Positions 1-64,000 of a stretch of 64,000 nt of DNA are shown here, one piece after another. The translations under genes were made by a program, and so were the position numbers. Within the stretch, counting starts at the first letter, position 1; each line of letters opens with the position of its first letter. Below the pieces are notes generated by a model. That model had not been told where the DNA came from. It made no database searches and was given only the letters and a program-made list of their open reading frames with translations. The DNA is taken from positions 17,917 to 81,916 of the forward strand of contig JBEKET010000013.1 in NCBI GenBank assembly GCA_050013695.1, in the 5' to 3' direction. Source of the stretch: Terracidiphilus sp. (lineage in GTDB: Bacteria > Acidobacteriota > Terriglobia > Terriglobales > Acidobacteriaceae).

Positions 1-8
1 ATACGCTC

Positions 9-3000
9 TCAAGCCTCGATAGCCACTTCCACGCGTTCGCCCAGGGTTCGTTCGCGATGAAGGCGCAGAAAATGATCCACCGTCTCTACTCGAATCCTCA
101 GCGAGCCTGTGGGTTTGTTTTCGTCCAGGTCCTTGAATGCGAAGAAGGGCGTACCGGACTTCTCGAGGATGCGTTCGATGACGTTGTAGATGGGTGCATC
201 ATGGCCGCACTTGAAGCTGGAGAGCTCAATGGCGGCCAGGTTGGGATGGCGGGCAGCAAATTTGGCAGCCCAGATTTTGTGATTGGTTGAGGCGGAGTAC
301 CGGTTCTTCCATACGTCTGAAATGTCGAGCGGATGGGTGATGAAGCCGCGGCGCACTTCGTCGCCGAAGAGCCTGTCAAGCATGTCGGCGTCGAGCGGCA
401 GCGTGCTTTGGGAAAAGATGGGGTAGCCGAGCTTCTGGAACTCTTCAAGAATGCCGTGGTTGAGACCCGGGTCGTGATGGTAGGGGCGGCCGAGCATGAC
501 GATGCCCATGCGGCCTTCTCGCTCCAACTGGTCGAGAACCGTGCGGGCCTTGCGTTGCATGGTTGTCTCAAATCGAGCGAGGGTTTCAAAACCAATGCGA
601 ACGGCACGAGCGTTTTCTTCTCGCGTGAGGCCGAGGAGCTGTGCCCAAGCGCGGAAGAGTTGATCGGCGAGCACTTCTTCGTCGGCCAGGTTAAGAACTG
701 GATTCACGTATGCGATGCCGTTCTCTGCGAACAGGTCGCGCTCCTTGGTGAACGCAGCCTTGGCCGCCTCCGGCGTTGCGGTGACGGTGGGGCAGGCAAA
801 GGATCCTGTGAGGTTGGCCAGATGCGTGGTGAGCGTGTCGTACATCGGGAACCAGATGGCGTTGAGTGGCTTGCGGGAATGCTGTGTTTGCAGCAAATCA
901 TGAACGTGTGCGAGCGCCACTTTGGAGGGGAAGCAGGGATCGACAGCGCCGCGGCTGGAGCCGGCCCGATAAAGCTCCGCGCAGGTTTCACCGGAGTAGG
1001 CGATGTTTGTCGAGCGTATGCCGAGGCTCTGGAAGTATCCCTGAAAAAGAGGGGCATAGGTGTAAGCGTTCAGTACGCGCGGGATGCCGATGCGGAAGGT
1101 TGCACGCCGGCGGCCGGCCTGCAGTCGGAAGCGCGTGGATGCGGAATTGAAGATGGAATCGCGGGTAGGAATTGGATCGGCGACATCGGGAACATCGACC
1201 GGCTGGAAGGCTCGGTTCGCAGCCATTTCCATCAGGTTGGGATTGGCTTCTTTCACCAGGTCGAGATCGTGCTTGATGGCCCGCATGGCGTCTATATCCT
1301 CGACGGTGCCCTTCTCGCATGTGGCGACGATGAGCCGCTTCGAGCCCTCGGCCAGCGGGACTTTTGAGACCGGCTTCACGGTGCTTGAGGGTTTCGGCAT
1401 TTCCACGGCGGTCCGCGCGCCGGGAGCGGCCTGGATGCTGATAAGGGTTGAGATCTGCGATGTGAGCGCCGGGAAGGGAATCAGGTGCGCGGGCGCCGCG
1501 TGAACCGGCTCTGTGCTTACGTCGATGAATGTGCGCAGGCAATTGTTCTTGCAGTAATTGCAACGCGTGGCTTCGCTACGCGTGGTGTGGTAGTGAATGG
1601 ACTGAATGGCGTCGAGTCCGATGAAGGTGGTGCGATGACCGCGGAGGTAGAGGCGCGCAGCCTCAAGCGCGGCTCCAATGGCTCCTGACTCCCCGCAGTG
1701 CGCGTGAACAACTATCTCGGGATCGACGCCGGTGCCGCGGAAGCATGCGCGAAGAAAATCAACCTCGGCTTTCACTACCGCGAGATTCTTCTGCGTGCCG
1801 CCTTGCAGGATGAAGCGCGATCCGTGCGCGGGAAGATTGGGAACGCCGGCAACATACAGAAAAATGTTCTTGGGCAGCACGGCTGCAAGAGCGGCAAGAA
1901 TCTCTTCTGCTCGCCATCCCTGCCGTTGGAAATTCACAATGTCACCCTGCAGAAAAACGGCGCACCCATAGCCGAATTCAGGCATCGATTTTGCCGTGAA
2001 TGCAGCGCTCGCGAAGGCATGCGTTGGGATGCCGAAACCTTCGGCCGTGGATTGCAGGAAGTAACCGTTGCCCGCTGAGCATTGCGTGTTGAGCTTGAAG
2101 TCTTTCACGCGCCCGTGCTGCACAAAGATGAGCTTGATGTCCTGTCCGCCGACATCGACGATGACGTGCGGATCGTCATAGAGCTGCATGGCTGAAAGCG
2201 TATGAGCGACGGTTTCAACCAGCGCCACGTCAGCGTGGAGCACGTCTTTCAGCATGTCCTTGGCATAGCCGGTGGTACCCACTGAGACGATATCGAGCTC
2301 CGCATCCTGGTCTTCAACCTGACTGCGAAGGTTACCGAGGACCGCGATGGTATCTTCGATCGGATTGCCGCCGGAGAGCTGATAACTTTTGACGAGTAAC
2401 TCACCGTTGGGTCGCATAAGCACGGCTTTTGTAGATGTAGAACCTGCATCGAGGCCTAGAACTGCCGATACGCGCTCGCCGGGAGAAAAGATGTATGGGT
2501 GAAATTCCGTGGGCGTGTATTCTTCAAGAAAGGCGCCGAGTTCTTCGCGGGAAGATGCAAGACCCTGCGCGCCTGACGTGGCCTTCTCTTCATCGCGGCC
2601 GTGCTCCAGATAGTCGATCAGGTTTGCAGTGCCCGTGTAGCCGCCGATGGAGTCCTCTTCGCTGCGGGCGTATTCCACCACTCCGAGAGCCGCATAGAAC
2701 TGGGCATTCGAAGGGGTCTTGATCAGTTCTTCGACAGCAACGCCGTCAGGTAGACAGACCTTCCGATCATTCCACATGCGGGGAATATTCGCTTGCCATG
2801 CTTCCCGCATGCCCTTGAGGAATGTGTTGGGGCCGCCAAGCAGAAGCACATGCGGCAGCAGCGTGTTGCCGCGTGTGAGCACGCTGAGGTTTTGCAAAAC
2901 GATAGCGTCAAACAGCGAAGCCATCAACTCGACCGGTGGCGTACCAACTTTCTGCAGGCCGTTGATGTCGGTTTCAGCAAAGACGCCGCATTTTCCTGCA

Positions 3001-3506
3001 ACGGGATGGAGCTTGATACCGCGATAGGGAAGCGCGGCCATCTCTTCAGGTGGAATGCCGAGCTTGGCATTGATCTTGTCGAGCACGGCGCCGGTGCCGC
3101 CCGCGCACTTGTCATTCATTGAGGCGATCTTCTTTTTGCGGCCGCTCGCCGGGTCATCCTGGAAGACGATGATCTTGGCGTCCTGCCCGCCCAGTTCAAT
3201 AACTGAGTAGACCTCCGGATGAAGCTTTTCAACTGCCAGCGCCACGGCATGCACTTCCTGGACAAAGCGCGCGCCTGTCAGTGCCGCCGGGCCTGCGCCA
3301 CCGGAACCGGTGAAGAAAATGCGGGCGTTTGAAGGGGAGATGCCGGGATCGACTTCCATGCGCTCAAGAAACTCGAGAACCTTTTCAGGCTGCCGGGTTT
3401 CGTGCCGCTGATAATCCTGCCACACGATGACATCGGTGGCTGCCTCCACCACCACCGCTTTCACCGTGGTTGAACCAACGTCAAACCCGACCAGGTACTT
3501 CACCAT
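9..3506 (-). CDS. CoA-substrate-specific enzyme activase-like protein (two BadF/BadG/BcrA/BcrD ATPase domains + DUF2229-like C-terminal domain)
   Basis: Two ASKHA ATPase starts (GFDVGSTTVK, GLDAGSTSTK), ELGGQDAK/DVGGQDIK, MNDKCAGGTG/LNTQCSAGNG, CNYCKNNC and VDPCFPSK. Start trimmed to ATG 3506 behind a GAGGGA RBS. Confidence 0.85.
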   Translation of the reverse strand: MVKYLVGFDVGSTTVKAVVVEAATDVIVWQDYQRHETRQPEKVLEFLERMEVDPGISPSNARIFFTGSGGAGPAALTGARFVQEVHAVALAVEKLHPEVYSVIELGGQDAKIIVFQDDPASGRKKKIASMNDKCAGGTGAVLDKINAKLGIPPEEMAALPYRGIKLHPVAGKCGVFAETDINGLQKVGTPPVELMASLFDAIVLQNLSVLTRGNTLLPHVLLLGGPNTFLKGMREAWQANIPRMWNDRKVCLPDGVAVEELIKTPSNAQFYAALGVVEYARSEEDSIGGYTGTANLIDYLEHGRDEEKATSGAQGLASSREELGAFLEEYTPTEFHPYIFSPGERVSAVLGLDAGSTSTKAVLMRPNGELLVKSYQLSGGNPIEDTIAVLGNLRSQVEDQDAELDIVSVGTTGYAKDMLKDVLHADVALVETVAHTLSAMQLYDDPHVIVDVGGQDIKLIFVQHGRVKDFKLNTQCSAGNGYFLQSTAEGFGIPTHAFASAAFTAKSMPEFGYGCAVFLQGDIVNFQRQGWRAEEILAALAAVLPKNIFLYVAGVPNLPAHGSRFILQGGTQKNLAVVKAEVDFLRACFRGTGVDPEIVVHAHCGESGAIGAALEAARLYLRGHRTTFIGLDAIQSIHYHTTRSEATRCNYCKNNCLRTFIDVSTEPVHAAPAHLIPFPALTSQISTLISIQAAPGARTAVEMPKPSSTVKPVSKVPLAEGSKRLIVATCEKGTVEDIDAMRAIKHDLDLVKEANPNLMEMAANRAFQPVDVPDVADPIPTRDSIFNSASTRFRLQAGRRRATFRIGIPRVLNAYTYAPLFQGYFQSLGIRSTNIAYSGETCAELYRAGSSRGAVDPCFPSKVALAHVHDLLQTQHSRKPLNAIWFPMYDTLTTHLANLTGSFACPTVTATPEAAKAAFTKERDLFAENGIAYVNPVLNLADEEVLADQLFRAWAQLLGLTREENARAVRIGFETLARFETTMQRKARTVLDQLEREGRMGIVMLGRPYHHDPGLNHGILEEFQKLGYPIFSQSTLPLDADMLDRLFGDEVRRGFITHPLDISDVWKNRYSASTNHKIWAAKFAARHPNLAAIELSSFKCGHDAPIYNVIERILEKSGTPFFAFKDLDENKPTGSLRIRVETVDHFLRLHRERTLGERVEVAIEA

Positions 3507-3566
3507 TGAACGTCCCTCGCCACCGCAGAGCATCTCAACCGAGTTAAGTCGATGCACTTGTCCGAA

Positions 3567-5276
3567 TCAGGCCGAAGCGTGCAGCCGCAACTCTTTCCTC
3601 AGAGCATGTTTGAATCCGTCGCGATCCATGCGGTCGACAAGGTGATGCGCAAACTGCGCAGCCTCGCCGGCGATGCCCTTACGGCGTGGAAAGCGATAGA
3701 GAGCACGATCCATCTCCGGGTGGGAATCGGCATACTCGCGGAGCTGTGCGACAGTCACAGTGCGCTGTTTGAGCACGCTGTCGAATTCATCGCGGGCGCG
3801 AATTCGCGCCTCAGAAAGCGCCATCTGCGCGCGGCTATAGGCGTGAATGGCACCTTCGCCGGATGTTTCAACGGGCAGATAGAGCATCTGAGGGAATTTA
3901 CTGACCACACGCGCCTGCACTCCATCGGATTGCGTGGACGGCATGCAGCCGAAAGGCTTGAGGCTGAGGATCATGTGGCAGAGATTGTGCGTGGTGTAAT
4001 AGATGCTCTTGGCCACTTCCATGTGACCTTCACCGCCCTGCGCGAGCTCGTTGAAAAATGGAGCAGCGAGAGCGGCAAGCTTTTCCTGGTTTACAAGCGC
4101 CGGCGTGAGACTACCCGCGCGACGGGCTACACGGTTGAACGTGTGCGACCACAAGATTTGTGCGACTCGGAAAAGCGACTCCTCCTTATAGAAAGCAACG
4201 TGGCGCGCGATGCGAGCCCGCAGTGGAAGGCGGGCGCGCCGGGCAAGATTCTTCTCATGCCGTACCGTCCACTCGAGGCGTGTGAGATAAGCAACCCACG
4301 TGGAGATGGGCTCCACGATCACTTGCGCGCCTTCTTTCTCAAGAAAGTTGAAAATCTTGAAGTTTCCATCGCCCTCGGTGAGTTGCGCCCAGAACTCACC
4401 GGTGATTTTGACCACCGGCTTTACGCGCAGACGATCGACGCGAATGGCGTTCATCTGCGCGTGCAACTCCGCAATAGCGTCGAGAATGTCGTGGCCGTAA
4501 AGATGGTGCAGAATCTTGAGCGTAATGCGGCCGGTAGCTCCAATGGCGGAACGAAATGCCGCGCGGATACGGCTCTTGTCGGCAGAAGAGGTTTTGACGT
4601 CACCTCGCGCACGAAGCAGAGCGGCCATGCGGGTGACAGCATGCTCGACCACTCGATCGGTCTCGCCCGGAACCTTTTCGAAAGGACGAATGCGATAGCT
4701 GAGGTCGCTGATGACGTCGCCGATCATGAGGGCGTTGAGACCGTTGAGGCCGAAGTCGAGATTGAATGTGAGGCCGGTGTGGCCGGAAGAGGCATGGATG
4801 CCGTCACCCTGCTGAAAGATGAGCACTCGGAAGCCACCGAAGCCGGCATTCTCAAGCGCATAGCGGTACTCGGCCTCATACATGCCAAAGCGACACGGGC
4901 CGCAGGAGCCCGCGGAAAAGAAGACGTAGCGCTCGGCGATCTGTTGCCTGGTGAGGCCCGCGGATTCAAGCTGCTGCAGATAGCGGACAAGGCAGCCGAC
5001 GGTGAAATATGTGGGATTACACTGGCCGTTGTTCCCATATTGCTTGCCGGCCTCGAAGTCCGCGCGGCTGGGGATTGGCAGCCTCATGCAGCGATAGCCG
5101 GAGCTTTGAAACACAGCCTGGATCAGCTCTTCGTGCTTCCACGTAAGTCCGCCGATGAGGATGGTGACGGTGTCGCGCTCAGCCAGCGTGAAGAGCAGCT
5201 CTTCCGGTCTGCGGTAATGCTCCACTTCTACTTTCGGGAGCAGCGCCGGCATCTCTTGAATCTGGATAACGGGCAT
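3567..5276 (-). CDS. 2-hydroxyacyl-CoA dehydratase-like partner of the activase (probable Fe-S protein)
   Basis: NNGQCNPTYFTVG, GSCGPCRFGMYE, GGEGHMEV and SLKPFGCMP motifs typical of this family. ATG 5276 follows an AGGAG RBS; co-oriented with the activase. Confidence 0.75.
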   Translation of the reverse strand: MPVIQIQEMPALLPKVEVEHYRRPEELLFTLAERDTVTILIGGLTWKHEELIQAVFQSSGYRCMRLPIPSRADFEAGKQYGNNGQCNPTYFTVGCLVRYLQQLESAGLTRQQIAERYVFFSAGSCGPCRFGMYEAEYRYALENAGFGGFRVLIFQQGDGIHASSGHTGLTFNLDFGLNGLNALMIGDVISDLSYRIRPFEKVPGETDRVVEHAVTRMAALLRARGDVKTSSADKSRIRAAFRSAIGATGRITLKILHHLYGHDILDAIAELHAQMNAIRVDRLRVKPVVKITGEFWAQLTEGDGNFKIFNFLEKEGAQVIVEPISTWVAYLTRLEWTVRHEKNLARRARLPLRARIARHVAFYKEESLFRVAQILWSHTFNRVARRAGSLTPALVNQEKLAALAAPFFNELAQGGEGHMEVAKSIYYTTHNLCHMILSLKPFGCMPSTQSDGVQARVVSKFPQMLYLPVETSGEGAIHAYSRAQMALSEARIRARDEFDSVLKQRTVTVAQLREYADSHPEMDRALYRFPRRKGIAGEAAQFAHHLVDRMDRDGFKHALRKELRLHASA

Positions 5277-6039
5277 TGGATTCTCCTGAGGCTCTGTGAA
5301 AGAACACGAGTGCCGCGGCAGCAAGGATAAAGAGAATGCCGACGAGTTGCGCTTCCGTCAGACCTGCCAGAACTTTTGCGTTGCGAGAGAGAAATTCGAC
5401 GAAGAAGCGGCAAAGCCCAGTCCAGAAAAGGTAAAGCGCAATCTGTGAGCCCTGCCAGGTGCGCGCATAAACCTCGGGCCTGCCGCGACGCCAGAGGATC
5501 GCAAAAATAATCAGTGCGTAGGCAATTTCGTAAAGCGGTGTCGGATGCACCCGCACCGTGGTAGGCACAATGCCATGCGGGAAACTCATCCCCCATGGCA
5601 GCGTGGTCGGGATGCCGTAATCGCCATCGCCTGCCAGAAAGCAGCCCATGCGGCCGCAGGCCAGGCCCAGTGAGGCCATGGGCGCAACGTCGAGCACGCG
5701 CAGAGTCGGTGTCTTGTAAAGGCGAGCCAACACAATGGAAGCAACTACGCCGCCAAGAACACCGCCGAACCAGGTGTAACCGCCCCAAAAGCTGGCGACC
5801 CAATCAAAGGCCAGCGGATTTTGTCGCAGCGTATGCCACTGGACCACGATGGCGTGATCGAACTTGGCGCCGATGAGTCCAGAGATGGCCATGCAGGGCA
5901 GAAAGACACCCATCGGAATCGGAACGCCGCGTCGCTTGAAATCGGCTTCGCCGAAAAGATAGCCCAGCGACAACCCAACTCCCATCATGATGCCGTAGCT
6001 CCATAGCACCAGGGGCCCGAGATGGATCGATGGAATCAT
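5179..6039 (-). CDS. lgt: Prolipoprotein diacylglyceryl transferase (Lgt family)
   Basis: Multi-TM protein with SYGIMM, GGYTWFGG, GRMGCFLAGDGDYG and VHPTPLYE Lgt motifs. Confidence 0.85.
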   Translation of the reverse strand: MIPSIHLGPLVLWSYGIMMGVGLSLGYLFGEADFKRRGVPIPMGVFLPCMAISGLIGAKFDHAIVVQWHTLRQNPLAFDWVASFWGGYTWFGGVLGGVVASIVLARLYKTPTLRVLDVAPMASLGLACGRMGCFLAGDGDYGIPTTLPWGMSFPHGIVPTTVRVHPTPLYEIAYALIIFAILWRRGRPEVYARTWQGSQIALYLFWTGLCRFFVEFLSRNAKVLAGLTEAQLVGILFILAAAALVFFHRASGESNARYPDSRDAGAAPESRSGALPQTGRAALHAG

Positions 6040-6169
6040 CGCTTGCAATCGGCTCCATGCACAGATTCACAGATTGAATGCTGTGCCAAACATGTCGTTC
6101 AAGAGGCTCATGCGAACCGGGCTTTCGATCAGGAGCCCGCTGCGCAAGGGAACGCCCGCTGCGCAGCCC

Positions 6170-8347
6170 TCAGTGCTGGGTGTAGATTGGCGGATCGGTA
6201 ATCGGGTTATAGACGGTGATCGTGCTGTTGCCGGAATTCGCTACAAAGACGTTCCCATAGCTATCCACCGCCACACCTTCGGGAGACGAAATCCCGCTGT
6301 TGGTTCCTGATGTCTCTGAGGGCGTGGGGCATTGGGGTATGAAGCCTCCGTTCACAATGCTGGCCAGCGAGTAGGCTGCGACATTGCCAGCGTAGTAGTT
6401 GGTGACGTAAACCGTCGTGGTGGTTGAAATAGAGGACACCGCGATGCCGGTAGGCCCGCTTGGGCCATCGCTGCAACCACTGTTGGTAACGGCTCCAATG
6501 GGGTCGGATGAGATACCGAGCGGGCCAACGCCAACTGAGTAACTAAGGATCTCGTTGGCTGAACCTCCCGGTCCCGTGCCAATAAACAGATCGTCTTCAG
6601 AACCCACGACGGCAAAAGTGATCACGCCGGGAGCCAGGAATTGGTCACCATTGCCGTCTTCACTGTATGTGTTGGCCAGCGAAAATCCGGACGGTGGCGA
6701 ACCGCTGAAGACGGCTATCGAATTCTTGCTGTTGTTCCCCACATATACATTGCCGTCCTGATCCACGGCAATGCCGAGCGGAGTCGCGATGCCGCTGCTG
6801 ATCGTTCCCGTGGTGAACTGTGCCAGGTGGGGGCCGCCATACACGGTCACCGTGTTATTCCCGTAGTTGGCCACATACAGATTACCTGCCGCGTCGAATG
6901 CCAGCCGTGAGGGGTTGTTGATTCCAGCAGTGATCGTATTGATGAGCGTCAGGCCCGTCACCATATTCCCCGATCCGAGCTGTTCACTGTATTCGAGGAC
7001 CTGGTTCCCGTTGCTGTTTGCGACAAAGAGATGGTTTTGTGAATCGAAGACCATTCCGCTCGGGCCGTTGAGCGGCACTGTGCTGACGGCGGCGCTGCAC
7101 GTCACGCTGAGGCTCACATCCGCGCTGATCGTTCCGGAGCCGGAACCGCTCGGAGAAAAGGCGCAGGTTTGCCCGGTTGGCGGAGTCAGGGTCACGTTGT
7201 AGGGCGTCCCGGAGGCCAGGCTGTTGTACAGCGTGAAATCAACAGCAGTGGAACCATCCCCATTCACCGTCGCGGTACCGTCATTCGCGCTCGGAGTGGA
7301 GTTGTCAGAGTCAGTGATTGTCAGTTCCGTGCCAGATGCCAGGCCTGTGACAGTTCCGGTGATCGTGTAAGTCGGCACCGTTGCACTTGTCACCGTAACA
7401 GTGGCCGTTCCCATGGCGCTGTTATACGTCGAGGAACTGTTAGAGTCGGGCGCATAGGCAGCTGTCAAAGTGTCTGTACCTGTGGCCAGCGATCCTGCTG
7501 GAACGCTGATTGTGGTGCTGCCGTTGGTAAGCGCCGTCGCCCCTGAGTTGTAACTGCCGTTGGTCAGCGTCACAGATCCTGTGGGAGTGGGATTCCCGCT
7601 GCCGCCGCCGACAGCTACCGACACAGACAGAGCTTGAGACGTGGTGATGCTGGATAGCGAGGGCGTTACAGTTACCGTCGGCGTCACCAGCGCTGGAGCG
7701 GTCACCGTTACCGTGGCCGTCCCTGTGGCCGTGGTCCAATTGTCCTCAATCGCTGTGGCGGGAGTGTAAGTGACGGTGAGAGTGTCGGAACCGACCGCGA
7801 GGGCTGAAGCAGGAAACACGATCGAGTCGGCGCCGTTGGTGAGCGGTTGTGGGCTTGAGTTGTAGGTTCCGCTGGTCAGCGTTACAGTGCCGGATGCGAC
7901 GGGGCCGGGGTTATTCGGGCCAAGACTGAGCGTCACCGTGATATCAACGGTAAGCGACTCGGCCGTCGTGAGACTGGCTGTATTCGGCACTACTTTGACG
8001 GTCTCCGTTGGGGTGTTGATCGTTTTCTGACCTCCGCCTCCGTTGCAAGCCCCCACCAGCAATCCGAGCGAAACAATCAGCAGCGTCAAGGAGCAGAACT
8101 TGACCGCATTGGCCGCAGACGCGCCCCGCGGTACGAGGGCGCCGATGAGGAGAGCCGCAATACTGAGGCCGAGCCCCAGGGTGGCTCCGAGTGCGGTGAA
8201 TCGTCCCGACGCCAGGGCTCGCTCAACGGCGGGAACGCGTGCCAAAAGGATGACTGCCGCGGCGGCTATCAATGTGCAGACCAATCCAATCAGGATGGGC
8301 GACTTGAAGGCTTGCGTATCCTCACGTCGAGAGAGAATCTGGCTCAT
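6170..8347 (-). CDS. Membrane-anchored/lipoprotein surface protein with two Ig-like (Big_3-type) repeats and a C-terminal NHL beta-propeller
   Basis: Three N-terminal hydrophobic segments then LVGA-C; Thr/Ser-rich Ig repeats (GTVTLTSGTYN..LTNG / GSVTLTNGSYN..LTNG); NHL repeats (PSRLAFDAAGNLYVAN, PLGIAVDQDGNVYVGN, PEGVAVDSYGNVFVAN). Start ATG 8347 after GAGG. Confidence 0.75.
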   Translation of the reverse strand: MSQILSRREDTQAFKSPILIGLVCTLIAAAAVILLARVPAVERALASGRFTALGATLGLGLSIAALLIGALVPRGASAANAVKFCSLTLLIVSLGLLVGACNGGGGQKTINTPTETVKVVPNTASLTTAESLTVDITVTLSLGPNNPGPVASGTVTLTSGTYNSSPQPLTNGADSIVFPASALAVGSDTLTVTYTPATAIEDNWTTATGTATVTVTAPALVTPTVTVTPSLSSITTSQALSVSVAVGGGSGNPTPTGSVTLTNGSYNSGATALTNGSTTISVPAGSLATGTDTLTAAYAPDSNSSSTYNSAMGTATVTVTSATVPTYTITGTVTGLASGTELTITDSDNSTPSANDGTATVNGDGSTAVDFTLYNSLASGTPYNVTLTPPTGQTCAFSPSGSGSGTISADVSLSVTCSAAVSTVPLNGPSGMVFDSQNHLFVANSNGNQVLEYSEQLGSGNMVTGLTLINTITAGINNPSRLAFDAAGNLYVANYGNNTVTVYGGPHLAQFTTGTISSGIATPLGIAVDQDGNVYVGNNSKNSIAVFSGSPPSGFSLANTYSEDGNGDQFLAPGVITFAVVGSEDDLFIGTGPGGSANEILSYSVGVGPLGISSDPIGAVTNSGCSDGPSGPTGIAVSSISTTTTVYVTNYYAGNVAAYSLASIVNGGFIPQCPTPSETSGTNSGISSPEGVAVDSYGNVFVANSGNSTITVYNPITDPPIYTQH

Positions 8348-8635
8348 CGCAACCTCGGATTCCCGCGTCACCGATTGCCGGTGTGGGCTGGGCCGGACCC
8401 GCAAATGGGATTCAATTCTCGGCCTTGTGTTTGATACCACGGCCAGAGTTTTCAGCATCCGGAGTTTTTTCTTTGGAATTTATTAGCTTGCAAGATGCCC
8501 ATTTCGATATACATAAAACACAAACAGAGTTTTGGCCGACCGGCGTTTCCCGGTGCATTCCGAATTCCGCGAGACCCTTCCGCTTCGCACTTAAGCGGTT
8601 AGAGAGCGTTGCTGTTGTCCCTCGTTGGAGACCCC

Positions 8636-10846
8636 ATGCGAGCCTTTGGACCCTTTCAGCTTGATCCCCGGACCGGAGAGTTGACGCGCAAAGGAATTCG
8701 CGTGCGCCTCCAGCCTCAGCAGGCCCGGTTGCTCACGCTGCTCACCAGCCAGCCCGGCCGTGTCTACACCCGCGAAGAGATCTACAACGAATTATGGTCC
8801 AACCAGGCGCACGGAAATTTCGACCAGTCACTGAATTTCACCGTCAGCCAGCTTCGCTCCGCGCTCAACGACTCCGCTGAATCCAGCCGCTTCATCGAGA
8901 CCATTTCAAAGCTGGGATATCGGTTTGTTGGTTCTACACAGGAGATTCCCGCGAGGGGGTCCATGCCGGTCAGCCAACCCGGCTCCGATGCTCCTGAGTT
9001 AGTCGAGGCAGACGGTCAGGTCATCGGCGCTGCGAGCCCGTTGCTGTCCCAGACAACGGCCCAGATACCGCCCCAAAAACGAATACAGTCAGATGCACCG
9101 GCCGCAGCGAGGCCGGCAGTTCGGATTTCATCTACCTGGCGATCAAGGTGGATCCAGGCTGCCTTGTCCATGGCCGTGCTGGCGATCCTGGCCGCTGCCT
9201 GGTGGTATCTGCCTCTACAACCGCCGCGAGCGAATGGATTCGCCCAGATCACGACAGCCGATGCGATTGATTTTCTGGTTAAGCCTGTCATGGAGGGAGC
9301 GCGGATTTTCTACGTCGAAAGATCGGGAGGACACTGGATCGCCCGGCAAACTTCGCTGGAAGGCGGGGAGCCGCAAACGGTGCCAGGGCTGCCAGAGAAC
9401 ACTCGGATTATGGACCTCTCGCCGGATCGAACGACTTTCCTTCTCGGCAGTTTTACTTCGCGCGGGTCCACGTCCGCTTTATGGCTGATGCCCGTTCAAG
9501 GAGGGAAGCCGCTTCGGCTTGGCGACATCACATCCGGCGAAGCCATCTGGCATCCCGACGGCAGGCGCATCGTCTTTGCCAGAGGGAATGAGCTGTGGAT
9601 TGTGGGGACAGATGCCGCAGGTCTGAAAAAGTTTGTCTCGCTGCCGGGCACTCCCAACTGGTTGGCCTGGTCCCCCGATGGCGCACGGATGCGACTCACG
9701 ATTGGCGACGATCATGGAAAGGTCTCGATGTGGGAGATGCGCCAGGACGGATCAAACCTGCATCCGATGTTTGCCGCCGGCTCCTCGGTTGAACAACAAT
9801 GCTGTGGCGAATGGACGCCGGATGGACGCCAGTTCATTTTCACGGGAAAAAACAAGGACGCATGGAACCTGTGGGCTGTGCGCGAACCTGGCTTGTCGTT
9901 GCGGCGCTATCCACGCGGTCCCTTCCAACTCACGGATTGGCCGGGTGGCCTGATGGGCGCATCTGTATCTCCGGATGGAAAAAGCGTTCTCTTCTATGCC
10001 GGCAGAAATCGATCGCAGATTCAGCGCTTCGATCTTACAAGCAAACGCCTTTCGCCATTGTCCGCGGAGGGATTCAGTCAGCCGGAATTTTCATCCGATG
10101 GCCGCTGGATGGTCTACGTAGACGTGAACAACGGTGTCTTCTGGAAGATGGACATGCTGTCTTCAGAGAAAGTTGAGCTCGTTCCGGTGGGGTTCTCGGT
10201 CAGTTTCCCCCGCTGGTCTCCGGATGGCAGCATGCTCGCCATGACCGCCAGTGATCACGGAGCGGCCGGAACGGCCTATCTTATCTCTGCAGCAGGCGGG
10301 GCGCCTCAGCCGCTCTTGCCCGGTCAGCCCCAGGTCTCGGATCCTGATTGGGCTCCAAACGGGAAGACTCTGGTGGCAGTTCATGCCATTCCCGGATCGG
10401 AGAAAGAAAGTGCGCTCTTCCTGGTGGATCTTGCCACCAGAACGGAAAAAATGGTGCCCGGATCAAACGGGCGATTCTTTCCGCATTGGTCTCCCGATGG
10501 CCGATACCTGGCCGCTTACACGGATCGCGAGAAGGCCGTGGACATCTACAACTTTGCTACGCAGAAATGGCAAACCATTGCGCGTGGAGCAGCCATCGGG
10601 TTTCCCGTGTGGTCCGGCGACAGCAGATTCCTCTACTTTCAGCAGGTCCTTGAAGAAGGTGAACCGGTGTTCCGAATCAACGTGCGTACCGGTCTTGCTG
10701 AACGCGTCGCGAGTTTCGATGTGGAACTGTCGGGCGGTATCACTCGGTGCGCTTTAATGGGAATCGCACCTGATGGCGCTTTGCTGGTTGATACAACCCG
10801 TGGAAACAGCGACCTCTTTAGAGCGAAACTGACTCTCCCGAAGTGA
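8636..10846 (+). CDS. Transmembrane one-component regulator: OmpR/CadC-like winged helix + TM + TolB-like PD40 beta-propeller
   Basis: FGPFQLDPRTGEL...LNFTVSQLRSALND...IETISKLGYRF wHTH; one TM; repeated (W/L)SPDG motifs. Confidence 0.85.
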   Translation: MRAFGPFQLDPRTGELTRKGIRVRLQPQQARLLTLLTSQPGRVYTREEIYNELWSNQAHGNFDQSLNFTVSQLRSALNDSAESSRFIETISKLGYRFVGSTQEIPARGSMPVSQPGSDAPELVEADGQVIGAASPLLSQTTAQIPPQKRIQSDAPAAARPAVRISSTWRSRWIQAALSMAVLAILAAAWWYLPLQPPRANGFAQITTADAIDFLVKPVMEGARIFYVERSGGHWIARQTSLEGGEPQTVPGLPENTRIMDLSPDRTTFLLGSFTSRGSTSALWLMPVQGGKPLRLGDITSGEAIWHPDGRRIVFARGNELWIVGTDAAGLKKFVSLPGTPNWLAWSPDGARMRLTIGDDHGKVSMWEMRQDGSNLHPMFAAGSSVEQQCCGEWTPDGRQFIFTGKNKDAWNLWAVREPGLSLRRYPRGPFQLTDWPGGLMGASVSPDGKSVLFYAGRNRSQIQRFDLTSKRLSPLSAEGFSQPEFSSDGRWMVYVDVNNGVFWKMDMLSSEKVELVPVGFSVSFPRWSPDGSMLAMTASDHGAAGTAYLISAAGGAPQPLLPGQPQVSDPDWAPNGKTLVAVHAIPGSEKESALFLVDLATRTEKMVPGSNGRFFPHWSPDGRYLAAYTDREKAVDIYNFATQKWQTIARGAAIGFPVWSGDSRFLYFQQVLEEGEPVFRINVRTGLAERVASFDVELSGGITRCALMGIAPDGALLVDTTRGNSDLFRAKLTLPK

Positions 10847-11025
10847 CTCCCGATCAATGGGAAGTCTTGCGGTTTTGAACGGTGTTTTCTGCGCGGATGT
10901 CTTCGTGGCGGGATGCATGGCGCGGCGGACCGGAAGTTCCTCCTTGCACAGGGCCTCATGATTCGAGCCTTCTTCGACCGCGGAGCAGCGGCTTTCAGCC
11001 ACGCTGGATTTCGTGCGCTAAGCCA

Positions 11026-11796
11026 TCAGTCTCCAATTCCCAATCCTTTCTCAAGAGGAATCACATCGTGATTGCGAATGTCTCGCGCGGGTTTGAGAAC
11101 GTGAGAAGAATTCGTGCGGTCCCAGCGTCTCATCGCCGTTTGCAGCAGAAAGCGCAGGTCGGAGAGGGGCGTGGCCTCGGCCATGTAGCGCTCATCGAGG
11201 TTTTGCTTCAGAGGGAGGAGGACATCGCGGCAGTAGTCTTCCAATTTGCCTTCAGGGATTCCGGCCAGGAAGACTTCCTCCTGGGCAAACGCGATGGTTG
11301 CCGCACCCGTAATCCCCGGCCGGCAACTTGACACCCTGGTCAGCTGTTCCGGGACTTTGGGTCGCGGTCCCACAAGGCTCATGTCACCCCGCATCACGTT
11401 GATGAATTGAGGCAACTCATCAAGTTTCCACCACCGCAGGAACCTGCCTGGATTGGTAATTGCCGGATCGTTGATAGTTGTAATCAGGGTTCGTCTCTCG
11501 CTGGAGAGATGCATGGTTCTGAACTTGTAGATTGTGAAAGAAATTCCGTTGCGTCCCACTCTTTTTTGCCGGAACAGAACCGGCCCTCTTGAGCTGATTC
11601 GAACTGCAATGGCGACGATCAGAAATAGTGGCAACAAAATCGGCAGCATCGCAAACACCAGCACAAGGTCAAAGACACGCTTTGCAGGAGACTGCACCCA
11701 TGCGCTGAGGCGCTCCGGCTTCGAGCGATCAACAACAATTTCTGTTGAAGGCTCGGGTCCAAGCACGGGATGCAGAACATTCTGGGCATCGCTCAA
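11026..11796 (-). CDS. Bacterial sugar transferase (priming/phosphoglycosyl transferase, WcaJ/PglC-type catalytic domain)
   Basis: AKRVFDL, one TM, GPVLFRQKRVG, KFRTM, KLDELPQFINVMRGDMSLVGPRP, RPGITG. Probable TTG start 11796 after GGAGG. Confidence 0.9.
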   Translation of the reverse strand: MSDAQNVLHPVLGPEPSTEIVVDRSKPERLSAWVQSPAKRVFDLVLVFAMLPILLPLFLIVAIAVRISSRGPVLFRQKRVGRNGISFTIYKFRTMHLSSERRTLITTINDPAITNPGRFLRWWKLDELPQFINVMRGDMSLVGPRPKVPEQLTRVSSCRPGITGAATIAFAQEEVFLAGIPEGKLEDYCRDVLLPLKQNLDERYMAEATPLSDLRFLLQTAMRRWDRTNSSHVLKPARDIRNHDVIPLEKGLGIGD

Positions 11797-11894
11797 GCGC
11801 ACCTCCCATATTGCTTTAGAAAACATCGTTTGCAACAGCCAGTACGGGCGCCCGTTGCTTGCGGCCTGCATTCGGTTTCGAGGCACTCAGAGAA

Positions 11895-12197
11895 TCAGGG
11901 ATTCAAGAAACGCAGAATTGCCTTTTCATCCTGTTCGCTGAGCGATGCGCGTACCCGCATGTGGCGCACGACGGTGCCTGAGATCCGCGGCGAGAAACCT
12001 TGTGGCGCGTCATGACAGCGCGAACAATTTTGCTTGAATGCGCGTTCTCCCGGACTGGACTCAGCCGGCGACGAAGCCGGCTTTGATTGCGCCGGAGGCG
12101 TCTGACCGCTTGCCTTGGACGCGAGCGGCTGAGCGCAGAGCGGGAGAATGACTATGGCGCCGCCAAGACACGCGAGAAGTACCAAACTGCTCTTCAT
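11895..12197 (-). CDS. Small monohaem c-type cytochrome, secreted
   Basis: Signal peptide, CSRCH haem motif, downstream HM; ATGA overlap with upstream barrel gene. Confidence 0.85.
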   Translation of the reverse strand: MKSSLVLLACLGGAIVILPLCAQPLASKASGQTPPAQSKPASSPAESSPGERAFKQNCSRCHDAPQGFSPRISGTVVRHMRVRASLSEQDEKAILRFLNP

Positions 12198-13258
12198 TTG
12201 CCCCTCCATGCGGGAAAGAGAAACCGATAGACAATGCCTGTTTGCCAGATGTTTCTATCTCCCGACGAAGAGAACTCGCGGGAATAGCTGGTGTTGATTC
12301 GCACTTCATGGGGCAAACGGTAATCGAGACCGAAGTCCGCCTGCTCTGTATCCGCGCCCGGAAGCCCGTCGTTCGAATCGGGCCGCGAGCGAAATGTTTG
12401 CTGCATGCGAAAGACAGGTTCGAATCTGCCCACAAAACTCTCTTCCCCTTTGAATCGGGATAGGCGGTAATCGGCTTCGATCCAGTACCCGCCCGCATGA
12501 GCACCCCTCGCAAACTCTGAACGCAGCCTGAGCGCGGTGTTTGCCGGTTCCCACCAGACGTGTGCACCCTCAAAGTTTTCGTGAACATTCTGAAGTTGCC
12601 GTCCGTAGGAGGCGCCGACCTCGAATCGGGCAGTAGGGAAGTAAAGGCTCGCTTGCCCGCCGCTGGCTCGCTCAGCTGTGAACTGCTGATTCGTACTGGC
12701 TGCAGAGAAATAGACAGCGTAGTTGGCGGACACATGGTCTGTCGCAAACGCCGATCCGCGCAGCATGCCTCCAACGCTCGACGCGGTTTCCATTGTTCCC
12801 AGGCTGAAAATCAACGGCACGTCTTGAAAATTGCCGATCCAGAGCGGAGTCAAGCGTTCGTTGTACGTGCCGAACGGTGTGAGAAAATCGCCGGCCACAA
12901 CCGTGACATGCTTTGAAGCGAGAAAGTCCCCCTGGAGATATGTCAGTCCCAGGAACAGGTCGCCCTTGTAACCCGGCTGTCCTCCGCCCTTGGGAAAGAA
13001 CGGGTCGAGAATAATGGCGCGGCTCTCAACCAGGATGTGATCCCCGATCGGTGCGGCGAGCACGGGTGAAACTACAGGTATGTAGGTTGTGTTTCCTCCG
13101 TTCGTACTGGTAACAAATCCGACGCCACCAGAGATAAGAGGAACGTTCTGACCCTGACTGTCCTGGGCAGCCGACCCCATCGATGCCATGCAAAACGCCA
13201 GGACCGCCGGAATAGCGTGCCTGGCCAGACTGTGTCGAGACGCTGCAGCAATCAACAT
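12194..13258 (-). CDS. Outer-membrane beta-barrel (porin-like) protein
   Basis: Signal peptide, alternating beta-strand pattern, aromatic C-terminus (GIVYRFLFP). Start uncertain (13258 ATG or 13282). Confidence 0.6.
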   Translation of the reverse strand: MLIAAASRHSLARHAIPAVLAFCMASMGSAAQDSQGQNVPLISGGVGFVTSTNGGNTTYIPVVSPVLAAPIGDHILVESRAIILDPFFPKGGGQPGYKGDLFLGLTYLQGDFLASKHVTVVAGDFLTPFGTYNERLTPLWIGNFQDVPLIFSLGTMETASSVGGMLRGSAFATDHVSANYAVYFSAASTNQQFTAERASGGQASLYFPTARFEVGASYGRQLQNVHENFEGAHVWWEPANTALRLRSEFARGAHAGGYWIEADYRLSRFKGEESFVGRFEPVFRMQQTFRSRPDSNDGLPGADTEQADFGLDYRLPHEVRINTSYSREFSSSGDRNIWQTGIVYRFLFPAWRGK

Positions 13259-13290
13259 GGACTTAGATTCGGCCGATTCCACAATCGATG

Positions 13291-13328
13291 TGTCATGAGA
13301 GCGTCTTGCGAATGTCAGCGCATTGTCA
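13291..13328 (+). promoter_or_regulatory. 11-bp-phased TGTCA array A (OmpR/PhoB-type direct repeats)
   Basis: TGTCA 13291, CGTCT 13302, TGTCA 13313, TGTCA 13324; lies just upstream of the minus-strand barrel/cytochrome operon. Confidence 0.7.
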
Positions 13329-13417
13329 CTTGTGATTGGCGCAGGTCACACATGCTGTCCATCCGTGCTTAAGCGCATGGAGTGCCACGCTGGTACGAGG
13401 CCTGGATTTACTGAGCG

Positions 13418-13455
13418 AGACAAAGTCATGACAATCTCCTGACACAGAGGTGACA
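13418..13455 (-). promoter_or_regulatory. 11-bp-phased TGACA array B
   Basis: AGACA 13418, TGACA 13429, 13440, 13451 on +; putative -10 TAGGCT at 13476-13481, 20 bp downstream. Confidence 0.8.
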
Positions 13456-13563
13456 GCTCGTTTGAATTCCCGGCCTAGGCTCAACAGCATGTAACAGGAC
13501 AAGCGCGAGGGCGTGCGGAGTAGCGCAAATCCCGGGCTACCTCTACAAACGCACAGGAGCAAT

Positions 13564-13929
13564 ATGACGAAGTCCATCGTAGTTTTCTTTGTTCTTGCCG
13601 GCATTTTTTCTCCGGCCCGATTCCTTCTGTCGGAGTATCCAACTGACGCCGCTCCCAAGCGCGTCGAGATCACAGCTAAACGATTTGCTTTCGAACCGGC
13701 CAGCATTGAACTCCAGAAGGGAGTGCCGGTGATTCTCGTTTTGAAAAGCGTCGATGTTCCACACGGCCTTCGCTTTCGCGAGCTGAATGTCGATGTAAAA
13801 GCTCCGAAAGGCGGGAGCGGAGAAGTGCAATTCACTCCGGATAAGGACGGCGATTTTGTGGGTCACTGTTCGGTCTTCTGCGGGTCAGGTCACGGGTCAA
13901 TGTCCATGACGATTCATGTGATCGGATAG
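13564..13929 (+). CDS. Stand-alone secreted cupredoxin with binuclear CuA motif (COX2-like soluble domain)
   Basis: DVPHG His plus C-SVF-C-GSG-H-GS-M (CxxxCxxxHxxM). ATG 13564 after AGGAG; N-terminal signal/anchor. Confidence 0.85.
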   Translation: MTKSIVVFFVLAGIFSPARFLLSEYPTDAAPKRVEITAKRFAFEPASIELQKGVPVILVLKSVDVPHGLRFRELNVDVKAPKGGSGEVQFTPDKDGDFVGHCSVFCGSGHGSMSMTIHVIG

Positions 13930-13931
13930 CA

Positions 13932-14426
13932 ATGCGACGCTTCATGATCATCGCCGCGACTGTTTTTTCGGTAGCTGCGCTGGTGTACTGTGCACTTTTT
14001 TTCGATGGGTGCAAGGCGAAGGCCCCCTCCAAACTCGAAACACGCGTGGTGACTTTGGCTAAACATCAATTCTTCATCGGGAACAAGTCGCAGAGAAATC
14101 CGCTGGCAGTTTCGCCGCAGGTAATCGCGGATGGAAAGGAGGCCTTCTCGCACTATTGTGTGGCTTGCCACGGGATGGATGGCCAAAACACAGGCGTGCC
14201 ATTCGCCGATCGCATGGCTCCGCCGGTGCCATCTCTGGCTTCGCCGGATGTGCAGAGGTACAGCGACGGCCAATTGAAATGGGTGATCGATTACGGTATT
14301 TGGCCTTCAGGAATGCCGGGCTCGAAGGGAACCCTGAGCGACGACGAAATCTGGTCGATCGTCGTCTATCTGCGTCATCTGCCTCCGCCTGGCAGCGTTG
14401 GCGAACCGGAAATGTACAGTCATTGA
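13932..14426 (+). CDS. Membrane-anchored monohaem cytochrome c
   Basis: N-terminal TM, CVACH motif, distal SGMPG Met; starts 2 bp after the CuA gene stop. Confidence 0.85.
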   Translation: MRRFMIIAATVFSVAALVYCALFFDGCKAKAPSKLETRVVTLAKHQFFIGNKSQRNPLAVSPQVIADGKEAFSHYCVACHGMDGQNTGVPFADRMAPPVPSLASPDVQRYSDGQLKWVIDYGIWPSGMPGSKGTLSDDEIWSIVVYLRHLPPPGSVGEPEMYSH

Positions 14427-14431
14427 TTCCT

Positions 14432-15700
14432 ATGAACGTTCTTAAGACTCAATCCGGAGATCGACAGCGGCCCGCTCCGCGCAGGCTGAAGGAAGCGGTC
14501 CTCGCCAGTTTTCGATTTTCTTCCGGCGACGTCACCAATCAATTTCGAAACTATTCACTGAACGATTGGCAGGCGATCCTGGTCTGGCTGGATATCAGCG
14601 GAATGGCTTTGTATTTGCTCGACCGCGTACGGGAGTTGAAGATCGAAGGCAGCGTTCCCGTGCCAATTCGCGAACGCATGCAGTTGAACCTCGAGCGAAA
14701 TCGGGAGCGGACAGCAGCCCTCCTGAGTCATGCAAAGGATGTTGCGAATCGGTTTAAGCAAGCCGGGATTCCCTTTGCGCTGCTGAAGGGAATCACGCTC
14801 ACGCCGGATTCCGTACCCGAGCCGGCACTGCGGTGGCAAACCGACCTTGACTTCCTGGTTGGCGGATCGGATGCGGAAGCCGCAAGTGAGATTCTGCGAA
14901 GCCTCGGCTACACCCTGAACGCAACAAGCGGACGCACGATGGAATTCAGGTCCGGCTCCTCCGGCAAATGGGACCTCGCAAATCTTTATCGGGCGGACAT
15001 CCAGCGATCAATTGAGTTGCATTGTCTGCCGCGTCGTGACGGATCGCAAGACCGTCTGGCGCGCGCGAGCGGCAGGCTATTCGACGGAACAGAGATACCG
15101 GCGCTCTCCGCGGCGGACACTTTTGTGCAGCAGGCCTTGCACTTGATGAAGCATCTGTGCGGGGAGCATACGCGCCTCTCCTGGGTGCTTGAATTCACGC
15201 GGCATCTTCGGTTACGGCAACACGATCACGCATTTTGGAAGGATGTGAGGGCGATTGCAAAGACCGAACCTCAAGCCGGCCTTGCAATAGCGATGTCTGT
15301 TTGGCTCGCGTCCGAAATGTTTGGGTTGAACCTGCCGAGCGCTGTCGATCCATGGGCATCAGATCAAATCCCAGATGGGGTCATCGTCTGGTTGCAGCGC
15401 TATGCCCGTGAACTACTCCTTTCAGATTCGCACGCAAGCAAGCTCTATCTCCTGCTTCGCCGCCAGTTGCCCAACAGGCCCGATGTGAAAGGCACTGCCA
15501 GATTGATGATCCCACTGTGCCTGCCGGCCAGAATTACCGAGCCGGTGCCGGGCGAGACACTGACGGATCGCTTGACCCGCTACCGAATAGAAGCGAGCCA
15601 CAGTTGGCGGCGCCTGTGCTTTCACTTGTTCGAAGGAATTCGGCTCGGTATCGAAACCTTGTGCTGGGAATGGAGAACGCCGAAGGTGCAACAGCGATGA
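14432..15700 (+). CDS. Nucleotidyltransferase-family protein (NTP_transf_5-like)
   Basis: IPFALLKGI...LRWQTDLDFLV (pol-beta-like DxD) and IELH. ATG 14432; ATGA overlap with next gene. Confidence 0.75.
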   Translation: MNVLKTQSGDRQRPAPRRLKEAVLASFRFSSGDVTNQFRNYSLNDWQAILVWLDISGMALYLLDRVRELKIEGSVPVPIRERMQLNLERNRERTAALLSHAKDVANRFKQAGIPFALLKGITLTPDSVPEPALRWQTDLDFLVGGSDAEAASEILRSLGYTLNATSGRTMEFRSGSSGKWDLANLYRADIQRSIELHCLPRRDGSQDRLARASGRLFDGTEIPALSAADTFVQQALHLMKHLCGEHTRLSWVLEFTRHLRLRQHDHAFWKDVRAIAKTEPQAGLAIAMSVWLASEMFGLNLPSAVDPWASDQIPDGVIVWLQRYARELLLSDSHASKLYLLLRRQLPNRPDVKGTARLMIPLCLPARITEPVPGETLTDRLTRYRIEASHSWRRLCFHLFEGIRLGIETLCWEWRTPKVQQR

Positions 15701-18687
15701 TCTTACGCAGAACGAGAAACGTGCTTCGGGTCGTGGCTTTCCCAATCTCCAATGCAGTTGTTTGCCTGGCAATGCTCTGTCTTGCGCCCTCCGTCGCAGC
15801 GCAGACGCAACCCGACCCCACGGTGCAAACCATACCCAACACCAGCGTGCAGGCTCAATCGGACGGCATGTCTGTTTCGCAGCCTGGACCGGGGATGAGC
15901 ATACCTGACAATTCGACGGGGCTCAACTCCTTGGAGAAGCCCACAGAAGATCCACGCAACGTGCTTGGTGCACCTCAGATCATTGCCATTGCACAGCAGA
16001 ACCCCGATGTAATTCTCGAACTCAAGTCCCTGGTGGCCGACCTGGCGCAGGCAAGAGGGATTCCATCACAGGCGGATGGAATTACCGATGATCAGCTTTT
16101 TAGCCAGATCGCCAGAGACAAAGTGTTGCGCGCAAGCATCACTCATTTGCTTTTGGCGCGGGGATATATCTCGGAAGAAGACATTGAGGTTGCGTCGCAG
16201 GAGAACGCGGACGAGAACGACAATCGGGCCGGGTTCGGGGCCCGTGACAAAAGGACGGATGTTGGTTTTGATAATCGCCTGAAGAATCCAGACACCGCGA
16301 ATGTGGCACGGGGGAATGAAGATTTAGCAACTCTTCCGCAATTCGACGATCAGCAATCGCCTTCAAGAACTCGTATCGCAGACAAGCACCAGGAACCAAA
16401 GGTTCAGCCGAACATCACAGATGAGCCGAAGTCGCTTCGCCGGGATGCGCCTTACAATCTGCTTTCGCTCAGGGATCTTTACACTCAGATTCCGGATTCG
16501 CCGGAGCAACTGAAGCGCTTCGGCGCGGAAGTGTTTACTCATCGCGAGACAGCCGTTGACAACTATCGTTCGTCTTCCGCGGTGAATGCAATGCCGCTCG
16601 ACGTTCCGCTCGGTCCGGATTACGTACTGGGGCCGGGAGATGAACTCAGTATCAGCTTGTGGGGCGGGGTATCCGAAAGCTTTACTCGTGCCATTAATCG
16701 CGAAGGAGCCATTTTGCTGCCGGAAGCGGGGCAGATTCAAGTAGCTGGGCTCACGCTGGGAAATGCGCAGGCCGCTATTGGCAATGCTCTGCAGCCTCAG
16801 TTTCGCGACGCGCACGTGGCCGTCACGCTGGCTCGCCTGCGCACCATCAGGATCTATGTGATAGGGGACGTGCAACGTCCTGGCGCATATGACATCAGTT
16901 CACTCGCATCACCGTTGAGCGCGCTCTATGCCGCGGGAGGGCCGACTGCAATCGGTTCGCTGCGCGTAATGCACCACACGCGCAACGGGAATTCGATTGG
17001 TGATATTGATCTCTACGACTTTCTTCTCCATGGAGTTCGGAATGCGGATGATCATCTGCAGGGCGGCGACACTCTTCTCGTTCCGCCGGCAGGGCCGCAA
17101 ATCGCATTCTATGGCGCGGTGAAACGCCCGGCGATTTATGAACTTCGCGATGAAAAGACCCTAGCGGCGGGTCTTGAAGATGCCGGAGGGTTTACCGTTG
17201 CCGCGGAACTGAGCCACATCACGATCGAACGCATCGTGGCCAACCAACACCGCGAAACCATTCCTGTGCAAGCCCCCGCATCCATTGGTCAAGCGAACGA
17301 AGAGAGTAACTTCGCAAATGTGGAATTGAGGGACGGCGATCGCGTTCGGGTTGGCACCGTGCTGCCTTCCAACGAGCGCGTGGTGTATCTCCAGGGACAC
17401 GTGGGCCGCCCCGGCAAGCTGGCTTATCGCGATGGATTGCATCTCGCCGATGTCTTGAAGAGTTATCGCGACTTACTTCCGGAACCGGCAGCAAAGGGAG
17501 AAATTGTCAGGCTTATAGCTCCCGACCTTCACCCGGAAACGATCACATTCAACCTTCCCGACGTGTTGATTGGAAACTCAAATCCATCTCTGCAGCCGTT
17601 CGACACCATCCGGGTTTTCGGCAGGTATGAGCGGGACTCTCCCAACGTAACTATCCAGGGCGAAGTGCAGCATCCGGGCTCCTACCCCATGTTCGACGGT
17701 ATGACTGCTGCTCAATTGGTGCGCGCTGCCGGTGGTTTCAAGCGGGACGCATCGCTCCAGGATGCGGATCTGATCAGCTATCACGTGGTGAACGACTCAG
17801 GCGTCAACATTGAGCGCCGTACTCTCTCGATTGGAGCCGCGGTCCTTCAGAACGATGCGCAGGCCGATTCAGCTCTTCAGCCAGGCGATGTGCTGACCAT
17901 CCATCAACTCACAGGGTGGAACGACATTGGCTCATCCATATTGATCCAGGGTGAAGTTGCGCATCCGGGGAGTTATGGATTCACAGAGGGCGAGCATTTG
18001 AGCGATGTTTTGAGACGCGCTGGAGGGTTTCGCGCCACTGCGTATCCGGAGGGCGCGGTTCTGACTCGCCCAGAAGTTCGCGTGCTTGAAGAAAAGAGCC
18101 GCGAGGAGCTGATTCGTCAGATCGAGACCAGTTCAGCCGCTGCCCGCATGTCTCCTACGATGGCAGCGGGCGATCAAGCGGCAACCCTGCAGCTGATTCA
18201 GCAGCAGCAGGACCAGGTGCTTTCGCGCCTGCGGAGTCAGCCGCCAAGCGGGCGGCTCGTGATTCACATCGACGGATCAATCGATCAATGGGCGGGCACT
18301 GAGGCTGATATTGAAGTGCGGAAGGGCGATGTGTTGCGCATTCCCAAGCGCCCTGGGTTTGTGCTGATCAGCGGCCAGGTGTACAACGCGTCAGCCATAA
18401 CGTTTAGTGCGGGAAAGACTGCCGGGTGGTATCTGGAGCGTGCCGGAGGAGCCACCTCGATCGCGAATCGCAAGGAGATATTTGTCATTCGCGCCAATGG
18501 TTCCGTGGTTGGTCGCCGTTCCGGAGAAGGCTATGGCCAAAATGTTTTGTCGACCAAGCTCGACCCCGGCGATGTGATTGTGGTGCCGCAGAAGATAGTC
18601 GGAACTTCAGTGGTCTGGAGAAACATTCTTGGTGCGGGGCAGATTGCGGCATCGCTTGCGATTGCTGCGGCTGTTGCGGGTCTTTAG
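15697..18687 (+). CDS. Polysaccharide export protein (OPX/Wza-like) with multiple SLBB domains
   Basis: DYVLGPGDELSISLWG export domain, repeated V.GEV..PG.Y SLBB units, LQPGDVL, C-terminal amphipathic helix. Start 15697 from ATGA coupling. Confidence 0.9.
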   Translation: MILRRTRNVLRVVAFPISNAVVCLAMLCLAPSVAAQTQPDPTVQTIPNTSVQAQSDGMSVSQPGPGMSIPDNSTGLNSLEKPTEDPRNVLGAPQIIAIAQQNPDVILELKSLVADLAQARGIPSQADGITDDQLFSQIARDKVLRASITHLLLARGYISEEDIEVASQENADENDNRAGFGARDKRTDVGFDNRLKNPDTANVARGNEDLATLPQFDDQQSPSRTRIADKHQEPKVQPNITDEPKSLRRDAPYNLLSLRDLYTQIPDSPEQLKRFGAEVFTHRETAVDNYRSSSAVNAMPLDVPLGPDYVLGPGDELSISLWGGVSESFTRAINREGAILLPEAGQIQVAGLTLGNAQAAIGNALQPQFRDAHVAVTLARLRTIRIYVIGDVQRPGAYDISSLASPLSALYAAGGPTAIGSLRVMHHTRNGNSIGDIDLYDFLLHGVRNADDHLQGGDTLLVPPAGPQIAFYGAVKRPAIYELRDEKTLAAGLEDAGGFTVAAELSHITIERIVANQHRETIPVQAPASIGQANEESNFANVELRDGDRVRVGTVLPSNERVVYLQGHVGRPGKLAYRDGLHLADVLKSYRDLLPEPAAKGEIVRLIAPDLHPETITFNLPDVLIGNSNPSLQPFDTIRVFGRYERDSPNVTIQGEVQHPGSYPMFDGMTAAQLVRAAGGFKRDASLQDADLISYHVVNDSGVNIERRTLSIGAAVLQNDAQADSALQPGDVLTIHQLTGWNDIGSSILIQGEVAHPGSYGFTEGEHLSDVLRRAGGFRATAYPEGAVLTRPEVRVLEEKSREELIRQIETSSAAARMSPTMAAGDQAATLQLIQQQQDQVLSRLRSQPPSGRLVIHIDGSIDQWAGTEADIEVRKGDVLRIPKRPGFVLISGQVYNASAITFSAGKTAGWYLERAGGATSIANRKEIFVIRANGSVVGRRSGEGYGQNVLSTKLDPGDVIVVPQKIVGTSVVWRNILGAGQIAASLAIAAAVAGL

Positions 18688-18694
18688 GAGCGGC

Positions 18695-20029
18695 ATGACA
18701 GAACCGATTGAATCGCCGGCAAGCATGCCAATGCCCACCGCGGCATCGAATGCGGAAAGCGATGCGAATCTCCGTCCAAATTGGATCACAAACACTTCTG
18801 TCTTGTTGCGGCATAGACGGTTTCTTGCGCGAGCTGTTGGCGTTGCCTTTCTGGTGAATATCGCCATCGCATTTCTCATTCCTAAACAGTTTCAATCGAC
18901 AGCGCGGATCATGCCGCCCGAGAACTCTGGATCAGGAACGGCACTGCTCGCCGCACTGACGGGGCGGGCGCTGGGGGGCGACGCGATTGGAGGTCTTGCC
19001 GCGAGCCTTATTGGAGGCCATAACACAGGTTCTCTTTTTATCGACCTGCTGAAGAGCGATACAATAACCGGCCATCTTGTCGACCGCTTCCAACTCCAAT
19101 CCGTTTATGGCAAAAGATATCGCGTGGACGCATGCAAAGCGCTCGTCCGCCGCACCCGCGTCGAGCAAGACAAGAAGAGCGGAGTTATCACCATCGTCGT
19201 TACGGATGAGAGCGCACAACGCGCGCGTGACATCGCGCAGGCATATCTCGACGAGTTAGACGTGGTTGTCAACCGGACCAACACTTCATCGGCGCATCGC
19301 GAACGAATGTTTATAGAAAACCGATTGTCCGCGGTGAGGGTGAATCTTGACCGGGCACAGGACGCCCTGAGCAACTTTTCCAGTACCAACATGACGGTTG
19401 ATCTTAAGGAACAGACACGCGCGACCGTTGATGCGGCAGCGACGCTCGAGGCAGAGCTCATTACGACGCAGGGAGAGGTGACTTCCCTGGATCAGATTTA
19501 TGGCGACGGCAATGTGCGCGTTCGGGCCGCTCAAGCGCGCGCCGCCAATCTGCGAAAGGAATTGGCAAAGCTGGGAGGCACTTCCGATTCGCTTTCAAAG
19601 GACGTCGATGATGATCCTGAATCGAGGATCGCGAAGAAGAATTCGGATGGCCTCGAGTATCCGGCGCTGCGCCAGTTGCCTCGACTCGCGGTGCCTTACG
19701 CAAATCTCTACCGAAATGTGCGGGTTCAGGAAACTGTTTTCGAACTCCTTACACAGCAATTCGAGATTGCGCAAATTCAGGAAGCCAAAGACATTCCCAT
19801 ATTGAGTGTCATCGATTCTCCGGGCATTGCGGAAAAGAAATCGTTTCCGCCACGGACACTCTTGATCCTGATCCTAACCATCGTTGAAGGCCTCACAGTT
19901 TCAGCGATTATCGTCGTGCGCTTTCACTGGCGAGCCGTCGATCTGAACGATCCGCGGCGCGTGATTGCGGCAGAGGCATCCCATGCTTTTCGGGAGTTTC
20001 TGCGTCGTGCGCGGACTGGCGGGAACTGA
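18695..20029 (+). CDS. Polysaccharide co-polymerase / chain-length regulator (Wzz/GumC-like, no kinase domain)
   Basis: Two TMs flanking a coiled-coil periplasmic region; PKQFQSTARIMPP; VIDSPGIAEKKSFPPR before TM2. Confidence 0.85.
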   Translation: MTEPIESPASMPMPTAASNAESDANLRPNWITNTSVLLRHRRFLARAVGVAFLVNIAIAFLIPKQFQSTARIMPPENSGSGTALLAALTGRALGGDAIGGLAASLIGGHNTGSLFIDLLKSDTITGHLVDRFQLQSVYGKRYRVDACKALVRRTRVEQDKKSGVITIVVTDESAQRARDIAQAYLDELDVVVNRTNTSSAHRERMFIENRLSAVRVNLDRAQDALSNFSSTNMTVDLKEQTRATVDAAATLEAELITTQGEVTSLDQIYGDGNVRVRAAQARAANLRKELAKLGGTSDSLSKDVDDDPESRIAKKNSDGLEYPALRQLPRLAVPYANLYRNVRVQETVFELLTQQFEIAQIQEAKDIPILSVIDSPGIAEKKSFPPRTLLILILTIVEGLTVSAIIVVRFHWRAVDLNDPRRVIAAEASHAFREFLRRARTGGN

Positions 20030-20157
20030 ACCCTTCGATCTCTTGCTTCCGCTTTGGAGCATCACCTTGATCAATTCTTATCTCGGCCAATTAAGACCGA
20101 GTCTGAAGCACAACTTGAACCAGCAACACCGTTCCGCAACGTAAGGAGGGTCCGCAC

Positions 20158-21348
20158 GTGAGAATTGTTATCGCCGCCTTAACCGCTCCATGCAGCCTCA
20201 ACGGCGTCTCGCGGCATGCGGCCAACCTGGCACGCGGTCTGGTGTCTTTGCCCGACCCGCCTGAAGTGCATTTTCTCGCAGGGCAGTGGCAGCGGGAGAT
20301 GTACCCGCCGGCCATTGCACGAACCAATTCGCAATTTCATCTTCACTGGATCCAAATCCCGCGAAGTAACTTCGGCAGGATTGCATGGTATTACCGGGAT
20401 CTTCCATCCATTGCGGCGCAGCTTGAGGCCGACGTGGTGCACATGGCATGTCCAGCCCCGGTGCAACGCCGCGCCTACAAGTGCCCCACTGTCGTCAGCC
20501 TGCACGATCTATACCCGTTTGAGATTCCCAAAAACTTTGGAATCGTAAGGAGTGAAATCAGTCGCCGGTTGATGAGTCAGTGTCTCATGAAAGTTGACGC
20601 GGTTGCTTGTGTATCGGACTTCACCAGGTCGCGGATTTCGCATTGGTTTCCTCCGGAGATCAGCGAAAAGGCACTGACGATTCCCAACTCGGTTACGCCC
20701 ATCTTTGGCGCCGGGACGGCCCCGCAGCAGCTTCGGGGCGGGCAGCCGTTTGTGCTGTGCATTGCGCAGCATCGCCAAAACAAGAATGTTCCGCTGGCGC
20801 TCAGAATCTTCTTCCAGGCGTTGAAAGCGAAAATCCTTCCGGCACATTCCCGGTTTCTTTTACTGGGCATCGCAGGGCCGGACACTCGCAGGATATTGAG
20901 GGATGTCCAAAGCCTGGGCCTGGAAGATCGAGTGCTCACCTTAAGTGGAATCAGCGATCAGGATTTGCAATGGTGCTATCGCAATTGTTCCCTGCTGCTG
21001 GCGCCGTCATCGATTGAGGGCTTTGGGTTGCCTATCGCTGAGGCGTTGATCACCGGTTGTCCGGTAGTGTGCTCCGATATTCCGCCGTTCCGCGAAGTCG
21101 GCGGGAATCGCTGCCACTACATCCGCTTCGGCGATGGTTTGATGAATGAATATCTTGAAGCCATTCGCCAAGCCTTGAGAGATCCGCGTCGATTTGGTGC
21201 GTCGATGCCGCAACTCGCACCTGTTTCGATCGCGGCGAGGTATGTGGACCTTTACCAGCACTTGATAGAGTCCCACAGCGTCTCGCAAAATGGTATGCTA
21301 CGGCATCTCGATTCGGAAACTCGAACGATTGGAGTTCCGGTTGACTGA
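20158..21348 (+). CDS. Glycosyltransferase family 4 (GT-B)
   Basis: SLHDLYP, EGFGLPIAEA (ExFGxxxxE), VVCSDIP. GTG start after AAGGAGG. Confidence 0.9.
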   Translation: MRIVIAALTAPCSLNGVSRHAANLARGLVSLPDPPEVHFLAGQWQREMYPPAIARTNSQFHLHWIQIPRSNFGRIAWYYRDLPSIAAQLEADVVHMACPAPVQRRAYKCPTVVSLHDLYPFEIPKNFGIVRSEISRRLMSQCLMKVDAVACVSDFTRSRISHWFPPEISEKALTIPNSVTPIFGAGTAPQQLRGGQPFVLCIAQHRQNKNVPLALRIFFQALKAKILPAHSRFLLLGIAGPDTRRILRDVQSLGLEDRVLTLSGISDQDLQWCYRNCSLLLAPSSIEGFGLPIAEALITGCPVVCSDIPPFREVGGNRCHYIRFGDGLMNEYLEAIRQALRDPRRFGASMPQLAPVSIAARYVDLYQHLIESHSVSQNGMLRHLDSETRTIGVPVD

Positions 21349-21357
21349 TAGGGAAAT

Positions 21358-21373
21358 TGTCATTGCATTGTCA
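21358..21373 (+). promoter_or_regulatory. Tandem TGTCA box C upstream of the response regulator (putative autoregulatory site)
   Basis: ATTGTCATTGC-ATTGTCATTTT: TGTCA at 21358 and 21369, about 50 bp upstream of the ATG. Confidence 0.7.
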
Positions 21374-21424
21374 TTTTCGCCCAGGATTGAAGGGCCAGCA
21401 TGCATTACGGAGGAAAATGGAACC

Positions 21425-22162
21425 ATGGCCAGGGAATCGGGTGTTGCCGCAGTCGAGCAGGAGGAAGTGTCTTCTCAAGGAAATCTGGGCGTGATCCTCG
21501 TGGTCGAAGACGACCCAAGGATGCAGCGCGTGCTGACCAGGATGTTCCTCGCGGAGCACTACGATGTCATCACTGCGGGTGACGGACAAACCGGCCTTGA
21601 TCTATTCCGCTCGCGTCATCCCGTCGCCGTCGTACTCGATCTGATCCTGCCGCAGATATCGGGTCGTGAGTTATGCCAAAAGTTCAAAGCAATTTCCAGC
21701 GACACGCCTGTGCTTGTGGTCAGCGCGATTGCGGAAGTGGTAGACAAGGTGCTCCTGCTTGAACTGGGTGCGGACGATTACGTAACCAAGCCCTTCAGTC
21801 CACGCGAACTGATGGCGCGAGTGCAGGCTGCAATCCGCCGCCGGCGCAAGCCCGCCACTGCGACCTCTTTTCATTTTGCGGATTGTGAAGTGGACTTCAA
21901 GAAAATGACGGTTCACCGCAACGGCCATCCGATTCAACTCACTTCACATGAGTTCAAACTGCTCAAGTTTTTCACTGACCACGCGGAGCGAGTGCTCAGC
22001 CGCGAAGAACTCCTGAATGAGGTATGGGGCTACAACTGCTATCCGACTACCAGGACCGTTGACAATCAAATCCTCAAGCTTCGGCAGAAACTGGAACCGA
22101 ATCCCACAGACCCCCGCCACCTGCTGACCATCTACGGCGCCGGGTACAAATTCGTTCCCTGA
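21425..22162 (+). CDS. OmpR/PhoB-family response regulator
   Basis: ILVVEDD, VVLDLILP (phospho-Asp), GADDYVTKPF, wHTH with RTVDNQILKLRQKLE and TIYGAGYKF. ATG 21425 after GGAGG. Confidence 0.95.
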   Translation: MARESGVAAVEQEEVSSQGNLGVILVVEDDPRMQRVLTRMFLAEHYDVITAGDGQTGLDLFRSRHPVAVVLDLILPQISGRELCQKFKAISSDTPVLVVSAIAEVVDKVLLLELGADDYVTKPFSPRELMARVQAAIRRRRKPATATSFHFADCEVDFKKMTVHRNGHPIQLTSHEFKLLKFFTDHAERVLSREELLNEVWGYNCYPTTRTVDNQILKLRQKLEPNPTDPRHLLTIYGAGYKFVP

Positions 22163-22167
22163 TTGAG

Positions 22168-24006
22168 ATGGTGGACGGACCGATCACAAGCGCTTCCACG
22201 ACGGCAAGCAATTCTCCCAAAGAGAATAGGGGACTGCGCACGCGTGTCCTGCTGACGCTCGCCATGGCCGGCATCATTGCAGGCACCACGGTGGTGAGCG
22301 TGCTGGCGATTCGCCAGCCTCTTCAAGCGCTCTTTGTCAGAAGTGTTTCGTCGGACCTCGACAATTCCATCGCGACTTTTGCGAAGTTTCAAGCGGAGCG
22401 ACTGGTTGCTCTCGACCGTGAAAATGCGCTGTTGGCCGACCTGCCGGACCTCAGGGCCCTGATGACGACTAACGATGAAAGGACAATCGATGACGGCGCA
22501 GTGAGGTTCTGGAAGTTGAGTGGATCAGATCTGTTCGCGCTCGCTGACACCAATGGGCATATCGTCGCGGCGTTTAATAGTGCGTCGTCCGCCGGACAGC
22601 CTTTGCGGAAGGATTTGCGGGCGTATGTGAGCGGCGCACCGACTCCGTTCCTGGTGAGCGGAAATCACTTGTTCGGTTGCTCTGTCAGGCCCATCTATTT
22701 CGGCAGCCAATCGGAAGGCACCGTTCTTGGGTACGTCATCAGCGGATTCGCCATCGATCGCGCCGCTGTTGAACAGCTGAGCCAGGCAACTGGCGTGAAT
22801 GCGTCCTTCTTGTCCGGCGATCTCCTGCTGGCTAGTTCGTTCAAACCGGCATTGGAGACGCAGATGTCGACTGTGCATGTGCCTGCCGCAAATCATCCGG
22901 AGGAGCCGTTCAAGATTGTACTTGGCGGTGAATCGTATTTGGCCGTCGTGCGCATTCTCTCGATGAATGATTCTGTTCCGTTGCGGTTGATCGAATTGAA
23001 ATCTCTCAATCAGGAAGAGCGGACCATTCGCCAGATTGACCGCATCGTGCTCTCAGCGGGGCTGCTGGCCCTGGTGCTTGGAACGGCTTTGATGTTCCTG
23101 CTCTCACGCGCCGTGACACGCCCGCTGGAGGAACTGGCAGCCGGCGTGCGAGCGTTTGCCGAAGGGGACAGTGCGTATCTGTTGCCCTATCGAGGCACCC
23201 GCGAGGTGCGTGAGTTGAGCGCCGCTTTCGGCGGAATGCGGAAGGAAATCCTGCAAGCCAACCAATCTCTTTTGGAATCGGAACGGCTGGCCACCATTGG
23301 CCGCATGGCTAGCTCGGTTTCTCACGACCTGCGCCACTATCTCGCCGCGGTCTACGCAAATGCGGAATTCCTCGCCACCGGTAACCTCACAATAGAGGAT
23401 CGCAACGAGATTCTTGGCGAGATTCGATCGGCGGTGAACGGTACGACTGACCTGTTGGAATCCCTCCTGATTATCAGCAGATCAGGGCCCGGCATTCGCA
23501 GATCACAGTACCTTGTTGCCTCAGCCGTCGAGAAGGTGATGGGTATGATCCACGCGCATCCCGACGCTGCTGGTGTGCAGTTCTCAGTTCACCTCTGCAA
23601 TCCGGATTTGACCAGTGCCGTCATCGACGCGACGCAGGTCGAACGTGCCGTGTTTAATCTTTTGTTGAACGCGTGCCAGGCACCGCGTTCCACAGACGCC
23701 GCGCCCACTGTCTCGATCGATCTCGAGGCGTATGAGACGGAGGTCGTCATTGAAGTAACAGACAACGGAGATGGAGTTCCAGTCGGAATTCGCAACACTC
23801 TCTTCGACCCATTCATCAGCGAGGGGAAACAGAAGGGCTCGGGCCTGGGACTGACATTGACTCAATGCATTGCCGTTGAACACGGCGGCAACGTCACCCT
23901 GGTGCGCAGCAGCCCGGGTGAGACGGTCTTTCGCATGTCAATCACGAGGAGTGGCGATGCGCCTCTCACGCTGACTTCGACTCGTACTGAAATGGAGATG
24001 TTATGA
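22168..24006 (+). CDS. Sensor histidine kinase (periplasmic domain, HAMP, HisKA, HATPase)
   Basis: Two TMs, HAMP (VTRPLEELA), H-box SHDLRH, NLLLNA, DNGDG, GSGLGL. Confidence 0.95.
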   Translation: MVDGPITSASTTASNSPKENRGLRTRVLLTLAMAGIIAGTTVVSVLAIRQPLQALFVRSVSSDLDNSIATFAKFQAERLVALDRENALLADLPDLRALMTTNDERTIDDGAVRFWKLSGSDLFALADTNGHIVAAFNSASSAGQPLRKDLRAYVSGAPTPFLVSGNHLFGCSVRPIYFGSQSEGTVLGYVISGFAIDRAAVEQLSQATGVNASFLSGDLLLASSFKPALETQMSTVHVPAANHPEEPFKIVLGGESYLAVVRILSMNDSVPLRLIELKSLNQEERTIRQIDRIVLSAGLLALVLGTALMFLLSRAVTRPLEELAAGVRAFAEGDSAYLLPYRGTREVRELSAAFGGMRKEILQANQSLLESERLATIGRMASSVSHDLRHYLAAVYANAEFLATGNLTIEDRNEILGEIRSAVNGTTDLLESLLIISRSGPGIRRSQYLVASAVEKVMGMIHAHPDAAGVQFSVHLCNPDLTSAVIDATQVERAVFNLLLNACQAPRSTDAAPTVSIDLEAYETEVVIEVTDNGDGVPVGIRNTLFDPFISEGKQKGSGLGLTLTQCIAVEHGGNVTLVRSSPGETVFRMSITRSGDAPLTLTSTRTEMEML

Positions 24007-25529
24007 AACCAACAATCTCTGCCAGGACTGTTTTGAAAAGATGCCTTCCGCGCGCGGCAACAGCAAGGGCGGCGACTACGGTTGTTGCGGCCCTCCTCTG
24101 CTGCCTGCCTTACACCGTACGAGCGCAGGAAAGCGTGGCAGAGAAGATTGAACGGCTCGACGGGCTCATGATCCGTGTGCAAGCGCAGCTCGAAGAGTCA
24201 CAGCACGAATTGAAGGATATTCAGCAACAACTTTCGGCGCTGCGTGGACAGGCAGGACTTCCGGGAAAGAACGCCCCGGACGCGACGGCCAATCCAGCGG
24301 CAACGCAGTTGGCTGCGGCGGTGGAAGAGCTGCGCGAAAAGCAGGACGTGCAGGAGTCCCAGGTAGCCGCGCAGGAACAGGCGAAAGTTGGAAGCGAGTC
24401 GCGGTATCCTGTGACGCTCAGCGGGATGGTCCTTTTCAACGGTTTTGTGAATACGCACGGAGTCGATGCTGCGCCCACTCCGGCCATAGCGTTCTCAGGG
24501 CCAGGCACAACAGGGGCCTCGCTTCGTCAATCCGTTCTTGGCATCGACGCCAGCGGACCGCATCTTTTCGGCTCCCAAAGTCACGCGGATCTTCGCATGG
24601 ATTTCGACGGCGGAACACCGAACAGCGGCTACTCAGATGTGGTTGGGACCGTGCGTTTACGAACCGCGCATGCGGAACTGGACTGGCAGCACACGAAAGC
24701 ATTCTTTGCTCTGGATCGGCCAATTCTCAGCCCGGATGCGCCAACTTCGCTCACCGCAGTGGGGGAACCGGCTCTGGCATGGTCGGGAAATCTCTGGGCA
24801 TGGAATCCACAAGCCGGAGTTTCGGAAGAGTTGCCAATTCATCGGGCCGCATCTTTCGAGATGCAGGCGGCGTTGATTGATGTAACCAACCCGCCAAGCA
24901 GCAACATGAATGCTGCGCCCTTGCCACTTGTCGTACCGTCTACATCGGAATTGAGCCGTTGGCCGGGAGTCGAGGCACGCGTGTCACTCAACCATCCCAT
25001 CGCCGACAGCGAAGCGCATTTTGGTGTTGGCGGCTTCTTCGCGCCGCATCGAACCGGGGGAGGAGCGGACTTTGACTCATGGGCAGGCACCGCGGATTTT
25101 CATCTTCCGGTCTTTTCGCACTTTGATCTTATGGGGAGTGCTTATCGCGGCCAGGCGCTCGGTGGCCTTGGAGCAGGGGCCTACAAGGATTTTGTCTCAA
25201 CCGTCTATGATGGCGAATACTACTTCCGTACAGTCGACGACATGGGCGGATGGATCCAGGCAAAACAGAGGATCAATCAACGGCTTGAATTCAATGAGGC
25301 CCTGGGAATCGACAATGTACCGGCCTATCAACTTCGACCCTACGCGATGCCCGGGCCGAGCAGTTACTACAATCTCGCTCGAAATCGAACCTTCACCAGT
25401 AACTTGATCTTCAAACCGAGCGCCTATCTTTTGTATTCGATTGAGTATCGCCGCATTGAATCGTCTTATGTGAACTCGCCAACGGCATGGAGCGATGTGA
25501 TTGGCATTGCCGCAGGATACAAATTCTGA
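24003..25529 (+). CDS. Outer-membrane beta-barrel protein with N-terminal coiled coil
   Basis: Signal peptide, coiled coil (QLEESQHELKDIQQQL), beta-strand pattern ending AAGYKF; ATGA-coupled to the kinase. Confidence 0.7.
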   Translation: MKPTISARTVLKRCLPRAATARAATTVVAALLCCLPYTVRAQESVAEKIERLDGLMIRVQAQLEESQHELKDIQQQLSALRGQAGLPGKNAPDATANPAATQLAAAVEELREKQDVQESQVAAQEQAKVGSESRYPVTLSGMVLFNGFVNTHGVDAAPTPAIAFSGPGTTGASLRQSVLGIDASGPHLFGSQSHADLRMDFDGGTPNSGYSDVVGTVRLRTAHAELDWQHTKAFFALDRPILSPDAPTSLTAVGEPALAWSGNLWAWNPQAGVSEELPIHRAASFEMQAALIDVTNPPSSNMNAAPLPLVVPSTSELSRWPGVEARVSLNHPIADSEAHFGVGGFFAPHRTGGGADFDSWAGTADFHLPVFSHFDLMGSAYRGQALGGLGAGAYKDFVSTVYDGEYYFRTVDDMGGWIQAKQRINQRLEFNEALGIDNVPAYQLRPYAMPGPSSYYNLARNRTFTSNLIFKPSAYLLYSIEYRRIESSYVNSPTAWSDVIGIAAGYKF

Positions 25530-26260
25530 TGATGTGTGGAGACACTCCAATTCGGATCCGCTGTCTGATGTTCTGCGGATTTGCGTTTCTTTCACTGCTG
25601 GCTGGGGCGCAGGATGCGCAGGCTCCCCGGCTCGCGGAGTTGCATGCGCGCATTGAGCTCGCGCCGCGCCAGATGAAGGGCCATCCTCCCGCGGCAGTCC
25701 TTTGGCTAACGCAGCTTTCTGCCGATGCGGCCAGCCGGACTGTATCTCCCGGCCGCTTCACGCTGGTCCAGAAAAACCGCATGTTCACACCTCACCTGCT
25801 GGTTGTGCCGGTTGGGAGCGTTGTTGCGTTTCCCAACGCCGATCCTTTTTTTCACAACGTCTTTTCCCTATTCAACGGCAAGAGATTCGATCTCGGCCTA
25901 TATGAAGCAGGGAAGTCAAAAGACGTGGTTTTTTCCCGCGAGGGCGTGTCTTACATCTTCTGCAATATTCATCCGGAGATGAGCGCGGTTGTGCTCGCGC
26001 TCTCCACGCCCTATTTTGCCATCGCTGATCAGAACGAAAATGTTCATCTCGACAATATCCCCGCCGGAGAATACGAACTTCACGCGTGGGTCGAGGGACT
26101 GACGCAGCCGGATCTGGATCGCCTGGTGCGGCGCGTACGTCTCGGTCCCGGCAAATCGGAGTCAATCACGCTTGACGCGCGCGACCTTTCGCGTGAGCCG
26201 CCTGGTCATCTGAACAAATTTGGCCAACCGTATGCGCAGCCTGCAAAGCCCGATTACTGA
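25529..26260 (+). CDS. Secreted cupredoxin (type-1 copper) with C-terminal Ig-like domain
   Basis: FPNADPFFHNVFS and FCNIHPEM give His/Cys/His/Met ligands; TGATG coupling. Confidence 0.75.
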   Translation: MMCGDTPIRIRCLMFCGFAFLSLLAGAQDAQAPRLAELHARIELAPRQMKGHPPAAVLWLTQLSADAASRTVSPGRFTLVQKNRMFTPHLLVVPVGSVVAFPNADPFFHNVFSLFNGKRFDLGLYEAGKSKDVVFSREGVSYIFCNIHPEMSAVVLALSTPYFAIADQNENVHLDNIPAGEYELHAWVEGLTQPDLDRLVRRVRLGPGKSESITLDARDLSREPPGHLNKFGQPYAQPAKPDY

Positions 26261-27182
26261 TCGAAGAGGATTGGTTGGATTCCCACGCCACAGTCGGCGA
26301 ATTGGTTGGAAATAGGCCGACGTTTTCGCAATCTGCGAGACTCGTCGGTAGGCGATAAACCTTCAATCCAGTCAGTTGCAAGGCGATGTGCCACAGGAAA
26401 GCCGCATTGCTGACGTTGCGGCGCCATAGACGCTTCGGATCCTGCAGCAGCCGGTGCAGCCAATGGAATCCCATCTTCTTGACCCACGGAGCACAATCTC
26501 TGACTCGCCCAGTGTGAAAATCAAATGCGGCGCCCACTCCGAGCATCAGGCGCGTCTCCAGGCGCGGCAGCATCCTGCGCATGAAGAGGTCCTGTCTCGG
26601 TGCGCCGATTCCTACCCAGATGATGTCCGGTTTGCACGCCCTGATGGTCTGCGCAAGATCACTCTCTTCCGCAGCGGTCAACTCGCGAAAAGGTGGTGTG
26701 AAACTGCCGGCAATGCGCGTCCATGGAAATTGCCAAAGCATATTCGCGGCGAGTTCGCCTGCAACGCCATCTTTTCCCCCATAAAAGAAATGCCGATAGT
26801 CTGCGAATTCTTTCCGGCTGAACATTTCGTACATCAGTGCGGGGCCCGTGACCGCCTCCATCGAAACATGTTTCTGAAGCCGGCCGACCCAAACCGTCGG
26901 GGTACCGTCCGGTATCGCAATCGCAGCTTCGGCGAATGTGCGCGCCACATCCGGATTGCGCCGAGCTGAAAGAACCCCATTGACGTCAATGGCGCACACG
27001 TAGCCCTTCTTACCGGATCGGAGAATTCGCTTCACGCGCGAAAGCGCCACCTCCAGATTCAGCGCGTCAACAGCAACGCCGAGCACGTTGGCACAGGGGC
27101 CACGGAAGGAAGACACTCGCTCCGTGCCCGGATCTTCAGCGCCCAACTTGAGCCCAGCGGCGCTATGCGACGTCAGGCTCAT
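26166..27182 (-). CDS. WecB/TagA/CpsF-family glycosyltransferase (GT26)
   Basis: IPDGTPTVW, HFFYGG, PDIIWVGIGAPRQD, GVGAAFDF, RLLQDPKRLWRR. Start 27182 (ATGA overlap with flippase). Confidence 0.9.
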   Translation of the reverse strand: MSLTSHSAAGLKLGAEDPGTERVSSFRGPCANVLGVAVDALNLEVALSRVKRILRSGKKGYVCAIDVNGVLSARRNPDVARTFAEAAIAIPDGTPTVWVGRLQKHVSMEAVTGPALMYEMFSRKEFADYRHFFYGGKDGVAGELAANMLWQFPWTRIAGSFTPPFRELTAAEESDLAQTIRACKPDIIWVGIGAPRQDLFMRRMLPRLETRLMLGVGAAFDFHTGRVRDCAPWVKKMGFHWLHRLLQDPKRLWRRNVSNAAFLWHIALQLTGLKVYRLPTSLADCENVGLFPTNSPTVAWESNQSSSISNRALQAAHTVGQICSDDQAAHAKGRARQA

Positions 27183-28528
27183 TGTGCCTCCTTGTAGAGC
27201 GCCGCTGAAAATGCAGAGTAAGTGCGTTCTTTGGCACGACCGGTGAGCAACACCAGGAGCGGTATGTAGACCAGGCAAGTGATTGGCCCATAGAGCATGC
27301 GGCTCCATGCCATTCCTTGCAGGCCATAGTGCCTCGCAAGCCAACCCATTGATAAGGTCATGAGCGCACCACCTGCCACGGTGAAACACGTCAATATCTT
27401 CGGTCTGCCAAGTGCCAGCATGGAATAGGACCCTGTAACTCCAAGGCCCGCAAATGCTGTGCTCCAAACAATGATTGGGAGAAGCGGAGCGCACCTCTGC
27501 GCAAGTTCAATCCCTCCCCACCTGTGAAGGACTGCCGGACCGAATGCCATCACGGCCGCAGAGCCAAGGACCACAATCAGCACGTTGGCGCAAAACACTA
27601 ACAGGATCGTCCGCCGCACCGCGGCCCGGTCATGGAGCGCGTGTTGAACTGAGACGCGCGGAAAGAGGAAGTGCAATCCCGCCGCGGCCAACCCGTAGAT
27701 CGGCTGCGAAAGTTGCACGCACAGGGAATATGCGGTCACGGCGGCCGCTCCGAAAACGACCCCGGCAATAAGCCTGTCAACCTGTCCGAATACCAAGCCG
27801 GAGACCGCTTGAATCCATGCAAACACGCCGAAATGCAATAGTGCCCGAGTTGTCTCGCGATCAAGAGCCGGCAACAGGTTGTCTGCACTCAACAGTGCGC
27901 GAAGTTGCGCAATCTGGAGCCACACACCAACAGTCGATACCACAACAGTTACTGCCAGAACACTGGCCACCGTGTGGGTGACAAACGGCAGCGCCGCTGC
28001 TCCGGCCAGGCTCAGAAGGCGCGCAATTGCGCTGATCTTAACGGCGCTTCCATAGCGCTCATAGGCGCGCTGAGTGCTGACGCAAACAGTCTCAATTGCG
28101 CGCACAGGAATGAGCAGGCATGCGATGCGGAGACTCCAAAGGCAATCGGCCCGCATTCCTGAAGTTCCGCTTACAAGCTTCGTTGTCGCGAAGGGCGCGA
28201 GAAACCAAGCCACTAGCGCCAGTGCGCAGCCGAGAAAAAGATGGATGGCCATGCTGCTTCGCACCGCGCGGATCACGTTCCGGAAATTGCCGGTCGCTCG
28301 CTGCATGGCTACGATGCGGATGTTTGCGTCACCAAACCCCGATGCAACAATTGCTCCCGTGCTGATGGTTGAAACAGCAATCATCCATACGCCATATCGA
28401 TCGGTCCCCAAACCCCTCAGAGCAAGTGGAGCAATGGCAAGCATTCCGAGCGGGTACGCCACGTAGTCCAGCACTCCGTAAATGGCATTCGAGATATGGG
28501 TTTTCAGGTTTGCTGCGTGTTGGCTCAA
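27179..28528 (-). CDS. Wzx-like oligosaccharide flippase (MOP superfamily)
   Basis: Many TMs; LGTDRYGVW, LLHFG.FAW, GQVDRLIAG, VTAYS patterns. TTG start. Confidence 0.85.
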   Translation of the reverse strand: MSQHAANLKTHISNAIYGVLDYVAYPLGMLAIAPLALRGLGTDRYGVWMIAVSTISTGAIVASGFGDANIRIVAMQRATGNFRNVIRAVRSSMAIHLFLGCALALVAWFLAPFATTKLVSGTSGMRADCLWSLRIACLLIPVRAIETVCVSTQRAYERYGSAVKISAIARLLSLAGAAALPFVTHTVASVLAVTVVVSTVGVWLQIAQLRALLSADNLLPALDRETTRALLHFGVFAWIQAVSGLVFGQVDRLIAGVVFGAAAVTAYSLCVQLSQPIYGLAAAGLHFLFPRVSVQHALHDRAAVRRTILLVFCANVLIVVLGSAAVMAFGPAVLHRWGGIELAQRCAPLLPIIVWSTAFAGLGVTGSYSMLALGRPKILTCFTVAGGALMTLSMGWLARHYGLQGMAWSRMLYGPITCLVYIPLLVLLTGRAKERTYSAFSAALYKEAQ

Positions 28529-28576
28529 GCGTATTCATCCTTAGACTCTGACAGTACAAAGAGTGCGTCGAATGCG

Positions 28577-28614
28577 TGTCAGGACGTAGTCAAATGAATG
28601 TCATCTGTTTGTCA
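28577..28614 (+). promoter_or_regulatory. 11-bp-phased TGTCA array D upstream of the flippase
   Basis: TGTCA 28577, AGTCA 28588, TGTCA 28599, TGTCA 28610; putative minus-strand -10 TACTGT at 28556-28551, 20 bp away. Confidence 0.8.
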
Positions 28615-28631
28615 TTCTGGAAACCAGCCGG

Positions 28632-29960
28632 CTATTCACGTGACAGATCTGCTCGGTCAGTGCGAGGTTCGAGTCGATGCCTCGCCCACAAACGCGACCT
28701 GGGCATCGGCTCCCGGTGTTGTGGTAATGAAAGAAAGAGCAGGGCGGCAAGGAGTGCAATTACGGCGTTTCCAGCGATGACCGCCGTATAACCGAATTGA
28801 ACGATGCAACTCCCAGTGAGCGCAGCTGTACCAGCCTGGCAGAGCGCTCCGGAGAGATTCTGAACGGCGGAAGCTGTGCTGCGCTCTTCCTCGGGAATAT
28901 GCTCCATCAGGTAGCGATAGATGCCTGGGCCGCACATCCATTGCGCTCCATTGAATGCCAAAAAGCTGGCGACACTCAACGGAACCGTCCTCGACGCGGC
29001 GAGCAGAAGAAGAAGTGCGGCCGTCATCATTTGCGCCAGCGATACTCCCTTGAGTGTTCCGAGCCGCCGATACAAAAGAGGAGTTGACAGCACAGCGGCA
29101 AATTGAAGAAGCTGCGAGACGGAAAATACCACTCCCACCCGGCTGAGGGAGAGCCCAAGAGTTTGCTGCAGGTAGACGGCTCCGAAAATTGTGAAGGATC
29201 CCGTTACGACATTCCAGAGGATGAAGGGCGGCAGGAAGCGTTTAAGAAACGGGTGGAACATGCGCAGCCCATGTGTAACGCTCGCGGGCTTTGCATCGCG
29301 CGTCAGATTTGCAAGCGGCCACGCGCCGAGCATTACGGCGCCACAAGCGCAAAGCAGCACAACGCGAATTCCTGCGACCGGGGAAGTCCCTGCACTACTC
29401 GTTTGAAGAAGGCGAGGAAGATAGCCGCCGGCCAAGCCGGCCAGCGATCCCATGCCGATTCCAGTTGCAAAGACAATGCTGAAACCGGAAGCACGGTTCT
29501 GCTCATTGGTGTATTTGGCCACCGCGGGTGAAAAACAAATCGGCCAGAAGCAAAGAGCAAGGCCCGTCAAAAACGCGAGACCGATCTGGGCCGGAGTCCA
29601 GAGTGAGACTACTCGCAGGCCGCAGATCAACGGCCCGCCAAGAAATGAAATGAGCAGCGGCCTTCGGAATCCACGCCGCCGTACAAGAATCATGGCGGGG
29701 ATTGTTCCGACCACATTTCCCAGCGTCATGGACGCCAAAATTTGTCCAATGACCCGTTCGTTGAAATGGAGATCGGTCAGGTAAAGATTGAAGAGAAAGA
29801 GGAATAAACCAAAACCAAAATCAAAGAAAAACGCTGCCGCGAAAAACTTCCAGAAATCTGCTGAGTACCGGCGCATCCACGCAGGGGCGATCCTCATCCA
29901 TCGCGATTGTCCGCCTGGCTGCGCGTGCTGATCCTGCTCGCAGGCTTCAGTCATCAGCAT
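28632..29960 (-). CDS. MFS transporter
   Basis: About 12 TMs; loop motifs VRRRGFRRPL and YRRLGTLK; start overlaps kinase stop by 7 nt. Confidence 0.85.
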   Translation of the reverse strand: MLMTEACEQDQHAQPGGQSRWMRIAPAWMRRYSADFWKFFAAAFFFDFGFGLFLFLFNLYLTDLHFNERVIGQILASMTLGNVVGTIPAMILVRRRGFRRPLLISFLGGPLICGLRVVSLWTPAQIGLAFLTGLALCFWPICFSPAVAKYTNEQNRASGFSIVFATGIGMGSLAGLAGGYLPRLLQTSSAGTSPVAGIRVVLLCACGAVMLGAWPLANLTRDAKPASVTHGLRMFHPFLKRFLPPFILWNVVTGSFTIFGAVYLQQTLGLSLSRVGVVFSVSQLLQFAAVLSTPLLYRRLGTLKGVSLAQMMTAALLLLLAASRTVPLSVASFLAFNGAQWMCGPGIYRYLMEHIPEEERSTASAVQNLSGALCQAGTAALTGSCIVQFGYTAVIAGNAVIALLAALLFLSLPQHREPMPRSRLWARHRLEPRTDRADLSRE

Positions 29961-31021
29961 CCCTCGTGCACTAATTCGCGGAGCCTCTCGACCGCCCAGT
30001 CAAGATCCGTATAGCGCAGCTCGAATACACCTCCTTCGAGTAGCCGGTCAAACATGCGTGCCTGGCGATTGCAAAGTTCCGGTACCGAGCTTGCGCGTTG
30101 GAGCATGTAAAGCCTGGCCACTTCAACAGGAAACGGAACTAACTCGTGCCGGTCAACATTGCGATTGAGAAAGACGACGTGCTTTATATGCGCGGTTGAC
30201 GAGGTCTTGATACTCGGAGCAGATGCGGTTGCAAACTCGATCGAAGGCTTGCCAACCTCTGCACGCTTCATCACGGGCCTTCCGCGCAATTCCGGAAAGA
30301 GGCTTTCAGAAGAAGATCGAAACCGAACCATGCTGGAGTCGCCCACGATCAATCGGTCATCCCTCCCGTCGACCAGAAAACTCCCATCGTCGGTGATGTA
30401 GGTCCATCCCGTGCGCGCGCAAGCATACGCGAGAGTTGATTTTCCCGCGCCTGAATCTCCACAAAACAACAGGCCGGCACCATCCAATTCCACTGAGGCT
30501 GCATGAATTCCCGACGCATAACCATGAACAAGCTGTCCCATGATCAATGACATCAGAAATGCGAAGCGGAAGTAGGCAGGGTGGTCGAGCGTTGAGCGGG
30601 TCACCCAGATATTTGAGGTTGCATGAAGGTAATCCGAGACCGCAAAATTGTCGCCGTCCGCGATGTGAGTAGCCAGGAGTCCTCTCATGCGGGTCATTGG
30701 CATAGGTGGGCAGTCCCTCACACTTCCGCCCGTGACACCGATGCTCAGCCTGATCGGTTCAACATCAAATAGCTTCTGAAATCTGCCCATTCCCTCCGCC
30801 GCGATATCCAGAATCTGCCTGGAATTCGTGGATATGATCACAGGAAAGCCGAGTGGATAGAAGGTTCCCTTCAGGTTGTATTCGACGCGCGAGAGATACG
30901 GATCGCAAAACTCAATCGGCTCCGAGCGGCTCCATGCTTGCATGAGCTGCTCGGTCGTCAGCACATTAAATGTCTGAACCGGCCAGGTTTCCAGTGTGCT
31001 CTCAATGGTTTTCATTTTCAT
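29954..31021 (-). CDS. HPr-kinase-related P-loop kinase
   Basis: GIHAASV...LLFCGDSGAGKSTLAYAC...YITDD matches the HprK-like His / Walker A / Asp-Asp pattern; no HprK N-terminal domain recognised. Confidence 0.7.
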   Translation of the reverse strand: MKMKTIESTLETWPVQTFNVLTTEQLMQAWSRSEPIEFCDPYLSRVEYNLKGTFYPLGFPVIISTNSRQILDIAAEGMGRFQKLFDVEPIRLSIGVTGGSVRDCPPMPMTRMRGLLATHIADGDNFAVSDYLHATSNIWVTRSTLDHPAYFRFAFLMSLIMGQLVHGYASGIHAASVELDGAGLLFCGDSGAGKSTLAYACARTGWTYITDDGSFLVDGRDDRLIVGDSSMVRFRSSSESLFPELRGRPVMKRAEVGKPSIEFATASAPSIKTSSTAHIKHVVFLNRNVDRHELVPFPVEVARLYMLQRASSVPELCNRQARMFDRLLEGGVFELRYTDLDWAVERLRELVHEGC

Positions 31022-34000
31022 CAGAATTGGTATTTCAGCGCCACTTGAACGATGCGCGGGTTATTCGACTTCCCAGTGATCAAGCCAAATGGTGGACTGG
31101 AAGAACCTAAGATGGCCCCATTCCCCGGATTCGCAAAGTTTGGCCTGTTGGTCAGATTGAAGAACTCCGCGCGAAAGTGAACGCTCTGCGATTCAGTGAC
31201 GGGAACAGTTCTCTCCGCCGCCATATCCAGGTTGAACTGCCCCGGTCCGCGGACAATCCCCACGCCGCTGTTTCCGAAATCCGTATCGGCGGGGCCGGTG
31301 CCATACGGCGCTTCCGGTGCGGTGGTGATTGCGGCAGGGTTGAGATAGCCGTTGATCACGCGTGAATACAGAGAGCCGCTTGTGGTAATGCGCGAGCCGC
31401 TCAGTTGCGCGCGGTCTTCAAAGGGGTAGTTACCGTAGACCGCGCCGGCAGATTCATCGATCAAGGTAATGGGTGTTCCACTTTGCAGCACGAGGATTCC
31501 CGATGTCTGCCAGCCGGACTCAATTTGTCGAACCATGCTGCCCATCGAGCGAACGGAAGGCACGTCGTAATTGAAGCTGAGAACACCGCGATGCGTGCGA
31601 TCGAAATCGGTGAGCCCATATGCTTGCCGCGGGTTATGCTGATCGTTCGTCAACAGCCACAACTCGAATACCTGGTTTCCTGAGGAGCCGCTCGTCTCGT
31701 CGAGATTCTTCGACCATGTATAGCTGCCAAGAAACTGAAGGCCGTGGCTCAGACGTTTGGTCACGCTCGCCTGCAGCGAGTTGTAGTCCGAACTGTACGC
31801 CGTTTGGTAAACCAGAGAATCCGGTCCAATGCCCTGGTACGGAGCACGCTGAACAACATTCGCGACCGAGTTCGACGTCTCGCCGTACACGGGATTTGTA
31901 GGACTCGCCAACAGGCTCTGGTTAAACTCCGCGCCCCCGGCCACGTGAATGGAGCGCGTGCCCACGTATCCCACCTCGGCAAGATAATCGCGGAAGAAAG
32001 CAAACTGCGCATTCAGGTTATATTCCTCTGTATAGGGGTCCACGATATGCGTGGATATGCCGGTCACCGTCGGTCCGCCGCCGGGAATTCGCGGAATGAA
32101 GATCGGATAGCTCGACTGGCTCGGCAGCAGCGGGCTGAAGGGTTGCGCGAGTGTCGCTCCCGCGTTCTGCGATCCTTCATAAAACTGGCTTGTTGAAAAG
32201 GGCGGCTGCCCTACAAGGTTCTCAGCCAACCCGGCCGCCAAACGATCGAAGTAAATTCCGAATCCGCCACGTACAACCACTGTTGGTTTGTCTGTCAGGC
32301 GATAAGCAAAGCCCAATCGAGGAGAAACATCGTGGTGATCAGTCGGCCAAAGACCAGGCATGTGCGATTGAAGCACGCCTTGCGGAACCGTTCCGGAAAA
32401 GTTGGAAGCGACCACGAATCCGCTCAGACTGCCGGATGCAGGTGCGCTCAATGTCGCCAGGGTCGGGTCGAACGTAACCAGTCTGCCGTGAATCTCTGAT
32501 GGAGGACTGAATATCTCATAGCGCAGGCCGGCATTCACGGTGAGCTGCGGCGTCAGACGCACATCATCCTGAACGAAGCCGGCAAAGTCGGTATACCGCT
32601 CGTCCTTGCGGAACAATCCCGAACTGCCGTCACTGAAAGACACATTGCTCTCATCGTTTGGGCTGCCGTTCTGTGCCGCACTTTCACCCAGAAGAAAGTC
32701 GTTGAATGTGTTGATATCAAGTAGTCCACTAGCAGAATACGGCGCATTTACCATCACTTGATGGCGCTTTACCTCGCCCCCGAAACGGATGGAATGATTG
32801 TGTCGCGTGAGCGAAAGCATATCCTGCGCAATAAAGCTGTTTGTCCGCTGCGCTTGCGACGGAGTTCCGGCATCACCGATAGTGAACAACCCGTTCACGG
32901 TGATTCCAGGAGCGGCAATCCCCGCGCCCGACGTGCCTGTCGGAGATTGAGTGCCAATATCGGAAGCGAGGATTGGATTCGCCACAACTGCGACGCCGTC
33001 AAATCGCATGTATCCGGCGCGTGCCACGTTGATCATGTTTGAGTTCAACACATGAGTGTCCGCGACAACGGCCATCGCATTTTGATCCAGTTCATTCGTG
33101 CCCCACCCCGGAACATTGGCCGCGTTCGGAGAAAAGGCTTCGACTGTTGGCGCGCGAGAGTAGAAAAATCTCTCGGAGATTTCATTCTTGCTCGTCAGCG
33201 CGTGATCGATGTTGGCTGTGTACTGATCCTCGTTGTAGGTGGAAGGCGGAGCATACGTTGATTCGCCGACCGGTATCTGGCCTGCCGTTGCTCCGAGCAG
33301 GATCTGGGGACTTGGGATTGCGAATTGGCCGCTCGGCAACTTGAAATTCAACAAGCTCAATGCCACCGGATTGATATTCGATCCGTCACATGCCATCTGC
33401 GTACCGCCTGCGGAAGTTGGGTAGGCGCAGAATTGCGCGCCGAGAGTAGCGGCGGAACGGTCAGCGGTGAGCTGAGGCAATACGACGGTGGTCTCCGTTC
33501 CCTCGCCATTGCTCGAACGCAAACCCTGGTATGCGCCGAAGAAGAAAGTCTTGTCCTTGCGAATCGGACCGCCAACCGCAAATCCAAACTGATTCTGTTT
33601 CAAATCAGGGCGAGGCTGGTCGTCAAGCTTGGAAAAAAAGTCATTCGCATTAAGTGCGTCGTTGCGCAGAAACTCCCATACGGTGCCGTGCACATGATCT
33701 GTTCCGGTCTTGCTGATGACGTCGACATTCGCGCCGGTCCCTCGTCCGTAGGTCGCATCGTAGTTGCCGGTTTGCACTTTGAATTCCTGAATGGTGTCCG
33801 GCGCAGGAACTGCGACTCCCACTTCTTCGCCATCCGAGGCCGCGGAGTTCTGCGAAAGATTATTCGCGTCCACACCGTTGAACTGAATGTTGTTGGCGGT
33901 TGTCTTGCTGCCGTTCGATTCCACGTCCTGGGTTCCGCGTCCCAGTTCAGTCGCATCCGGCAGTCCCACCACAACCCCTGGCGAAAGCGACAGGATCTGT

Positions 34001-34467
34001 GTGAAGTTCCGGTTGGAAAGAGGAAGCGCCTCGATTGCTTTCTCATCAACCGCGCGCCCAAGAGATGAGCTCTGGGTGCTGGCAATTTCCGTGTCTGCAG
34101 TGACCGCGACACTCGTGTCAACAGTCGCCAGCTTAAGGTGAAACTCGATCGCGCTGGTCTCGCTGACGACTACCGGAATCGAGCGCAATTTGCTTTCCGC
34201 AAACCCATCCACCTTGACGGACGAGCGATATTCGCCGGGCGGCAACAGGGCGACAGTGAAGAGCCCTGTCCCATCGGTGATCACCGATCGAGACACATCG
34301 GTTGCTTCGTTCTCCACGGTCACTGAGACGTTGGGCACCGGTCGCCCCGAGGGATCGATTACCGATCCATGGATTGCTCCCGTGCCGGGGGCCTGACCCC
34401 AGACCAAAGCCACCCGCATCAATAACGGGACCAGGACGCAAGCTGCCCGCAATGAAATGTTGCGCAT
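31021..34467 (-). CDS. TonB-dependent receptor (Oar-like, N-terminal carboxypeptidase-regulatory-like domain)
   Basis: Signal peptide, GAIHGSVIDPSG, LPLSNRNF, IQEFKVQT..YDA.YGR, EFLRND, C-terminal PRIVQVALKYQF. Confidence 0.92.
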   Translation of the reverse strand: MRNISLRAACVLVPLLMRVALVWGQAPGTGAIHGSVIDPSGRPVPNVSVTVENEATDVSRSVITDGTGLFTVALLPPGEYRSSVKVDGFAESKLRSIPVVVSETSAIEFHLKLATVDTSVAVTADTEIASTQSSSLGRAVDEKAIEALPLSNRNFTQILSLSPGVVVGLPDATELGRGTQDVESNGSKTTANNIQFNGVDANNLSQNSAASDGEEVGVAVPAPDTIQEFKVQTGNYDATYGRGTGANVDVISKTGTDHVHGTVWEFLRNDALNANDFFSKLDDQPRPDLKQNQFGFAVGGPIRKDKTFFFGAYQGLRSSNGEGTETTVVLPQLTADRSAATLGAQFCAYPTSAGGTQMACDGSNINPVALSLLNFKLPSGQFAIPSPQILLGATAGQIPVGESTYAPPSTYNEDQYTANIDHALTSKNEISERFFYSRAPTVEAFSPNAANVPGWGTNELDQNAMAVVADTHVLNSNMINVARAGYMRFDGVAVVANPILASDIGTQSPTGTSGAGIAAPGITVNGLFTIGDAGTPSQAQRTNSFIAQDMLSLTRHNHSIRFGGEVKRHQVMVNAPYSASGLLDINTFNDFLLGESAAQNGSPNDESNVSFSDGSSGLFRKDERYTDFAGFVQDDVRLTPQLTVNAGLRYEIFSPPSEIHGRLVTFDPTLATLSAPASGSLSGFVVASNFSGTVPQGVLQSHMPGLWPTDHHDVSPRLGFAYRLTDKPTVVVRGGFGIYFDRLAAGLAENLVGQPPFSTSQFYEGSQNAGATLAQPFSPLLPSQSSYPIFIPRIPGGGPTVTGISTHIVDPYTEEYNLNAQFAFFRDYLAEVGYVGTRSIHVAGGAEFNQSLLASPTNPVYGETSNSVANVVQRAPYQGIGPDSLVYQTAYSSDYNSLQASVTKRLSHGLQFLGSYTWSKNLDETSGSSGNQVFELWLLTNDQHNPRQAYGLTDFDRTHRGVLSFNYDVPSVRSMGSMVRQIESGWQTSGILVLQSGTPITLIDESAGAVYGNYPFEDRAQLSGSRITTSGSLYSRVINGYLNPAAITTAPEAPYGTGPADTDFGNSGVGIVRGPGQFNLDMAAERTVPVTESQSVHFRAEFFNLTNRPNFANPGNGAILGSSSPPFGLITGKSNNPRIVQVALKYQF

Positions 34468-34532
34468 TTTCTTCGCCGCCTCACGTGGGGATATGACGCG
34501 GTTTCAGAATAGGAATGATTGGGTTGCTGACT

Positions 34533-34559
34533 TGTCAGCATCATGTCTTTCGATTGTCA
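34533..34559 (+). promoter_or_regulatory. 11-bp-phased TGTCA array E upstream of the TonB-dependent receptor
   Basis: TGTCA 34533, TGTCT 34544, TGTCA 34555; putative minus-strand -10 TATTCT at 34511-34506 (21 bp away); overlaps palindrome TGCTGAC-TT-GTCAGCA 34525-34540. Confidence 0.75.
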
Positions 34560-34760
34560 TTTGGAATCTGCGCCTTTAAGCAGCGGATTAATAACCGGAC
34601 CAGCTCGGCGCTTAAACCATAACGATCGGCGCCGCGCCCATCTCATCCAGTTCGTTCTGCGCTCTCCCGCACATCTATGCGGACTGCGCTCCAACTGCTG
34701 TGACTTACGTCCTAGTCCCGGGAGTGCGAGGCCAGCTAGGGTGGAGTGGAGAAGGACGCC

Positions 34761-35885
34761 ATGCTGCCAGATTTCACCTTTCCCCGCGAAGTTCAATCAA
34801 CGCCCAATCCGCCGAAGAAGAAGGCCCTCGTACGCAGATTGTTACCCGACCAATCTCAACAGGTTCGGCGCACGGTGCAGGTTGCCTTCCTTGCGCTCAA
34901 CGCATGGATCGGAGTGCAGTTCTTTCTCTGGGTCCGCTTTTTTGAGAGCCAGGGCAATTCTCTTTATGTGCCAAGGCCTGCCGGGGTCGACGGCTGGTTG
35001 CCGATCGCGGGACTGATGAATTTGCGATACTTTCTCACTAGCCGGCAGGTGCCTGCGGTCCATCCCGCGGCGATGGTGCTTTTTTGCGTTTTTCTCCTCA
35101 TCAGCCTGCTGGTGAAGAAGTCGTTCTGCTCCTGGCTTTGCCCTATTGGGACAGTCTCGGAGTTCCTTTGGAAGCTTGGGAGAAAACTGTTTGGCCGTAA
35201 CGTGACGCTGCCGAAGTGGGTCGACTTGCCACTCCGCAGTCTCAAATACCTTCTGCTCGCGTTCTTTGTTTTTATCGTCTTCACCATGCCGTCTCAGGAC
35301 CTGGGCGCGTTTCTCGGGTCACCGTTCGGGATCTTGGCGGACCTGAAAATGCTGAACTTTTTCCGTCACATCGGGCTGATGGGAATCGCCGTCCTTGCAA
35401 TCCTCACGGTGCTTTCGCTCTTCATCCAGAATTTCTGGTGCCGCTTTCTCTGTCCGTACGGCGCGCTGATGGGTATTGTCTCCAGCGTTAGCCCGGTAAA
35501 GATCCGCCGCGACACGGATGCCTGCATCGATTGCGGCAAATGCAGGAAGGCCTGCCCATCTCACCTTTCCGTGGATACGCTGATGCAGATTCGCTCCGTT
35601 GAATGCACCGGATGCATGGAGTGTGTTGCGGTTTGCCCGGTAGAAAATGCATTGCAGTTATCGCTTCCGCCCTGGCCGGATAGCTTGGTCGATCCTCGCC
35701 TGCCACAAGCAACGCGACTTCGCTGGCAGCGCCGCGCACTGAAGCCGCAGGTTGTGGCCGTAGTATTGGCGGTTGTCTTCTTTGGGCTTATTGGTGTGGC
35801 TCGCGCCACCGGTCATTGGCAGACCAACATTTCGCGTGCCGTCTATATGGATCTGGTTCCCAACGCGGACAACTACGACCACTGA
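34761..35885 (+). CDS. Membrane 4Fe-4S polyferredoxin (NapH/MauN/RdxA-like)
   Basis: TMs with FCSWLCP and WCRFLCP, plus two CxxCxxCxxxCP ferredoxin motifs. ATG 34761 after AAGGA. Confidence 0.85.
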   Translation: MLPDFTFPREVQSTPNPPKKKALVRRLLPDQSQQVRRTVQVAFLALNAWIGVQFFLWVRFFESQGNSLYVPRPAGVDGWLPIAGLMNLRYFLTSRQVPAVHPAAMVLFCVFLLISLLVKKSFCSWLCPIGTVSEFLWKLGRKLFGRNVTLPKWVDLPLRSLKYLLLAFFVFIVFTMPSQDLGAFLGSPFGILADLKMLNFFRHIGLMGIAVLAILTVLSLFIQNFWCRFLCPYGALMGIVSSVSPVKIRRDTDACIDCGKCRKACPSHLSVDTLMQIRSVECTGCMECVAVCPVENALQLSLPPWPDSLVDPRLPQATRLRWQRRALKPQVVAVVLAVVFFGLIGVARATGHWQTNISRAVYMDLVPNADNYDH

Positions 35886-36066
35886 GATGCCTGTGAGCCC
35901 ACCGACATCAGTCCGGTTGGTCGAGCGCCGGAGCGCCCGTAGACCATCGGCCTCTATTTCTTTTCACCTGCCTTTTTGCATGCACCCACCTGCGACTCAT
36001 GGCCCGGAACCGACTCCCTGCGAATCACTTGATTCAAGGTGCCAAGAGCCCATAGACTTCCATCCG

Positions 36067-36435
36067 TCATCCGTTTGGCTCGTTCTTTGGAAGCGAAGCG
36101 CAATCGTGAAGGTTCCGGGCGACCGAAACTGGAGCCTGAATCGGTTGAGTCTGGGCGGCTGGGAGCACCTGGCCGCAGTGGGAACAAATCTCCACACCGT
36201 TGATTTCGCGGGCCGGGGTCCAGTTCTGGTGCGAACTCTGGGGCGATGCTCCGGACTGCGGGGGGCCCGGACGCAGCAGAACCGACGTGACTTCGCGTTC
36301 CACCGTGATCTGGACCCGCCGGACGGTCTGGCGCGAGTCGGGCTGGTTCGATCCCGGCTGGCGCGCGTCCGGAGGTCCCGGGGTTTCCGCGTCCGAGATT
36401 TTCTGGCCGGGGTCATTGTTTACCCGAGACTTCAT
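36067..36435 (-). CDS. Small hypothetical protein (122 aa) with a CxxC motif
   Basis: ATG 36435 preceded by AAGGAG; RRVQITVERE..VLLR strand and CSHCG; divergent from the wHTH-TPR gene. Confidence 0.5.
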   Translation of the reverse strand: MKSRVNNDPGQKISDAETPGPPDARQPGSNQPDSRQTVRRVQITVEREVTSVLLRPGPPQSGASPQSSHQNWTPAREINGVEICSHCGQVLPAAQTQPIQAPVSVARNLHDCASLPKNEPNG

Positions 36436-36571
36436 CGGTACACTCCTTTTAAGACTGCGCGGGTCATTCAAGTCCAAACGGGGGCATCGGCGATTCTGAC
36501 TAGAACGCACATTGCCGGGGATTGTCTTGAATTCCTTTCTGAATTCTTTTGAAGAAGTTTGAAGGCGAGCT

Positions 36572-38935
36572 ATGTCCACAAATTTCAATAGCTTGTATCG
36601 CTTCGAAGGGTTCGAGCTTGACACCATAAAGCGGACCGTCGCGCGCAACGGTGAGCGAGTAATCGTGTCTCCCAAGGCATTTGAGGTGCTCGTTTACCTG
36701 GTGATGAACCCCGGCCGCCTGGTGACCAAGGAGGAGCTCATGAAGGCCGTTTGGCCGGACTCCTTCGTTGAAGAAGGCAACCTGGCCCAGCACATCAGCT
36801 CACTGCGCAAGGCATTCGGGGACAAGCCGGATCTGATAGTGACCACCCCCGGCCGGGGTTACCGCTTTGCCGCAATGGTCGAGCAGCACGCGTCGGGGCC
36901 GAGCTTTCTCGAGGCTCATCCCGGCCAGTTGCTGGTGCAGACAGTGCGCGAGCGCACACACATCGTGGTGGAGGAGACCGCGCCGGCGTCCATGGCGCCC
37001 GTTCCGGTCTTCGCGCTGCCCGCCGGACATGCCCGGATTCGCTGGAACCGGATTTACTGGATCGGGGCAATGATCGTGGCTTTGGCCCTGGTTGCCGGGA
37101 CCGCGACCTATCTGTGGCAGCGATTCGCGAATCCGCCTCAGCTTAGAAAGCTCGTAGTCGCGGAATTCATCAATTCCACAGGGGACGATGCCTTTAACAG
37201 TACCCTCAAGCGCGCGCTGGAGATCGATCTGGGCCAGTCCCCCTATATGGACGTGATGAGCGAGGGCGAAGCCGTGCGAACGCTGCAACTGATGGGCCGC
37301 GAACGCACCTCCGCCTTCACTCCGGATGTCGCCAAGGAAGCATGCGTGCGCAGCAACCGGCAGGTGCTTGTCACTGGAAACATTGCCAACGTGGGTCGCG
37401 AATATCTGCTCACGCTCGAAGCCACGGATTGCAATTCCGGCAAGCGGCTTTCGAGCGCCAAGGCCGAAGCGGAAAGCAAGGAAAAGGTGCTGGCGGCGCT
37501 GGATTCGGTCGCTCGGCATGTCCGCGCGGGGCTCGGCGAATCCAGAGTGTCGATCGAGAGCTTTCAGGTTCCCATCGAGCAGGCGACAACCACGTCGCTC
37601 GAGGCCCTCAAGTGGTATTCCGAGGGTTATTACCTGAATGCGCAAGAAGGCACGGACCGGCTGCCGTTCTTTCAAAAAGCGGTGGAACTGGACCCGCAGT
37701 TTGCCATGGCCTACGCTTCGATGGCCACCATTTACTACAACCAGAGTGAATTCAGGCTGGCGACACAGTATTACCAGAAGGCTTTCGACCTGAGCAGCCG
37801 CGTCAGCGAACGAGAGAAAATTGTCATCCAGGCTCATTACTATGCCGAGGGCCGTGCCGATCTCGAAAAGGGAATCCAGACATATCGACTATGGGCGGAG
37901 ACCTATCCGCATGATTGGGCGCCGTGGATAAATCTTGCTGATGAATACACCCAACTGGGGCAATATCCGTCTGCGATAACGGCAGCGCGGCAGGCATTGG
38001 AAATGGAACCGAAAGCGCCCATCAACTCGAGTGTTCTGGCCCGCGCATGCCGTCGCGCCGGCCGCTACGCCGAGGCCAAGACCATCGGGCAGCAGGCCAT
38101 CGACAGAAACGTGGATTCAACCGGCCTCCATGCCACGCTCTTCGATATTGCGTCCGCGGAAAACGATCGCGATGCCCTGGCGCGAGAAACCAGGTGGGCC
38201 CAGGATCATCCAGACGCGTGGTACCGGTGGTATTTTGTCGATCGCCAGGCGGAGGCGGCGATTTCAGCCGGAAAGTACCAGCAGGCCAAAGATCTCTTTC
38301 GCAGATCATACGAGATCGCGCAAAGCGAGAACCTGCCCGAAGCTGCCGATGATGTATTGCTCGATGAAGCGCAGCGGGAGTTTGCGCTGGGTATGCCTGC
38401 CGCGTCCCGTTCTACGCTTGAGAAGCTCGGCAAAGCAGACCAGGATTCAACGGAATACGCAGTCCTGCAAGCTGAATTTGGAAACACGTTGCCGGGAGAG
38501 CATTATCTGGCGGCTCACGCGGATTCAACCCATCTGGGCACGGTCCAGGCTTTTATCGATCTGCCCTTGGTGCGCGCAGCGCTGGCTTTGCAGCGCGGAA
38601 AACCGCTCGACGCCGTTGCGGCCCTGGAGCCGGCAGCGCCCTATGAGCTGGCTACTTATGACGTTCTCGCGCAAAGAGGCGAAGCCTATCTTGTGGCGAA
38701 ACAGGCGGAAATGGCGGCCAATGAGTTTAGAAAGATTCTCGCCAATCCCGGAATCGATCCGCTTTTGATTCAATATCCGCTCGCTCATCTCGGTTTGGCA
38801 CGCGCCTACGTGTTGCAGAACAAGACAACCGACAGCCGCAATGAATATAAGAAGTTTTTCGCGCTGTGGAAAGACGCCGACCCGGATGTTCCGGTTCTCA
38901 AACAGGCACGCCTCGAGTACACGCGATTGAAATGA
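36572..38935 (+). CDS. Transmembrane one-component regulator: CadC/ToxR-like wHTH + TM + periplasmic TPR region
   Basis: YRFEGFELD...VTKEELMKAVWPDSFVEEGNLAQHISSLRK...TTPGRGYRF; one TM; TPRs (KAVELDPQFAMAY). Confidence 0.9.
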   Translation: MSTNFNSLYRFEGFELDTIKRTVARNGERVIVSPKAFEVLVYLVMNPGRLVTKEELMKAVWPDSFVEEGNLAQHISSLRKAFGDKPDLIVTTPGRGYRFAAMVEQHASGPSFLEAHPGQLLVQTVRERTHIVVEETAPASMAPVPVFALPAGHARIRWNRIYWIGAMIVALALVAGTATYLWQRFANPPQLRKLVVAEFINSTGDDAFNSTLKRALEIDLGQSPYMDVMSEGEAVRTLQLMGRERTSAFTPDVAKEACVRSNRQVLVTGNIANVGREYLLTLEATDCNSGKRLSSAKAEAESKEKVLAALDSVARHVRAGLGESRVSIESFQVPIEQATTTSLEALKWYSEGYYLNAQEGTDRLPFFQKAVELDPQFAMAYASMATIYYNQSEFRLATQYYQKAFDLSSRVSEREKIVIQAHYYAEGRADLEKGIQTYRLWAETYPHDWAPWINLADEYTQLGQYPSAITAARQALEMEPKAPINSSVLARACRRAGRYAEAKTIGQQAIDRNVDSTGLHATLFDIASAENDRDALARETRWAQDHPDAWYRWYFVDRQAEAAISAGKYQQAKDLFRRSYEIAQSENLPEAADDVLLDEAQREFALGMPAASRSTLEKLGKADQDSTEYAVLQAEFGNTLPGEHYLAAHADSTHLGTVQAFIDLPLVRAALALQRGKPLDAVAALEPAAPYELATYDVLAQRGEAYLVAKQAEMAANEFRKILANPGIDPLLIQYPLAHLGLARAYVLQNKTTDSRNEYKKFFALWKDADPDVPVLKQARLEYTRLK

Positions 38936-39182
38936 TGGGCCCATCCCTGATTTCCTCCGAACCTATTCAAAGGGACTCGATTGCGGACATTCATGCCGGC
39001 GTCGGAGGTTGACTCTTTGCGGAATCAGGTTCGATTTGGCCGGAACATCGGCATGGAGTCGCTCCTCTTTCCAATGAGTTTCAACTAAGGGTCGCAATCC
39101 TCACCGCCGCAGCAAGCCAGAAATGTCATGACCTGTTGAAGCTTGCCGATAGGTAGGGAATGGCGGTACTGCCCCAGGCGAC

Positions 39183-42100
39183 ATGAAAGTCTTGAAAGCA
39201 ATAACGCGTCTTTCCCCCGGACTTGGCGCCGCCGCCACCATTTTCATAACGGTGGCACTGGTGGCACTCGCATACACCGAGATGCACCGGATCAAAGCGA
39301 CTGCGACGCGCATTACGGGGGACACCATGCCCTCTATTTATTTCAGCGGCCAATTGCAGAGCATCACATTGCTTCGCTATACCCTGATGACCGACTACAT
39401 TGATTCAAATGACAATGCGGAAAAAGCGGCGCTGGACCGGCAGATCGAAAGCGCCAACGCTCAGATCAACGATGTAATGAGTCAATATGACAGCCTGATC
39501 GATTCGCCCACCGACAGGCAGCTCTTCGAGGCTCTTAAATCCACGAGAGCTCCATACGATGAGTGCTACATCGATGTTCTGCGCCTCAGCCGCGAGGGCG
39601 AGATTGATGAAGCTCAGAACATGATCGGGTCTAAGCTGATTCCCCTGCGCAACGCTTTCCTCAAGGCAGCCGAGGCGGAAATTGTGTGGAACAAAGCCGA
39701 TGCGGACGATTCGGTGAAGGCAATTACGGAAGCCGTGAATTGGTCTTCGACCGGTATCCTGATTTGCCTGCTCTTTGGCGCGGGAATCGCTTTTGTGTTT
39801 CTTGGCGTCCGCAATCGTCTGCAAATCGAACGCAAGCTCCGTGAAAGCGAAGATCGATTCCACGAGGTTTTTGAGCAAGCGGCCGATGGCATCGTCATCA
39901 CTGACATTGACGGGAATATTCAATTCGCGAATCCCGCGTTCGCCTCCATGACGGGATACTCTAGCGAGGAAGCCCTGGGGCAGAACGCCCGTCTGCTGCG
40001 ATCGGGACGCATGCCCTCGGCATTTTACAAAGAACTGTGGGATACCATCCAGGCCGGGGGGATTTGGCAAGGCGATCTGATCAATCGCCGGAAGGATGGG
40101 ACTCTTTACAGCGAGGAGATGCGGATAGCGCCTGTTCGGGATGCGAATGGCGTGATCAACGGCTACATGGCCATCAAGCATGACGTGACCGAGCAACGGG
40201 CAGCCCAGGATGCGCAAGCGTTCCTGGCCGCCATTGTTGAGGGTTCCCAGGACGCAATTGTCGCCTTTTCACCCGCGGGGGCAATTCTGACCTGGAATCG
40301 AGGCGCGGCGGCAGTGTTTGGTTATTCCGCCGAGGAGGCGATCGGACAGCCCATGTCGATGCTGGCACCGTCAGGAAGGCTGCCCCATCTTACGGAACTT
40401 GCAGTACGTGTCCTGCAGGGCAAAGACGACTCTCACTACGAAGGGCTGGGCCTGCGAAAAGATGGGCGAGCCATTCACGTTCACATTACAGCCAGCCCGG
40501 TCAAAGACCTGGCAGGAGGAGTGTCGGCCATTGCGGTTCTCATCCGCGATATCACGGAGCGCCGGATCTCCGAGCAAAAGCTGCGTGAAAGCGAAGAGCG
40601 CTTCCGCACCATGGCCGACGGCTCACCATCCATGATGTGGGTTACGGACGCCGAGGGAAAAGTTGAGTTCCTGAACCGCGCGCTCCGGAGTTTCTACGGG
40701 ATAGATGGCGAGGACTGGAAGGGAATTCATTGGGATATGCCGATTCATCCCGACGATCTGTCGCGGACCACGGCGTTGTTCGTAAATGCAATGATCGAGC
40801 GCAAACCTTTGAAGGGCGAATCGCGAGTTCGGCGGGCCGATGGTGAGTGGCGCCTGTTCGGCACCCACGCCGAGCCGCGCCTGACACCGGACGGTCAGTA
40901 CCTGGGGCACATCGGCCTCTGCGCCGATATTACCGAGCGCAAGCTGGCACAGGATGCGCTCCGCGAAAGTGAAGAGCGCTTCCGTATTATGGCCGACAGT
41001 TGTCCGATCGGGATATGGGTTACGGACGCACAGGGCGGGACCCGGTTCGCTAATCAGGCATACCGGGAATTCGCCGGACTAACTGAAGAGCCGGTCGTGC
41101 CAGACGGGTGGAAGTCGATGATTCACCCGGACGACGCACCGGAGTTTTTCAGAGCGTTCGCATGCGCCCTGAAAGAACATGCAGCCTTCAAGGCCGAAAG
41201 GCGCAGCCGCCGCGTTGATGGCGAATGGCGCTGGATGGAGTCGTACGCGAAACCCCACTTTTCACAGGATGGTGAATTCCTGGGGCTCGTGGGAATCAGT
41301 AAAGATGTCACAGATCGCATGCAGGCCGAGCAGGCCCTGCGTAGCAGCGAAGAGAAGTTTCGGCAACTTGCGGAAAACATCCGCGAAGTTTTTTGGATGA
41401 TGAACGCGGTGGGCACTGAAATCCTTTATGTTGGTCCAGCCTACGAAGAGATCTGGGGTCGAACCTGCAAAAGCCTGTATGAAAGTCCGATGGATTGGAT
41501 GGAAGCCATCCATCCCGCCGATCGCGAGTCCGCTCACGAGACCTTCATGAGGCAGTTGCAGGGCGAGAGTATCGATTCCGAATACAGAATCATCACTCCG
41601 GATAAGCGGGAGAGATGGATCCGCGACCGGGCGTTTCCGGTTCGCGACGAAAGCGGCGAGCTCATTCGGATTGCCGGAATCGCGGAGGAGATTACCGAGC
41701 GCAAGCGGGCGGAACAGGTCATGCTGGCCTCTCATGAGTTTGTGCAGTCCACAATCGATGCGCTTTCCTCAACCATGTGTGTATTGGACGAAGCAGGGGC
41801 GATCATCGAAGTGAATCGCACATGGAAAGAGTTTGCTGTAATGAACCGCGACGCGGGCATTCACGAGTGCTCGGATTTTTGCCAATTGCAGGACCGATTC
41901 GGCGAAGGGGTCAGTTACCTGGAGGCGTGCGACCGGGCGGTCGGGAACGGCGCCGCCGAAGCCGCGGAGTTTGCCGCCGGTATCCGAAGCGTGCTGCGCG
42001 GGGACTTGAAGGAATTCGCAAGAGAATATGCATGCCATGCACCCCACGAAAGGCGATGGTTTGTTGCCAAAGTCACTCGGTTCTTCGTCCATGGCCTTCC

Positions 42101-43751
42101 TCGGGTCGTAATCGAGCACATCAATATCACCACGCGCAAACTAGCGGAGGAGGCCATGCGCATGGCCAAACTCGAGGCCGAAGCGGAAGGGGCGCGCGCG
42201 AACGTTCTCGCCAGGGAAGCCGAAAAGGCGACTGCGGCCAAGAGCGAATTCCTGGCCACCATGAGCCACGAGATTCGTACTCCGATGAACGGATTCATCG
42301 GCATGACGGGGTTGCTGCTGGATACAGAGTTATCCGGCGAGCAACGCCGCTACACGGAGATAGCCCGATCCTGCGGCGAATCGTTGCTGCAGCTCATCAA
42401 CGACATTCTCGATTTCTCCAAGATGGAAGCGAAGCGGCTCGAACTGGAGGCCATCGATTTTAATCTGCGCAGCCTGCTGGACAATCTTGCCTCGGTTCTT
42501 TCGGCGGCAGCAAAGGCCAAGGGAATCGAGTTGCTGTGCACTACCGATCCCAACATTCCAAAGCTGCTCCGTGGAGACCCAGGCCGGTTGCGCCAGATTC
42601 TTACCAATTTGACGGGCAATGCCATCAAGTTTACAGAGAAGGGTGATGTGCTGGTCCGCGTTGCGTTGGAGGAAGATGGAGAATCCGATTGCCTGCTGCG
42701 CTTCTCGGTGCGCGATTCGGGAATCGGCATCCCGGAAGCCAAGATTGGCGCCCTTTTCGCGAAGTTCAGCCAGGCGGACGTTTCCACCACGCGGAGGTTC
42801 GGCGGCACCGGTCTGGGGCTGGCCATCTCAAAGCAACTTGCGGAGCTGATGGGCGGACGGGTTGGCGTGACCAGCCAGGAGGGCATAGGGTCCGAGTTCT
42901 GGTTTACGGCGCGGCTGGCGCGGGCTCAGGAGCGCGGAAGTCAGACTGAAGATGCGCCGATGGAAGCCCAAACGGCTGCACGCATGAAGGGGAGAATCCT
43001 GATTGCCGAGGACAATTCCACCAATCGAGAGGTGGCCCTGGGCATGCTGCGGAAGCTTGGCCTGCGTGCCGACGCGGTGGCCGATGGCGCCGAGGCAATC
43101 CGCGCACTCGAGTCGATCCCTTACGACCTGGTGCTGATGGATATGTGCATGCCGGTGATGGACGGCATCGAAGCCGCGCGCCTGATTCGCAATCCTGAAT
43201 CCGCCGTCCTCAATCACGCCATTCCGGTCATCGCCTTGACTGCCAACGCGATGCAGAGCGATCGCCAGTCTTGCCTTGCGGCCGGTATGAACGACTTTGT
43301 GTCCAAACCGATCATCAAGCGGGTGTTGCGGGATGCGCTCGAGAAATGGCTGCCTGCTGACCTTACAGCGACTCCAACGGCGCCTGTCCAGGTCGCCCCG
43401 CCGGTACCTGCCGAAGCCTCCGAGGTGATTTTTGACCGGCCAGGTGTGCTCGGCCGTCTGGACGGGGACGATGCACTGGCGCAGATCGTCTTTGCAGCTT
43501 TTCTTGAGGACCTCCCGCGCCAGGTTCAGGCATTGAAGGACCTCACGGAAAGTGGGGACAGTCCAGGCGCCGCGCGGACGGCACATTCCATCAAAGGCGC
43601 TTCTGCGAATGTCGGTGGCGAGTCCCTTCGCAAATTGGCAGCGGAAATGGAAAGAGCAGCCGATGCCGGGGATTGGCGCTCGGTAATCTCCCGCATGGAC
43701 GAGCTGGAACGTCAATCTGGCCTGCTCGAGGAAGCGATCAAGCGCGGATGA
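39183..43751 (+). CDS. Hybrid histidine kinase: four-helix-bundle sensor, six PAS/PAC, HisKA, HATPase, REC, HPt
   Basis: [57 protein letters not shown]; six PAS starts counted by eye. Confidence 0.93.
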
Positions 43752-43780
43752 AACCAAGTGAGGATGAAACCAATTGAGGA
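43746..43780 (+). repeat. 16-bp tandem duplication spanning the kinase stop codon
   Basis: GGATGAAACCAAGTGA / GGATGAAACCAATTGA / GGA, one mismatch. Confidence 0.8.
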
Positions 43781-43849
43781 ATCGATCAATCATCTTGCGA
43801 TCAAACAGAGTGAATCAGCCGATCAAAAGCGGTAAAGCAGGAGGGGTTC

Positions 43850-44251
43850 ATGTACATGAAAACGCTTGTTGTTGAAGATGAATTTACCAGCAGGATTCTA
43901 ATGCAGAATCTCCTCGCCCGCTATGGACCGTGCCATATTGCCGTCGACGGGGAAGAAGCCGCGGAAGCATTCCGCATCGCTCTCGCCGCCGCCGCGCCCT
44001 ACGACCTGATCTGCATGGACATCAGGATGCCGAAGATGAGTGGCGTGGAGGCAGTGAACGAGATTCGCAGACTCGAGACAGAAGACGGCGTTCTCTCCTC
44101 AAACGGCGTAAAGATTCTTATGGTGACATCTGTCGAGGATCCGAAAGAGGTCGTGGGGTCGTTCCAAGCGCTCTGCGATGCCTACCTGGTCAAACCCATC
44201 AAGAAGTCCAGCCTGTTGGAGGAAATACGCAGGATGGGTTTGATCACTTGA
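43850..44251 (+). CDS. Single-domain response regulator (REC)
   Basis: LVVEDE, DLICMDIRMP, AYLVKP; AGGAGG RBS. Confidence 0.92.
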   Translation: MYMKTLVVEDEFTSRILMQNLLARYGPCHIAVDGEEAAEAFRIALAAAAPYDLICMDIRMPKMSGVEAVNEIRRLETEDGVLSSNGVKILMVTSVEDPKEVVGSFQALCDAYLVKPIKKSSLLEEIRRMGLIT

Positions 44252-44331
44252 AGCAAAGGGTTTATGCGCAGCCCTGCATAGACCCTGACGTCTCGCTGTC
44301 ACCGCAGATCAGCCCCGCTGGAAGGTCTTGA

Positions 44332-44377
44332 AGAAAATCGCTTTTCTATTGCTCTTTCCGTCTTGGGCTACTAGATT
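44332..44377 (+). promoter_or_regulatory. Sigma70-type promoter with adjacent LacI-like operator for the xylan operon
   Basis: TTGCTC (44349)-17 bp-TAGATT (44372); inverted repeat AGAAAA-TCGC-TTTTCT at 44332-44347. Confidence 0.6.
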
Positions 44378-44661
44378 AGTTGAGGCGGCAGAGCAAGCAC
44401 TACCGAGGACGTGGGCGATCCTATCCCCTCGCCGAACGGTAACCGGCACGCTCTTCCGGTCTGGGAGCCGTGCCAAGTGGGTGCCTTACTTCGAAGATTA
44501 GCCATTCTCCGTGTTTCACCCTGGCTCCCGCAGGAGCCGGCCAATCCCAGGTTCCGGTCGCTGCCTGACGGCCTCCGTCGCCGATTCAGGCCCTTCGCTC
44601 TCCACCCCCGTTCCATTCATCCGCGCCTAGACGCGAGCAATACCCCCGAGGAATCGATCGT

Positions 44662-47001
44662 ATGAAGAAGCAAAAGTCCGCTGTCGCCGTTAAGTCCCGC
44701 AAAGCCGCTCCCTCCTATAAGGATGCCAAGTTGCCCTCTGCAAAACGCGTGAAGGATTTGCTTGCGCGGATGACGCTGGAGGAAAAAGCTGCCCAGATGA
44801 TGTGCGTCTGGCAATCGAAGGCCCAGACTATGCTGGATGCCGAAGGTAACTTCGATCTTCAAAAAGCAAAGAAATCGTTTCGCGACGGGCGCGGACTAGG
44901 GCAGGTGGGCCGGCCCAGCGATGCCGGCGGCGGCAAGAAAGCCCGTGAGATGGCCGTGCTGACCAACGAAATCCAGAAGTTCTTCCTCGAAAACAGCCGC
45001 CTGGGCATTCCTGTGATGTTTCACGAGGAGTGCCTGCATGGCCACGCTGCTCCGGATGGCACCAGCTTTCCGCAGCCCATCGCCCTCGGCGCAACCTTCA
45101 ATCCCGAACTGGTTGAGTCGCTGTTTACCATGACGGCTCTCGAAGCGCGCCTGCGCGGCGCTCACCATGCTCTGACTCCGGTTGTCGATGTGGCGCGCGA
45201 ACCTCGCTGGGGCCGCGTCGAAGAGACTTACGGCGAAGATCCCTACCTGGTTTCGCGGTTGGGCATCGCGGCGGTGCGCGGTTTCCAGGGCGACGCAACA
45301 TTCAAGGATAAGAGCCATGTACTGGCCACGCTCAAGCACTTTGTGGGTCACGGCCAGCCGGAATCCGGAATGAACTGCGCCCCGGCCAATGTCTCCCTGC
45401 GCATGTTGCAGGAGACATTCCTTTACACATTCAAAGAAGCGTTGCGCGAAGCCGGAGCGGTGACCCTGATGGCATCGTACAACGAAATCGACGGCGTGCC
45501 GTCGCATGCCAACAAGTGGCTGCTGCGCGATGTGCTGCGCAAGGAGTGGGGCTTCAAGGGGTTTGTGGTTTCTGATTATTACGCCATCTGGGAGCTTGGA
45601 TATCGGCCCGATACGCACGGCCACTTCGTCGCCAAAGACAAGAAGGAATCGTGCAAGCTGGCGGTGGAAGCGGGCGTCAACATCGAGCTGCCCGATCCCG
45701 ACTGCTACCTGCACCTGGTCGAGTTGGTAAAGAAAGGCGTGCTCAAGGAATCGCAGCTCGATGACCTGGTCGCGCCCATGCTTTTCTGGAAATTCGAGAT
45801 GGGGTTGTTCGACGACCCCTACGTCGATCCCGATGAGGCGGACCGCGTGGTGAGCTGCGATGAGCATCGCGGCCTGGCGCTCAAAGCGGCCCATGAATCC
45901 ATAACTATGCTGAAGAACGAAGGCGGCATCGCCCCGCTCGATCTCAGCGCCATCAAGACCATCGCCGTGATCGGGCCCAATGCGGATCGCGCCCTTCTGG
46001 GCGGATACAGTGGCGTGCCGAAGCAAAACATCACGGTGCTCGAAGGCATTCGGGATAAGGTTCAGGAAAAAGTCGGCAAGAAGGCAAAGGTCCTCTATAG
46101 CGAGGGCTGCAAGATCACCATCGGCGGCTCGTGGAACCAGGACGAAGTGGTGCCCAGCGATCCTGAAGAGGATCGCAAGCAGATTGCCGAAGCCGTGCGC
46201 GTGGCAAAGAAAGCCGACGTGATTGTGCTGGCGATTGGCGGGAATGAGCAGACCTCGCGCGAGGCCTGGATGCTCAATCACATGGGCGACCGCACCAGCC
46301 TCGACCTGATTGGACGCCAGGAAGAACTGGTGAAGGCGATGGTTGCGCTGGGCAAGCCGGTCATTGTTTTCCTCTTCAACGGCAGGCCGCTTTCCATCAA
46401 CTATGTCGCCGAAAATGTCCCGGTGATTTACGAGTGCTGGTATCTCGGCCAGGAGAACGGGCGCGCCGTTGCCGATGTGCTGTTTGGCGATTACAACCCC
46501 GGCGGCAAGCTCCCGATTTCGGTGCCGCGTTCGGTAGGTCACCTGCCGGTTTTCTATAACTACAAGCCATCGGCTCGGCGCGGATACCTGTTCGACGATG
46601 TCTCTCCGCTGTTTGCTTTCGGCTATGGGTTGAGTTACACGACCTTCAAAATCGAAAACCCCAGGCTGACAAAGAAGAAGATTCGGACCGATGGCAAGAC
46701 GCAACTTGCTGTGGATGTAACCAACACCGGCAAGCGCGCGGGCGCTGAGGTGGTGCAGCTCTACATCCGCGATCTCGTCAGTTCCGTGACGCGGCCGATC
46801 AAGGAGCTCAAAGGATTCCGAAAAGTCCAGCTCGAGCCGGGTGAGAGCACCACGGTCACTTTCGATATCACGCCGGCGGAGCTTTCCTTCTTCGATGTGA
46901 ACATGAAGTATGTTGTGGAACCCGGAGATTTCGAATTGATGGTTGGTAACTCATCCCGGGATGCGGATCTGACCAAACTAACTCTCCGAGTTACTGAATA
47001 G
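44662..47001 (+). CDS. GH3 beta-glucosidase/beta-xylosidase with Fn3-like C-terminal domain
   Basis: SRLGIP...HEECLHG, WGRVEETYGEDP, KHFVGHG, VVSDY nucleophile, FGYGLSYT, GAEVVQLYI. Confidence 0.95.
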   Translation: MKKQKSAVAVKSRKAAPSYKDAKLPSAKRVKDLLARMTLEEKAAQMMCVWQSKAQTMLDAEGNFDLQKAKKSFRDGRGLGQVGRPSDAGGGKKAREMAVLTNEIQKFFLENSRLGIPVMFHEECLHGHAAPDGTSFPQPIALGATFNPELVESLFTMTALEARLRGAHHALTPVVDVAREPRWGRVEETYGEDPYLVSRLGIAAVRGFQGDATFKDKSHVLATLKHFVGHGQPESGMNCAPANVSLRMLQETFLYTFKEALREAGAVTLMASYNEIDGVPSHANKWLLRDVLRKEWGFKGFVVSDYYAIWELGYRPDTHGHFVAKDKKESCKLAVEAGVNIELPDPDCYLHLVELVKKGVLKESQLDDLVAPMLFWKFEMGLFDDPYVDPDEADRVVSCDEHRGLALKAAHESITMLKNEGGIAPLDLSAIKTIAVIGPNADRALLGGYSGVPKQNITVLEGIRDKVQEKVGKKAKVLYSEGCKITIGGSWNQDEVVPSDPEEDRKQIAEAVRVAKKADVIVLAIGGNEQTSREAWMLNHMGDRTSLDLIGRQEELVKAMVALGKPVIVFLFNGRPLSINYVAENVPVIYECWYLGQENGRAVADVLFGDYNPGGKLPISVPRSVGHLPVFYNYKPSARRGYLFDDVSPLFAFGYGLSYTTFKIENPRLTKKKIRTDGKTQLAVDVTNTGKRAGAEVVQLYIRDLVSSVTRPIKELKGFRKVQLEPGESTTVTFDITPAELSFFDVNMKYVVEPGDFELMVGNSSRDADLTKLTLRVTE

Positions 47002-47083
47002 GCAAAACAATAGGCCCCGCGAGGTAATGCGGGCAGGATGTAGGCAGTTCCGCTGCGACGAAATAGCAGCGGCGCTCCACAGA

Positions 47084-47099
47084 TTGAAAAAGGTTTCAA
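47084..47099. promoter_or_regulatory. LacI-like palindromic operator upstream of the sugar transporter
   Basis: TTGAAA-AAGG-TTTCAA inverted repeat, about 40 bp upstream of the ATG. Confidence 0.5.
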
Positions 47100-47136
47100 A
47101 AGATTCTCGACTGGAAGTGAAAGTGGGTTGAAATCG

Positions 47137-48507
47137 ATGACAGAGATCAGTGCAAGACTCCCATTTGCTGAAAAATTCGGATATGGCCTTGGCGACCTGG
47201 CCGCCAATTTTGTCTTTCAGGCATTGATGGTTCTGCAGTTGGACTTTTACACCAAAACATATGGGTTGACGCCATTTCAGGCGGGCACCATGTTTCTTGT
47301 GGTCGGTCTGGGCTCAGCGGTTTTCAACCCCATCATGGGTGTCATTGCCGACCGCACAAACACGCGCTGGGGCAAGTTCCGTCCCTGGCTGCTTTGGACA
47401 TCGGTTCCTTTTGGCGTCATTGGGATACTGACCTTTACCACGCCTAACTTCAGTCCTGCCGGCAAGCTGATCTATGCGTGGACCACTTACCTGCTGCTCC
47501 GTCTTATCTACGCCGCCAACAATGTGCCGTATGCCTCGCTGACCGGCGTCATGACCGCCGATCCCAATGAACGCAACAGCATTGCATCCTATCGCCAGAT
47601 GTTTGCCAATAGCGCGGGATTCATCGTGGGCAGCCTGGCGGTTCCAATGGTAGCTTTCCTGGGTCATGGAAACAGCGCGTTAGGTTATCAGCTGACGATG
47701 GGCAGTTTTCTGGGACTCTCCGTAATCTTTTTCCTGATCGCGTTTGCCGTGTCCAAGGAACGGATTCAGCCCGACGCGCAGCAAAAGACCTCCGTGGCCC
47801 GCGATCTCGGCGACCTGGTACAGAATGGCCCGTGGATTACTTTGTTCCTGGTCACGGTCTTTTATTTCACAGCATTGCTCATTCGCAACAACGTGATGCT
47901 CCCCTACTTTGAAAACTGCGCCGGCAGCAGGATCCTATTCAGTTGGTTCAGCGGCTTTGGGTTGATTGCGCTTTTAGTCGGCGTTGCATGTTCCACTGCC
48001 CTGACCAAGCGCATCGGCAAGCGGATGCTTTTCTTCTGGAGCATGTTGCTGACCGGCGTCCTGTGTATTGCTCTGTTCTTTTTCCCTCCCACGGCTATTG
48101 TTCCGATTATTGGTCTCGAAGTCCTGCGCCAATTTGTATTTGGTTGCTCAGGACCAGTGCTGTGGTCCATGATGGGCGACGTGGCCGATTTCGGCGAATG
48201 GAAGTTGGGCCGCCGCGCAACCGCCACCGTAACTTCCGGGATTGTGTTTGCCCTGTGGGTTGGCGTAGCCATCGGTGGCGCCATCGCATCGTGGTTGCTC
48301 TCCCTCTATGGCTACGAGCCCAAGATTGCTGTGCAGTCTCCGGAGGCGCTGCTCGGCATTCGTCTCACCGCCTCCGTCTACGCCGGTGGGGCGTTTATAG
48401 CCGCTGCGGTCTGCCTGCTCTTCTATGGCATCTCAATGAAGCTCAACATGACCATTTCGCACGATCTCACCGAGCGGCGCAAGGGCTATTCGTCCAACCC
48501 CTCTTAG
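47137..48507 (+). CDS. GPH-family (glycoside-pentoside-hexuronide) MFS symporter, probable xyloside uptake
   Basis: EKFGYGLGD, GVIADRTNTRWGKFRPWLL, NVPYASL, MMGDVADFGEW. Confidence 0.92.
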   Translation: MTEISARLPFAEKFGYGLGDLAANFVFQALMVLQLDFYTKTYGLTPFQAGTMFLVVGLGSAVFNPIMGVIADRTNTRWGKFRPWLLWTSVPFGVIGILTFTTPNFSPAGKLIYAWTTYLLLRLIYAANNVPYASLTGVMTADPNERNSIASYRQMFANSAGFIVGSLAVPMVAFLGHGNSALGYQLTMGSFLGLSVIFFLIAFAVSKERIQPDAQQKTSVARDLGDLVQNGPWITLFLVTVFYFTALLIRNNVMLPYFENCAGSRILFSWFSGFGLIALLVGVACSTALTKRIGKRMLFFWSMLLTGVLCIALFFFPPTAIVPIIGLEVLRQFVFGCSGPVLWSMMGDVADFGEWKLGRRATATVTSGIVFALWVGVAIGGAIASWLLSLYGYEPKIAVQSPEALLGIRLTASVYAGGAFIAAAVCLLFYGISMKLNMTISHDLTERRKGYSSNPS

Positions 48508-48623
48508 GTCGCGGTGATCACTCCAGCCGTATCGAAAATCGAGATGCGGCTGCTGTGCCTCTTCAGAATGCTGATTTTATGTTTGCGTTATCATGATTCA
48601 TACGCCTTGGGAGCAATAGGGAA

Positions 48624-49745
48624 ATGCAAAGACGGCTATTCATCACGGTTTTGTTTCTAATCGGGACGAGTGTTATGGCGCAGGCTCCCACCACACTCAA
48701 GGACGCGTATCGCGGTGTGTTTCATATCGGTGCGGCCATCAATGAAGCTGAAAGCACCGGAAGCGATGTCCGTGGCGCGGCAATTGCCGCAACACAATTC
48801 GATTCGATCTCGCCGGAGAACTGCTTGAAGTGGGAACGGGTTCATCCCAGGCCGGATACTTATGCGTTTGAACTCGCCGACAAGTACGTCGAATTCGGCG
48901 AGAAGAATCACATGTTTATTGTCGGTCACAACCTGGTCTGGCATAGCCAGACTCCGAGTTGGGTTTTCGAAGACGATAAAGGCAAGCCGCTGACTCGCGA
49001 TGCGCTCTTGAAGCGGATGCATGACCATATTCTTACGGTCGTGGGCCGCTACAAAGGTCGCATTCAGAGCTGGGACGTGGTCAACGAAGCGCTCAACGAG
49101 GATGGGACCCTGCGCCAGTCAAAGTGGTTGCAGATCATCGGAGATGACTTCATTGAGAAGGCCTTTCAGTATGCGCATGAAGCCGATCCCCAGGCCCAGC
49201 TGACCTACAACGATTACGGGTTGGAAAGTGAAGCCAAGCGCAAAGGCGCGCTCGCAATCATTGCCAAACTCAAAGCTGCCGGAATCCCAATCACGTCCGT
49301 CGGAATCCAGGATCACGACAGTCTCGAATACCCTTCGGTTGAAGTTGAAGACGCCACCATCTCCGAATTTGCACAAGCCGGCGTCAAAGTGGCAATCACC
49401 GAGCTGGACATCGATGTGCTGCCGCGAGATCCAAACATGCACAGCGCCGACGTCGCGTTAAAGCTGCAGCAGGATCCGAAGATGAATCCATACGTCAACG
49501 GCTTGCCCCCCGCCATCGAGCAGAAACTGGCCAAGCGCTATGCTGATCTGTTCGCAGTCTTCGTGAAGCATCGCGACACTGTCACGCGGGTGACGTTGTG
49601 GGGCGTCACGGATCAGGATTCATGGCTGAACAACTGGCCGGTGAAAGGGCGCACCAGCTATCCGCTGCTATTCGATCGCAACGATCAGCCCAAGCCTGCG
49701 TTTCAGGCAGTCATCGGGGTTGCAGAGAGCGCCAGGAAACAATAG
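48624..49745 (+). CDS. GH10 endo-1,4-beta-xylanase, secreted
   Basis: ENCLKW, GHNLVWHSQ, WDVVNE (acid/base), ITELD (nucleophile), TLWG; signal peptide. Confidence 0.97.
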   Translation: MQRRLFITVLFLIGTSVMAQAPTTLKDAYRGVFHIGAAINEAESTGSDVRGAAIAATQFDSISPENCLKWERVHPRPDTYAFELADKYVEFGEKNHMFIVGHNLVWHSQTPSWVFEDDKGKPLTRDALLKRMHDHILTVVGRYKGRIQSWDVVNEALNEDGTLRQSKWLQIIGDDFIEKAFQYAHEADPQAQLTYNDYGLESEAKRKGALAIIAKLKAAGIPITSVGIQDHDSLEYPSVEVEDATISEFAQAGVKVAITELDIDVLPRDPNMHSADVALKLQQDPKMNPYVNGLPPAIEQKLAKRYADLFAVFVKHRDTVTRVTLWGVTDQDSWLNNWPVKGRTSYPLLFDRNDQPKPAFQAVIGVAESARKQ

Positions 49746-49861
49746 CCTCCAGCGCTCTAAAATGCCACAGAGGGCCGACGGAATTCAGAAGCTGTAGAGG
49801 CCAGTGCGGCGCGCGGGGCCAGCAAACCGATATTGCACTCTCATAATCAACTTGCGGTCGT

Positions 49862-51208
49862 TTATTCGTCGTTGAAAATCTGGAATTCGCGAATGGCGGC
49901 AGCGTCGGTGCTTGACAGAATATTCAAGCGAACCCGGTTGGCGGTCACGCGGGTAAAGCTGTCGACCTTCTTGTGGCCGATGGCTTCGGCGGCAGCAACG
50001 GTTTTCCAACTTGTTCCATTCCATACATCGACGGAGTATTTCTGAATGCGCTGGCCGTCGTTGAGCCATTCCATCGTAACCGTGCGGTTAAAGGTTATAG
50101 GTTTGGAAAAGCTCACTTCGAGAGTCGAGTGATGAGAGCCGGCGGGTGCGCTCCAGAAGGTGTCCGGGTCACCGTCGAGCGCAGCGGAGACTTCGACTGA
50201 AGTCGGCGTATGGCCCAGCGCAAGATTGTGCGCAGCGCGCGCGCGGAGCGCATCGCCAAATTCCTCAAGGCGCGCTACGTCGCTCGCAGGGAGCAGGCCG
50301 CGGCGATCGGGAGCCAGGCCCAGCATCAACTGCGCGCCGCGGCCAACCGTCTCATCGTAAGTTGCGAGCAGCTCCTTCAAGCTCTTAAGCGAAGCTTCAT
50401 CATCGGGATGCCAGAACCAATGGCCTTTGCGAAGCGGCGTATCCGCTTCCACCGGCCGCCAGCGAAGGTAGCCATGGCGATCGATAACGTTCCAGTTTTC
50501 ATAGGGGACACGGCCGTCTTCGTTCCCCACCCAGCGCGCGTCGCCGTATTCAAAGAGTCCGGTGTCGGCGAAGACGATCGTGTTGGGCTGATAAGTGCGC
50601 AGAGTTTCAATAATCTTCTCGAAGTTATAGACGTGACCCTCGCTGCCCGCGCCATCCAGCCAGAATTCGACCAGGTCGCCATAACTCGAAGCAAGTTCGG
50701 AAAGCTCCGCCTGGTAGTAAGTGTCATACGCGGCCGAGTCTTTGTACTTCGGCTCGTGACGATCCCATGGCGAGAGATAGACACCGAACCTCAGGCCATA
50801 TTTGCGCGCTGCATTGGCAACTTCGCGCACCACATCGCCTTTGCCATTCTTCCATTTGCTTGATTTCACGCTGTAACTTGTCTGCCCCGTAGGCCAGAGG
50901 CAAAAGCCATCGTGATGCTTGGCGACCAGCACAACATACTTTGCGCCTGAGTCGCGGATGGCCTTCATCCATTGGTCGGGATCGAACTCGGTGGGGTTGA
51001 AAACCGAAGGATCGGCTGTTCCGTCTCCCCACTCGCGATCGAGGAATGTGTTGGTGGAGAAGTGGATGATGACGCCAAACTCCAGGTCCTGCCACGCGGT
51101 TTGTTGCGGCGAAGGCTTGACGTCAGAGAAACTCTGGGCGCATGAAGTGAAAGCGCAGAGAGACAATGCGAGACCGGCGCTCAGCCAAACATTGCAAGAG
51201 GATTTCAT
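49862..51208 (-). CDS. GH29 alpha-L-fucosidase + F5/8-type C domain
   Basis: AKHHDGFCLW, GVYLSPWD, EFWLDGA; C-terminal IGHK...IREF module. ATG 51208 after GGAG. Confidence 0.92.
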   Translation of the reverse strand: MKSSCNVWLSAGLALSLCAFTSCAQSFSDVKPSPQQTAWQDLEFGVIIHFSTNTFLDREWGDGTADPSVFNPTEFDPDQWMKAIRDSGAKYVVLVAKHHDGFCLWPTGQTSYSVKSSKWKNGKGDVVREVANAARKYGLRFGVYLSPWDRHEPKYKDSAAYDTYYQAELSELASSYGDLVEFWLDGAGSEGHVYNFEKIIETLRTYQPNTIVFADTGLFEYGDARWVGNEDGRVPYENWNVIDRHGYLRWRPVEADTPLRKGHWFWHPDDEASLKSLKELLATYDETVGRGAQLMLGLAPDRRGLLPASDVARLEEFGDALRARAAHNLALGHTPTSVEVSAALDGDPDTFWSAPAGSHHSTLEVSFSKPITFNRTVTMEWLNDGQRIQKYSVDVWNGTSWKTVAAAEAIGHKKVDSFTRVTANRVRLNILSSTDAAAIREFQIFNDE

Positions 51209-51253
51209 CGCTTCTTCTCCAGGCAACGGGCTTTCCTCAGCCCGCAGTTTTCT

Positions 51254-52306
51254 TCAACGTCGATGGGGAAGAAATGTCCAGATTGCAGGGTCTTCTTCGC
51301 CCAGAACCCACGAACAGAAGCCTTGCAGCCCGTTCTTCTGGATGAGTTCATAGCGATCCTTGAAGGTGTGCAGGTCGGTGAAGAAGATCCATTCACGCAT
51401 CTGGTCGCGATAGAAGTAGAAGTACGCGCTGTGATCTTCTTCATCCCACTGGATCTTGCCGTTGTAAGATGCGGCAAGCTGCAGAGCGTTCGCGCCGCCG
51501 ATATAATCCGCGGTTGGATTCGGCTTCTCCTCGGCAGTTTCGCTCGCCTTGGTGGGGGCGCCTGCGAACCAGTGGTAACCGTAGAGTGGAATGCCCAGCG
51601 AAAGCTTTTCTTTGGGCACGACCTTGAGTGCGTAATCGAGATTCTCAACCGTCCATCCCCACCCTGCCACTGGACCGGGCACAGTCCAGCGGGTGTGCTG
51701 GTCATAGGTCATCAGGCAGACCAGGTCAACGTACTTGGCAATTTCGGCAACGTCGTAAGCACCGCGCCAATCGGTGTAGATCCACTTGGCAAAGCCGCCA
51801 GCGCCGGGATACCCAGGAGCGTTGGGCACCGTGGCAATGGTCAGTTGCAAGCCGGCCTTGTGCATCGCTTCTGCTGAGGTCTTCACCACTTCAGTGAGCC
51901 GGTCGCGATCGACCCAATCAATATTTTCGAAGTCGAACTGAAACCCAGTGTAGCCATGCAGTTTCGACTCGCGAATCATGGCCTCGTTCATAACGGCTTG
52001 AGCGCCGCTGTTCAAAGCCAGCGCATGAAATCCCTTCTTGTTGAACAAAGCAATGATCGGCATCACCGGCAGCTTTTCATCCTGTGCCCGCTTAAGCACC
52101 GCGGGATCGGGAGCTCCGGTCACCAGTCCGTTTTCGTCCACGCTGTACCAGGTGGGCACCAGCAAATCGATCTGCGAGGAATGAGCGAAAAAGGAACGGA
52201 TCGAGTCAGGGTTCGAGGTCATGTAAAAGAGCGCGACTGGTTGTGAACAGAGACAGGGAACTGCCGCGAGAAGAACCAGAGTTGCAAGAAGGAACCTTTT
52301 CATCAT
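51254..52306 (-). CDS. GH18-family glycoside hydrolase, secreted
   Basis: GFQFDFE, LMTYDQH, GPVA, LGIPLYGY, WVLGEED. ATG 52306 after AGGAGA. Confidence 0.85.
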   Translation of the reverse strand: MMKRFLLATLVLLAAVPCLCSQPVALFYMTSNPDSIRSFFAHSSQIDLLVPTWYSVDENGLVTGAPDPAVLKRAQDEKLPVMPIIALFNKKGFHALALNSGAQAVMNEAMIRESKLHGYTGFQFDFENIDWVDRDRLTEVVKTSAEAMHKAGLQLTIATVPNAPGYPGAGGFAKWIYTDWRGAYDVAEIAKYVDLVCLMTYDQHTRWTVPGPVAGWGWTVENLDYALKVVPKEKLSLGIPLYGYHWFAGAPTKASETAEEKPNPTADYIGGANALQLAASYNGKIQWDEEDHSAYFYFYRDQMREWIFFTDLHTFKDRYELIQKNGLQGFCSWVLGEEDPAIWTFLPHRR

Positions 52307-52382
52307 TCTCCTATTGAGAGCGCTGTGCATACTCTTGATTCTTTCTCGTTGATCTGTTTCTGTCGATATACCGGATGCAGCC

Positions 52383-53228
52383 CTACTGCGCCGCAGGTGC
52401 CGTCTCGACCTGTTGCGCAACGTCCAGCACAATGCCTTCCGTGGCCATTCCGGTCGCGGGAAACAGCGCCTGTGCATCTCGAAGCATTCCATCGAGAAAT
52501 GTGTCGTTGTGATCCGGATCGTGATGGAAGAGCAGCAGGCGGCCAACTTCCGCGCCTTGAGCCGCCTGGGCCGCGTGGGCAAAACTGGAATGCCCCCACC
52601 CCACTTTGCCGGCATACTCTTCAGGCGTGTATTGCGCGTCCATCACCAGCAAATCCGCATGTTCCGCCACGCGAATCAGGCCCGCGTCGACTTCCGGATT
52701 GCCGTGCTCATGATCTGCGGCGTGCACCAGTACATGCCCGTTCGACTGCGCGCGATACCCCACTGCGCCCTGTGGATGGAAAAGAGGGAAGGCTTCCACC
52801 GCGATCGGTCCAGCCTGAAAAGGCTCGCCACATTCAATGTGCCGGAACTCTGTTCGGGATCCAGCCTCAGCGAAGGGCAGAGGAAAGAACGGATAATCCA
52901 TCTGGACCTCGATGAGGTTCCGCGCCTCATCGGCAGGACGATTCGTGTAGAACGTGATCTCCACGCCCGGCCGGAACAACGGTGCGAAATATGGCAGGCC
53001 CTGGATGTGGTCCCAATGAAAGTGCGTCAGCATGATATGAATGCGCGACACCTGGCGCTGCAAAAGCTCCTCACCCAATGCGCGAATGCCGCTGCCGCAG
53101 TCAATGACGACGGCCTCGTTTGCGCTGGCACAGCCAATCTCCAGGCAGGTCGTATTGCCGCCGTAGCGAAGCCGGTTCGCCTCCGGTGTTGGGATTGACC
53201 CGCGCACTCCCCAGAACCTCAGATTCAT
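52383..53228 (-). CDS. MBL-fold metallo-hydrolase (phosphodiesterase-like)
   Basis: LRFWGVRGSIP, YGGNTTC, DCGSG, THFHWDHIQG, DHE, GHS, FHHDP. ATG 53228. Confidence 0.88.
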   Translation of the reverse strand: MNLRFWGVRGSIPTPEANRLRYGGNTTCLEIGCASANEAVVIDCGSGIRALGEELLQRQVSRIHIMLTHFHWDHIQGLPYFAPLFRPGVEITFYTNRPADEARNLIEVQMDYPFFPLPFAEAGSRTEFRHIECGEPFQAGPIAVEAFPLFHPQGAVGYRAQSNGHVLVHAADHEHGNPEVDAGLIRVAEHADLLVMDAQYTPEEYAGKVGWGHSSFAHAAQAAQGAEVGRLLLFHHDPDHNDTFLDGMLRDAQALFPATGMATEGIVLDVAQQVETAPAAQ

Positions 53229-53580
53229 CGCGAACTTCTCTTTCGATCCAGAGATTGCTATTCGCTTTCGCCGGAAGCCATTCCGCCTGAGAGCAGTTGC
53301 CTCCCAGGCCCGCCCGCACGAAAGCCAATCACAGGCTCTAATGTATACGCTCGAAGGATGAGGAGTGGAGCATAAAGCATTCCGCGGCTGATGGACAAGG
53401 GTCTTGAAACGCAGGCGGCCGTCCGCCCGGATCGCCCGCCCAAAAAACTCTTCTCCCCTTTTCCTGTTCCATGGCGTTATCATGGGGCGTTACTCCCCCG
53501 GGAATGAACGAACAGGATGCGCCGCGGATTGTTTTGAGAGAGGTTACAGGCTGAACTCCCTACCGTGGCAGAGAGGTCAT

Positions 53581-54273
53581 ATGCGAAGACAACTGCTTTT
53601 GTTGGTCACGCTTTTCGGAGTGGCGTTGCCGGGGATCATGGCAGCGCAGGACTCCGCAGGTGTAAGCCTCATCTCGATTACGGTTGAGAAGAAGGCCGGC
53701 GACTGGGTCCAAACGGTCGATCCCAAGCATGTTTTTGCCGCGGGCGATACGGTGAGATTCCGGCTGAAACCCGCGGTGGATGGCTATCTCTACGTGCTGG
53801 ATCTAAATACTTCAGGGAAATACGACGTATTATTTCCGCGTCCTGAGACCGGCAACGACAACCGGATTGTGCATGGCCGCGAATACCTGATGCCGGCCAC
53901 GGACAATGGCTGGTTCGAGGTTTCCGGGCCGCCGGGATTTGAAAAGCTCTACTTCGTTCTCAGTCCCGCAACCCTGACCCTGGGGCAGTTACAGAGCCGC
54001 ACAGGCTCGCTGCCTCCGCAGGGAACCGCTCCTGCCACCATGACCCCGCGATGCAATGACGCAATCTTCAAGGCGCGCGGCGAATGCGTTGACGCGGGTG
54101 CGGGACCGAAAGCGGTTGCACCGGGAGAAACTCTGCCACGCGACCTGATCCAGGTGGAGAATCAGGCATCCCGGGACCTGAAGTTCACCAATAATGCGTC
54201 GGGCACTACGGTGACCAGCGGTACGCCGTTGTCGGGCCCTGTGGTGTACGAGTTCCTGCTTGCACACAAGTGA
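53581..54273 (+). CDS. Secreted DUF4384-like protein
   Basis: Signal peptide; F.AGD.VRFRL..AVDGYLYVL...G...VLFP, G.PGFEKLYFVLS pattern recognised as DUF4384-like. Confidence 0.7.
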   Translation: MRRQLLLLVTLFGVALPGIMAAQDSAGVSLISITVEKKAGDWVQTVDPKHVFAAGDTVRFRLKPAVDGYLYVLDLNTSGKYDVLFPRPETGNDNRIVHGREYLMPATDNGWFEVSGPPGFEKLYFVLSPATLTLGQLQSRTGSLPPQGTAPATMTPRCNDAIFKARGECVDAGAGPKAVAPGETLPRDLIQVENQASRDLKFTNNASGTTVTSGTPLSGPVVYEFLLAHK

Positions 54274-54309
54274 TCAACCTGAAGAAAAGCATCAATTGGG
54301 GCTCGAGTT

Positions 54310-56424
54310 ATGAATCGTAGATGCATCCAACTCCTGGCTGCCTTCGCGTTGTGGGCCGGTCCCGCGCTCGTGGCGCAAACTGCCGCGCCGCCGCAAACCA
54401 CCGCGCCGGATCAGAATCGCGACCTCACCTTCAAAAAGGAAGGGGCCGCTCCCGCGCCTACAACCACCGTGCATATTCCGCGCAGCTACGCGCTGGTCAT
54501 CGGCATTTCGAAATACAAAAACCTGCCCCCGGATGCGCAGTTGCAATTCCCAAATCAAGATGCCGAATCCGTCTATACGGTGCTGATCAGTCCCGAGGGC
54601 GGCCAGTTTCCCGCGGAGAACGTGCATAAGCTGATCGACAGCCAGGCGACACTCGCGAATATCCAGCACGAACTCGAGACATGGCTGCCGTCGGTCACTC
54701 ATCCCGAGGACCGCGTGCTGATCTACTTCGCCGGCCATGGATTTGTTTCGAATGGAACTGCGTACATCGCGCCGCACGACATCGATCTCAAAAACATTTC
54801 GGGGACGGCTTATCCCATGGAGACGCTTGGCAAGGATATCGGCGCCCGAATCAATGGCAAGTGGAAAGTGCTGATCACCGACTCCTGCCACTCTGGCGCA
54901 ATCACTCCGGAGGCCGATCGCTCAACTGTGAACCGTACCCTGCTCGATCTTGATAAGTCTCTCTTCTCGATTACCGCCAGCCGCGATCGCGAACAGAGCT
55001 TTGAGAGCGATAAGTGGGGTGGCGGGCATGGCATCTTCACCTATTACGTTGTGAAGGGCTTGGAGGGCGAGGCCGACACCAATGGCGACGGCATTGTCAG
55101 CGCGGATGAACTGGCTGAGTACGTTCATACCAACGTTCGCGACGCAACCAATGCCGCGCAGAATCCGACATCGGAACGCGGCAGCTTCGATCCCAACATG
55201 TTACTGGCCTACAATCCCACCCATGTAACTGCTGCTAACTTGCCGCCGCCCAAATACGGCACGCTGGTGATTGAAACCAACATGGACGGCGTTGAGGTAT
55301 TCGTCGACGGACAGAGCGTGGGCGTTGTGAATAAGGCTGCGGCGCTGCGTTTGCCCGGCATCTCCCCCGGCGCGCACACCGTCCAGGCAGTCCATCTGGG
55401 CTACGAGCCCGACGGTCCGCGCCAGGAGGAAGTGTATCCGGGCCAGGAGACGACGGTGACCGTGCGCATCCTGATTGCGCGCAATCGCAACCATGCGGCC
55501 GTCGAACACTTCAATAAGGGCCTCGAGTTTTACAACAAGGGTTTTGAGCAGAATTACCGCATAGCCGCGGCGGAGTTTGAATCGGCGCTGGCCATCGACC
55601 CCAAGTACAGCCAGGCGGCGCTTTATGCCGGCCGCGCCTACAATGCCCTCTACGAAGACAAGAAGTCGCTTGAGTATTTCAAGGAAGCGATCACCATCGA
55701 TCCGGATTATCTTGAGGCTCGCTCCAGCTACGCCGGCGCTTTGCTGGATGCGGGCGACATGGATGAGGCAATTCGGCAATTGAACGTAGTAACCCAGCGC
55801 GATCCAAACAGCGGCATGGCCTTTTATCTGCTTTCGCAGGCCTTTGCGCGCAAGAACGATTACGACGACGCAATTCAGGCCGCGCGTCAGGCCATTCAGT
55901 TAACTCCAGGCAACGCTGAAGCGCACTTCTGGCTGGCCGAATCGCTGCGCCAGAAAAATCTGACCCCCGAAGCAGAAATGCAGTACAACCAATATCTGGC
56001 TCTCTCCAACTTCGACAGCGGCATGGCCGGAAAACTCAGCTACTATCTCGGCGGCTATCTGTTGGGCTACGGCGTAAAAAAGCGCGCGGCGCAAACCGAC
56101 ATCTGGAAGCAGTTGCGCGGACAGGCGAACACCGGTCTCTGCGACTGCGAATATCTGCAGAAGAAACTCGATTCAGCCATTCGTTATTGTCAAACCGCGC
56201 TGACCTTCACGCCCAATGACCTGTTTACCAACTACCGGCTCGGCATCATCTATTCGAAGCAATACAACCAGTCGGGAAGCGTAGCGCTGCTGGCAGCGGC
56301 ACGCAAACATTTTGAAAGCGTGATCGAACAGAACCCCGACGCGAATGAAGCGGGTTATTCCCGCAAATATGTGCAGAACATCGATGCCGTCCTCGCGCAG
56401 CAGTCTTCCGTCAGTCACCCATGA
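54310..56424 (+). CDS. Secreted caspase-family (peptidase C14, metacaspase-like) protease + PEGA + TPR
   Basis: Signal peptide; YALVIGISKY, YFAGHG (His 54736), TDSCHSG (Cys 54886), HGIFTYYV; PEGA (GVEVFVDG); TPRs. Confidence 0.88.
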   Translation: MNRRCIQLLAAFALWAGPALVAQTAAPPQTTAPDQNRDLTFKKEGAAPAPTTTVHIPRSYALVIGISKYKNLPPDAQLQFPNQDAESVYTVLISPEGGQFPAENVHKLIDSQATLANIQHELETWLPSVTHPEDRVLIYFAGHGFVSNGTAYIAPHDIDLKNISGTAYPMETLGKDIGARINGKWKVLITDSCHSGAITPEADRSTVNRTLLDLDKSLFSITASRDREQSFESDKWGGGHGIFTYYVVKGLEGEADTNGDGIVSADELAEYVHTNVRDATNAAQNPTSERGSFDPNMLLAYNPTHVTAANLPPPKYGTLVIETNMDGVEVFVDGQSVGVVNKAAALRLPGISPGAHTVQAVHLGYEPDGPRQEEVYPGQETTVTVRILIARNRNHAAVEHFNKGLEFYNKGFEQNYRIAAAEFESALAIDPKYSQAALYAGRAYNALYEDKKSLEYFKEAITIDPDYLEARSSYAGALLDAGDMDEAIRQLNVVTQRDPNSGMAFYLLSQAFARKNDYDDAIQAARQAIQLTPGNAEAHFWLAESLRQKNLTPEAEMQYNQYLALSNFDSGMAGKLSYYLGGYLLGYGVKKRAAQTDIWKQLRGQANTGLCDCEYLQKKLDSAIRYCQTALTFTPNDLFTNYRLGIIYSKQYNQSGSVALLAAARKHFESVIEQNPDANEAGYSRKYVQNIDAVLAQQSSVSHP

Positions 56425-58427
56425 TTTCCCCAAGCATGATGTCACCAGCCATAACGCGCCAATCATCCATCATGCGCCGCTTGCCGGACCGCCTCATTGT
56501 GGCCGCGGTTGTAGCCCTGGGTCTGACTTTCCTGGTGTCAATGCTGGAACGCTGGACTCCCTACGGCGACCTCACCAACTGGACATACGATTTTCTCGTC
56601 AACCACGGCAGATACGCTCGCCCATCGCAGGACATTGTGTTTGTCGATTTTGACGATGCAACGTTTTCAAAGATCAACAAATATCCGATTCCACGCTCCA
56701 CCGTCGCCGATGTCGTCGATCGCGTGGGTAAGGCGGCGCCTGCCATCATCGGCCTCGATATCTTCCTTTCTGAACCGCGCAACGCCGATGAAGATGCGGC
56801 GATGCAGCGCGCGCTCAGCGCGGCGGGCAACGTGGTGATTGGAGGACAGGCGGCAACTGGGCAGCTTCCGGCCGTGTTGCCCATGCCCATGTTCTGCCAG
56901 CCTGAAAATCCCGCGCTGGCCACCGGATTCTGCGCGGAAGGCAAGCCCGGTGCATTCGGTTATGCGGCCGTCAACATGCCGTTTGACAGCGACGGTTATG
57001 TGCGCGACGCCGAACTTTTCGCGTGGAACAAGCAAAAGGCCGAAAGCTTTCCCGTGTTTCTAGCTGAGGAGTATCTGGCGCAAGTCGATCCGCAGTGCAA
57101 GAACTGCACCTTGCAACCGCTGAATAAAAACGCCGCGCAGTTTCGCGGCCACCGCGTTCCTTTTCACGATCTCGGTGCAGGTACATTTCGGATAGGCGAT
57201 TGGTCGCCGCATCCGGCACAGCACATCTCGGCGTGGGATGTTTTAACTGGTACAGTCGATCCTGCCCGCCTGCGCAACAAGCTGGTTCTGATTGGCCAAG
57301 GCAGCGATGCGGCGCGCGACCGCGACCTTTCGCCGCTCTTCCGCGTTCGCCAGTCCGACGGCAAGCGCGAGCAGATCGCCGGCACCGAGCTTCATGCGGC
57401 GGCCATCGCAACGCTGCTCGATGGCAACGCGATCGGCGAGGTCCCGCTTTGGATTCAGGGCACGGTCAACTTCATCCTGCTTGCCGCGGCTACGTGGGTG
57501 TTTACGCGCCTCCGGCTCAGGATGGCCTTCGCCCTGGCAGCGGTCTTCATCCCGGTCATTTATGCCGCCGCACAGGTCCTGTTTACTGCATATCATCTTT
57601 GGTTTCCCTATCTCGAAACCATTCTCGGCGTGGCAGCGGCTCTGCCCTGCGGCGTGGCATGGCAATACGTGAAGGTGAACCTGTTGCGCTCTGAGACCGA
57701 GCAGCAGCGGAAGCAGTTGATGGAAATGTTCTCGCGCTACGTCGATCCCCAGGTCGCGCACGCCATCTGGCTCCGTCGCGACGAGGTGAGCCTCGAAGGC
57801 GACGAACGCATCGCCACCGTGCTCTTCAGCGACATCCGCAACTTCACCGGCATCACGGCGGGAAAGCCTTCGCGAACCGTGCTGCGCTGGCTCAACCGTT
57901 ACTTCACCGCAATGGATGAAGTGATCCGCGCGCATGACGGTTTCCTCAACAAATTCATCGGTGACGGACTTCTGGTGGTGTACGGCGTGCCCCTCTCGCA
58001 AGGGGTGAAGGTCGATGCCTGCAACTCGGTCCGCAGCGCCCTGGCCATGCTCAAACGCGTCGAGGAACTGAATGCGGAACGCCCCGACGACGAGGACTGT
58101 CCCGACCTCAGGATCGGCGTCGGAATTCATACCGGAACGCTGACCAGCGGAAGTGTCGGCTCCCTCAACCGCCTCGAGTATTCCGTTATTGGAGAAACCG
58201 TCAACCTCGCGTCCCGGTTGGAGAGCCTCAACAAGGAATTCGGTACCGAGATTATTATTTCTCAGGGCACATATGAGAGGGTGAAAGATCAGATGCCCGG
58301 AATTTACCCGCTGGGCGCGACCGCGGTAAGAGGATTTGACGAGCCGATTACGATTTACGGTATAGGACCTAGAAAACAAACAAAGGCCTCTGCGGTAGAG
58401 GCAGAGCGATCGGAGATGCTGGCATGA
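56421..58427 (+). CDS. CHASE2 sensor + class III adenylate cyclase
   Basis: IVFVDFDD, IIGLDIFL, NKLVLIG, GTELHA; TMs; VLFSDIRNFT, NKFIGDG, EYSVIGETVNLASRLE (Lys + Ser/Thr adenine-specifying residues, Asn/Arg present). Confidence 0.92.
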   Translation: MISPSMMSPAITRQSSIMRRLPDRLIVAAVVALGLTFLVSMLERWTPYGDLTNWTYDFLVNHGRYARPSQDIVFVDFDDATFSKINKYPIPRSTVADVVDRVGKAAPAIIGLDIFLSEPRNADEDAAMQRALSAAGNVVIGGQAATGQLPAVLPMPMFCQPENPALATGFCAEGKPGAFGYAAVNMPFDSDGYVRDAELFAWNKQKAESFPVFLAEEYLAQVDPQCKNCTLQPLNKNAAQFRGHRVPFHDLGAGTFRIGDWSPHPAQHISAWDVLTGTVDPARLRNKLVLIGQGSDAARDRDLSPLFRVRQSDGKREQIAGTELHAAAIATLLDGNAIGEVPLWIQGTVNFILLAAATWVFTRLRLRMAFALAAVFIPVIYAAAQVLFTAYHLWFPYLETILGVAAALPCGVAWQYVKVNLLRSETEQQRKQLMEMFSRYVDPQVAHAIWLRRDEVSLEGDERIATVLFSDIRNFTGITAGKPSRTVLRWLNRYFTAMDEVIRAHDGFLNKFIGDGLLVVYGVPLSQGVKVDACNSVRSALAMLKRVEELNAERPDDEDCPDLRIGVGIHTGTLTSGSVGSLNRLEYSVIGETVNLASRLESLNKEFGTEIIISQGTYERVKDQMPGIYPLGATAVRGFDEPITIYGIGPRKQTKASAVEAERSEMLA

Positions 58428-59179
58428 CGAACAGGACTAAATTGATGGTTGCAATCCTGGTGGCAGGATGCGCGGCGCTGGCTGGCGCGCAGGGTACCGG
58501 GCAAACAAAGCCGCAGGCGCCGCCGCCAACCCCGCCCCAGCAACAGAATCAGGACCAGCAGGCCCGTCCGCGCCGGGTCCTGGTCAAACTCGATGGCTTC
58601 GAGATGGCTCCCGCGCGGGCAACCGCGAACCAGATCGGAGGAGCGTCGCGCGGCCAGGGCCAGAAGCTCGTCCTCTATGCGCCGCACAAGGCCAAAATCT
58701 ACACCCTCACTCCTTCGTTCTCATGGAAGGGCGATCCCACCGCGGGATACAAATTCCACATCCAGGAAATCACAGGCACATTTGCCTGGGATCGAGATGT
58801 GACTGGAACCAGCCTCGCCTATCCGGCAGACGCGCCGCCGCTTTCTCCGGGCGGCACCTATCTGTGGAAGGTCGTCCCGGTCTCGCCGTTGCTCGGGCCT
58901 CCTCCACCGGCAGCCATGCTTGTCGTGCTGGGCGGGCCGGAACGCGAGCAACTGGATACGGCGATAAGCCAGCTTCAGGGCTCCGGTTCCGATCTGGATA
59001 TGGCGCGCGCCCGGCTCTTCTTCAACCAGCGACTCTGGTATGACGCTGTGATGACCTGTTCGGATCTCATCGCCAAGTTTCCCAATCGGTCTGACCTCCA
59101 CGAGATGCGTGCAGTGCTCTACTACCAACTGCCGGAAACTGAAGCGCTTGCGGATGCCGACTTAGCCCGGCCAAACTAG
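58424..59179 (+). CDS. Secreted DUF928-like protein
   Basis: Signal peptide, Pro/Gln linker, IGGASRG motif, PLSPGGTYLW.V, helical end with LWYDAV; ATGA-coupled to the cyclase. Confidence 0.55.
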   Translation: MTNRTKLMVAILVAGCAALAGAQGTGQTKPQAPPPTPPQQQNQDQQARPRRVLVKLDGFEMAPARATANQIGGASRGQGQKLVLYAPHKAKIYTLTPSFSWKGDPTAGYKFHIQEITGTFAWDRDVTGTSLAYPADAPPLSPGGTYLWKVVPVSPLLGPPPPAAMLVVLGGPEREQLDTAISQLQGSGSDLDMARARLFFNQRLWYDAVMTCSDLIAKFPNRSDLHEMRAVLYYQLPETEALADADLARPN

Positions 59180-59220
59180 GGAGTTCTTAGTTAATAAATA
59201 ACCCTCCCTTGAATGTGTGT

Positions 59221-59251
59221 GGTGGCAATTCCGTGCGGAGAAATTGCCACC
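59221..59251 (+). terminator. Stem-loop after the caspase/cyclase operon (terminator-like)
   Basis: GGTGGCAATT...AATTGCCACC perfect 10-bp stem followed only by CTTT (weak U-tract). Confidence 0.5.
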
Positions 59252-59319
59252 CTTTGCGGCGTTCCCATTTCGCGTTGTCCATTCGTCTGAGCGATCGGCG
59301 GATTTTCATTGAAGTCCGC

Positions 59320-59358
59320 AAAAAAACATTGACTTAGGCGCAAAGGGCGCGATACAGT
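59320..59358 (+). promoter_or_regulatory. Sigma70-type promoter for the lipoprotein/adhesin operon
   Basis: A-tract, TTGACT (59329)-18 bp-TACAGT (59353). Confidence 0.65.
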
Positions 59359-59429
59359 TCGGGCATTCTCTTCGACGCTTCTCCGCTCCTGAATGTCCCC
59401 CCTCCTTCCGGAGTGAATTCTAAGAACCG

Positions 59430-60473
59430 GTGATCCCTGTGACACAGCGTTCATACGAACAGCGCATAGCTCAATTTGCCGCTCTCGCGTCTCTCGGAGT
59501 CGTGCTCGCATCCGGTTGCGGATCGGTATCTCCCAATTCGCTGACCAAAGGACCGTCGGGCGACAACACGCCCACTGGAGCTGCCGTTTCCAGCGGCGCG
59601 CAGTTGGGCCTGATCTGGAACCCGGTCGATTCGACGCTTCGAACTCTGGGTGGCGTACCAGGTTCAACCCAACTTGGCCCTCCCCTGTTTCCTGCGGGAT
59701 CCTACGCCGCGGGAGCGTTTTCAAGCCCGTCGCAGACCGCGCTGCTGATCGACCCCAAGGGCAATCTCCAGGTCATGGTCCTCCCTTCGACCCAGCCGCA
59801 GACCGTGACGGGCAATCTCTCTCCCGCGTCCGTCATAGCCTTTGCTCCGCGCGGGGCCTATGCGGTGGTATTTGCTCCGGGATCGACATCTGTTCTGGTG
59901 GTTGGCGGATTGCCGCAGGCGCCTGCCGCGAATGTGGTTACAGCGGCATCGGCGGTTCAAAGCGCGTCCATCAGCGACGCGGGAACGTTGTTGCTGGCAA
60001 CAGGCGCAGGCAGTGGCAGCGTCTCGATTACATCAACAACGGCAAGCGGAACGCGCTCCAACCTTGCTACCCTGGGAGGCTTCGGCGGCATGAGCTTCAT
60101 CGCAGGATCGGAAGATTCTCTGATCGCGGATTCGGCGGCCAATACGCTGGCGCGCTATCACAACGCGGTCGCCACGACGCTGGCGACGCATGCCAATGGC
60201 CTCAACCAGCCTTTCGCTGTGGCAGCGTCCATGGATGGGCACTGGGCCGTCACGGCCGACCAGGCTGATACCGTGGTGCTGCGCATCGATCTCACCGGCG
60301 CTGCTTCCCCGGCTCAATCCACCTGTGCCTGCACTCCCACACAGTTGTCGGCGCTGAATGGCAACGCAGTTTTTGAACTCGCGGCTCCGGCTGCGACACC
60401 GGGATGGATGATCGAAGCCGACGGTCCCACCTCGCGCGTCCTGTTTATTCCGCCGGCACGGGGTGGGCAATGA
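59430..60473 (+). CDS. Hypothetical lipoprotein, probable beta-propeller
   Basis: GTG start; hydrophobic signal ending LASG-C; repeated short beta units (IAFAPRG, ASISDAG, AASMDG); stop overlaps adhesin ATG. Confidence 0.65.
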   Translation: MIPVTQRSYEQRIAQFAALASLGVVLASGCGSVSPNSLTKGPSGDNTPTGAAVSSGAQLGLIWNPVDSTLRTLGGVPGSTQLGPPLFPAGSYAAGAFSSPSQTALLIDPKGNLQVMVLPSTQPQTVTGNLSPASVIAFAPRGAYAVVFAPGSTSVLVVGGLPQAPAANVVTAASAVQSASISDAGTLLLATGAGSGSVSITSTTASGTRSNLATLGGFGGMSFIAGSEDSLIADSAANTLARYHNAVATTLATHANGLNQPFAVAASMDGHWAVTADQADTVVLRIDLTGAASPAQSTCACTPTQLSALNGNAVFELAAPAATPGWMIEADGPTSRVLFIPPARGGQ

Positions 60474-63400
60474 AGCGCCGTCTCTCCAGTTTGGTTCTCA
60501 TCGGCATTGCGGCAATTCTTACCGCAGGATTCCCCGCCTCGCTGCGCGCTCAAACGGACGGTGGCGGGGAACCGTTCACCTCGTTCGCCATTCAAGCCTC
60601 GTCCAATCCCGTTGTCGTCGGGCAATACGTATCGCTGACCGTTACTCCCACAGGGAACTACGGCACTCCTACGGGCTCGGTCGAATTCTACGTTTCCTCG
60701 AGTTCCAACACCTGCACGTATAGCACGTTGATCGGCACGACGGCGGGCTCCGAGGGAACCTATATCTTGAATTACTATGCCTCCCAAACGGGAACTATTC
60801 CCATTTGCGCGGCCTACATCCCCAGCGACGGCGACGCCTACGCGGCGGCCACGACCCCGGTTTACCTGCTCAGTGTCGTGATATCGGCTTCGTTCACCAC
60901 GTTCAGCATTCAAGCCTATCCCAATCCAGTTAACCTGGGCCAAGCCACAACGCTCACCGCGACGATCACCGGGAACTCCGGCGCACCCGCAGGCCAGGTC
61001 GAATTCTATGTCTCCAGCGGGACTGACGGCTGCTCGATTAGCTCCGTGATCGGTACGACAACCGGCTCCAACGGAGTTTATACCGAGAGTTACACCCCAT
61101 CTCAAGTAGGATCTTTTTCCATCTGCGCTCAATACATCCCCACCGACGGCGATGTTTACCCCTCGGCCACGGCTGGAATTTACACGCTCAATGTAGCGGG
61201 GACAGCTCCGTTCACCGTGTTCGACATTGGAGCCTCACCCAACCCCATCCCCGACGGGTTCATGAGTACGCTGACCGCGTATCTGGTCGGGAATTACGGC
61301 GTCCCCACCGGACAGGTTGAGTTTTACTCCTCCAACAGCGCCACTGCCTGCTCAGAGGGCTACTTCTTCGGCGAGGTACCGGTTAGCGCAAGCGGTGTCG
61401 CGACCCTGAATACCTCTTTCTACAACGCGGGAACCTGGTATATTTGCGCCCAATACGTCCCTGGCCAGAACGACCCATACGCCTCGGCTACGGCAGGAAT
61501 TTACCTGGTCAATGTAATGCAGCCCACCCTCTTCACGGTGAGCGTACCGGCTGCCGTCCTCCAGGGTTCGCAGATCCCCTTCACCTTTGGCATTACCACC
61601 CCATACGGGCAGGTCCCGCCCACTGGCACAATCACCCTCGAAGATCCTAACAACGATTATGCAGTCATCGGCACGACAACCGTAAGCAATGGCGTCGTTT
61701 CTCCTCCAACCATTACTGCCACGCTCACTGGGAACAGCTACTACGCGGTTTACAGCGGAGACAACAACTACGAGTCGCAGTCTGTCTACGGCACAGTGCT
61801 GTACGAAAATGCCCTTAGCGCGATCAGCCCCGCTGCCGTTACTGTCGGGTCTCCCACTACTAACTTCACGCTCACCGGCGCTGGATTCAACGCAAATTCG
61901 GTTGTGTACCTCGGGTCCGGCGACGGACAGGTCACTCTGCCCGTCAACAGCTTCACTCCCACCCAGATTCAGACCACCATCACCGCCAACAACCTGCTGA
62001 TTGCGGGTGAACTGAGCATCTCCGTGGTGACCGGACCCATAACCGGCGGCCCCATCACGTTGCAGGTTTACGCTCCCTACACTGATACGGCGGGAGTCTC
62101 GACAGCAAATCCCACGTCGATTCCATACGGATACACAATCTCGACTAACTTCAACGGCACCGTCACACGCGGCGTGCCGGCAACAGATGCCGCAGTTCCC
62201 GCCGGCCAGGTCACATTCTCCCTCACCGGCACCGGCGCACAGTCAGGCTACAGCGCCACGCTCGGTACAGCCGCGCTTGCCCAGGTCACTACGCCGGGGA
62301 CCTACCTGTCTCCATTCACCGAGCCGATTGACACAAACGGAAGCGCGAAGCTGATCTCGGCCGATCTCAATGGCGATGGGTACGCCGATGTCATTGGTAT
62401 GCCCGGCATCTACTATCCCAATGCCAACTACGGAGATTATGCGGCAGGACCATACCTCCAGGTTATGCTCAGCACCGGCGCCGACGGCCTCCAGACGGAG
62501 CAGCAGGTCTTCACCGGATGCCTTGCCCAGGATTTCGCCGTCGGCGACATCAATGGAGATGGAATTCCGGATCTGGTTGTGGTGTGCACCAGCAATGGAA
62601 TTGCAAGCGGGCCCCTCAACAACCTGCTGGCCTATTACATGCTGGGCAACGGGGACGGAACCTTCCAGGCGCCTGTTCAATTTGGAAATAATTCGGGCAT
62701 CAACTATCCAACCAATATTGCCCTGGGACAATTCAACGGCGACGGATATCTTGACATCGCGGTCATCGACGGTGCGGATGGATACTTGCAGGTCATCAGT
62801 CCCTTTCAGAATTCGTATGGGCCATATTCGTATTTCGACACCTCGAATGGCTCCGTGCAGACCGCCGGCGCCGCCGACTTCAACCAGGATGGCCTGAGCG
62901 ATATCGTGCTCGAGGAGTACAACTATCCCTACAACTACAACCAGTACAGCAACGGAGCGGTTCTCGTTCTAATCAGCCAGGGCGACTACAACGGGTTCTA
63001 TGTCCTGAGCGAGACGCAGTTCACTGCCACCACGTACTGGATGCAGAGCATGACCATCTCGGATGTGAACGGCGATGGGTATCCCGATGTCGCCATTGCC
63101 GATTTTGGCCAGTACTACAGTGACGGATCCGATAACGGCAACATTCTGATTTTTGAGAATGACCAGCAAGGCGAATTGCCATTGACCTTCACCTATTCGG
63201 GGAACAACGACGGTGCGCTCTCTTTTGCCGGCGCGGTTGTCGGCATACCCTTCCCGACCATTGGACAGCCTGCCTCGGGAGCCGCGGCTGCGCAAGGCTG
63301 GAATCTTGCCTATTCGGGCTTCGGCTCCGATAACAACATCTGGGTTCAAGAGTTGCAGCGGCAGAGTGCGCAGAATTGGACCATCGTCTCCTCGTTCGAC

Positions 63401-64000
63401 ACTCTTAATGGTACTTACAACACAGAGGGCGGGCCTATTCCGGGATTGCTTGTTACCGGCGACATGAATGGCGACGGTTACCTGGACTTCGTCACCAACG
63501 CCTTCGTCTGCATAGGAGACTGCAATCAAGACACGTGGATCCTCCAGCCCTGGTACTACAGCAATGACGCGCAGGCTACCACCACAGGCTCCAGTCTTTC
63601 CACTCCGCCTTTACCCGGCACCTACACGCTGAGCATGACCTACCCGGGCAATCAGCTCTACCAGCCGAACCCGCTCGGCTCCAATCCCGCTGTCAACACG
63701 CAGATCACAATCACAGAGGCCACGCCGACCGGCAACCTCGCAGTCAGCCCCACGGGTACGGGATCTCCCGCAGCCTATCCCTATGGAACCCCTCTGACAT
63801 TTACCGCGACCGTTATCGGAGTAACAAATGGCGTAGCGCCCGGCGGTACCGTCACCTTCTACGACAACGACGGTACGCTCGGGACCGGAAATCTGAGTTC
63901 GGACGGCGGATGCTTCTCAACGGCAACGTTCACCACCACTCAGCTCCAACCCGGAATCAACAACATTTCAGTCTCCTATAACGGCGATCCCAACAACAAT
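60470..64000 (+). CDS. Large secreted adhesin-like protein with Ig-like (Big_3/IPT) domains and FG-GAP/VCBS repeats; 3-prime truncated by the window edge
   Basis: Absent from the ORF track (no stop in window). Translated by hand at start, repeats and end: MKRRLSSLVLIGIAAILTAGFPASLRAQ signal; ADLNGDGYAD, GDINGDGIPD, GQFNGDGYLD, ADFNQDGLSD, SDVNGDGYPD, GDMNGDGYLD; ends in frame as NISVSYNGDPNNN. Confidence 0.9.
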   Translation, partial: MKRRLSSLVLIGIAAILTAGFPASLRAQTDGGGEPFTSFAIQASSNPVVVGQYVSLTVTPTGNYGTPTGSVEFYVSSSSNTCTYSTLIGTTAGSEGTYILNYYASQTGTIPICAAYIPSDGDAYAAATTPVYLLSVVISASFTTFSIQAYPNPVNLGQATTLTATITGNSGAPAGQVEFYVSSGTDGCSISSVIGTTTGSNGVYTESYTPSQVGSFSICAQYIPTDGDVYPSATAGIYTLNVAGTAPFTVFDIGASPNPIPDGFMSTLTAYLVGNYGVPTGQVEFYSSNSATACSEGYFFGEVPVSASGVATLNTSFYNAGTWYICAQYVPGQNDPYASATAGIYLVNVMQPTLFTVSVPAAVLQGSQIPFTFGITTPYGQVPPTGTITLEDPNNDYAVIGTTTVSNGVVSPPTITATLTGNSYYAVYSGDNNYESQSVYGTVLYENALSAISPAAVTVGSPTTNFTLTGAGFNANSVVYLGSGDGQVTLPVNSFTPTQIQTTITANNLLIAGELSISVVTGPITGGPITLQVYAPYTDTAGVSTANPTSIPYGYTISTNFNGTVTRGVPATDAAVPAGQVTFSLTGTGAQSGYSATLGTAALAQVTTPGTYLSPFTEPIDTNGSAKLISADLNGDGYADVIGMPGIYYPNANYGDYAAGPYLQVMLSTGADGLQTEQQVFTGCLAQDFAVGDINGDGIPDLVVVCTSNGIASGPLNNLLAYYMLGNGDGTFQAPVQFGNNSGINYPTNIALGQFNGDGYLDIAVIDGADGYLQVISPFQNSYGPYSYFDTSNGSVQTAGAADFNQDGLSDIVLEEYNYPYNYNQYSNGAVLVLISQGDYNGFYVLSETQFTATTYWMQSMTISDVNGDGYPDVAIADFGQYYSDGSDNGNILIFENDQQGELPLTFTYSGNNDGALSFAGAVVGIPFPTIGQPASGAAAAQGWNLAYSGFGSDNNIWVQELQRQSAQNWTIVSSFDTLNGTYNTEGGPIPGLLVTGDMNGDGYLDFVTNAFVCIGDCNQDTWILQPWYYSNDAQATTTGSSLSTPPLPGTYTLSMTYPGNQLYQPNPLGSNPAVNTQITITEATPTGNLAVSPTGTGSPAAYPYGTPLTFTATVIGVTNGVAPGGTVTFYDNDGTLGTGNLSSDGGCFSTATFTTTQLQPGINNISVSYNGDPNNN
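60575..61528 (+). repeat. Three tandem 318-bp (106-aa) Ig-like repeats, each with a Cys pair
   Basis: Units start TTCACC at 60575, 60893, 61211; shared FT.F.I.A.PNP...GQVEFY.S...C...ICA.Y.P...D.Y..AT. Confidence 0.9.

Follow-up and report, generated by a model that had tools for sequence, protein, structure and literature searches.

A conserved TonB receptor, P-loop kinase and MFS transporter operon in a polysaccharide locus of Acidobacteriaceae, possibly an uptake-and-phosphorylation module

A TonB-dependent receptor, a P-loop kinase and a major facilitator superfamily (MFS) transporter are encoded by a real, tightly packed and previously undescribed three-gene operon in the 64,000-nucleotide stretch of DNA analysed here (the window). 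The operon, whose host is a peat-soil acidobacterium, might serve as an uptake-and-phosphorylate module of an Acidobacteriaceae capsule/exopolysaccharide regulon, with a product that decorates the polymer, a reading that we favour only tentatively. The three genes are arranged head to tail, all on the minus strand:

31021-34467, minus strand: TonB-dependent outer-membrane receptor, 1148 amino acids, with a signal peptide (CarboxypepD_reg, Plug and OMP_b-brl_4)
29954-31021, minus strand: cytoplasmic two-domain kinase of the HprK/PEPCK P-loop superfamily, 355 amino acids (profiles, alignment and fold)
28632-29954 or 28632-29960, minus strand: MFS transporter, 440-442 amino acids (MFS_1 profile)

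Stop and start codons overlap at both junctions, as can be read directly from the sequence. The receptor stop codon (TGA, 31023-31021) and the kinase start codon (ATG, 31021-31019) form the TGATG reported in a first-pass annotation of this DNA, and the kinase might instead start at another in-frame ATG, at 31015. The overlap of the kinase with the MFS start, also claimed there, is likewise present: the kinase stop codon (TGA) occupies 29956-29954, so that the overlap is 7 nucleotides if the transporter starts at ATG 29960 and 1 nucleotide (again TGATG) if it starts at ATG 29954. The latter is probably the true start, because related loci favour the 1-nucleotide form. No terminator-like sites were found on the coding strand inside the operon, and there is no room for a peptide gene between its members.

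Gene neighbourhoods were compared across 81 related species-level Acidobacteriaceae loci, with individual counts made over 61, 72 or 54 of them, and they agree with the earlier view of the trio as a coupled operon, which proves to be tight and conserved. The kinase adjoins the transporter in 56 of 61 loci, and their stop and start codons overlap by 1 nucleotide (TGATG, TAGTG or TAATG) in 57 of 72 and by 4 nucleotides in 7 more. This pair is the invariant core of the module. The receptor gene, whose orthologues share 52-89% identity, immediately precedes the kinase in 38 of 61 loci. Its overlap with the kinase is lineage-specific (6 of 54 loci), and the gap is always short (median 18 nucleotides). 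In about a third of the loci the receptor is absent or displaced, and import across the outer membrane is thus not obligatory. A near-identical fragment of the kinase transcript in one wetland metatranscriptome lends weak support to transcription of the operon.

The first-pass annotation placed the trio inside a polysaccharide locus, and the flanking genes agree. A Wzx-like and a WecG/TagA-type gene follow on the same strand, and genes for a priming transferase (Bac_transf), a Wza-like OPX protein, a Wzz-like protein and a GT4 glycosyltransferase lie on the other side:

27179-28528, minus strand: Wzx-like repeat-unit flippase (profile matches)
26166-27494, minus strand: WecG/TagA/CpsF-family glycosyltransferase (profile matches), with a true start probably downstream of the first start codon of the ORF
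24003-26260, plus strand: two conserved envelope proteins 3' of the histidine kinase gene (sequence reading)
21425-24006, plus strand: two-component system, composed of an OmpR/PhoB-family response regulator (21425-22162) and a CHASE4-HAMP histidine kinase (22168-24006)
15517-21348, plus strand: Wza-like OPX (Poly_export and SLBB), Wzz/GNVR co-polymerase-like protein and GT4 glycosyltransferase (profiles)
14432-15700, plus strand: cytoplasmic NTP_transf_5 (PF14907) protein with a nucleotidyltransferase fold (profile)
13932-14426, plus strand: small periplasmic monohaem cytochrome c, motif CVACH
13564-13929, plus strand: small periplasmic CuA-type cupredoxin, motif HCSVFCGSGHGSM
11026-13282, minus strand: three-gene operon for a putative outer-membrane protein of 362 amino acids (OMP362, 12194-13282), a small cytochrome c with motif CSRCH (11895-12209) and a Bac_transf priming glycosylphosphotransferase (11026-11886)

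The cupredoxin and cytochrome c genes (13564-14426) head an operon that runs on into the genes for NTP_transf_5, Wza, Wzz and GT4. Neither envelope protein matches a profile family. The first (508 amino acids, with a signal peptide, a coiled coil and a C-terminal ...GYKF) is a putative outer-membrane beta-barrel, and the second (231-257 amino acids) appears cupredoxin-like, judging from an FCNIHPEM motif and a weak fn3_3 match. Polysaccharide genes are found within 10 kb of the trio in 50 of 61 related loci. The outcome named earlier as fatal to the polysaccharide link, a trio occurring mostly without such genes, is therefore not what the neighbourhoods contain.

Short operator arrays precede genes of the window at these places:

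34532-34559, minus strand: receptor array, TGACAAtcgaaAGACATgatgcTGACAA, 65-92 nucleotides upstream of the ATG
28598-28614, minus strand: Wzx array, TGACAAacagaTGACAT and then TGACTA, 70-86 nucleotides upstream of the Wzx start
21357-21373, minus strand: response-regulator array, about 52-68 nucleotides upstream of the start and opposite in orientation to the gene
13312-13434, no strand assigned: divergent promoter region with two arrays, one facing the OMP gene (13312-13328, minus strand) and one facing the cupredoxin gene (13418-13434, plus strand)

The receptor array consists of three direct (T/A)GACA(A/T) hexamers with an 11-nucleotide period. It is probably the element that the first-pass annotation called array E; the three direct hexamers are there, but Tandem Repeats Finder (TRF) reports no tandem repeat. 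The window contains six array matches where 0.06 would be expected, each within a promoter region of the locus, and the loci of relatives contain 147 against 1.6 expected in 1.56 Mb (about 90-fold enrichment). An exact pair of TGACAA hexamers, 22 nucleotides apart, occurs at about -92/-70 of the receptor in 28 of 61 related loci, and most of the others carry a single TGACAA copy at a similar distance. In relatives the arrays sit upstream of the receptor, OMP362, Wzx and regulator genes. Wzx is preceded by an array in 17 of 26 relatives, in the same orientation, and the regulator gene in 25 of 36, always in the opposite one.

The arrays define one regulon. The operator is common to the trio, the Wzx-WecG operon, the OMP-cytochrome-Bac_transf operon, the cupredoxin-cytochrome-NTP_transf_5-Wza operon and the regulator gene. 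Helically phased direct repeats in several promoters, the regulator's own included, are what an OmpR/PhoB regulon should exhibit and are present here, and the hexamers resemble PhoB/OmpR operators in their 11-nucleotide period, in their position about 60-90 nucleotides upstream of start codons and in the presence of an apparently autoregulatory site. The Pho box of Escherichia coli is built of TGTCA direct repeats with an 11-nucleotide period, and the array core is also TGTCA. However, the response regulator, whose gene is better conserved than any other in the locus (70-90% identity), matches PhoB best among families yet falls under its cut-off, and the sensor is a CHASE4-HAMP histidine kinase rather than a PhoR-like one. 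The locus's own OmpR/PhoB-type regulator is a candidate that probably runs the regulon. Because the trio shares its operator with capsule/exopolysaccharide genes and is conserved with them in the family, it probably feeds or modifies that polymer.

The C-domain of the kinase (about residues 170-355) carries the P-loop of the HprK/PEP carboxykinase superfamily and follows an N-domain of about residues 20-168. All 20 homologues compared retain H173, G188-DSGAGKS-T196 and D211-D212, which in an alignment fall on the catalytic His, P-loop and Asp pair of L. casei HprK/P (1jb1). The best NCBIfam match is HprK_rel_A (TIGR04352), at 39.6 bits (E 3.1e-10) against a cut-off of 200, spanning residues 172-350 and model positions 99-280. 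Matches to Pfam Hpr_kinase_C (24.8 bits, cut-off 33.3) and to TIGR00679 for HprK/P (24.4 bits, cut-off 240) are also under threshold, and a precomputed Pfam match names 'ScmC', which belongs to a radical-SAM peptide cassette. In Foldseek searches the full model matches PEP carboxykinase and HprK/P, with ATP-dependent PEP carboxykinase best (E 2.5e-8, query-normalised TM 0.42-0.48). The N-domain alone has no significant relative in the PDB (best E 0.21; best PEPCK row E 3.7), and hence the substrate class is not readable from the fold. Its invariant residues (R111, R113, N66, N125 and D130) would suit a polar or anionic ligand. Neither a signal peptide nor a membrane-binding feature was seen in the kinase.

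Three known families were considered as homes for this protein, and each was set aside. It shares with HprK/P the catalytic His, the P-loop GDSGxGKS, the Asp-Asp pair and the C-domain fold, but its scores do not reach the Pfam and TIGRFAM cut-offs, Pfam finds no Hpr_kinase_N domain, and HprK structures align to the C-domain alone. Moreover, the neighbourhood differs: the window ORFs that were scanned include neither ptsH nor pts genes, and nothing ties the kinase to the phosphotransferase system. ATP-dependent PEPCK, a member of the same P-loop superfamily, has a metabolite as its substrate, and one member of the kinase family is named 'phosphoenolpyruvate carboxykinase (ATP)' by NCBI. However, PEPCK enzymes have about 510-540 residues rather than 355, identity is 11-15%, no PEPCK family matches, and the N-domain has no significant PEPCK match. 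Assignment to HprK-related kinase A is opposed by the score (39.6 versus 200 bits) and by neighbours that, in the window and the relatives inspected, include no lasso, PqqD, RRE or precursor genes.

All HprK-family kinases characterised by experiment act, to our knowledge, on a protein or peptide serine (HPr or lasso-peptide precursors) and never on a metabolite, which counts against the uptake-and-phosphorylate reading. The kinase might instead modify a ribosomal peptide that the MFS protein exports and the receptor re-imports, as with lasso peptides, or regulate the transporter or another protein in the manner of HprK. HprK_rel_A, the best family across the whole C-domain, accompanies PqqD-like peptide-binding proteins. 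This family match, the 'ScmC' match and the invariant translational coupling to the transporter, which could mean a physical kinase-carrier complex, are all consistent with such a role. We nevertheless consider it quite unlikely. No precursor-peptide gene, PqqD/RRE protein, lasso cyclase or leader protease was found in the window or the relatives inspected, the trio has no intergenic space for a peptide gene, the HprK-type scores are far under their cut-offs, and the N-domain bears no relation to its HprK/P counterpart.

The receptor has the Plug (E 1.6e-6) and 22-strand barrel (OMP_b-brl_4, E 5.8e-198, plus TonB_dep_Rec_b-barrel) domains of a TonB-dependent receptor, and the transporter matches MFS_1, a profile of about 12 helices, over residues 40-375 (E 3.9e-26). 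Neither has a relative in the PDB by sequence. An NCBIfam scan assigned the transporter to no MFS subfamily, and it is weakly similar to the anion:cation-symporter and organophosphate-antiporter subfamilies (E 1.2e-4 for the latter). The direction of transport is not readable from the sequence, a point against the uptake-and-phosphorylate reading. A sister clade has 17-18 loci in which the MFS gene is directly followed by one for a GDPD-HEAT (glycerophosphodiesterase-HEAT) phosphodiesterase with a signal peptide. This order resembles glpT-glpQ of E. coli and, by analogy, would speak for uptake. However, the GDPD gene is absent from the window clade, the similarity of the transporter to organophosphate antiporters is weak, and glycerol-3-phosphate would need no kinase.

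A receptor, an inner-membrane carrier and a kinase also form the standard layout of catabolic uptake. The trio could thus scavenge or recycle a nutrient without decorating the polymer, with the kinase trapping the imported compound for catabolism and the polysaccharide genes co-regulated through a common environmental signal. The substrate would be an organophosphate, an organic anion or a fragment of the cell's own polymer, taken up via the receptor and the MFS protein, with a periplasmic phosphodiesterase as an optional component. The weak likeness of the carrier to galactonate-type and PgtP-type proteins, the glpT-glpQ-like sister-clade order, the Pho box-like operator and the sub-threshold PhoB match fit this proposal. 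Yet no catabolic enzymes lie beside the trio, its kinase family is not known from catabolism, the histidine kinase is not PhoR-like, and the partners that persist through rearrangements of the locus are NTP_transf_5, Wza and the envelope proteins. On balance, scavenging without decoration seems improbable.

NTP_transf_5 is a recurrent partner of the kinase, lying within 10 kb of it in 34 of 61 loci. In arrangements like that of the window it falls just past the 10-kb flank; here it is 14 kb away in another operon, a distance that, with the missing GDPD gene, weighs against the uptake-and-phosphorylate reading. In some genomes the two genes adjoin each other or share an operon, in orders that include CuA-cytochrome c-kinase-NTP_transf_5-MFS (L084), NTP_transf_5-receptor-kinase-MFS (L055) and kinase-MFS-GDPD-NTP_transf_5 (L056 and L060). 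The protein, unnamed in the first-pass annotation, is a candidate for the activation or transfer step. We know of only one documented role for the kinase/NTP_transf_5 pairing, namely phosphorylation and then phosphoglycosylation of lasso peptides. The kinases PadeK, ThcoK and PsmK and the PF14907-type PsmN are similar to our pair in the genetic linkage of the two enzyme families and in kinase homology over the whole C-terminal part of the HprK_rel_A model. They differ in that the N-domain here is about 70 residues longer and unrelated, and that the partners here are an MFS protein and a TonB-dependent receptor in a polysaccharide regulon. Lasso-peptide kinases phosphorylate a peptide serine, and in pseudomycoidin biosynthesis a nucleotidyltransferase then adds a hexose to the phosphate (PMC8498205).

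This chemistry also suggests that the kinase and NTP_transf_5 might modify a lipid-linked repeat unit or another glycoconjugate directly at the cytoplasmic face. The kinase would phosphorylate a sugar hydroxyl and NTP_transf_5 would extend the phosphate; no solute would be imported, and the receptor would have a separate role. The MFS protein would be a flippase or exporter for the modified intermediate, and LtaA is an MFS protein that flips a glycolipid. Both enzymes are cytoplasmic by N-terminus reading and share regulation and location with Bac_transf, Wzx and glycosyltransferases, and about a third of loci dispense with the receptor. The pair is also documented to phosphorylate and then phosphoglycosylate the end of a polymer (PMC8498205). 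However, the locus already has a Wzx flippase, the kinase lacks a visible membrane-binding feature, most loci include the receptor in the operon, and the secreted phosphodiesterase of the sister clade fits uptake better. Furthermore, we know of no export role for TonB-dependent receptors. Direct modification is thus an unlikely explanation.

The first-pass annotation proposed an import-phosphorylate-activate route analogous to the LicB/LicA/LicC/LicD pathway of Haemophilus and Streptococcus. The logic of that analogy holds: proposed uptake, phosphorylation, a nucleotidyltransferase-fold enzyme and attachment to a surface glycan recur, with genes in or beside glycan loci in both cases. GlpQ supplies choline to the Lic pathway, and the sister-clade carrier is likewise accompanied by a secreted GDPD enzyme. 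It goes no further than logic, since the proteins here share no homology with LicB, LicA, LicC or LicD. The carrier is an MFS protein rather than a LicB-type permease, the kinase has an HprK/PEPCK-type P-loop rather than a choline-kinase/APH fold, the nucleotidyltransferase is of the PF14907 rather than the LicC type, and an outer-membrane receptor is added. Pfam and NCBIfam scans of the ORFs found no choline-kinase fold, LicB permease, LicC or LicD, and no LicD-like or other obvious final-step transferase.

We regard the import-phosphorylate-activate idea as plausible and the best of the readings, while judging it somewhat short of an even chance. A specific extracellular solute would cross the outer membrane through the receptor, and the solute or its periplasmic cleavage product would cross the inner membrane through the MFS protein. 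The kinase, whose output the conserved 1-nucleotide stop/start overlap would keep in a constant ratio to the carrier, would phosphorylate this small molecule with ATP on the cytoplasmic side. The product might then pass to NTP_transf_5 to yield a phosphodiester-linked substituent, which would be attached to the polymer that the neighbouring genes (Bac_transf, GT4, WecG, Wzx and Wza) produce. The OmpR/PhoB-type two-component system would co-induce the whole set through the triple TGACAA direct repeats, to which its response regulator would bind. This scheme has no role for the regulon's conserved cupredoxins and cytochromes, which counts against it.

A broader interpretation, which we consider somewhat unlikely, is that the kinase is an HprK-family member with a non-protein substrate that carries out carrier-coupled ('vectorial') phosphorylation with the MFS protein. 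The kinase and NTP_transf_5 would then make up a general phosphorylate-then-phosphodiester-link module, with which Acidobacteriaceae would add a group scavenged from the environment to their capsule under a dedicated two-component system. If so, it would be the first HprK-family kinase to act on a non-protein substrate, and the same two-component system would also control small copper and haem proteins.

Three consecutive ORFs called on the minus strand of the window span positions 28632-34467:

31021-34467, minus strand: TonB-dependent receptor, 1148 amino acids, with CarboxypepD_reg, Plug and an OMP_b-brl_4 barrel (E 5.8e-198)
29954-31021, minus strand: kinase, 355 amino acids, weak family matches only
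28632-29960, minus strand: MFS carrier, 442 amino acids, MFS_1 match

The first-pass annotation described stop/start overlaps at both junctions of this trio, and reading the sequence confirms them. The A of the receptor stop codon TGA (31023-31021) is the first base of the kinase ATG (31021-31019), with an alternative kinase ATG at 31015. At the second junction, an MFS start at the ATG at 29960 overlaps the kinase gene, which stops at 29956-29954, and a start at the ATG at 29954 shares the A of this stop codon. No terminator-like site was found on the coding strand inside the trio. RNA evidence consists of a single 198-nucleotide metatranscriptome contig, which maps to the kinase gene and is insufficient to establish co-transcription.

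The trio was also reported to lie inside a polysaccharide locus, and the three operons that surround it bear this out. On the same strand, 3' of the trio, are genes for a Wzx-like flippase and a WecG/TagA glycosyltransferase, on which a long plus-strand operon converges. The front of this operon codes for a CuA-type cupredoxin, a cytochrome c, the nucleotidyltransferase-fold protein NTP_transf_5, a Wza-like OPX protein, a Wzz-like protein and a GT4 transferase, and its end codes for an OmpR/PhoB-type response regulator, a CHASE4-HAMP histidine kinase, a 508-amino-acid protein and a 257-amino-acid cupredoxin-like protein. A third operon diverges from the cupredoxin gene and codes for a 362-amino-acid putative outer-membrane protein, a second cytochrome c and the priming glycosylphosphotransferase Bac_transf. 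This gene content identifies a Wzx/Wza-type polysaccharide locus with unusual extras, including the following:

13564-13929, plus strand: CuA-type cupredoxin, motif HCSVFCGSGHGSM
13932-14426, plus strand: cytochrome c (CVACH), directly after the cupredoxin gene
11895-12209, minus strand: secreted monohaem cytochrome c, 104 amino acids (CSRCH), flanked by the genes for the outer-membrane protein and Bac_transf
24003-26260, plus strand: the pair of 508- and 257-amino-acid proteins, 3' of the histidine kinase

The CuA protein heads a polysaccharide operon and is not part of a terminal oxidase or N2O reductase. The longest ORF at its site is a minus-strand frame of 169 amino acids (13326-13835, 'unk169') that is conserved in tblastn searches, yet it was rejected as an antisense shadow of the cupredoxin gene. 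Homologues of the 104-amino-acid cytochrome c, whose gene is shorter than the usual cut-off for ORF lists, occur in 45 of the related loci. In the 508-amino-acid protein, a signal peptide is combined with a long coiled coil and a C-terminus ending in GYKF, and its partner (231-257 amino acids) carries a cupredoxin-like FCNIHPEM motif; neither gave a family match. This pair travels with the two-component system in about 27-35 loci. Judged from their sequences, the 362- and 508-amino-acid products are putative outer-membrane or beta-barrel proteins, and the 257-amino-acid product is a putative cupredoxin-like protein.

Divergent from the receptor gene is a gene for a NapH/MauN-like membrane polyferredoxin (Fe-S; 34746-35885, plus strand). 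Because neither this gene nor the ORF at 35773-36552, which is likewise divergent from the receptor gene, is located next to the trio in any relative (tblastn), both were placed outside the system, and the polyferredoxin is probably unrelated to the trio. A 787-amino-acid Trans_reg_C and TPR regulator (36572-38935, plus strand), which has a strong though partial match, below cut-off, to TIGR04510 ('putative peptide modification system cyclase', E 2.8e-53), is not kept beside the trio in relatives. The window also carries a 16-nucleotide tandem repeat (GGATGAAACCAAGTGA, 43746-43780, 2.2 copies, 94% matches) at the stop of the gene for a 1522-amino-acid hybrid PAS histidine kinase. A glycan-degradation cluster (44662-53483) codes for GH3, an MFS_2 sugar carrier, a GH10 xylanase, a GH29 fucosidase with an F5/8 domain, GH18 and a metallo-beta-lactamase-fold protein. 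Genes in series for DUF4384, caspase (Peptidase_C14)-PEGA-TPR, CHASE2-adenylate/guanylate cyclase and DUF928 proteins (53404-59179, plus strand) have the appearance of a distinct signalling module.

The kinase belongs to a large family: of the candidates scored, one search gave 1,920 proteins and another 3,845 at E <= 0.001. All members with a named organism come from Acidobacteriaceae (Terracidiphilus, Occallatibacter, Granulicella, Acidisarcina, Silvibacterium and Edaphobacter), and a second protein search with a distant family member as query again returned this family only. When one genome per species was scanned, a kinase relative was present in 351 species, and the best 80 of these 351 plus four others were analysed. 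The window proteins were compared by tblastn with 81 non-redundant loci, and positions were counted in the 61 loci with full 10-kb flanks.

The MFS gene is located immediately 3' of the kinase gene in 56 of these 61 loci, whereas the receptor gene is immediately 5' in 38 and no more than a few kb away in about nine others. The stop and start codons of the kinase and MFS genes overlap by one nucleotide in 57 of 72 loci and by four in another 7, whereas the gap between receptor and kinase genes has a median of 18 nucleotides and the two overlap in just 6 of 54 loci. Thus, kinase and MFS carrier form the invariant core, predicted to be translationally coupled, and the receptor is a common addition that can be dispensed with. 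One or more of the window's polysaccharide genes have a homologue within 10 kb of the kinase gene in 50 of the 61 loci (in window-like loci, NTP_transf_5 falls just beyond this flank). The first-pass annotation had named a trio found mainly apart from polysaccharide genes as grounds for refutation, and these counts show the opposite.

Across many rearrangements, the kinase gene stays near those for the 362-amino-acid outer-membrane protein, the cupredoxin/cytochrome pair, NTP_transf_5 and the Wza-like protein (tblastn). Representative arrangements are as follows:

L084, one operon: CuA-cytochrome c-kinase-NTP_transf_5-MFS
L055: NTP_transf_5-receptor-kinase-MFS
L056, Granulicella mallensis, one strand, without receptor: Wza-Wzi-...-Wzx-GT4-WecG-GT9-kinase-MFS-GDPD/HEAT-NTP_transf_5-regulator-sensor-508-257
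L001, Occallatibacter riparius: trio, 224/506-amino-acid pair, two-component system and NTP_transf_5, with no intervening Wzx or WecG

One complete MAG chromosome (L053, 11189-15579) carries the kinase gene without receptor or MFS genes; NTP_transf_5 is directly 5' of it and three B12-binding radical SAM genes are 3'. In a 516-amino-acid metagenomic call from a 2.5-kb contig (P0139), Rieske [2Fe-2S] domains are fused to the kinase. Whether this fusion is genuine or results from merged calls, it places a further redox protein beside the kinase.

A candidate regulatory signal joins these genes. The first-pass annotation placed an array, termed array E, upstream of the trio, and phased direct hexamers, probably the array meant, are present 5' of the receptor gene. 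They are detectable only as spaced hexamers; TRF and generic repeat finding near 34300-36700 gave no convincing tandem repeat. On its own, TTGTCA is no more frequent in the window than expected (26 versus 28), and enrichment is confined to phased pairs. The pattern WGACAW-N5-WGACAW has 6 matches in the 64-kb window versus 0.06 expected, and all six are in promoter regions of the trio and polysaccharide locus:

13312-13328 and 13418-13434: arrays in the divergent outer-membrane protein/cupredoxin promoter region
21357-21373: array 5' of the regulator gene
28598-28614: array 5' of Wzx
34532-34559: array 5' of the receptor gene, whose three hexamers make two of the six matches

Among 1.56 Mb of related loci, the same pattern has 147 matches versus 1.6 in shuffles, and the consensus aaaTGACAA-N5-TGACA(A/T)-N6-GAC consists of three direct repeats with an 11-nucleotide period. 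The arrays are located about 60-90 nucleotides 5' of the receptor gene, the outer-membrane protein gene (28 of 47 loci) and Wzx (17 of 26), and they point the same way as the gene in every case. At the regulator gene, by contrast, the array (about 61 nucleotides 5', in 25 of 36 loci) always has the opposite orientation. Phased direct repeats together with a site at the regulator's own gene are characteristics of autoregulated OmpR/PhoB-type systems. No gene of the locus is better conserved than that of the local regulator (70-90% identity by tblastn), a generic OmpR/PhoB family member (PhoB, 199 bits versus a cut-off of 296); we infer that this regulator binds the arrays. The system is like a PhoB-type regulon in its regulation but is not a member. 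Through the shared array, a single regulon joins the trio to the priming transferase, flippase, NTP_transf_5 and export genes, and no other new finding argues as strongly for a role of the trio in the polymer. A rival reading, which we consider unlikely, has the trio scavenge or recycle a compound and share only its control with the polysaccharide genes.

The kinase itself scores 24.8 bits against Hpr_kinase_C, which is below cut-off, and 39.6 bits against HprK_rel_A (cut-off 200), with HprK_rel_B, ScmC and HprK lower still. No signal peptide was predicted. An alignment of 20 homologues has invariant H173, G188-D-S-G-x-G-K-x-T196 and D211-D212, and a PDB profile search aligns these with the catalytic His, P-loop and Asp pair of L. 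casei HprK/P (E 2.5e-5). Searching PDB sequences with the MFS carrier, receptor and NTP_transf_5 gave no match. The AlphaFold model of the kinase (pLDDT 85.7) best matches ATP-dependent PEP carboxykinases (E 2.5e-8, query-normalised TM 0.42-0.48) and resembles HprK/P in the C-domain only. These full-length Foldseek matches prompted a two-domain 'mini-PEPCK' reading, which was dropped because the N-domain modelled alone (residues 20-168, pLDDT 88.3) has no significant Foldseek match in the PDB (best E 0.21). Thus, the PEPCK resemblance is confined to the shared P-loop domain, and the N-domain, with invariant D40, P56-x-GFP60, N66, C104-P105, R111, R113, N125 and D130 in the 20 homologues, is a family-specific module. 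The kinase scores below the threshold of each named HprK-type family, and both the HprK N-domain and any lasso or RRE neighbours are missing. A new subfamily of the HprK superfamily is its best description. Its members are inconsistently annotated as 'hypothetical', 'aldolase', 'HPr kinase' or 'PEP carboxykinase'.

NTP_transf_5 (PF14907; 14432-15700, plus strand) presumably shares its Pfam family with the nucleotidyltransferase of lasso-peptide clusters. HprK homologues in such clusters phosphorylate the C-terminal serine of the precursor, and in pseudomycoidin biosynthesis an enzyme named just 'putative nucleotidyltransferase' then puts one or two hexoses on the phosphate (reviewed in PMC8498205). 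The pairing of kinase and NTP_transf_5 therefore has documented sequential chemistry, on a different substrate. The kinase might likewise act on a protein or peptide, in a RiPP-like or regulatory role. However, no lasso/RiPP B, C, RRE or precursor genes were found in the window or the relatives inspected, and the window has no other RiPP enzyme, which rules out such a cluster as the main reading, and we regard a protein or peptide substrate as rather improbable. The system resembles the lasso-peptide pair in its enzyme families and is not a member of that group.

A plasmid tblastn search gave weak matches in the P-loop region only, including one in Ensifer whose gene context was uninformative. 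The agnE1 gene of the agrocin 84 cluster (pAgK84, CP000632.1, 5764-6687), annotated as hypothetical, codes for an HprK-related P-loop protein (HprK_rel_A, E 3e-8) and adjoins agnE2, a truncated pyruvate-kinase-like gene. This weak match hints that HprK-related P-loop proteins may also occur in small-molecule pathways.

A secreted protein in a sister clade bears on the direction of transport. In 17-18 loci (L056, at 12327-14087, and the rest L060-L081), the MFS gene is immediately followed by a gene for a 587-amino-acid protein with a signal peptide, a glycerophosphodiesterase (GDPD) domain and HEAT repeats. The kinases of this clade are 41-45% identical to that of the window, where the GDPD/HEAT protein is absent. 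The arrangement mirrors glpT-glpQ, and in Haemophilus GlpQ supplies choline to the Lic pathway. Alternatively, a lipid-linked repeat unit could be phosphorylated and extended directly, with the MFS protein as its flippase, but we give this little credence; the secreted GDPD protein beside the MFS gene supports uptake and phosphodiester chemistry.

The reading that we rank first, and hold tentatively, makes the import-phosphorylate-activate proposal of the first-pass annotation more specific. The receptor would take up a solute across the outer membrane, the MFS carrier would bring it inward, and the coupled kinase would phosphorylate it. The product would then pass to NTP_transf_5 to yield a phosphodiester-linked substituent on the polymer, with all steps governed by the TGACAA regulon. 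This scheme is like LicABCD/GlpQ in its logic, and the system is not a member of that pathway. The conserved cupredoxins and cytochromes are accounted for by none of the models. We class the system as a module of uptake and kinase genes within a glycan locus, based on an undescribed subfamily of the HprK superfamily; our literature searches found no description of a receptor-kinase-MFS operon.

Acidobacteriaceae are among the most abundant bacteria in acidic soils and peat, where soil aggregation, desiccation tolerance and carbon storage depend in part on their capsules and exopolysaccharides. To our knowledge, almost nothing is known of how their polymers are built or regulated. The analysis defines a regulon shared across the family, whose clear DNA signature allows any acidobacterial genome to be screened for it, gives a large, inconsistently annotated kinase family a genomic context, and links surface-polysaccharide genes to two enzyme families known only from lasso-peptide tailoring. 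Since the locus occurs in cultured strains, these questions are directly testable. An imported metabolite as kinase substrate would extend what is known of HprK superfamily chemistry, and soil bacteria would then have a route to build environmental compounds into their surface.

What the first reader, a model, noticed from the sequence alone, without database searches (positions are those of the whole stretch)
52383..59179. Candidate undescribed signalling system: secreted caspase + DUF4384-like + CHASE2 adenylate cyclase + DUF928-like, with a divergent MBL hydrolase
Seen: four co-oriented genes with caspase/cyclase/DUF928-like joined by ATGA overlaps; three products carry signal peptides and the fourth has a periplasmic CHASE2 domain; both caspase dyad residues and the cyclase catalytic residues are intact; an MBL hydrolase is head-to-head. 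Known: CHASE2 and DUF928 genes cluster with CHAT proteases (also caspase clan CD) in cyanobacteria, and DUF4384 occurs fused to C14 caspases; CHASE2 ligands are poorly defined. Inference: an envelope proteolysis-to-cAMP relay where the caspase processes a partner that switches the cyclase, reset by the MBL enzyme. Could serve surface sensing, development or defence.
Basis: partly seen in the sequence, partly recalled or inferred. Interest (0 to 1): 0.85.

Follow-up and report, generated by a model that had tools for sequence, protein, structure and literature searches.

The report
Caspase-linked CHASE2 cyclase sensing locus
A peat-soil acidobacterium carries a conserved five-gene block that joins a membrane receptor making cyclic AMP, its secreted partner protein, a likely cyclic-nucleotide-degrading enzyme and a secreted caspase-like protease pair, and the same receptor–partner–protease trio recurs in cyanobacteria, which may explain how the uncharacterised CHASE2 sensor domain is switched.

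Summary
All five genes, both ATGA overlaps, the export signals and every catalytic residue are present.

The block is two older modules joined in one Terracidiphilus-like lineage.
- **Module 1:** the CHASE2 adenylate cyclase and the secreted DUF928 protein. They were adjacent in every locus that carried a DUF928 gene, mostly with a 4-base overlap. A cytoplasmic MBL phosphodiesterase accompanies them in two different arrangements. Its orthologues elsewhere sit beside another cyclase, cNMP-binding proteins or GAF proteins.
- **Module 2:** the secreted DUF4384 protein and a secreted EF-hand orthocaspase with Ig-like and TPR domains. The two were paired wherever the upstream sequence was present. 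In most Acidobacteria this pair has no cyclase and often sits by a receptor Ser/Thr kinase.

All cyclase-linked caspases form one clade, so the many conserved copies probably count as one or two events. However, on cyanobacterial plasmids DUF928 lies beside CHASE2 receptors (8 of 11 loci) and exported TPR-CHAT proteases (9 of 11).

I therefore favour an exported protease, DUF928 and CHASE2 sensing trio with interchangeable outputs, here cAMP reset by the MBL enzyme. Proteolytic switching is inferred, not shown. No searchable paper describes the trio.

The parts
52383..53228 (-). Cytoplasmic MBL-fold phosphodiesterase (281 aa, no signal peptide). The HxHxDH motif lies at 53007-53024. It is the likely cyclic-nucleotide phosphodiesterase of the system.
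   Evidence: - Pfam Lactamase_B_2 scores 73.6 bits.
- Weak NCBIfam matches to the cyclic-nucleotide-degrading phosphodiesterase, RNase Z and PhnP models, all far below their cut-offs.
- Nearest PDB sequences are RNase Z 2cbn and the metal-dependent hydrolases 6kns and 1zkp.
- HxHxDH is invariant in 38 of 38 relatives.
- It is linked to cyclases in three arrangements, and its orthologues sit next to cNMP_binding or GAF proteins.
53229..53580 (.). 352-bp divergent intergenic region between the MBL gene and the DUF4384 gene. This is where promoters would be expected; none was identified.
   Evidence: - Sequence read.
- The sigma-70 consensus scan found nothing in this region.
- There were no Rfam matches.
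53581..54273 (+). Secreted DUF4384 protein (230 aa). It has a signal peptide, a DUF4384 beta-sandwich (about 53734-53967) and a conserved C-terminal region with two Cys (PRCxDxxFKARGEC). It is the constant partner of the caspase.
   Evidence: - Pfam PF14326 scores 55.6 bits.
- It lies immediately upstream of the caspase in every locus where the upstream region is present.
- Conservation profile over 77 sequences.
- DUF4384 is reported as the C-terminal domain of some Csx30 proteins, which are substrates of the Csx29 CHAT protease, and as often fused to proteases (bioRxiv 10.1101/2022.08.17.504292).
54310..56424 (+). Secreted orthocaspase (704 aa).
- Signal peptide: 54310-54375.
- C14 domain: 54484-55179, with H143 at 54736-54738 and C193 at 54886-54888.
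- EF-hand loop: 55075-55110.
- Ig-like PEGA domain: 55258-55464.
- TPR repeats: 55483-56379.
   Evidence: - Pfam hits for C14, PEGA and TPR.
- The catalytic dyad is invariant in 75 of 75 homologues, and the EF-hand loop is invariant.
- EF-hand proteins are the best PDB sequence matches to the caspase domain, on this loop.
- The AF2 model matches MALT1 caspase-Ig3 and metacaspases best.
- At least 779 homologues were found, and the best 120 are at least 62% identical.
56421..58427 (+). Receptor-type class III adenylate cyclase (668 aa).
- First TM segment: 56481-56537.
- Periplasmic CHASE2 domain: 56529-57479.
- Hydrophobic (TM) region: about 57453-57695.
- Catalytic domain: 57813-58352.
   Evidence: - Pfam CHASE2 scores 135.5 bits and Guanylate_cyc 89.4 bits.
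- Hydropathy and the sequence of the TM region.
- Metal-binding Asp, Lys/Ser specificity pair, Asn and Arg are invariant in 43 of 43 relatives.
- The start overlaps the caspase stop by ATGA. A 4-base overlap is seen in 18 of 29 loci and an 11-bp gap in 7.
58424..59179 (+). Secreted DUF928 protein (251 aa).
- Signal peptide, with a possible lipobox VAGC: 58424-58492.
- Disordered Pro/Gln-rich region carrying the invariant motif NQIGGASRG: 58628-58654.
- FN3-like beta-sandwich: 58697-58927.
- TPR-like helical domain: 58934-59167.

It is the constant partner of the CHASE2 domain.
   Evidence: - Pfam PF06051 scores 34.3 bits.
- In the AF2 model residues 1-91 are disordered and the rest is folded. 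Foldseek finds the MtxA C-terminal domain 4z29 and FN3 domains.
- It lies next to the cyclase in every locus carrying a DUF928 gene, with a 4-base overlap in 42 of 54.
- The motif is invariant in 45 of 45 acidobacterial sequences.
- It is family-wide as [GA]-x-[ST]-R: present in 11 cyanobacterial DUF928 proteins, and in 56 of 82 distant representatives against 5% of shuffled sequences.
59430..64000 (+). Conserved neighbours that may belong to the same functional neighbourhood.
- A lipoprotein-like 347-aa protein of unknown family: 59430-60473.
- An ATGA-overlapping giant secreted FG-GAP/Ig-like protein that starts at 60470 and runs off the window.
   Evidence: - No Pfam or NCBIfam hit for the 347-aa protein.
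- The giant orthologue in L001 carries FG-GAP, Big_3_5 and ASH/HYDIN-like Ig domains.
- Start codon and signal peptide read.
- This group lies beside the cyclase pair where the caspase is absent (L014, L016, L019, L020). It lies beside the caspase pair where the cyclase is absent (L067-L081, including L071).

Best explanation
**What it is.** A composite envelope-sensing locus built from two modules.

**Module 1: a cAMP make-and-break unit.**
- A CHASE2 receptor adenylate cyclase has a periplasmic sensor domain that works with a dedicated secreted partner, DUF928.
- DUF928 has a disordered N-terminal arm carrying an invariant Gly-Gly-Ala-Ser-Arg motif, followed by an FN3-like domain and a TPR-like domain.
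- A cytoplasmic phosphodiesterase of the RNase Z / PhnP / Apyc1-like MBL group removes the cyclic nucleotide.

**Module 2: a periplasmic protease pair.**
- A Ca2+-binding (EF-hand), metacaspase-like Cys protease carries Ig-like and TPR domains that probably capture substrate.
- Its constant partner is a secreted DUF4384 protein.

**How the modules came together.**
- In the Terracidiphilus-like lineage the two modules were joined into one tightly packed, probably co-translated gene string.
- In cyanobacteria, exported TPR-CHAT proteases, which are non-orthologous members of the same protease clan (CD), sit beside DUF928 and CHASE2 receptors with other outputs.
- The most likely working unit is therefore exported clan-CD protease plus DUF928 plus CHASE2.

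**Proposed mechanism.**
1. The protease, gated by periplasmic Ca2+ and by the DUF4384 protein, acts on DUF928. The candidate cleavage site is after the invariant Arg76.
2. This changes how DUF928 engages the CHASE2 domain and so sets cyclase activity.
3. The MBL enzyme resets the signal.

**Shown:** gene content, order and overlaps; export signals; intact catalytic residues; recurrent gene linkage within and between phyla.

**Inferred:** every physical interaction, the cleavage and its site, the sign of regulation, the nucleotide made and the nucleotide hydrolysed.
For: 1. **Cyclase and DUF928 belong together.**
   - They are adjacent in 34 of 34 species-level loci.
   - The 4-base overlap is present in 42 of 54 loci.
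2. **DUF928 tracks the CHASE2 sensor, not the output.**
   - On cyanobacterial plasmids it sits beside CHASE2 proteins whose cytoplasmic parts are a histidine kinase, CHAT, AAA_35 or nothing recognisable (8 of 11 loci).
3. **Exported clan-CD proteases recur.**
   - CHAT genes lie within 6 kb of DUF928 in 9 of 11 cyanobacterial loci.
   - All the CHAT N-termini examined look like signal peptides.
   - One is a TPS-TPR-CHAT fusion of 1756 aa.
   - In the window the caspase has a signal peptide, as its homologues do.
4. **The caspase pair elsewhere accompanies another transmembrane signalling enzyme.**
   - This is a Ser/Thr kinase fused to an FGE-sulfatase domain, presumably periplasmic. The cyclase looks like an analogous replacement.
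5. **The DUF928 motif behaves like a docking or cleavage peptide.**
   - It is invariant inside a region predicted to be disordered.
   - It is conserved family-wide.
   - Orthocaspases cleave after basic residues (PMC6426788 abstract).
   - The caspase model is closest to MALT1, which from my own knowledge is Arg-specific, and to metacaspases.
6. **The MBL enzyme is linked to cyclic-nucleotide genes in many contexts.**
   - Divergent and upstream in this configuration; co-directional and downstream in 11 other species.
   - Overlapping a Reg_prop cyclase, with a cNMP-binding MscS-type channel nearby, in Bryobacterales.
   - Behind cNMP_binding plus AI-2E_transport genes.
   - Behind GAF-SpoIIE genes.
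7. **Block boundary.** Synteny breaks just beyond the MBL gene.
8. **Precedent.** The CHASE2 cyclases of S. meliloti respond to a protein signal through an envelope accessory protein (PMC13001267).
Against: - **One lineage.** All cyclase-linked caspases fall in one clade with a nested loss, so conservation of the caspase-cyclase junction is largely inheritance.
- **The cyclase pair often stands alone.** It lacks a neighbouring caspase in 24 of 34 species.
- **The caspase pair usually stands alone.**
  - The family is very large (at least 779 hits) and highly conserved, about 67% identical to a Bryobacteraceae homologue.
  - Most members have no CHASE2 or DUF928 nearby. That argues for a more general envelope role.
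- **A shared neighbour.** Both modules are separately adjacent to the same lipoprotein and giant FG-GAP/Ig gene group. Their adjacency could be a by-product of that shared neighbour.
- **The motif does not need a nearby protease.** The DUF928 motif is equally invariant in genomes with no adjacent protease.
- **Missing evidence.**
  - No cNMP-binding effector was found in the window.
  - No transcript data are available.
  - No complex model could be computed.
- **MBL score.** The window's MBL protein does not reach any curated phosphodiesterase cut-off.
Confidence: 0.5

Rival explanations
1. Two unrelated systems that are neighbours by descent. The cyclase, DUF928 and MBL genes form a self-contained cAMP sensing unit. 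The DUF4384 protein and the caspase-TPR form a general acidobacterial envelope protease pair, for protein maturation or quality control. They lie side by side in one lineage without functional coupling.
For: - The two modules are distributed independently.
- The cyclase-linked caspases form a single clade with a nested loss.
- The caspase family is abundant and highly conserved, and usually has other neighbours: a Ser/Thr kinase with FGE-sulfatase, then VWA and TssC-like genes.
Against: - The caspase-cyclase junction is tight: a 4-base overlap in 18 of 29 loci and an 11-bp gap in 7.
- The junction has persisted while DUF928 diverged to 45% identity (L021).
- Its flanks differ between L021 (lipoprotein gene upstream, on the opposite strand) and the main clade (MBL upstream, lipoprotein downstream). 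In the cyclase tree L021 groups away from the main clade. Both points hint at two separate origins.
- Non-orthologous exported CHAT proteases accompany DUF928 and CHASE2 in cyanobacteria.
Confidence: 0.27
2. A conflict, defence or kin-recognition system.
- The exported protease is a weapon or a signal aimed at other cells or invaders.
- DUF928 is a bait substrate guarded by the CHASE2 receptor.
- cAMP, or in cyanobacteria CHAT, TIR or STAND modules, triggers a defensive or suicidal response.
For: - The cyanobacterial trios are on plasmids, next to TIR, NB-ARC, AAA_35, trypco2 and two-partner-secretion genes.
- Caspase-CHASE2 fusions are described within counter-invader systems (PMC8195603).
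- The caspase domain resembles the EACC1-associated type: NCBIfam 89 bits, below the 140 cut-off.
- The cyclase matches the PycC models of PADLOC, and the MBL's orthologues match Pfam Anti-Pycsar_Apyc1.
Against: - In Acidobacteria the genes are chromosomal and vertically inherited, and the caspase pair is very conserved rather than diversifying.
- No effector, STAND NTPase or TIR gene lies next to the window's block.
- The PADLOC hits are generic family-level matches, and DUF928, the DUF4384 protein and the 347-aa protein have none.
- The Lys/Ser specificity pair points to an adenylate cyclase, by comparison with class III cyclases from my own knowledge, not to a pyrimidine cyclase.
Confidence: 0.12
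3. The functional centre is the neighbouring surface-protein group: the 347-aa lipoprotein, the giant FG-GAP/Ig protein and a protein of about 220 aa. The caspase matures or sheds the giant protein. The CHASE2/DUF928 pair senses its state and so regulates surface adhesion or a matrix through cAMP.
For: - This group lies beside the caspase pair in sister clades that lack the cyclase.
- It lies beside the cyclase pair in lineages that lack the caspase.
- It lies downstream of both in the window.
- The FN3-like domain of DUF928 also occurs as tandem repeats, up to about 35 copies, in giant proteins.
Against: - The group is absent from 18 of 34 cyclase/DUF928 loci.
- It is absent from some caspase loci (L041, L042).
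- A 250-bp gap containing a promoter-like site separates it from DUF928.
- Nothing similar accompanies the cyanobacterial trios.
Confidence: 0.08

Closest known systems
Sinorhizobium meliloti CHASE2 adenylate cyclases CyaD1, CyaD2 and CyaK with the outer-membrane protein NsrA, the Crp-like regulator Clr and the phosphodiesterase SpdA
   Same: - Receptor-type class III cyclase with a periplasmic CHASE2 domain.
- The signal is a protein (plant uL2) and needs an envelope accessory protein (PMC13001267).
- From my own knowledge, a phosphodiesterase gene (spdA) lies in the same S. meliloti locus.
   Different: [quoted passage not shown]
- No protease is involved.
- No Crp-like regulator was found in the window.
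- The phosphodiesterase here has an MBL fold.
Cyanobacterial gene trio of a CHASE2 receptor, DUF928 and an exported TPR-CHAT protease (seen only in genome annotation; no functional study found)
   Same: - DUF928 lies next to a CHASE2 receptor and to an exported TPR-containing clan-CD protease (7 of 11 plasmid loci).
- DUF928 has the same architecture and the same [GA]-x-[ST]-R motif.
   Different: - The protease is CHAT (C50-like), not C14, and is often associated with two-partner secretion.
- CHASE2 outputs there are a histidine kinase, CHAT, AAA_35 or none, not a cyclase.
- There is no DUF4384 protein and no MBL gene.
- The loci are plasmid-borne and sit next to conflict-type genes.
Caspase-CHASE2 and EACC2-caspase-CHASE2 fusion proteins (Trichodesmium metacaspase; Kaur et al. 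2021)
   Same: A C14 protease and a CHASE2 sensor occur in one functional unit (PMC3501461, PMC2853523, PMC8195603).
   Different: - In the fusions the caspase is on the cytoplasmic side and serves as the output of CHASE2.
- Here the caspase is a separate exported protein in the same compartment as the sensor domain. It would therefore be an input, not an output.
Craspase (type III-E CRISPR): the TPR-CHAT protease Csx29 cleaving Csx30
   Same: A TPR-bearing clan-CD protease works with a partner or substrate that in one Csx30 group carries a DUF4384 C-terminal domain (bioRxiv 10.1101/2022.08.17.504292).
   Different: - Craspase is cytoplasmic and RNA-guided, and its output is sigma-factor control.
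- No CRISPR genes are present here.
MBL-fold cyclic-nucleotide phosphodiesterases (phage Apyc1, Bacillus YhfI-like proteins, NCBIfam NF041851) and the related RNase Z / PhnP phosphodiesterases
   Same: - Same fold and HxHxDH metal site.
- Weak family matches, and orthologues match Pfam Anti-Pycsar_Apyc1.
- Genomic linkage to cyclic-nucleotide genes.
   Different: - The scores are far below every curated cut-off (54 bits against 400 for NF041851).
- The substrate is untested.
- This is a host chromosomal gene, not a phage counter-defence gene.
FecR-CHASE2 pairs of Proteobacteria
   Same: A CHASE2 receptor, including cyclases encoded next to a Crp-family regulator, has a dedicated small partner gene immediately adjacent.
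   Different: - The partner there is a FecR-domain protein encoded upstream, not a DUF928 protein downstream.
- No protease is present.

Membership tests
CHASE2 receptor class III adenylate cyclase | CHASE2 domain above the Pfam gathering score, flanked by transmembrane segments | tested here: met
   CHASE2 scores 135.5 bits against 26.3. One TM segment precedes the domain and a hydrophobic stretch of about 80 residues follows it.
CHASE2 receptor class III adenylate cyclase | Class III catalytic residues: two metal-binding Asp, the substrate Lys, and the transition-state Asn and Arg | tested here: met
   D471, D515, K511, N595 and R599 are present and invariant in 43 of 43 relatives. The second specificity position is Ser588; class IIIa and IIIb cyclases have Asp or Thr there (my own knowledge).
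CHASE2 receptor class III adenylate cyclase | Makes 3',5'-cAMP in response to an extracytoplasmic signal | not testable with these tools
   Needs an enzyme assay or cya complementation.
DUF928 (PF06051) | Pfam gathering score reached | tested here: met
   34.3 bits against 26, but only model positions 72-167 of 184 are matched. 92 of the 97 homologues found carry a precomputed PF06051 hit.
DUF928 (PF06051) | Family architecture: signal peptide, [GA]-x-[ST]-R motif, 'L-x-A-P ... P-x-F-x-W' beta domain, 'WYDA' helical C-terminus | tested here: met
   Alignment with 11 bona fide cyanobacterial DUF928 proteins. The Calothrix member scores E = 7.9e-31 against PF06051.
DUF4384 (PF14326) | Pfam gathering score reached | tested here: met
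   55.6 bits against 27.
Peptidase C14 (orthocaspase / metacaspase-like) | C14 domain with the His-Cys catalytic dyad | tested here: met
   58.9 bits against 21.4. H143 (AGHG) and C193 (D-S/A-C-H-S-G) are invariant in 75 of 75 homologues.
Peptidase C14 (orthocaspase / metacaspase-like) | Caspase-hemoglobinase fold | tested here: met
   The AF2 model (pLDDT 64 overall, 74-94 in the core) matches MALT1 caspase-Ig3, GSU0716 and metacaspases 4 and 9 at E = 1e-10 to 1e-6.
Peptidase C14 (orthocaspase / metacaspase-like) | Cleavage after Arg or Lys | not testable with these tools
   Inferred only. The evidence is the DSCHSG motif, the invariant D84 and D226 (motif resemblance to the metacaspase S1-pocket Asp residues, from memory), and the MALT1/metacaspase-like fold.
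EACC1-associated caspase (NCBIfam NF047832) | Curated score cut-off | tested here: not met
   89.1 bits against a cut-off of 140. No EACC1 partner was identified.
Cyanobacterial CHASE2-DUF928-CHAT trio | DUF928 gene adjacent to a CHASE2 receptor gene | tested here: met
   4-base overlap in the window and adjacency in 34 of 34 acidobacterial loci. The cyanobacterial figure is 8 of 11.
Cyanobacterial CHASE2-DUF928-CHAT trio | Adjacent exported TPR protease of the CHAT family | tested here: not met
   The protease here is exported and TPR-bearing, but its catalytic domain is Peptidase_C14, not CHAT. It is the same clan (CD) but a different family.
MBL-fold cyclic-nucleotide phosphodiesterase (NF041851 / Apyc1-like) | Curated family score | tested here: not met
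   NF041851 scores 54.3 bits against a cut-off of 400. Pfam Anti-Pycsar_Apyc1 was not reported for the window protein at E <= 0.1, although it is precomputed for many orthologues.
MBL-fold cyclic-nucleotide phosphodiesterase (NF041851 / Apyc1-like) | Intact binuclear metal site | tested here: met
   HxHxDH is invariant in 38 of 38 relatives.
MBL-fold cyclic-nucleotide phosphodiesterase (NF041851 / Apyc1-like) | Hydrolyses 3',5'-cyclic nucleotides | not testable with these tools
   Only genomic linkage to cyclases and to cNMP_binding or GAF proteins supports this.
Pycsar anti-phage system | PycC cyclase with an adjacent cNMP-activated effector | tested here: not met
   The cyclase gives only a generic PycC match (84 bits). 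No cNMP-binding effector was found in the window.
Craspase-like protease-substrate pair | Association with Cas7-11 and a CRISPR array | tested here: not met
   No such genes appear in the ORF map of the window. The resemblance is limited to a TPR clan-CD protease with a DUF4384 partner.

The most novel reading that the evidence does not exclude
Exported clan-CD protease plus DUF928 plus CHASE2 is a general extracytoplasmic sensing device that has not been recognised before.
- It is present in at least Acidobacteria and Cyanobacteria.
- DUF928 acts as a pro-ligand or bait. Its disordered arm, with the conserved [GA]-x-[ST]-R motif, is cut or captured by the protease, and the result is read by the CHASE2 domain.
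- CHASE2 then drives interchangeable outputs: cAMP, histidine kinase, CHAT or AAA modules.

If so, CHASE2 would be a sensor of proteolysis rather than of a small molecule. That would give the domain its first general ligand logic.
Probability: 0.3. Interest if true: 0.85.

Novelty: new variant of a known kind. Interest (0 to 1): 0.66.

Why it matters
- **An open question becomes testable.** CHASE2 is a widespread bacterial sensor domain. Its signals are unknown apart from one protein-signal case in Sinorhizobium.
- **A defined set of parts.**
  - An invariant secreted partner, DUF928, with a short conserved Arg-containing motif.
  - A recurrent exported caspase-clan protease.
  - Here, a cAMP output that is easy to assay, with a matching phosphodiesterase.
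- **A tractable experiment.** Five genes can be reconstituted in an E. coli cya mutant.
- **Periplasmic caspases.** It would also give a function to periplasmic caspase homologues. These are abundant in soil Acidobacteria and are usually discussed only in terms of cell death.
- **A phosphodiesterase clade.** It would assign a large clade of MBL proteins, annotated as PhnP-like, to cyclic-nucleotide turnover.

Tried and rejected
**Searches that returned nothing useful**
- An exact-sequence look-up of the window's cyclase, and of the Granulicella sibirica caspase homologue, found no contig.
- The literature search for CHASE2 / CHAT / FecR was swamped by metallurgy and parasitology papers.
- 'DUF928' occurs in one paper only, and no paper holds both 'CHASE2' and 'CHAT domain'.
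- No RNA sequencing run holds the locus, so co-transcription could not be tested. DNA runs show only that the window comes from peat metagenomes.
- The promoter and terminator consensus scan was at background level.
- There were no Rfam matches in 52000-60600.
- PADLOC gave only generic caspase and PycC matches.
- A search of the window for cNMP-binding proteins, using four query proteins, found none.

**Considered and dropped**
- The first cyanobacterial plasmid hits (L123-L125) do not pass Pfam DUF928, and their kinases carry TPR repeats, not CHASE2. They are kept only as distant relatives. Bona fide DUF928 loci were then found starting from the Calothrix protein.
- I considered that the 'ASR' tripeptide shared by DUF928, the DUF4384 protein and the caspase might be a common cleavage site. 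I dropped the caspase copy as evidence, because it lies in the conserved loop after strand 5, which in metacaspases forms the S1 pocket (motif comparison from memory).
- PDB sequence searches for the caspase domain returned only EF-hand proteins.
- Profile searches of the PDB with DUF928 found only TPR proteins, matching its C-terminus.

Full report
**Observation**

The window holds the five genes as described.
- An MBL-fold hydrolase lies on the minus strand at 52383-53228, taking MNLRFWGV as the start.
- On the plus strand lie a DUF4384 protein (53581-54273), a caspase with PEGA and TPR domains (54310-56424), a CHASE2 class III cyclase (56421-58427) and a DUF928 protein (58424-59179).

All defining Pfam domains exceed their gathering scores. 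The two ATGA overlaps were read directly from the sequence.

The DUF4384 protein, the caspase and DUF928 begin with signal-peptide-like segments. The cyclase has one TM segment, then CHASE2, then a hydrophobic block, then the catalytic domain.

The catalytic residues are present and invariant in relatives.
- Caspase H143 and C193: 75 of 75.
- Cyclase D471, K511, D515, S588, N595 and R599: 43 of 43.
- MBL HxHxDH: 38 of 38.

The names given to the nearest DUF928 proteins place the organism in or near Terracidiphilus (Acidobacteriaceae). The DNA occurs in peat, bog and soil metagenomes.

**Is the gene set a unit?**

A scan of one genome per species with a DUF928 profile returned 34 loci, all acidobacterial. 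I annotated them with the window's proteins.
- The cyclase and DUF928 are adjacent in 34 of 34.
- Over all loci fetched, the DUF928 ORF start overlaps the cyclase stop by 4 bases in 42 of 54.

Four configurations occur.
- **A.** MBL(-) | DUF4384, caspase, cyclase, DUF928, 347-aa protein. Nine species have this order. L021 has the same order but no MBL.
- **B.** Cyclase, DUF928, 347-aa protein. Five species.
- **C.** Cyclase and DUF928 only. Seven species.
- **D.** Cyclase, DUF928, MBL(+). Eleven species, plus L003-L006, L141 and L142.

The cyclase-DUF928 pair is therefore obligatory. The MBL is a frequent partner, in two different arrangements. The caspase pair is an addition in one lineage.

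In configuration A the genes beyond the MBL differ widely: 34 loci show at least 15 different contexts. The conserved block therefore really starts at the MBL gene.

**The caspase pair on its own**

The caspase with its Ig-like and TPR domains belongs to a very large and unusually conserved acidobacterial family. At least 779 hits were found, and the best 120 are at least 62% identical, including Bryobacteraceae members.

In 80 metagenome loci, a DUF4384 gene precedes the caspase wherever the upstream sequence is present. The context depends on how close the caspase is to the window's.
- At 84% identity or more, the locus is usually configuration A.
- Four close relatives (82-89% identical: L059, L061, L062, L065) have no cyclase downstream.
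- More distant clades have the 347-aa lipoprotein gene upstream on the opposite strand.
- Others have a receptor Ser/Thr kinase with an FGE-sulfatase domain and a second DUF4384 gene.
- In L041, L042 and L109, VWA and TssC-like genes follow the caspase.

An NJ tree puts every cyclase-linked caspase in one clade. L021 is basal, and the four cyclase-less loci are nested within it. Most of the conservation is therefore inheritance from one event.

The cyclase tree places L021 away from configuration A, and its flanks differ. A second, independent junction is therefore possible. The trees carry no support values, so this is not established.

**Independent evidence from another phylum**

A tblastn search of plasmids with a Calothrix DUF928 protein (Pfam E = 7.9e-31) found cyanobacterial DUF928 genes. 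I inspected 11 annotated loci.
- A CHASE2 protein is adjacent in 8.
- A CHAT protease lies within 6 kb in 9.
- Both are present in 7.

The CHASE2 proteins there carry varied cytoplasmic parts: a histidine kinase, an N-terminal CHAT domain, AAA_35, or no recognisable output.

The CHAT proteases carry TPR repeats and hydrophobic signal-like N-termini. One is a TPS-TPR-CHAT fusion of 1756 aa, and several lie next to two-partner-secretion genes.

So DUF928 follows the CHASE2 sensor domain whatever its output, and an exported TPR-bearing clan-CD protease accompanies them. The acidobacterial block is the same trio with a C14 protease in place of CHAT.

In proteobacterial plasmids the small partner of CHASE2 is instead a FecR-domain protein.

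**DUF928**

The AF2 model has three parts.
- Residues 1-91 are disordered.
- An FN3-like sandwich spans residues 92-168.
- A TPR-like helical domain spans residues 171-248.

The best structural match is the MtxA C-terminal domain, followed by FN3 domains.

DUF928 is the fastest-evolving of the five proteins. Yet NQIGGASR in the disordered arm is invariant in 45 of 45 acidobacterial sequences.

The motif generalises to [GA]-x-[ST]-R across the wider family.
- All 11 cyanobacterial DUF928 proteins have it.
- Among 82 distant full-length representatives, 56 match a strict pattern, against 5% of shuffled sequences. Most of the remainder carry near variants.

A conserved short motif in a disordered, exported arm suggests a docking or cleavage peptide.

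The same search found the FN3-like domain as tandem repeats in giant proteins.

**The caspase**

The model is closest to MALT1 (caspase plus an Ig domain) and to metacaspases. The active-site motif is D-S/A-C-H-S-G.

Orthocaspases cleave after basic residues (PMC6426788). An Arg-containing target is therefore plausible, but specificity was not tested.

A canonical EF-hand loop, DTNGDGIVSADE (residues 256-267), is invariant in 75 homologues. The best PDB sequence matches to the caspase domain are EF-hand proteins aligned on this loop. This suggests Ca2+ control.

**The MBL enzyme**

It belongs to the RNase Z / PhnP / YhfI / Apyc1 group of phosphodiesterases, but it lies far below every curated cut-off.

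The family is very large, and JGI names its members 'phosphoribosyl 1,2-cyclic phosphodiesterase'.

Orthologues at about 50% identity were examined in further contexts.
- In Bryobacterales the gene overlaps the end of a Reg_prop class III cyclase. A cNMP-binding MscS-type channel lies two genes away, and a GAF-SpoIIE protein is next door.
- In two other contexts it follows a small cNMP_binding protein and an AI-2E_transport protein.
- In another it follows a GAF-SpoIIE protein.

Together with configurations A and D, this is consistent evidence for a role in cyclic-nucleotide turnover. The substrate itself is untested.

**Mechanism proposed**

1. The exported, Ca2+-gated caspase, together with its DUF4384 partner, acts in the periplasm on DUF928. 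The candidate site is after Arg76.
2. DUF928 engages the CHASE2 domain and sets cyclase activity.
3. cAMP is made in the cytoplasm and removed by the MBL phosphodiesterase.

The receptor kinase with an FGE-sulfatase domain that accompanies the caspase pair elsewhere would be an analogous transmembrane partner.

Only gene linkage, export signals, intact catalytic sites and motif conservation are shown. All interactions are inferred.

**Arguments against coupling**

- The modules are distributed independently.
- The junction lies in a single clade.
- The DUF928 motif is equally invariant where no protease is adjacent.
- Both modules share another neighbour, the 347-aa lipoprotein and the giant FG-GAP/Ig protein.
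- No cNMP effector was found in the window.

**Comparison with what is known**

- **Closest studied system.** This is the S. meliloti set of CHASE2 cyclases, which sense a plant protein through the envelope protein NsrA.
- **Caspase-CHASE2 fusions.** These are known, but the caspase sits on the cytoplasmic side.
- **DUF4384.** It occurs as the C-terminal domain of some Csx30 substrates of the TPR-CHAT protease Csx29.
- **The trio itself.** I found no paper that describes the DUF928-CHASE2-protease trio. DUF928 is mentioned in a single paper, which only lists a Nostoc gene cluster.

**Verdict**

The locus is a new variant, with a C14 protease, a cyclase output and an MBL phosphodiesterase, of a trio that is visible in genome annotation but has not been studied functionally.

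Noticed in passing
window 59430-60473 and 60470-64000 (+): A lipoprotein-like 347-aa protein with no family match is followed, with an ATGA overlap, by a giant secreted FG-GAP/Ig-like protein that runs off the window. In relatives this group, plus a gene of about 220 aa, neighbours the cyclase pair alone (L014, L016, L019, L020). It also neighbours the caspase pair alone (L067-L081, including L071).
   Followed up: partly
window 55075-55110 (caspase residues 256-267): A canonical EF-hand Ca2+-binding loop, DTNGDGIVSADE, is embedded in the caspase domain between two helices. It is invariant in 75 homologues. EF-hand proteins are the best PDB sequence matches to the caspase domain.
   Followed up: partly
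L041 10114-18043, L042 10152-18052, L109 9867-13627: In Bryobacteraceae and other Acidobacteria the DUF4384-caspase pair is followed by a 314-aa protein of unknown family, a VWA protein, a TssC-like sheath protein and several small proteins. This looks like a contractile injection or secretion gene set.
   Followed up: no
L123 5443-16188, L124 3587-14578, L125 5398-14720: Plasmids of Leptolyngbya and Nostoc (including PCC 7120 pCC7120alpha) carry a conserved cluster: a STAND/NB-ARC ATPase, a Ser/Thr kinase with TPR repeats, a DUF928-like protein that fails the Pfam model, an exported TPR-CHAT protease and two-partner-secretion genes.
   Followed up: partly
L132 3077-5650, L135 3372-5774, L133 3610-5928, L130 6717-11987: Cyanobacterial CHASE2 receptors next to DUF928 carry N-terminal CHAT domains (Nostoc punctiforme, Picosynechococcus) or an AAA_35 domain (Planktothrix). 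Acaryochloris encodes a 1756-aa TPS-TPR-CHAT fusion next to DUF928.
   Followed up: partly
L127 4558-8226, L128 4542-7674: In proteobacterial plasmids a CHASE2 receptor is preceded by a FecR-domain protein. In Paroceanicella a Crp/Fnr regulator precedes that, giving the order Crp, FecR, CHASE2 cyclase.
   Followed up: no
L144 4137-6843, L145 4300-6849, L139/L140 4652-12801: Orthologues of the MBL protein (about 50% identical) sit in strings with cNMP-related genes. One string is a small cNMP_binding protein, an AI-2E_transport protein and the MBL. Another is a GAF-SpoIIE protein, the MBL, a Reg_prop cyclase and a cNMP-binding MscS-type channel. This suggests an unannotated clade of cyclic-nucleotide phosphodiesterases.
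   Followed up: partly
L007 5436-10744; L012 5896-9992; L018 5691-8037: In one MAG (L007) the DUF4384 and caspase genes read as a single ORF, and so do the cyclase and DUF928 genes. In two long-read MAGs (L012, L018) the caspase gene, and in L012 also the cyclase gene, is broken into several ORFs. These may be assembly errors or pseudogenes.
   Followed up: no
proteins P0338-P0342, P0347 and others: The FN3-like domain of DUF928 (profile positions about 73-160) occurs as 7 to 35 tandem copies in proteins of 1000-5000 aa.
   Followed up: no
window 52383-53483 (-) and 53404-54273 (+): Both mechanical ORFs extend well upstream of the likely starts, and the extensions overlap each other. Homologues and the signal peptide place the real starts at 53228 (MBL) and 53581 (DUF4384).
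   Followed up: yes
window 47128-52615: By eye only, the genes upstream of the block look like carbohydrate-use genes: a sugar transporter, a GH10-like protein, a fucosidase-like protein and a GH18-like protein. In relatives the genes immediately beyond the MBL differ widely; the GH10-like gene recurs only in the three closest loci (L007, L043, L054).
   Followed up: partly
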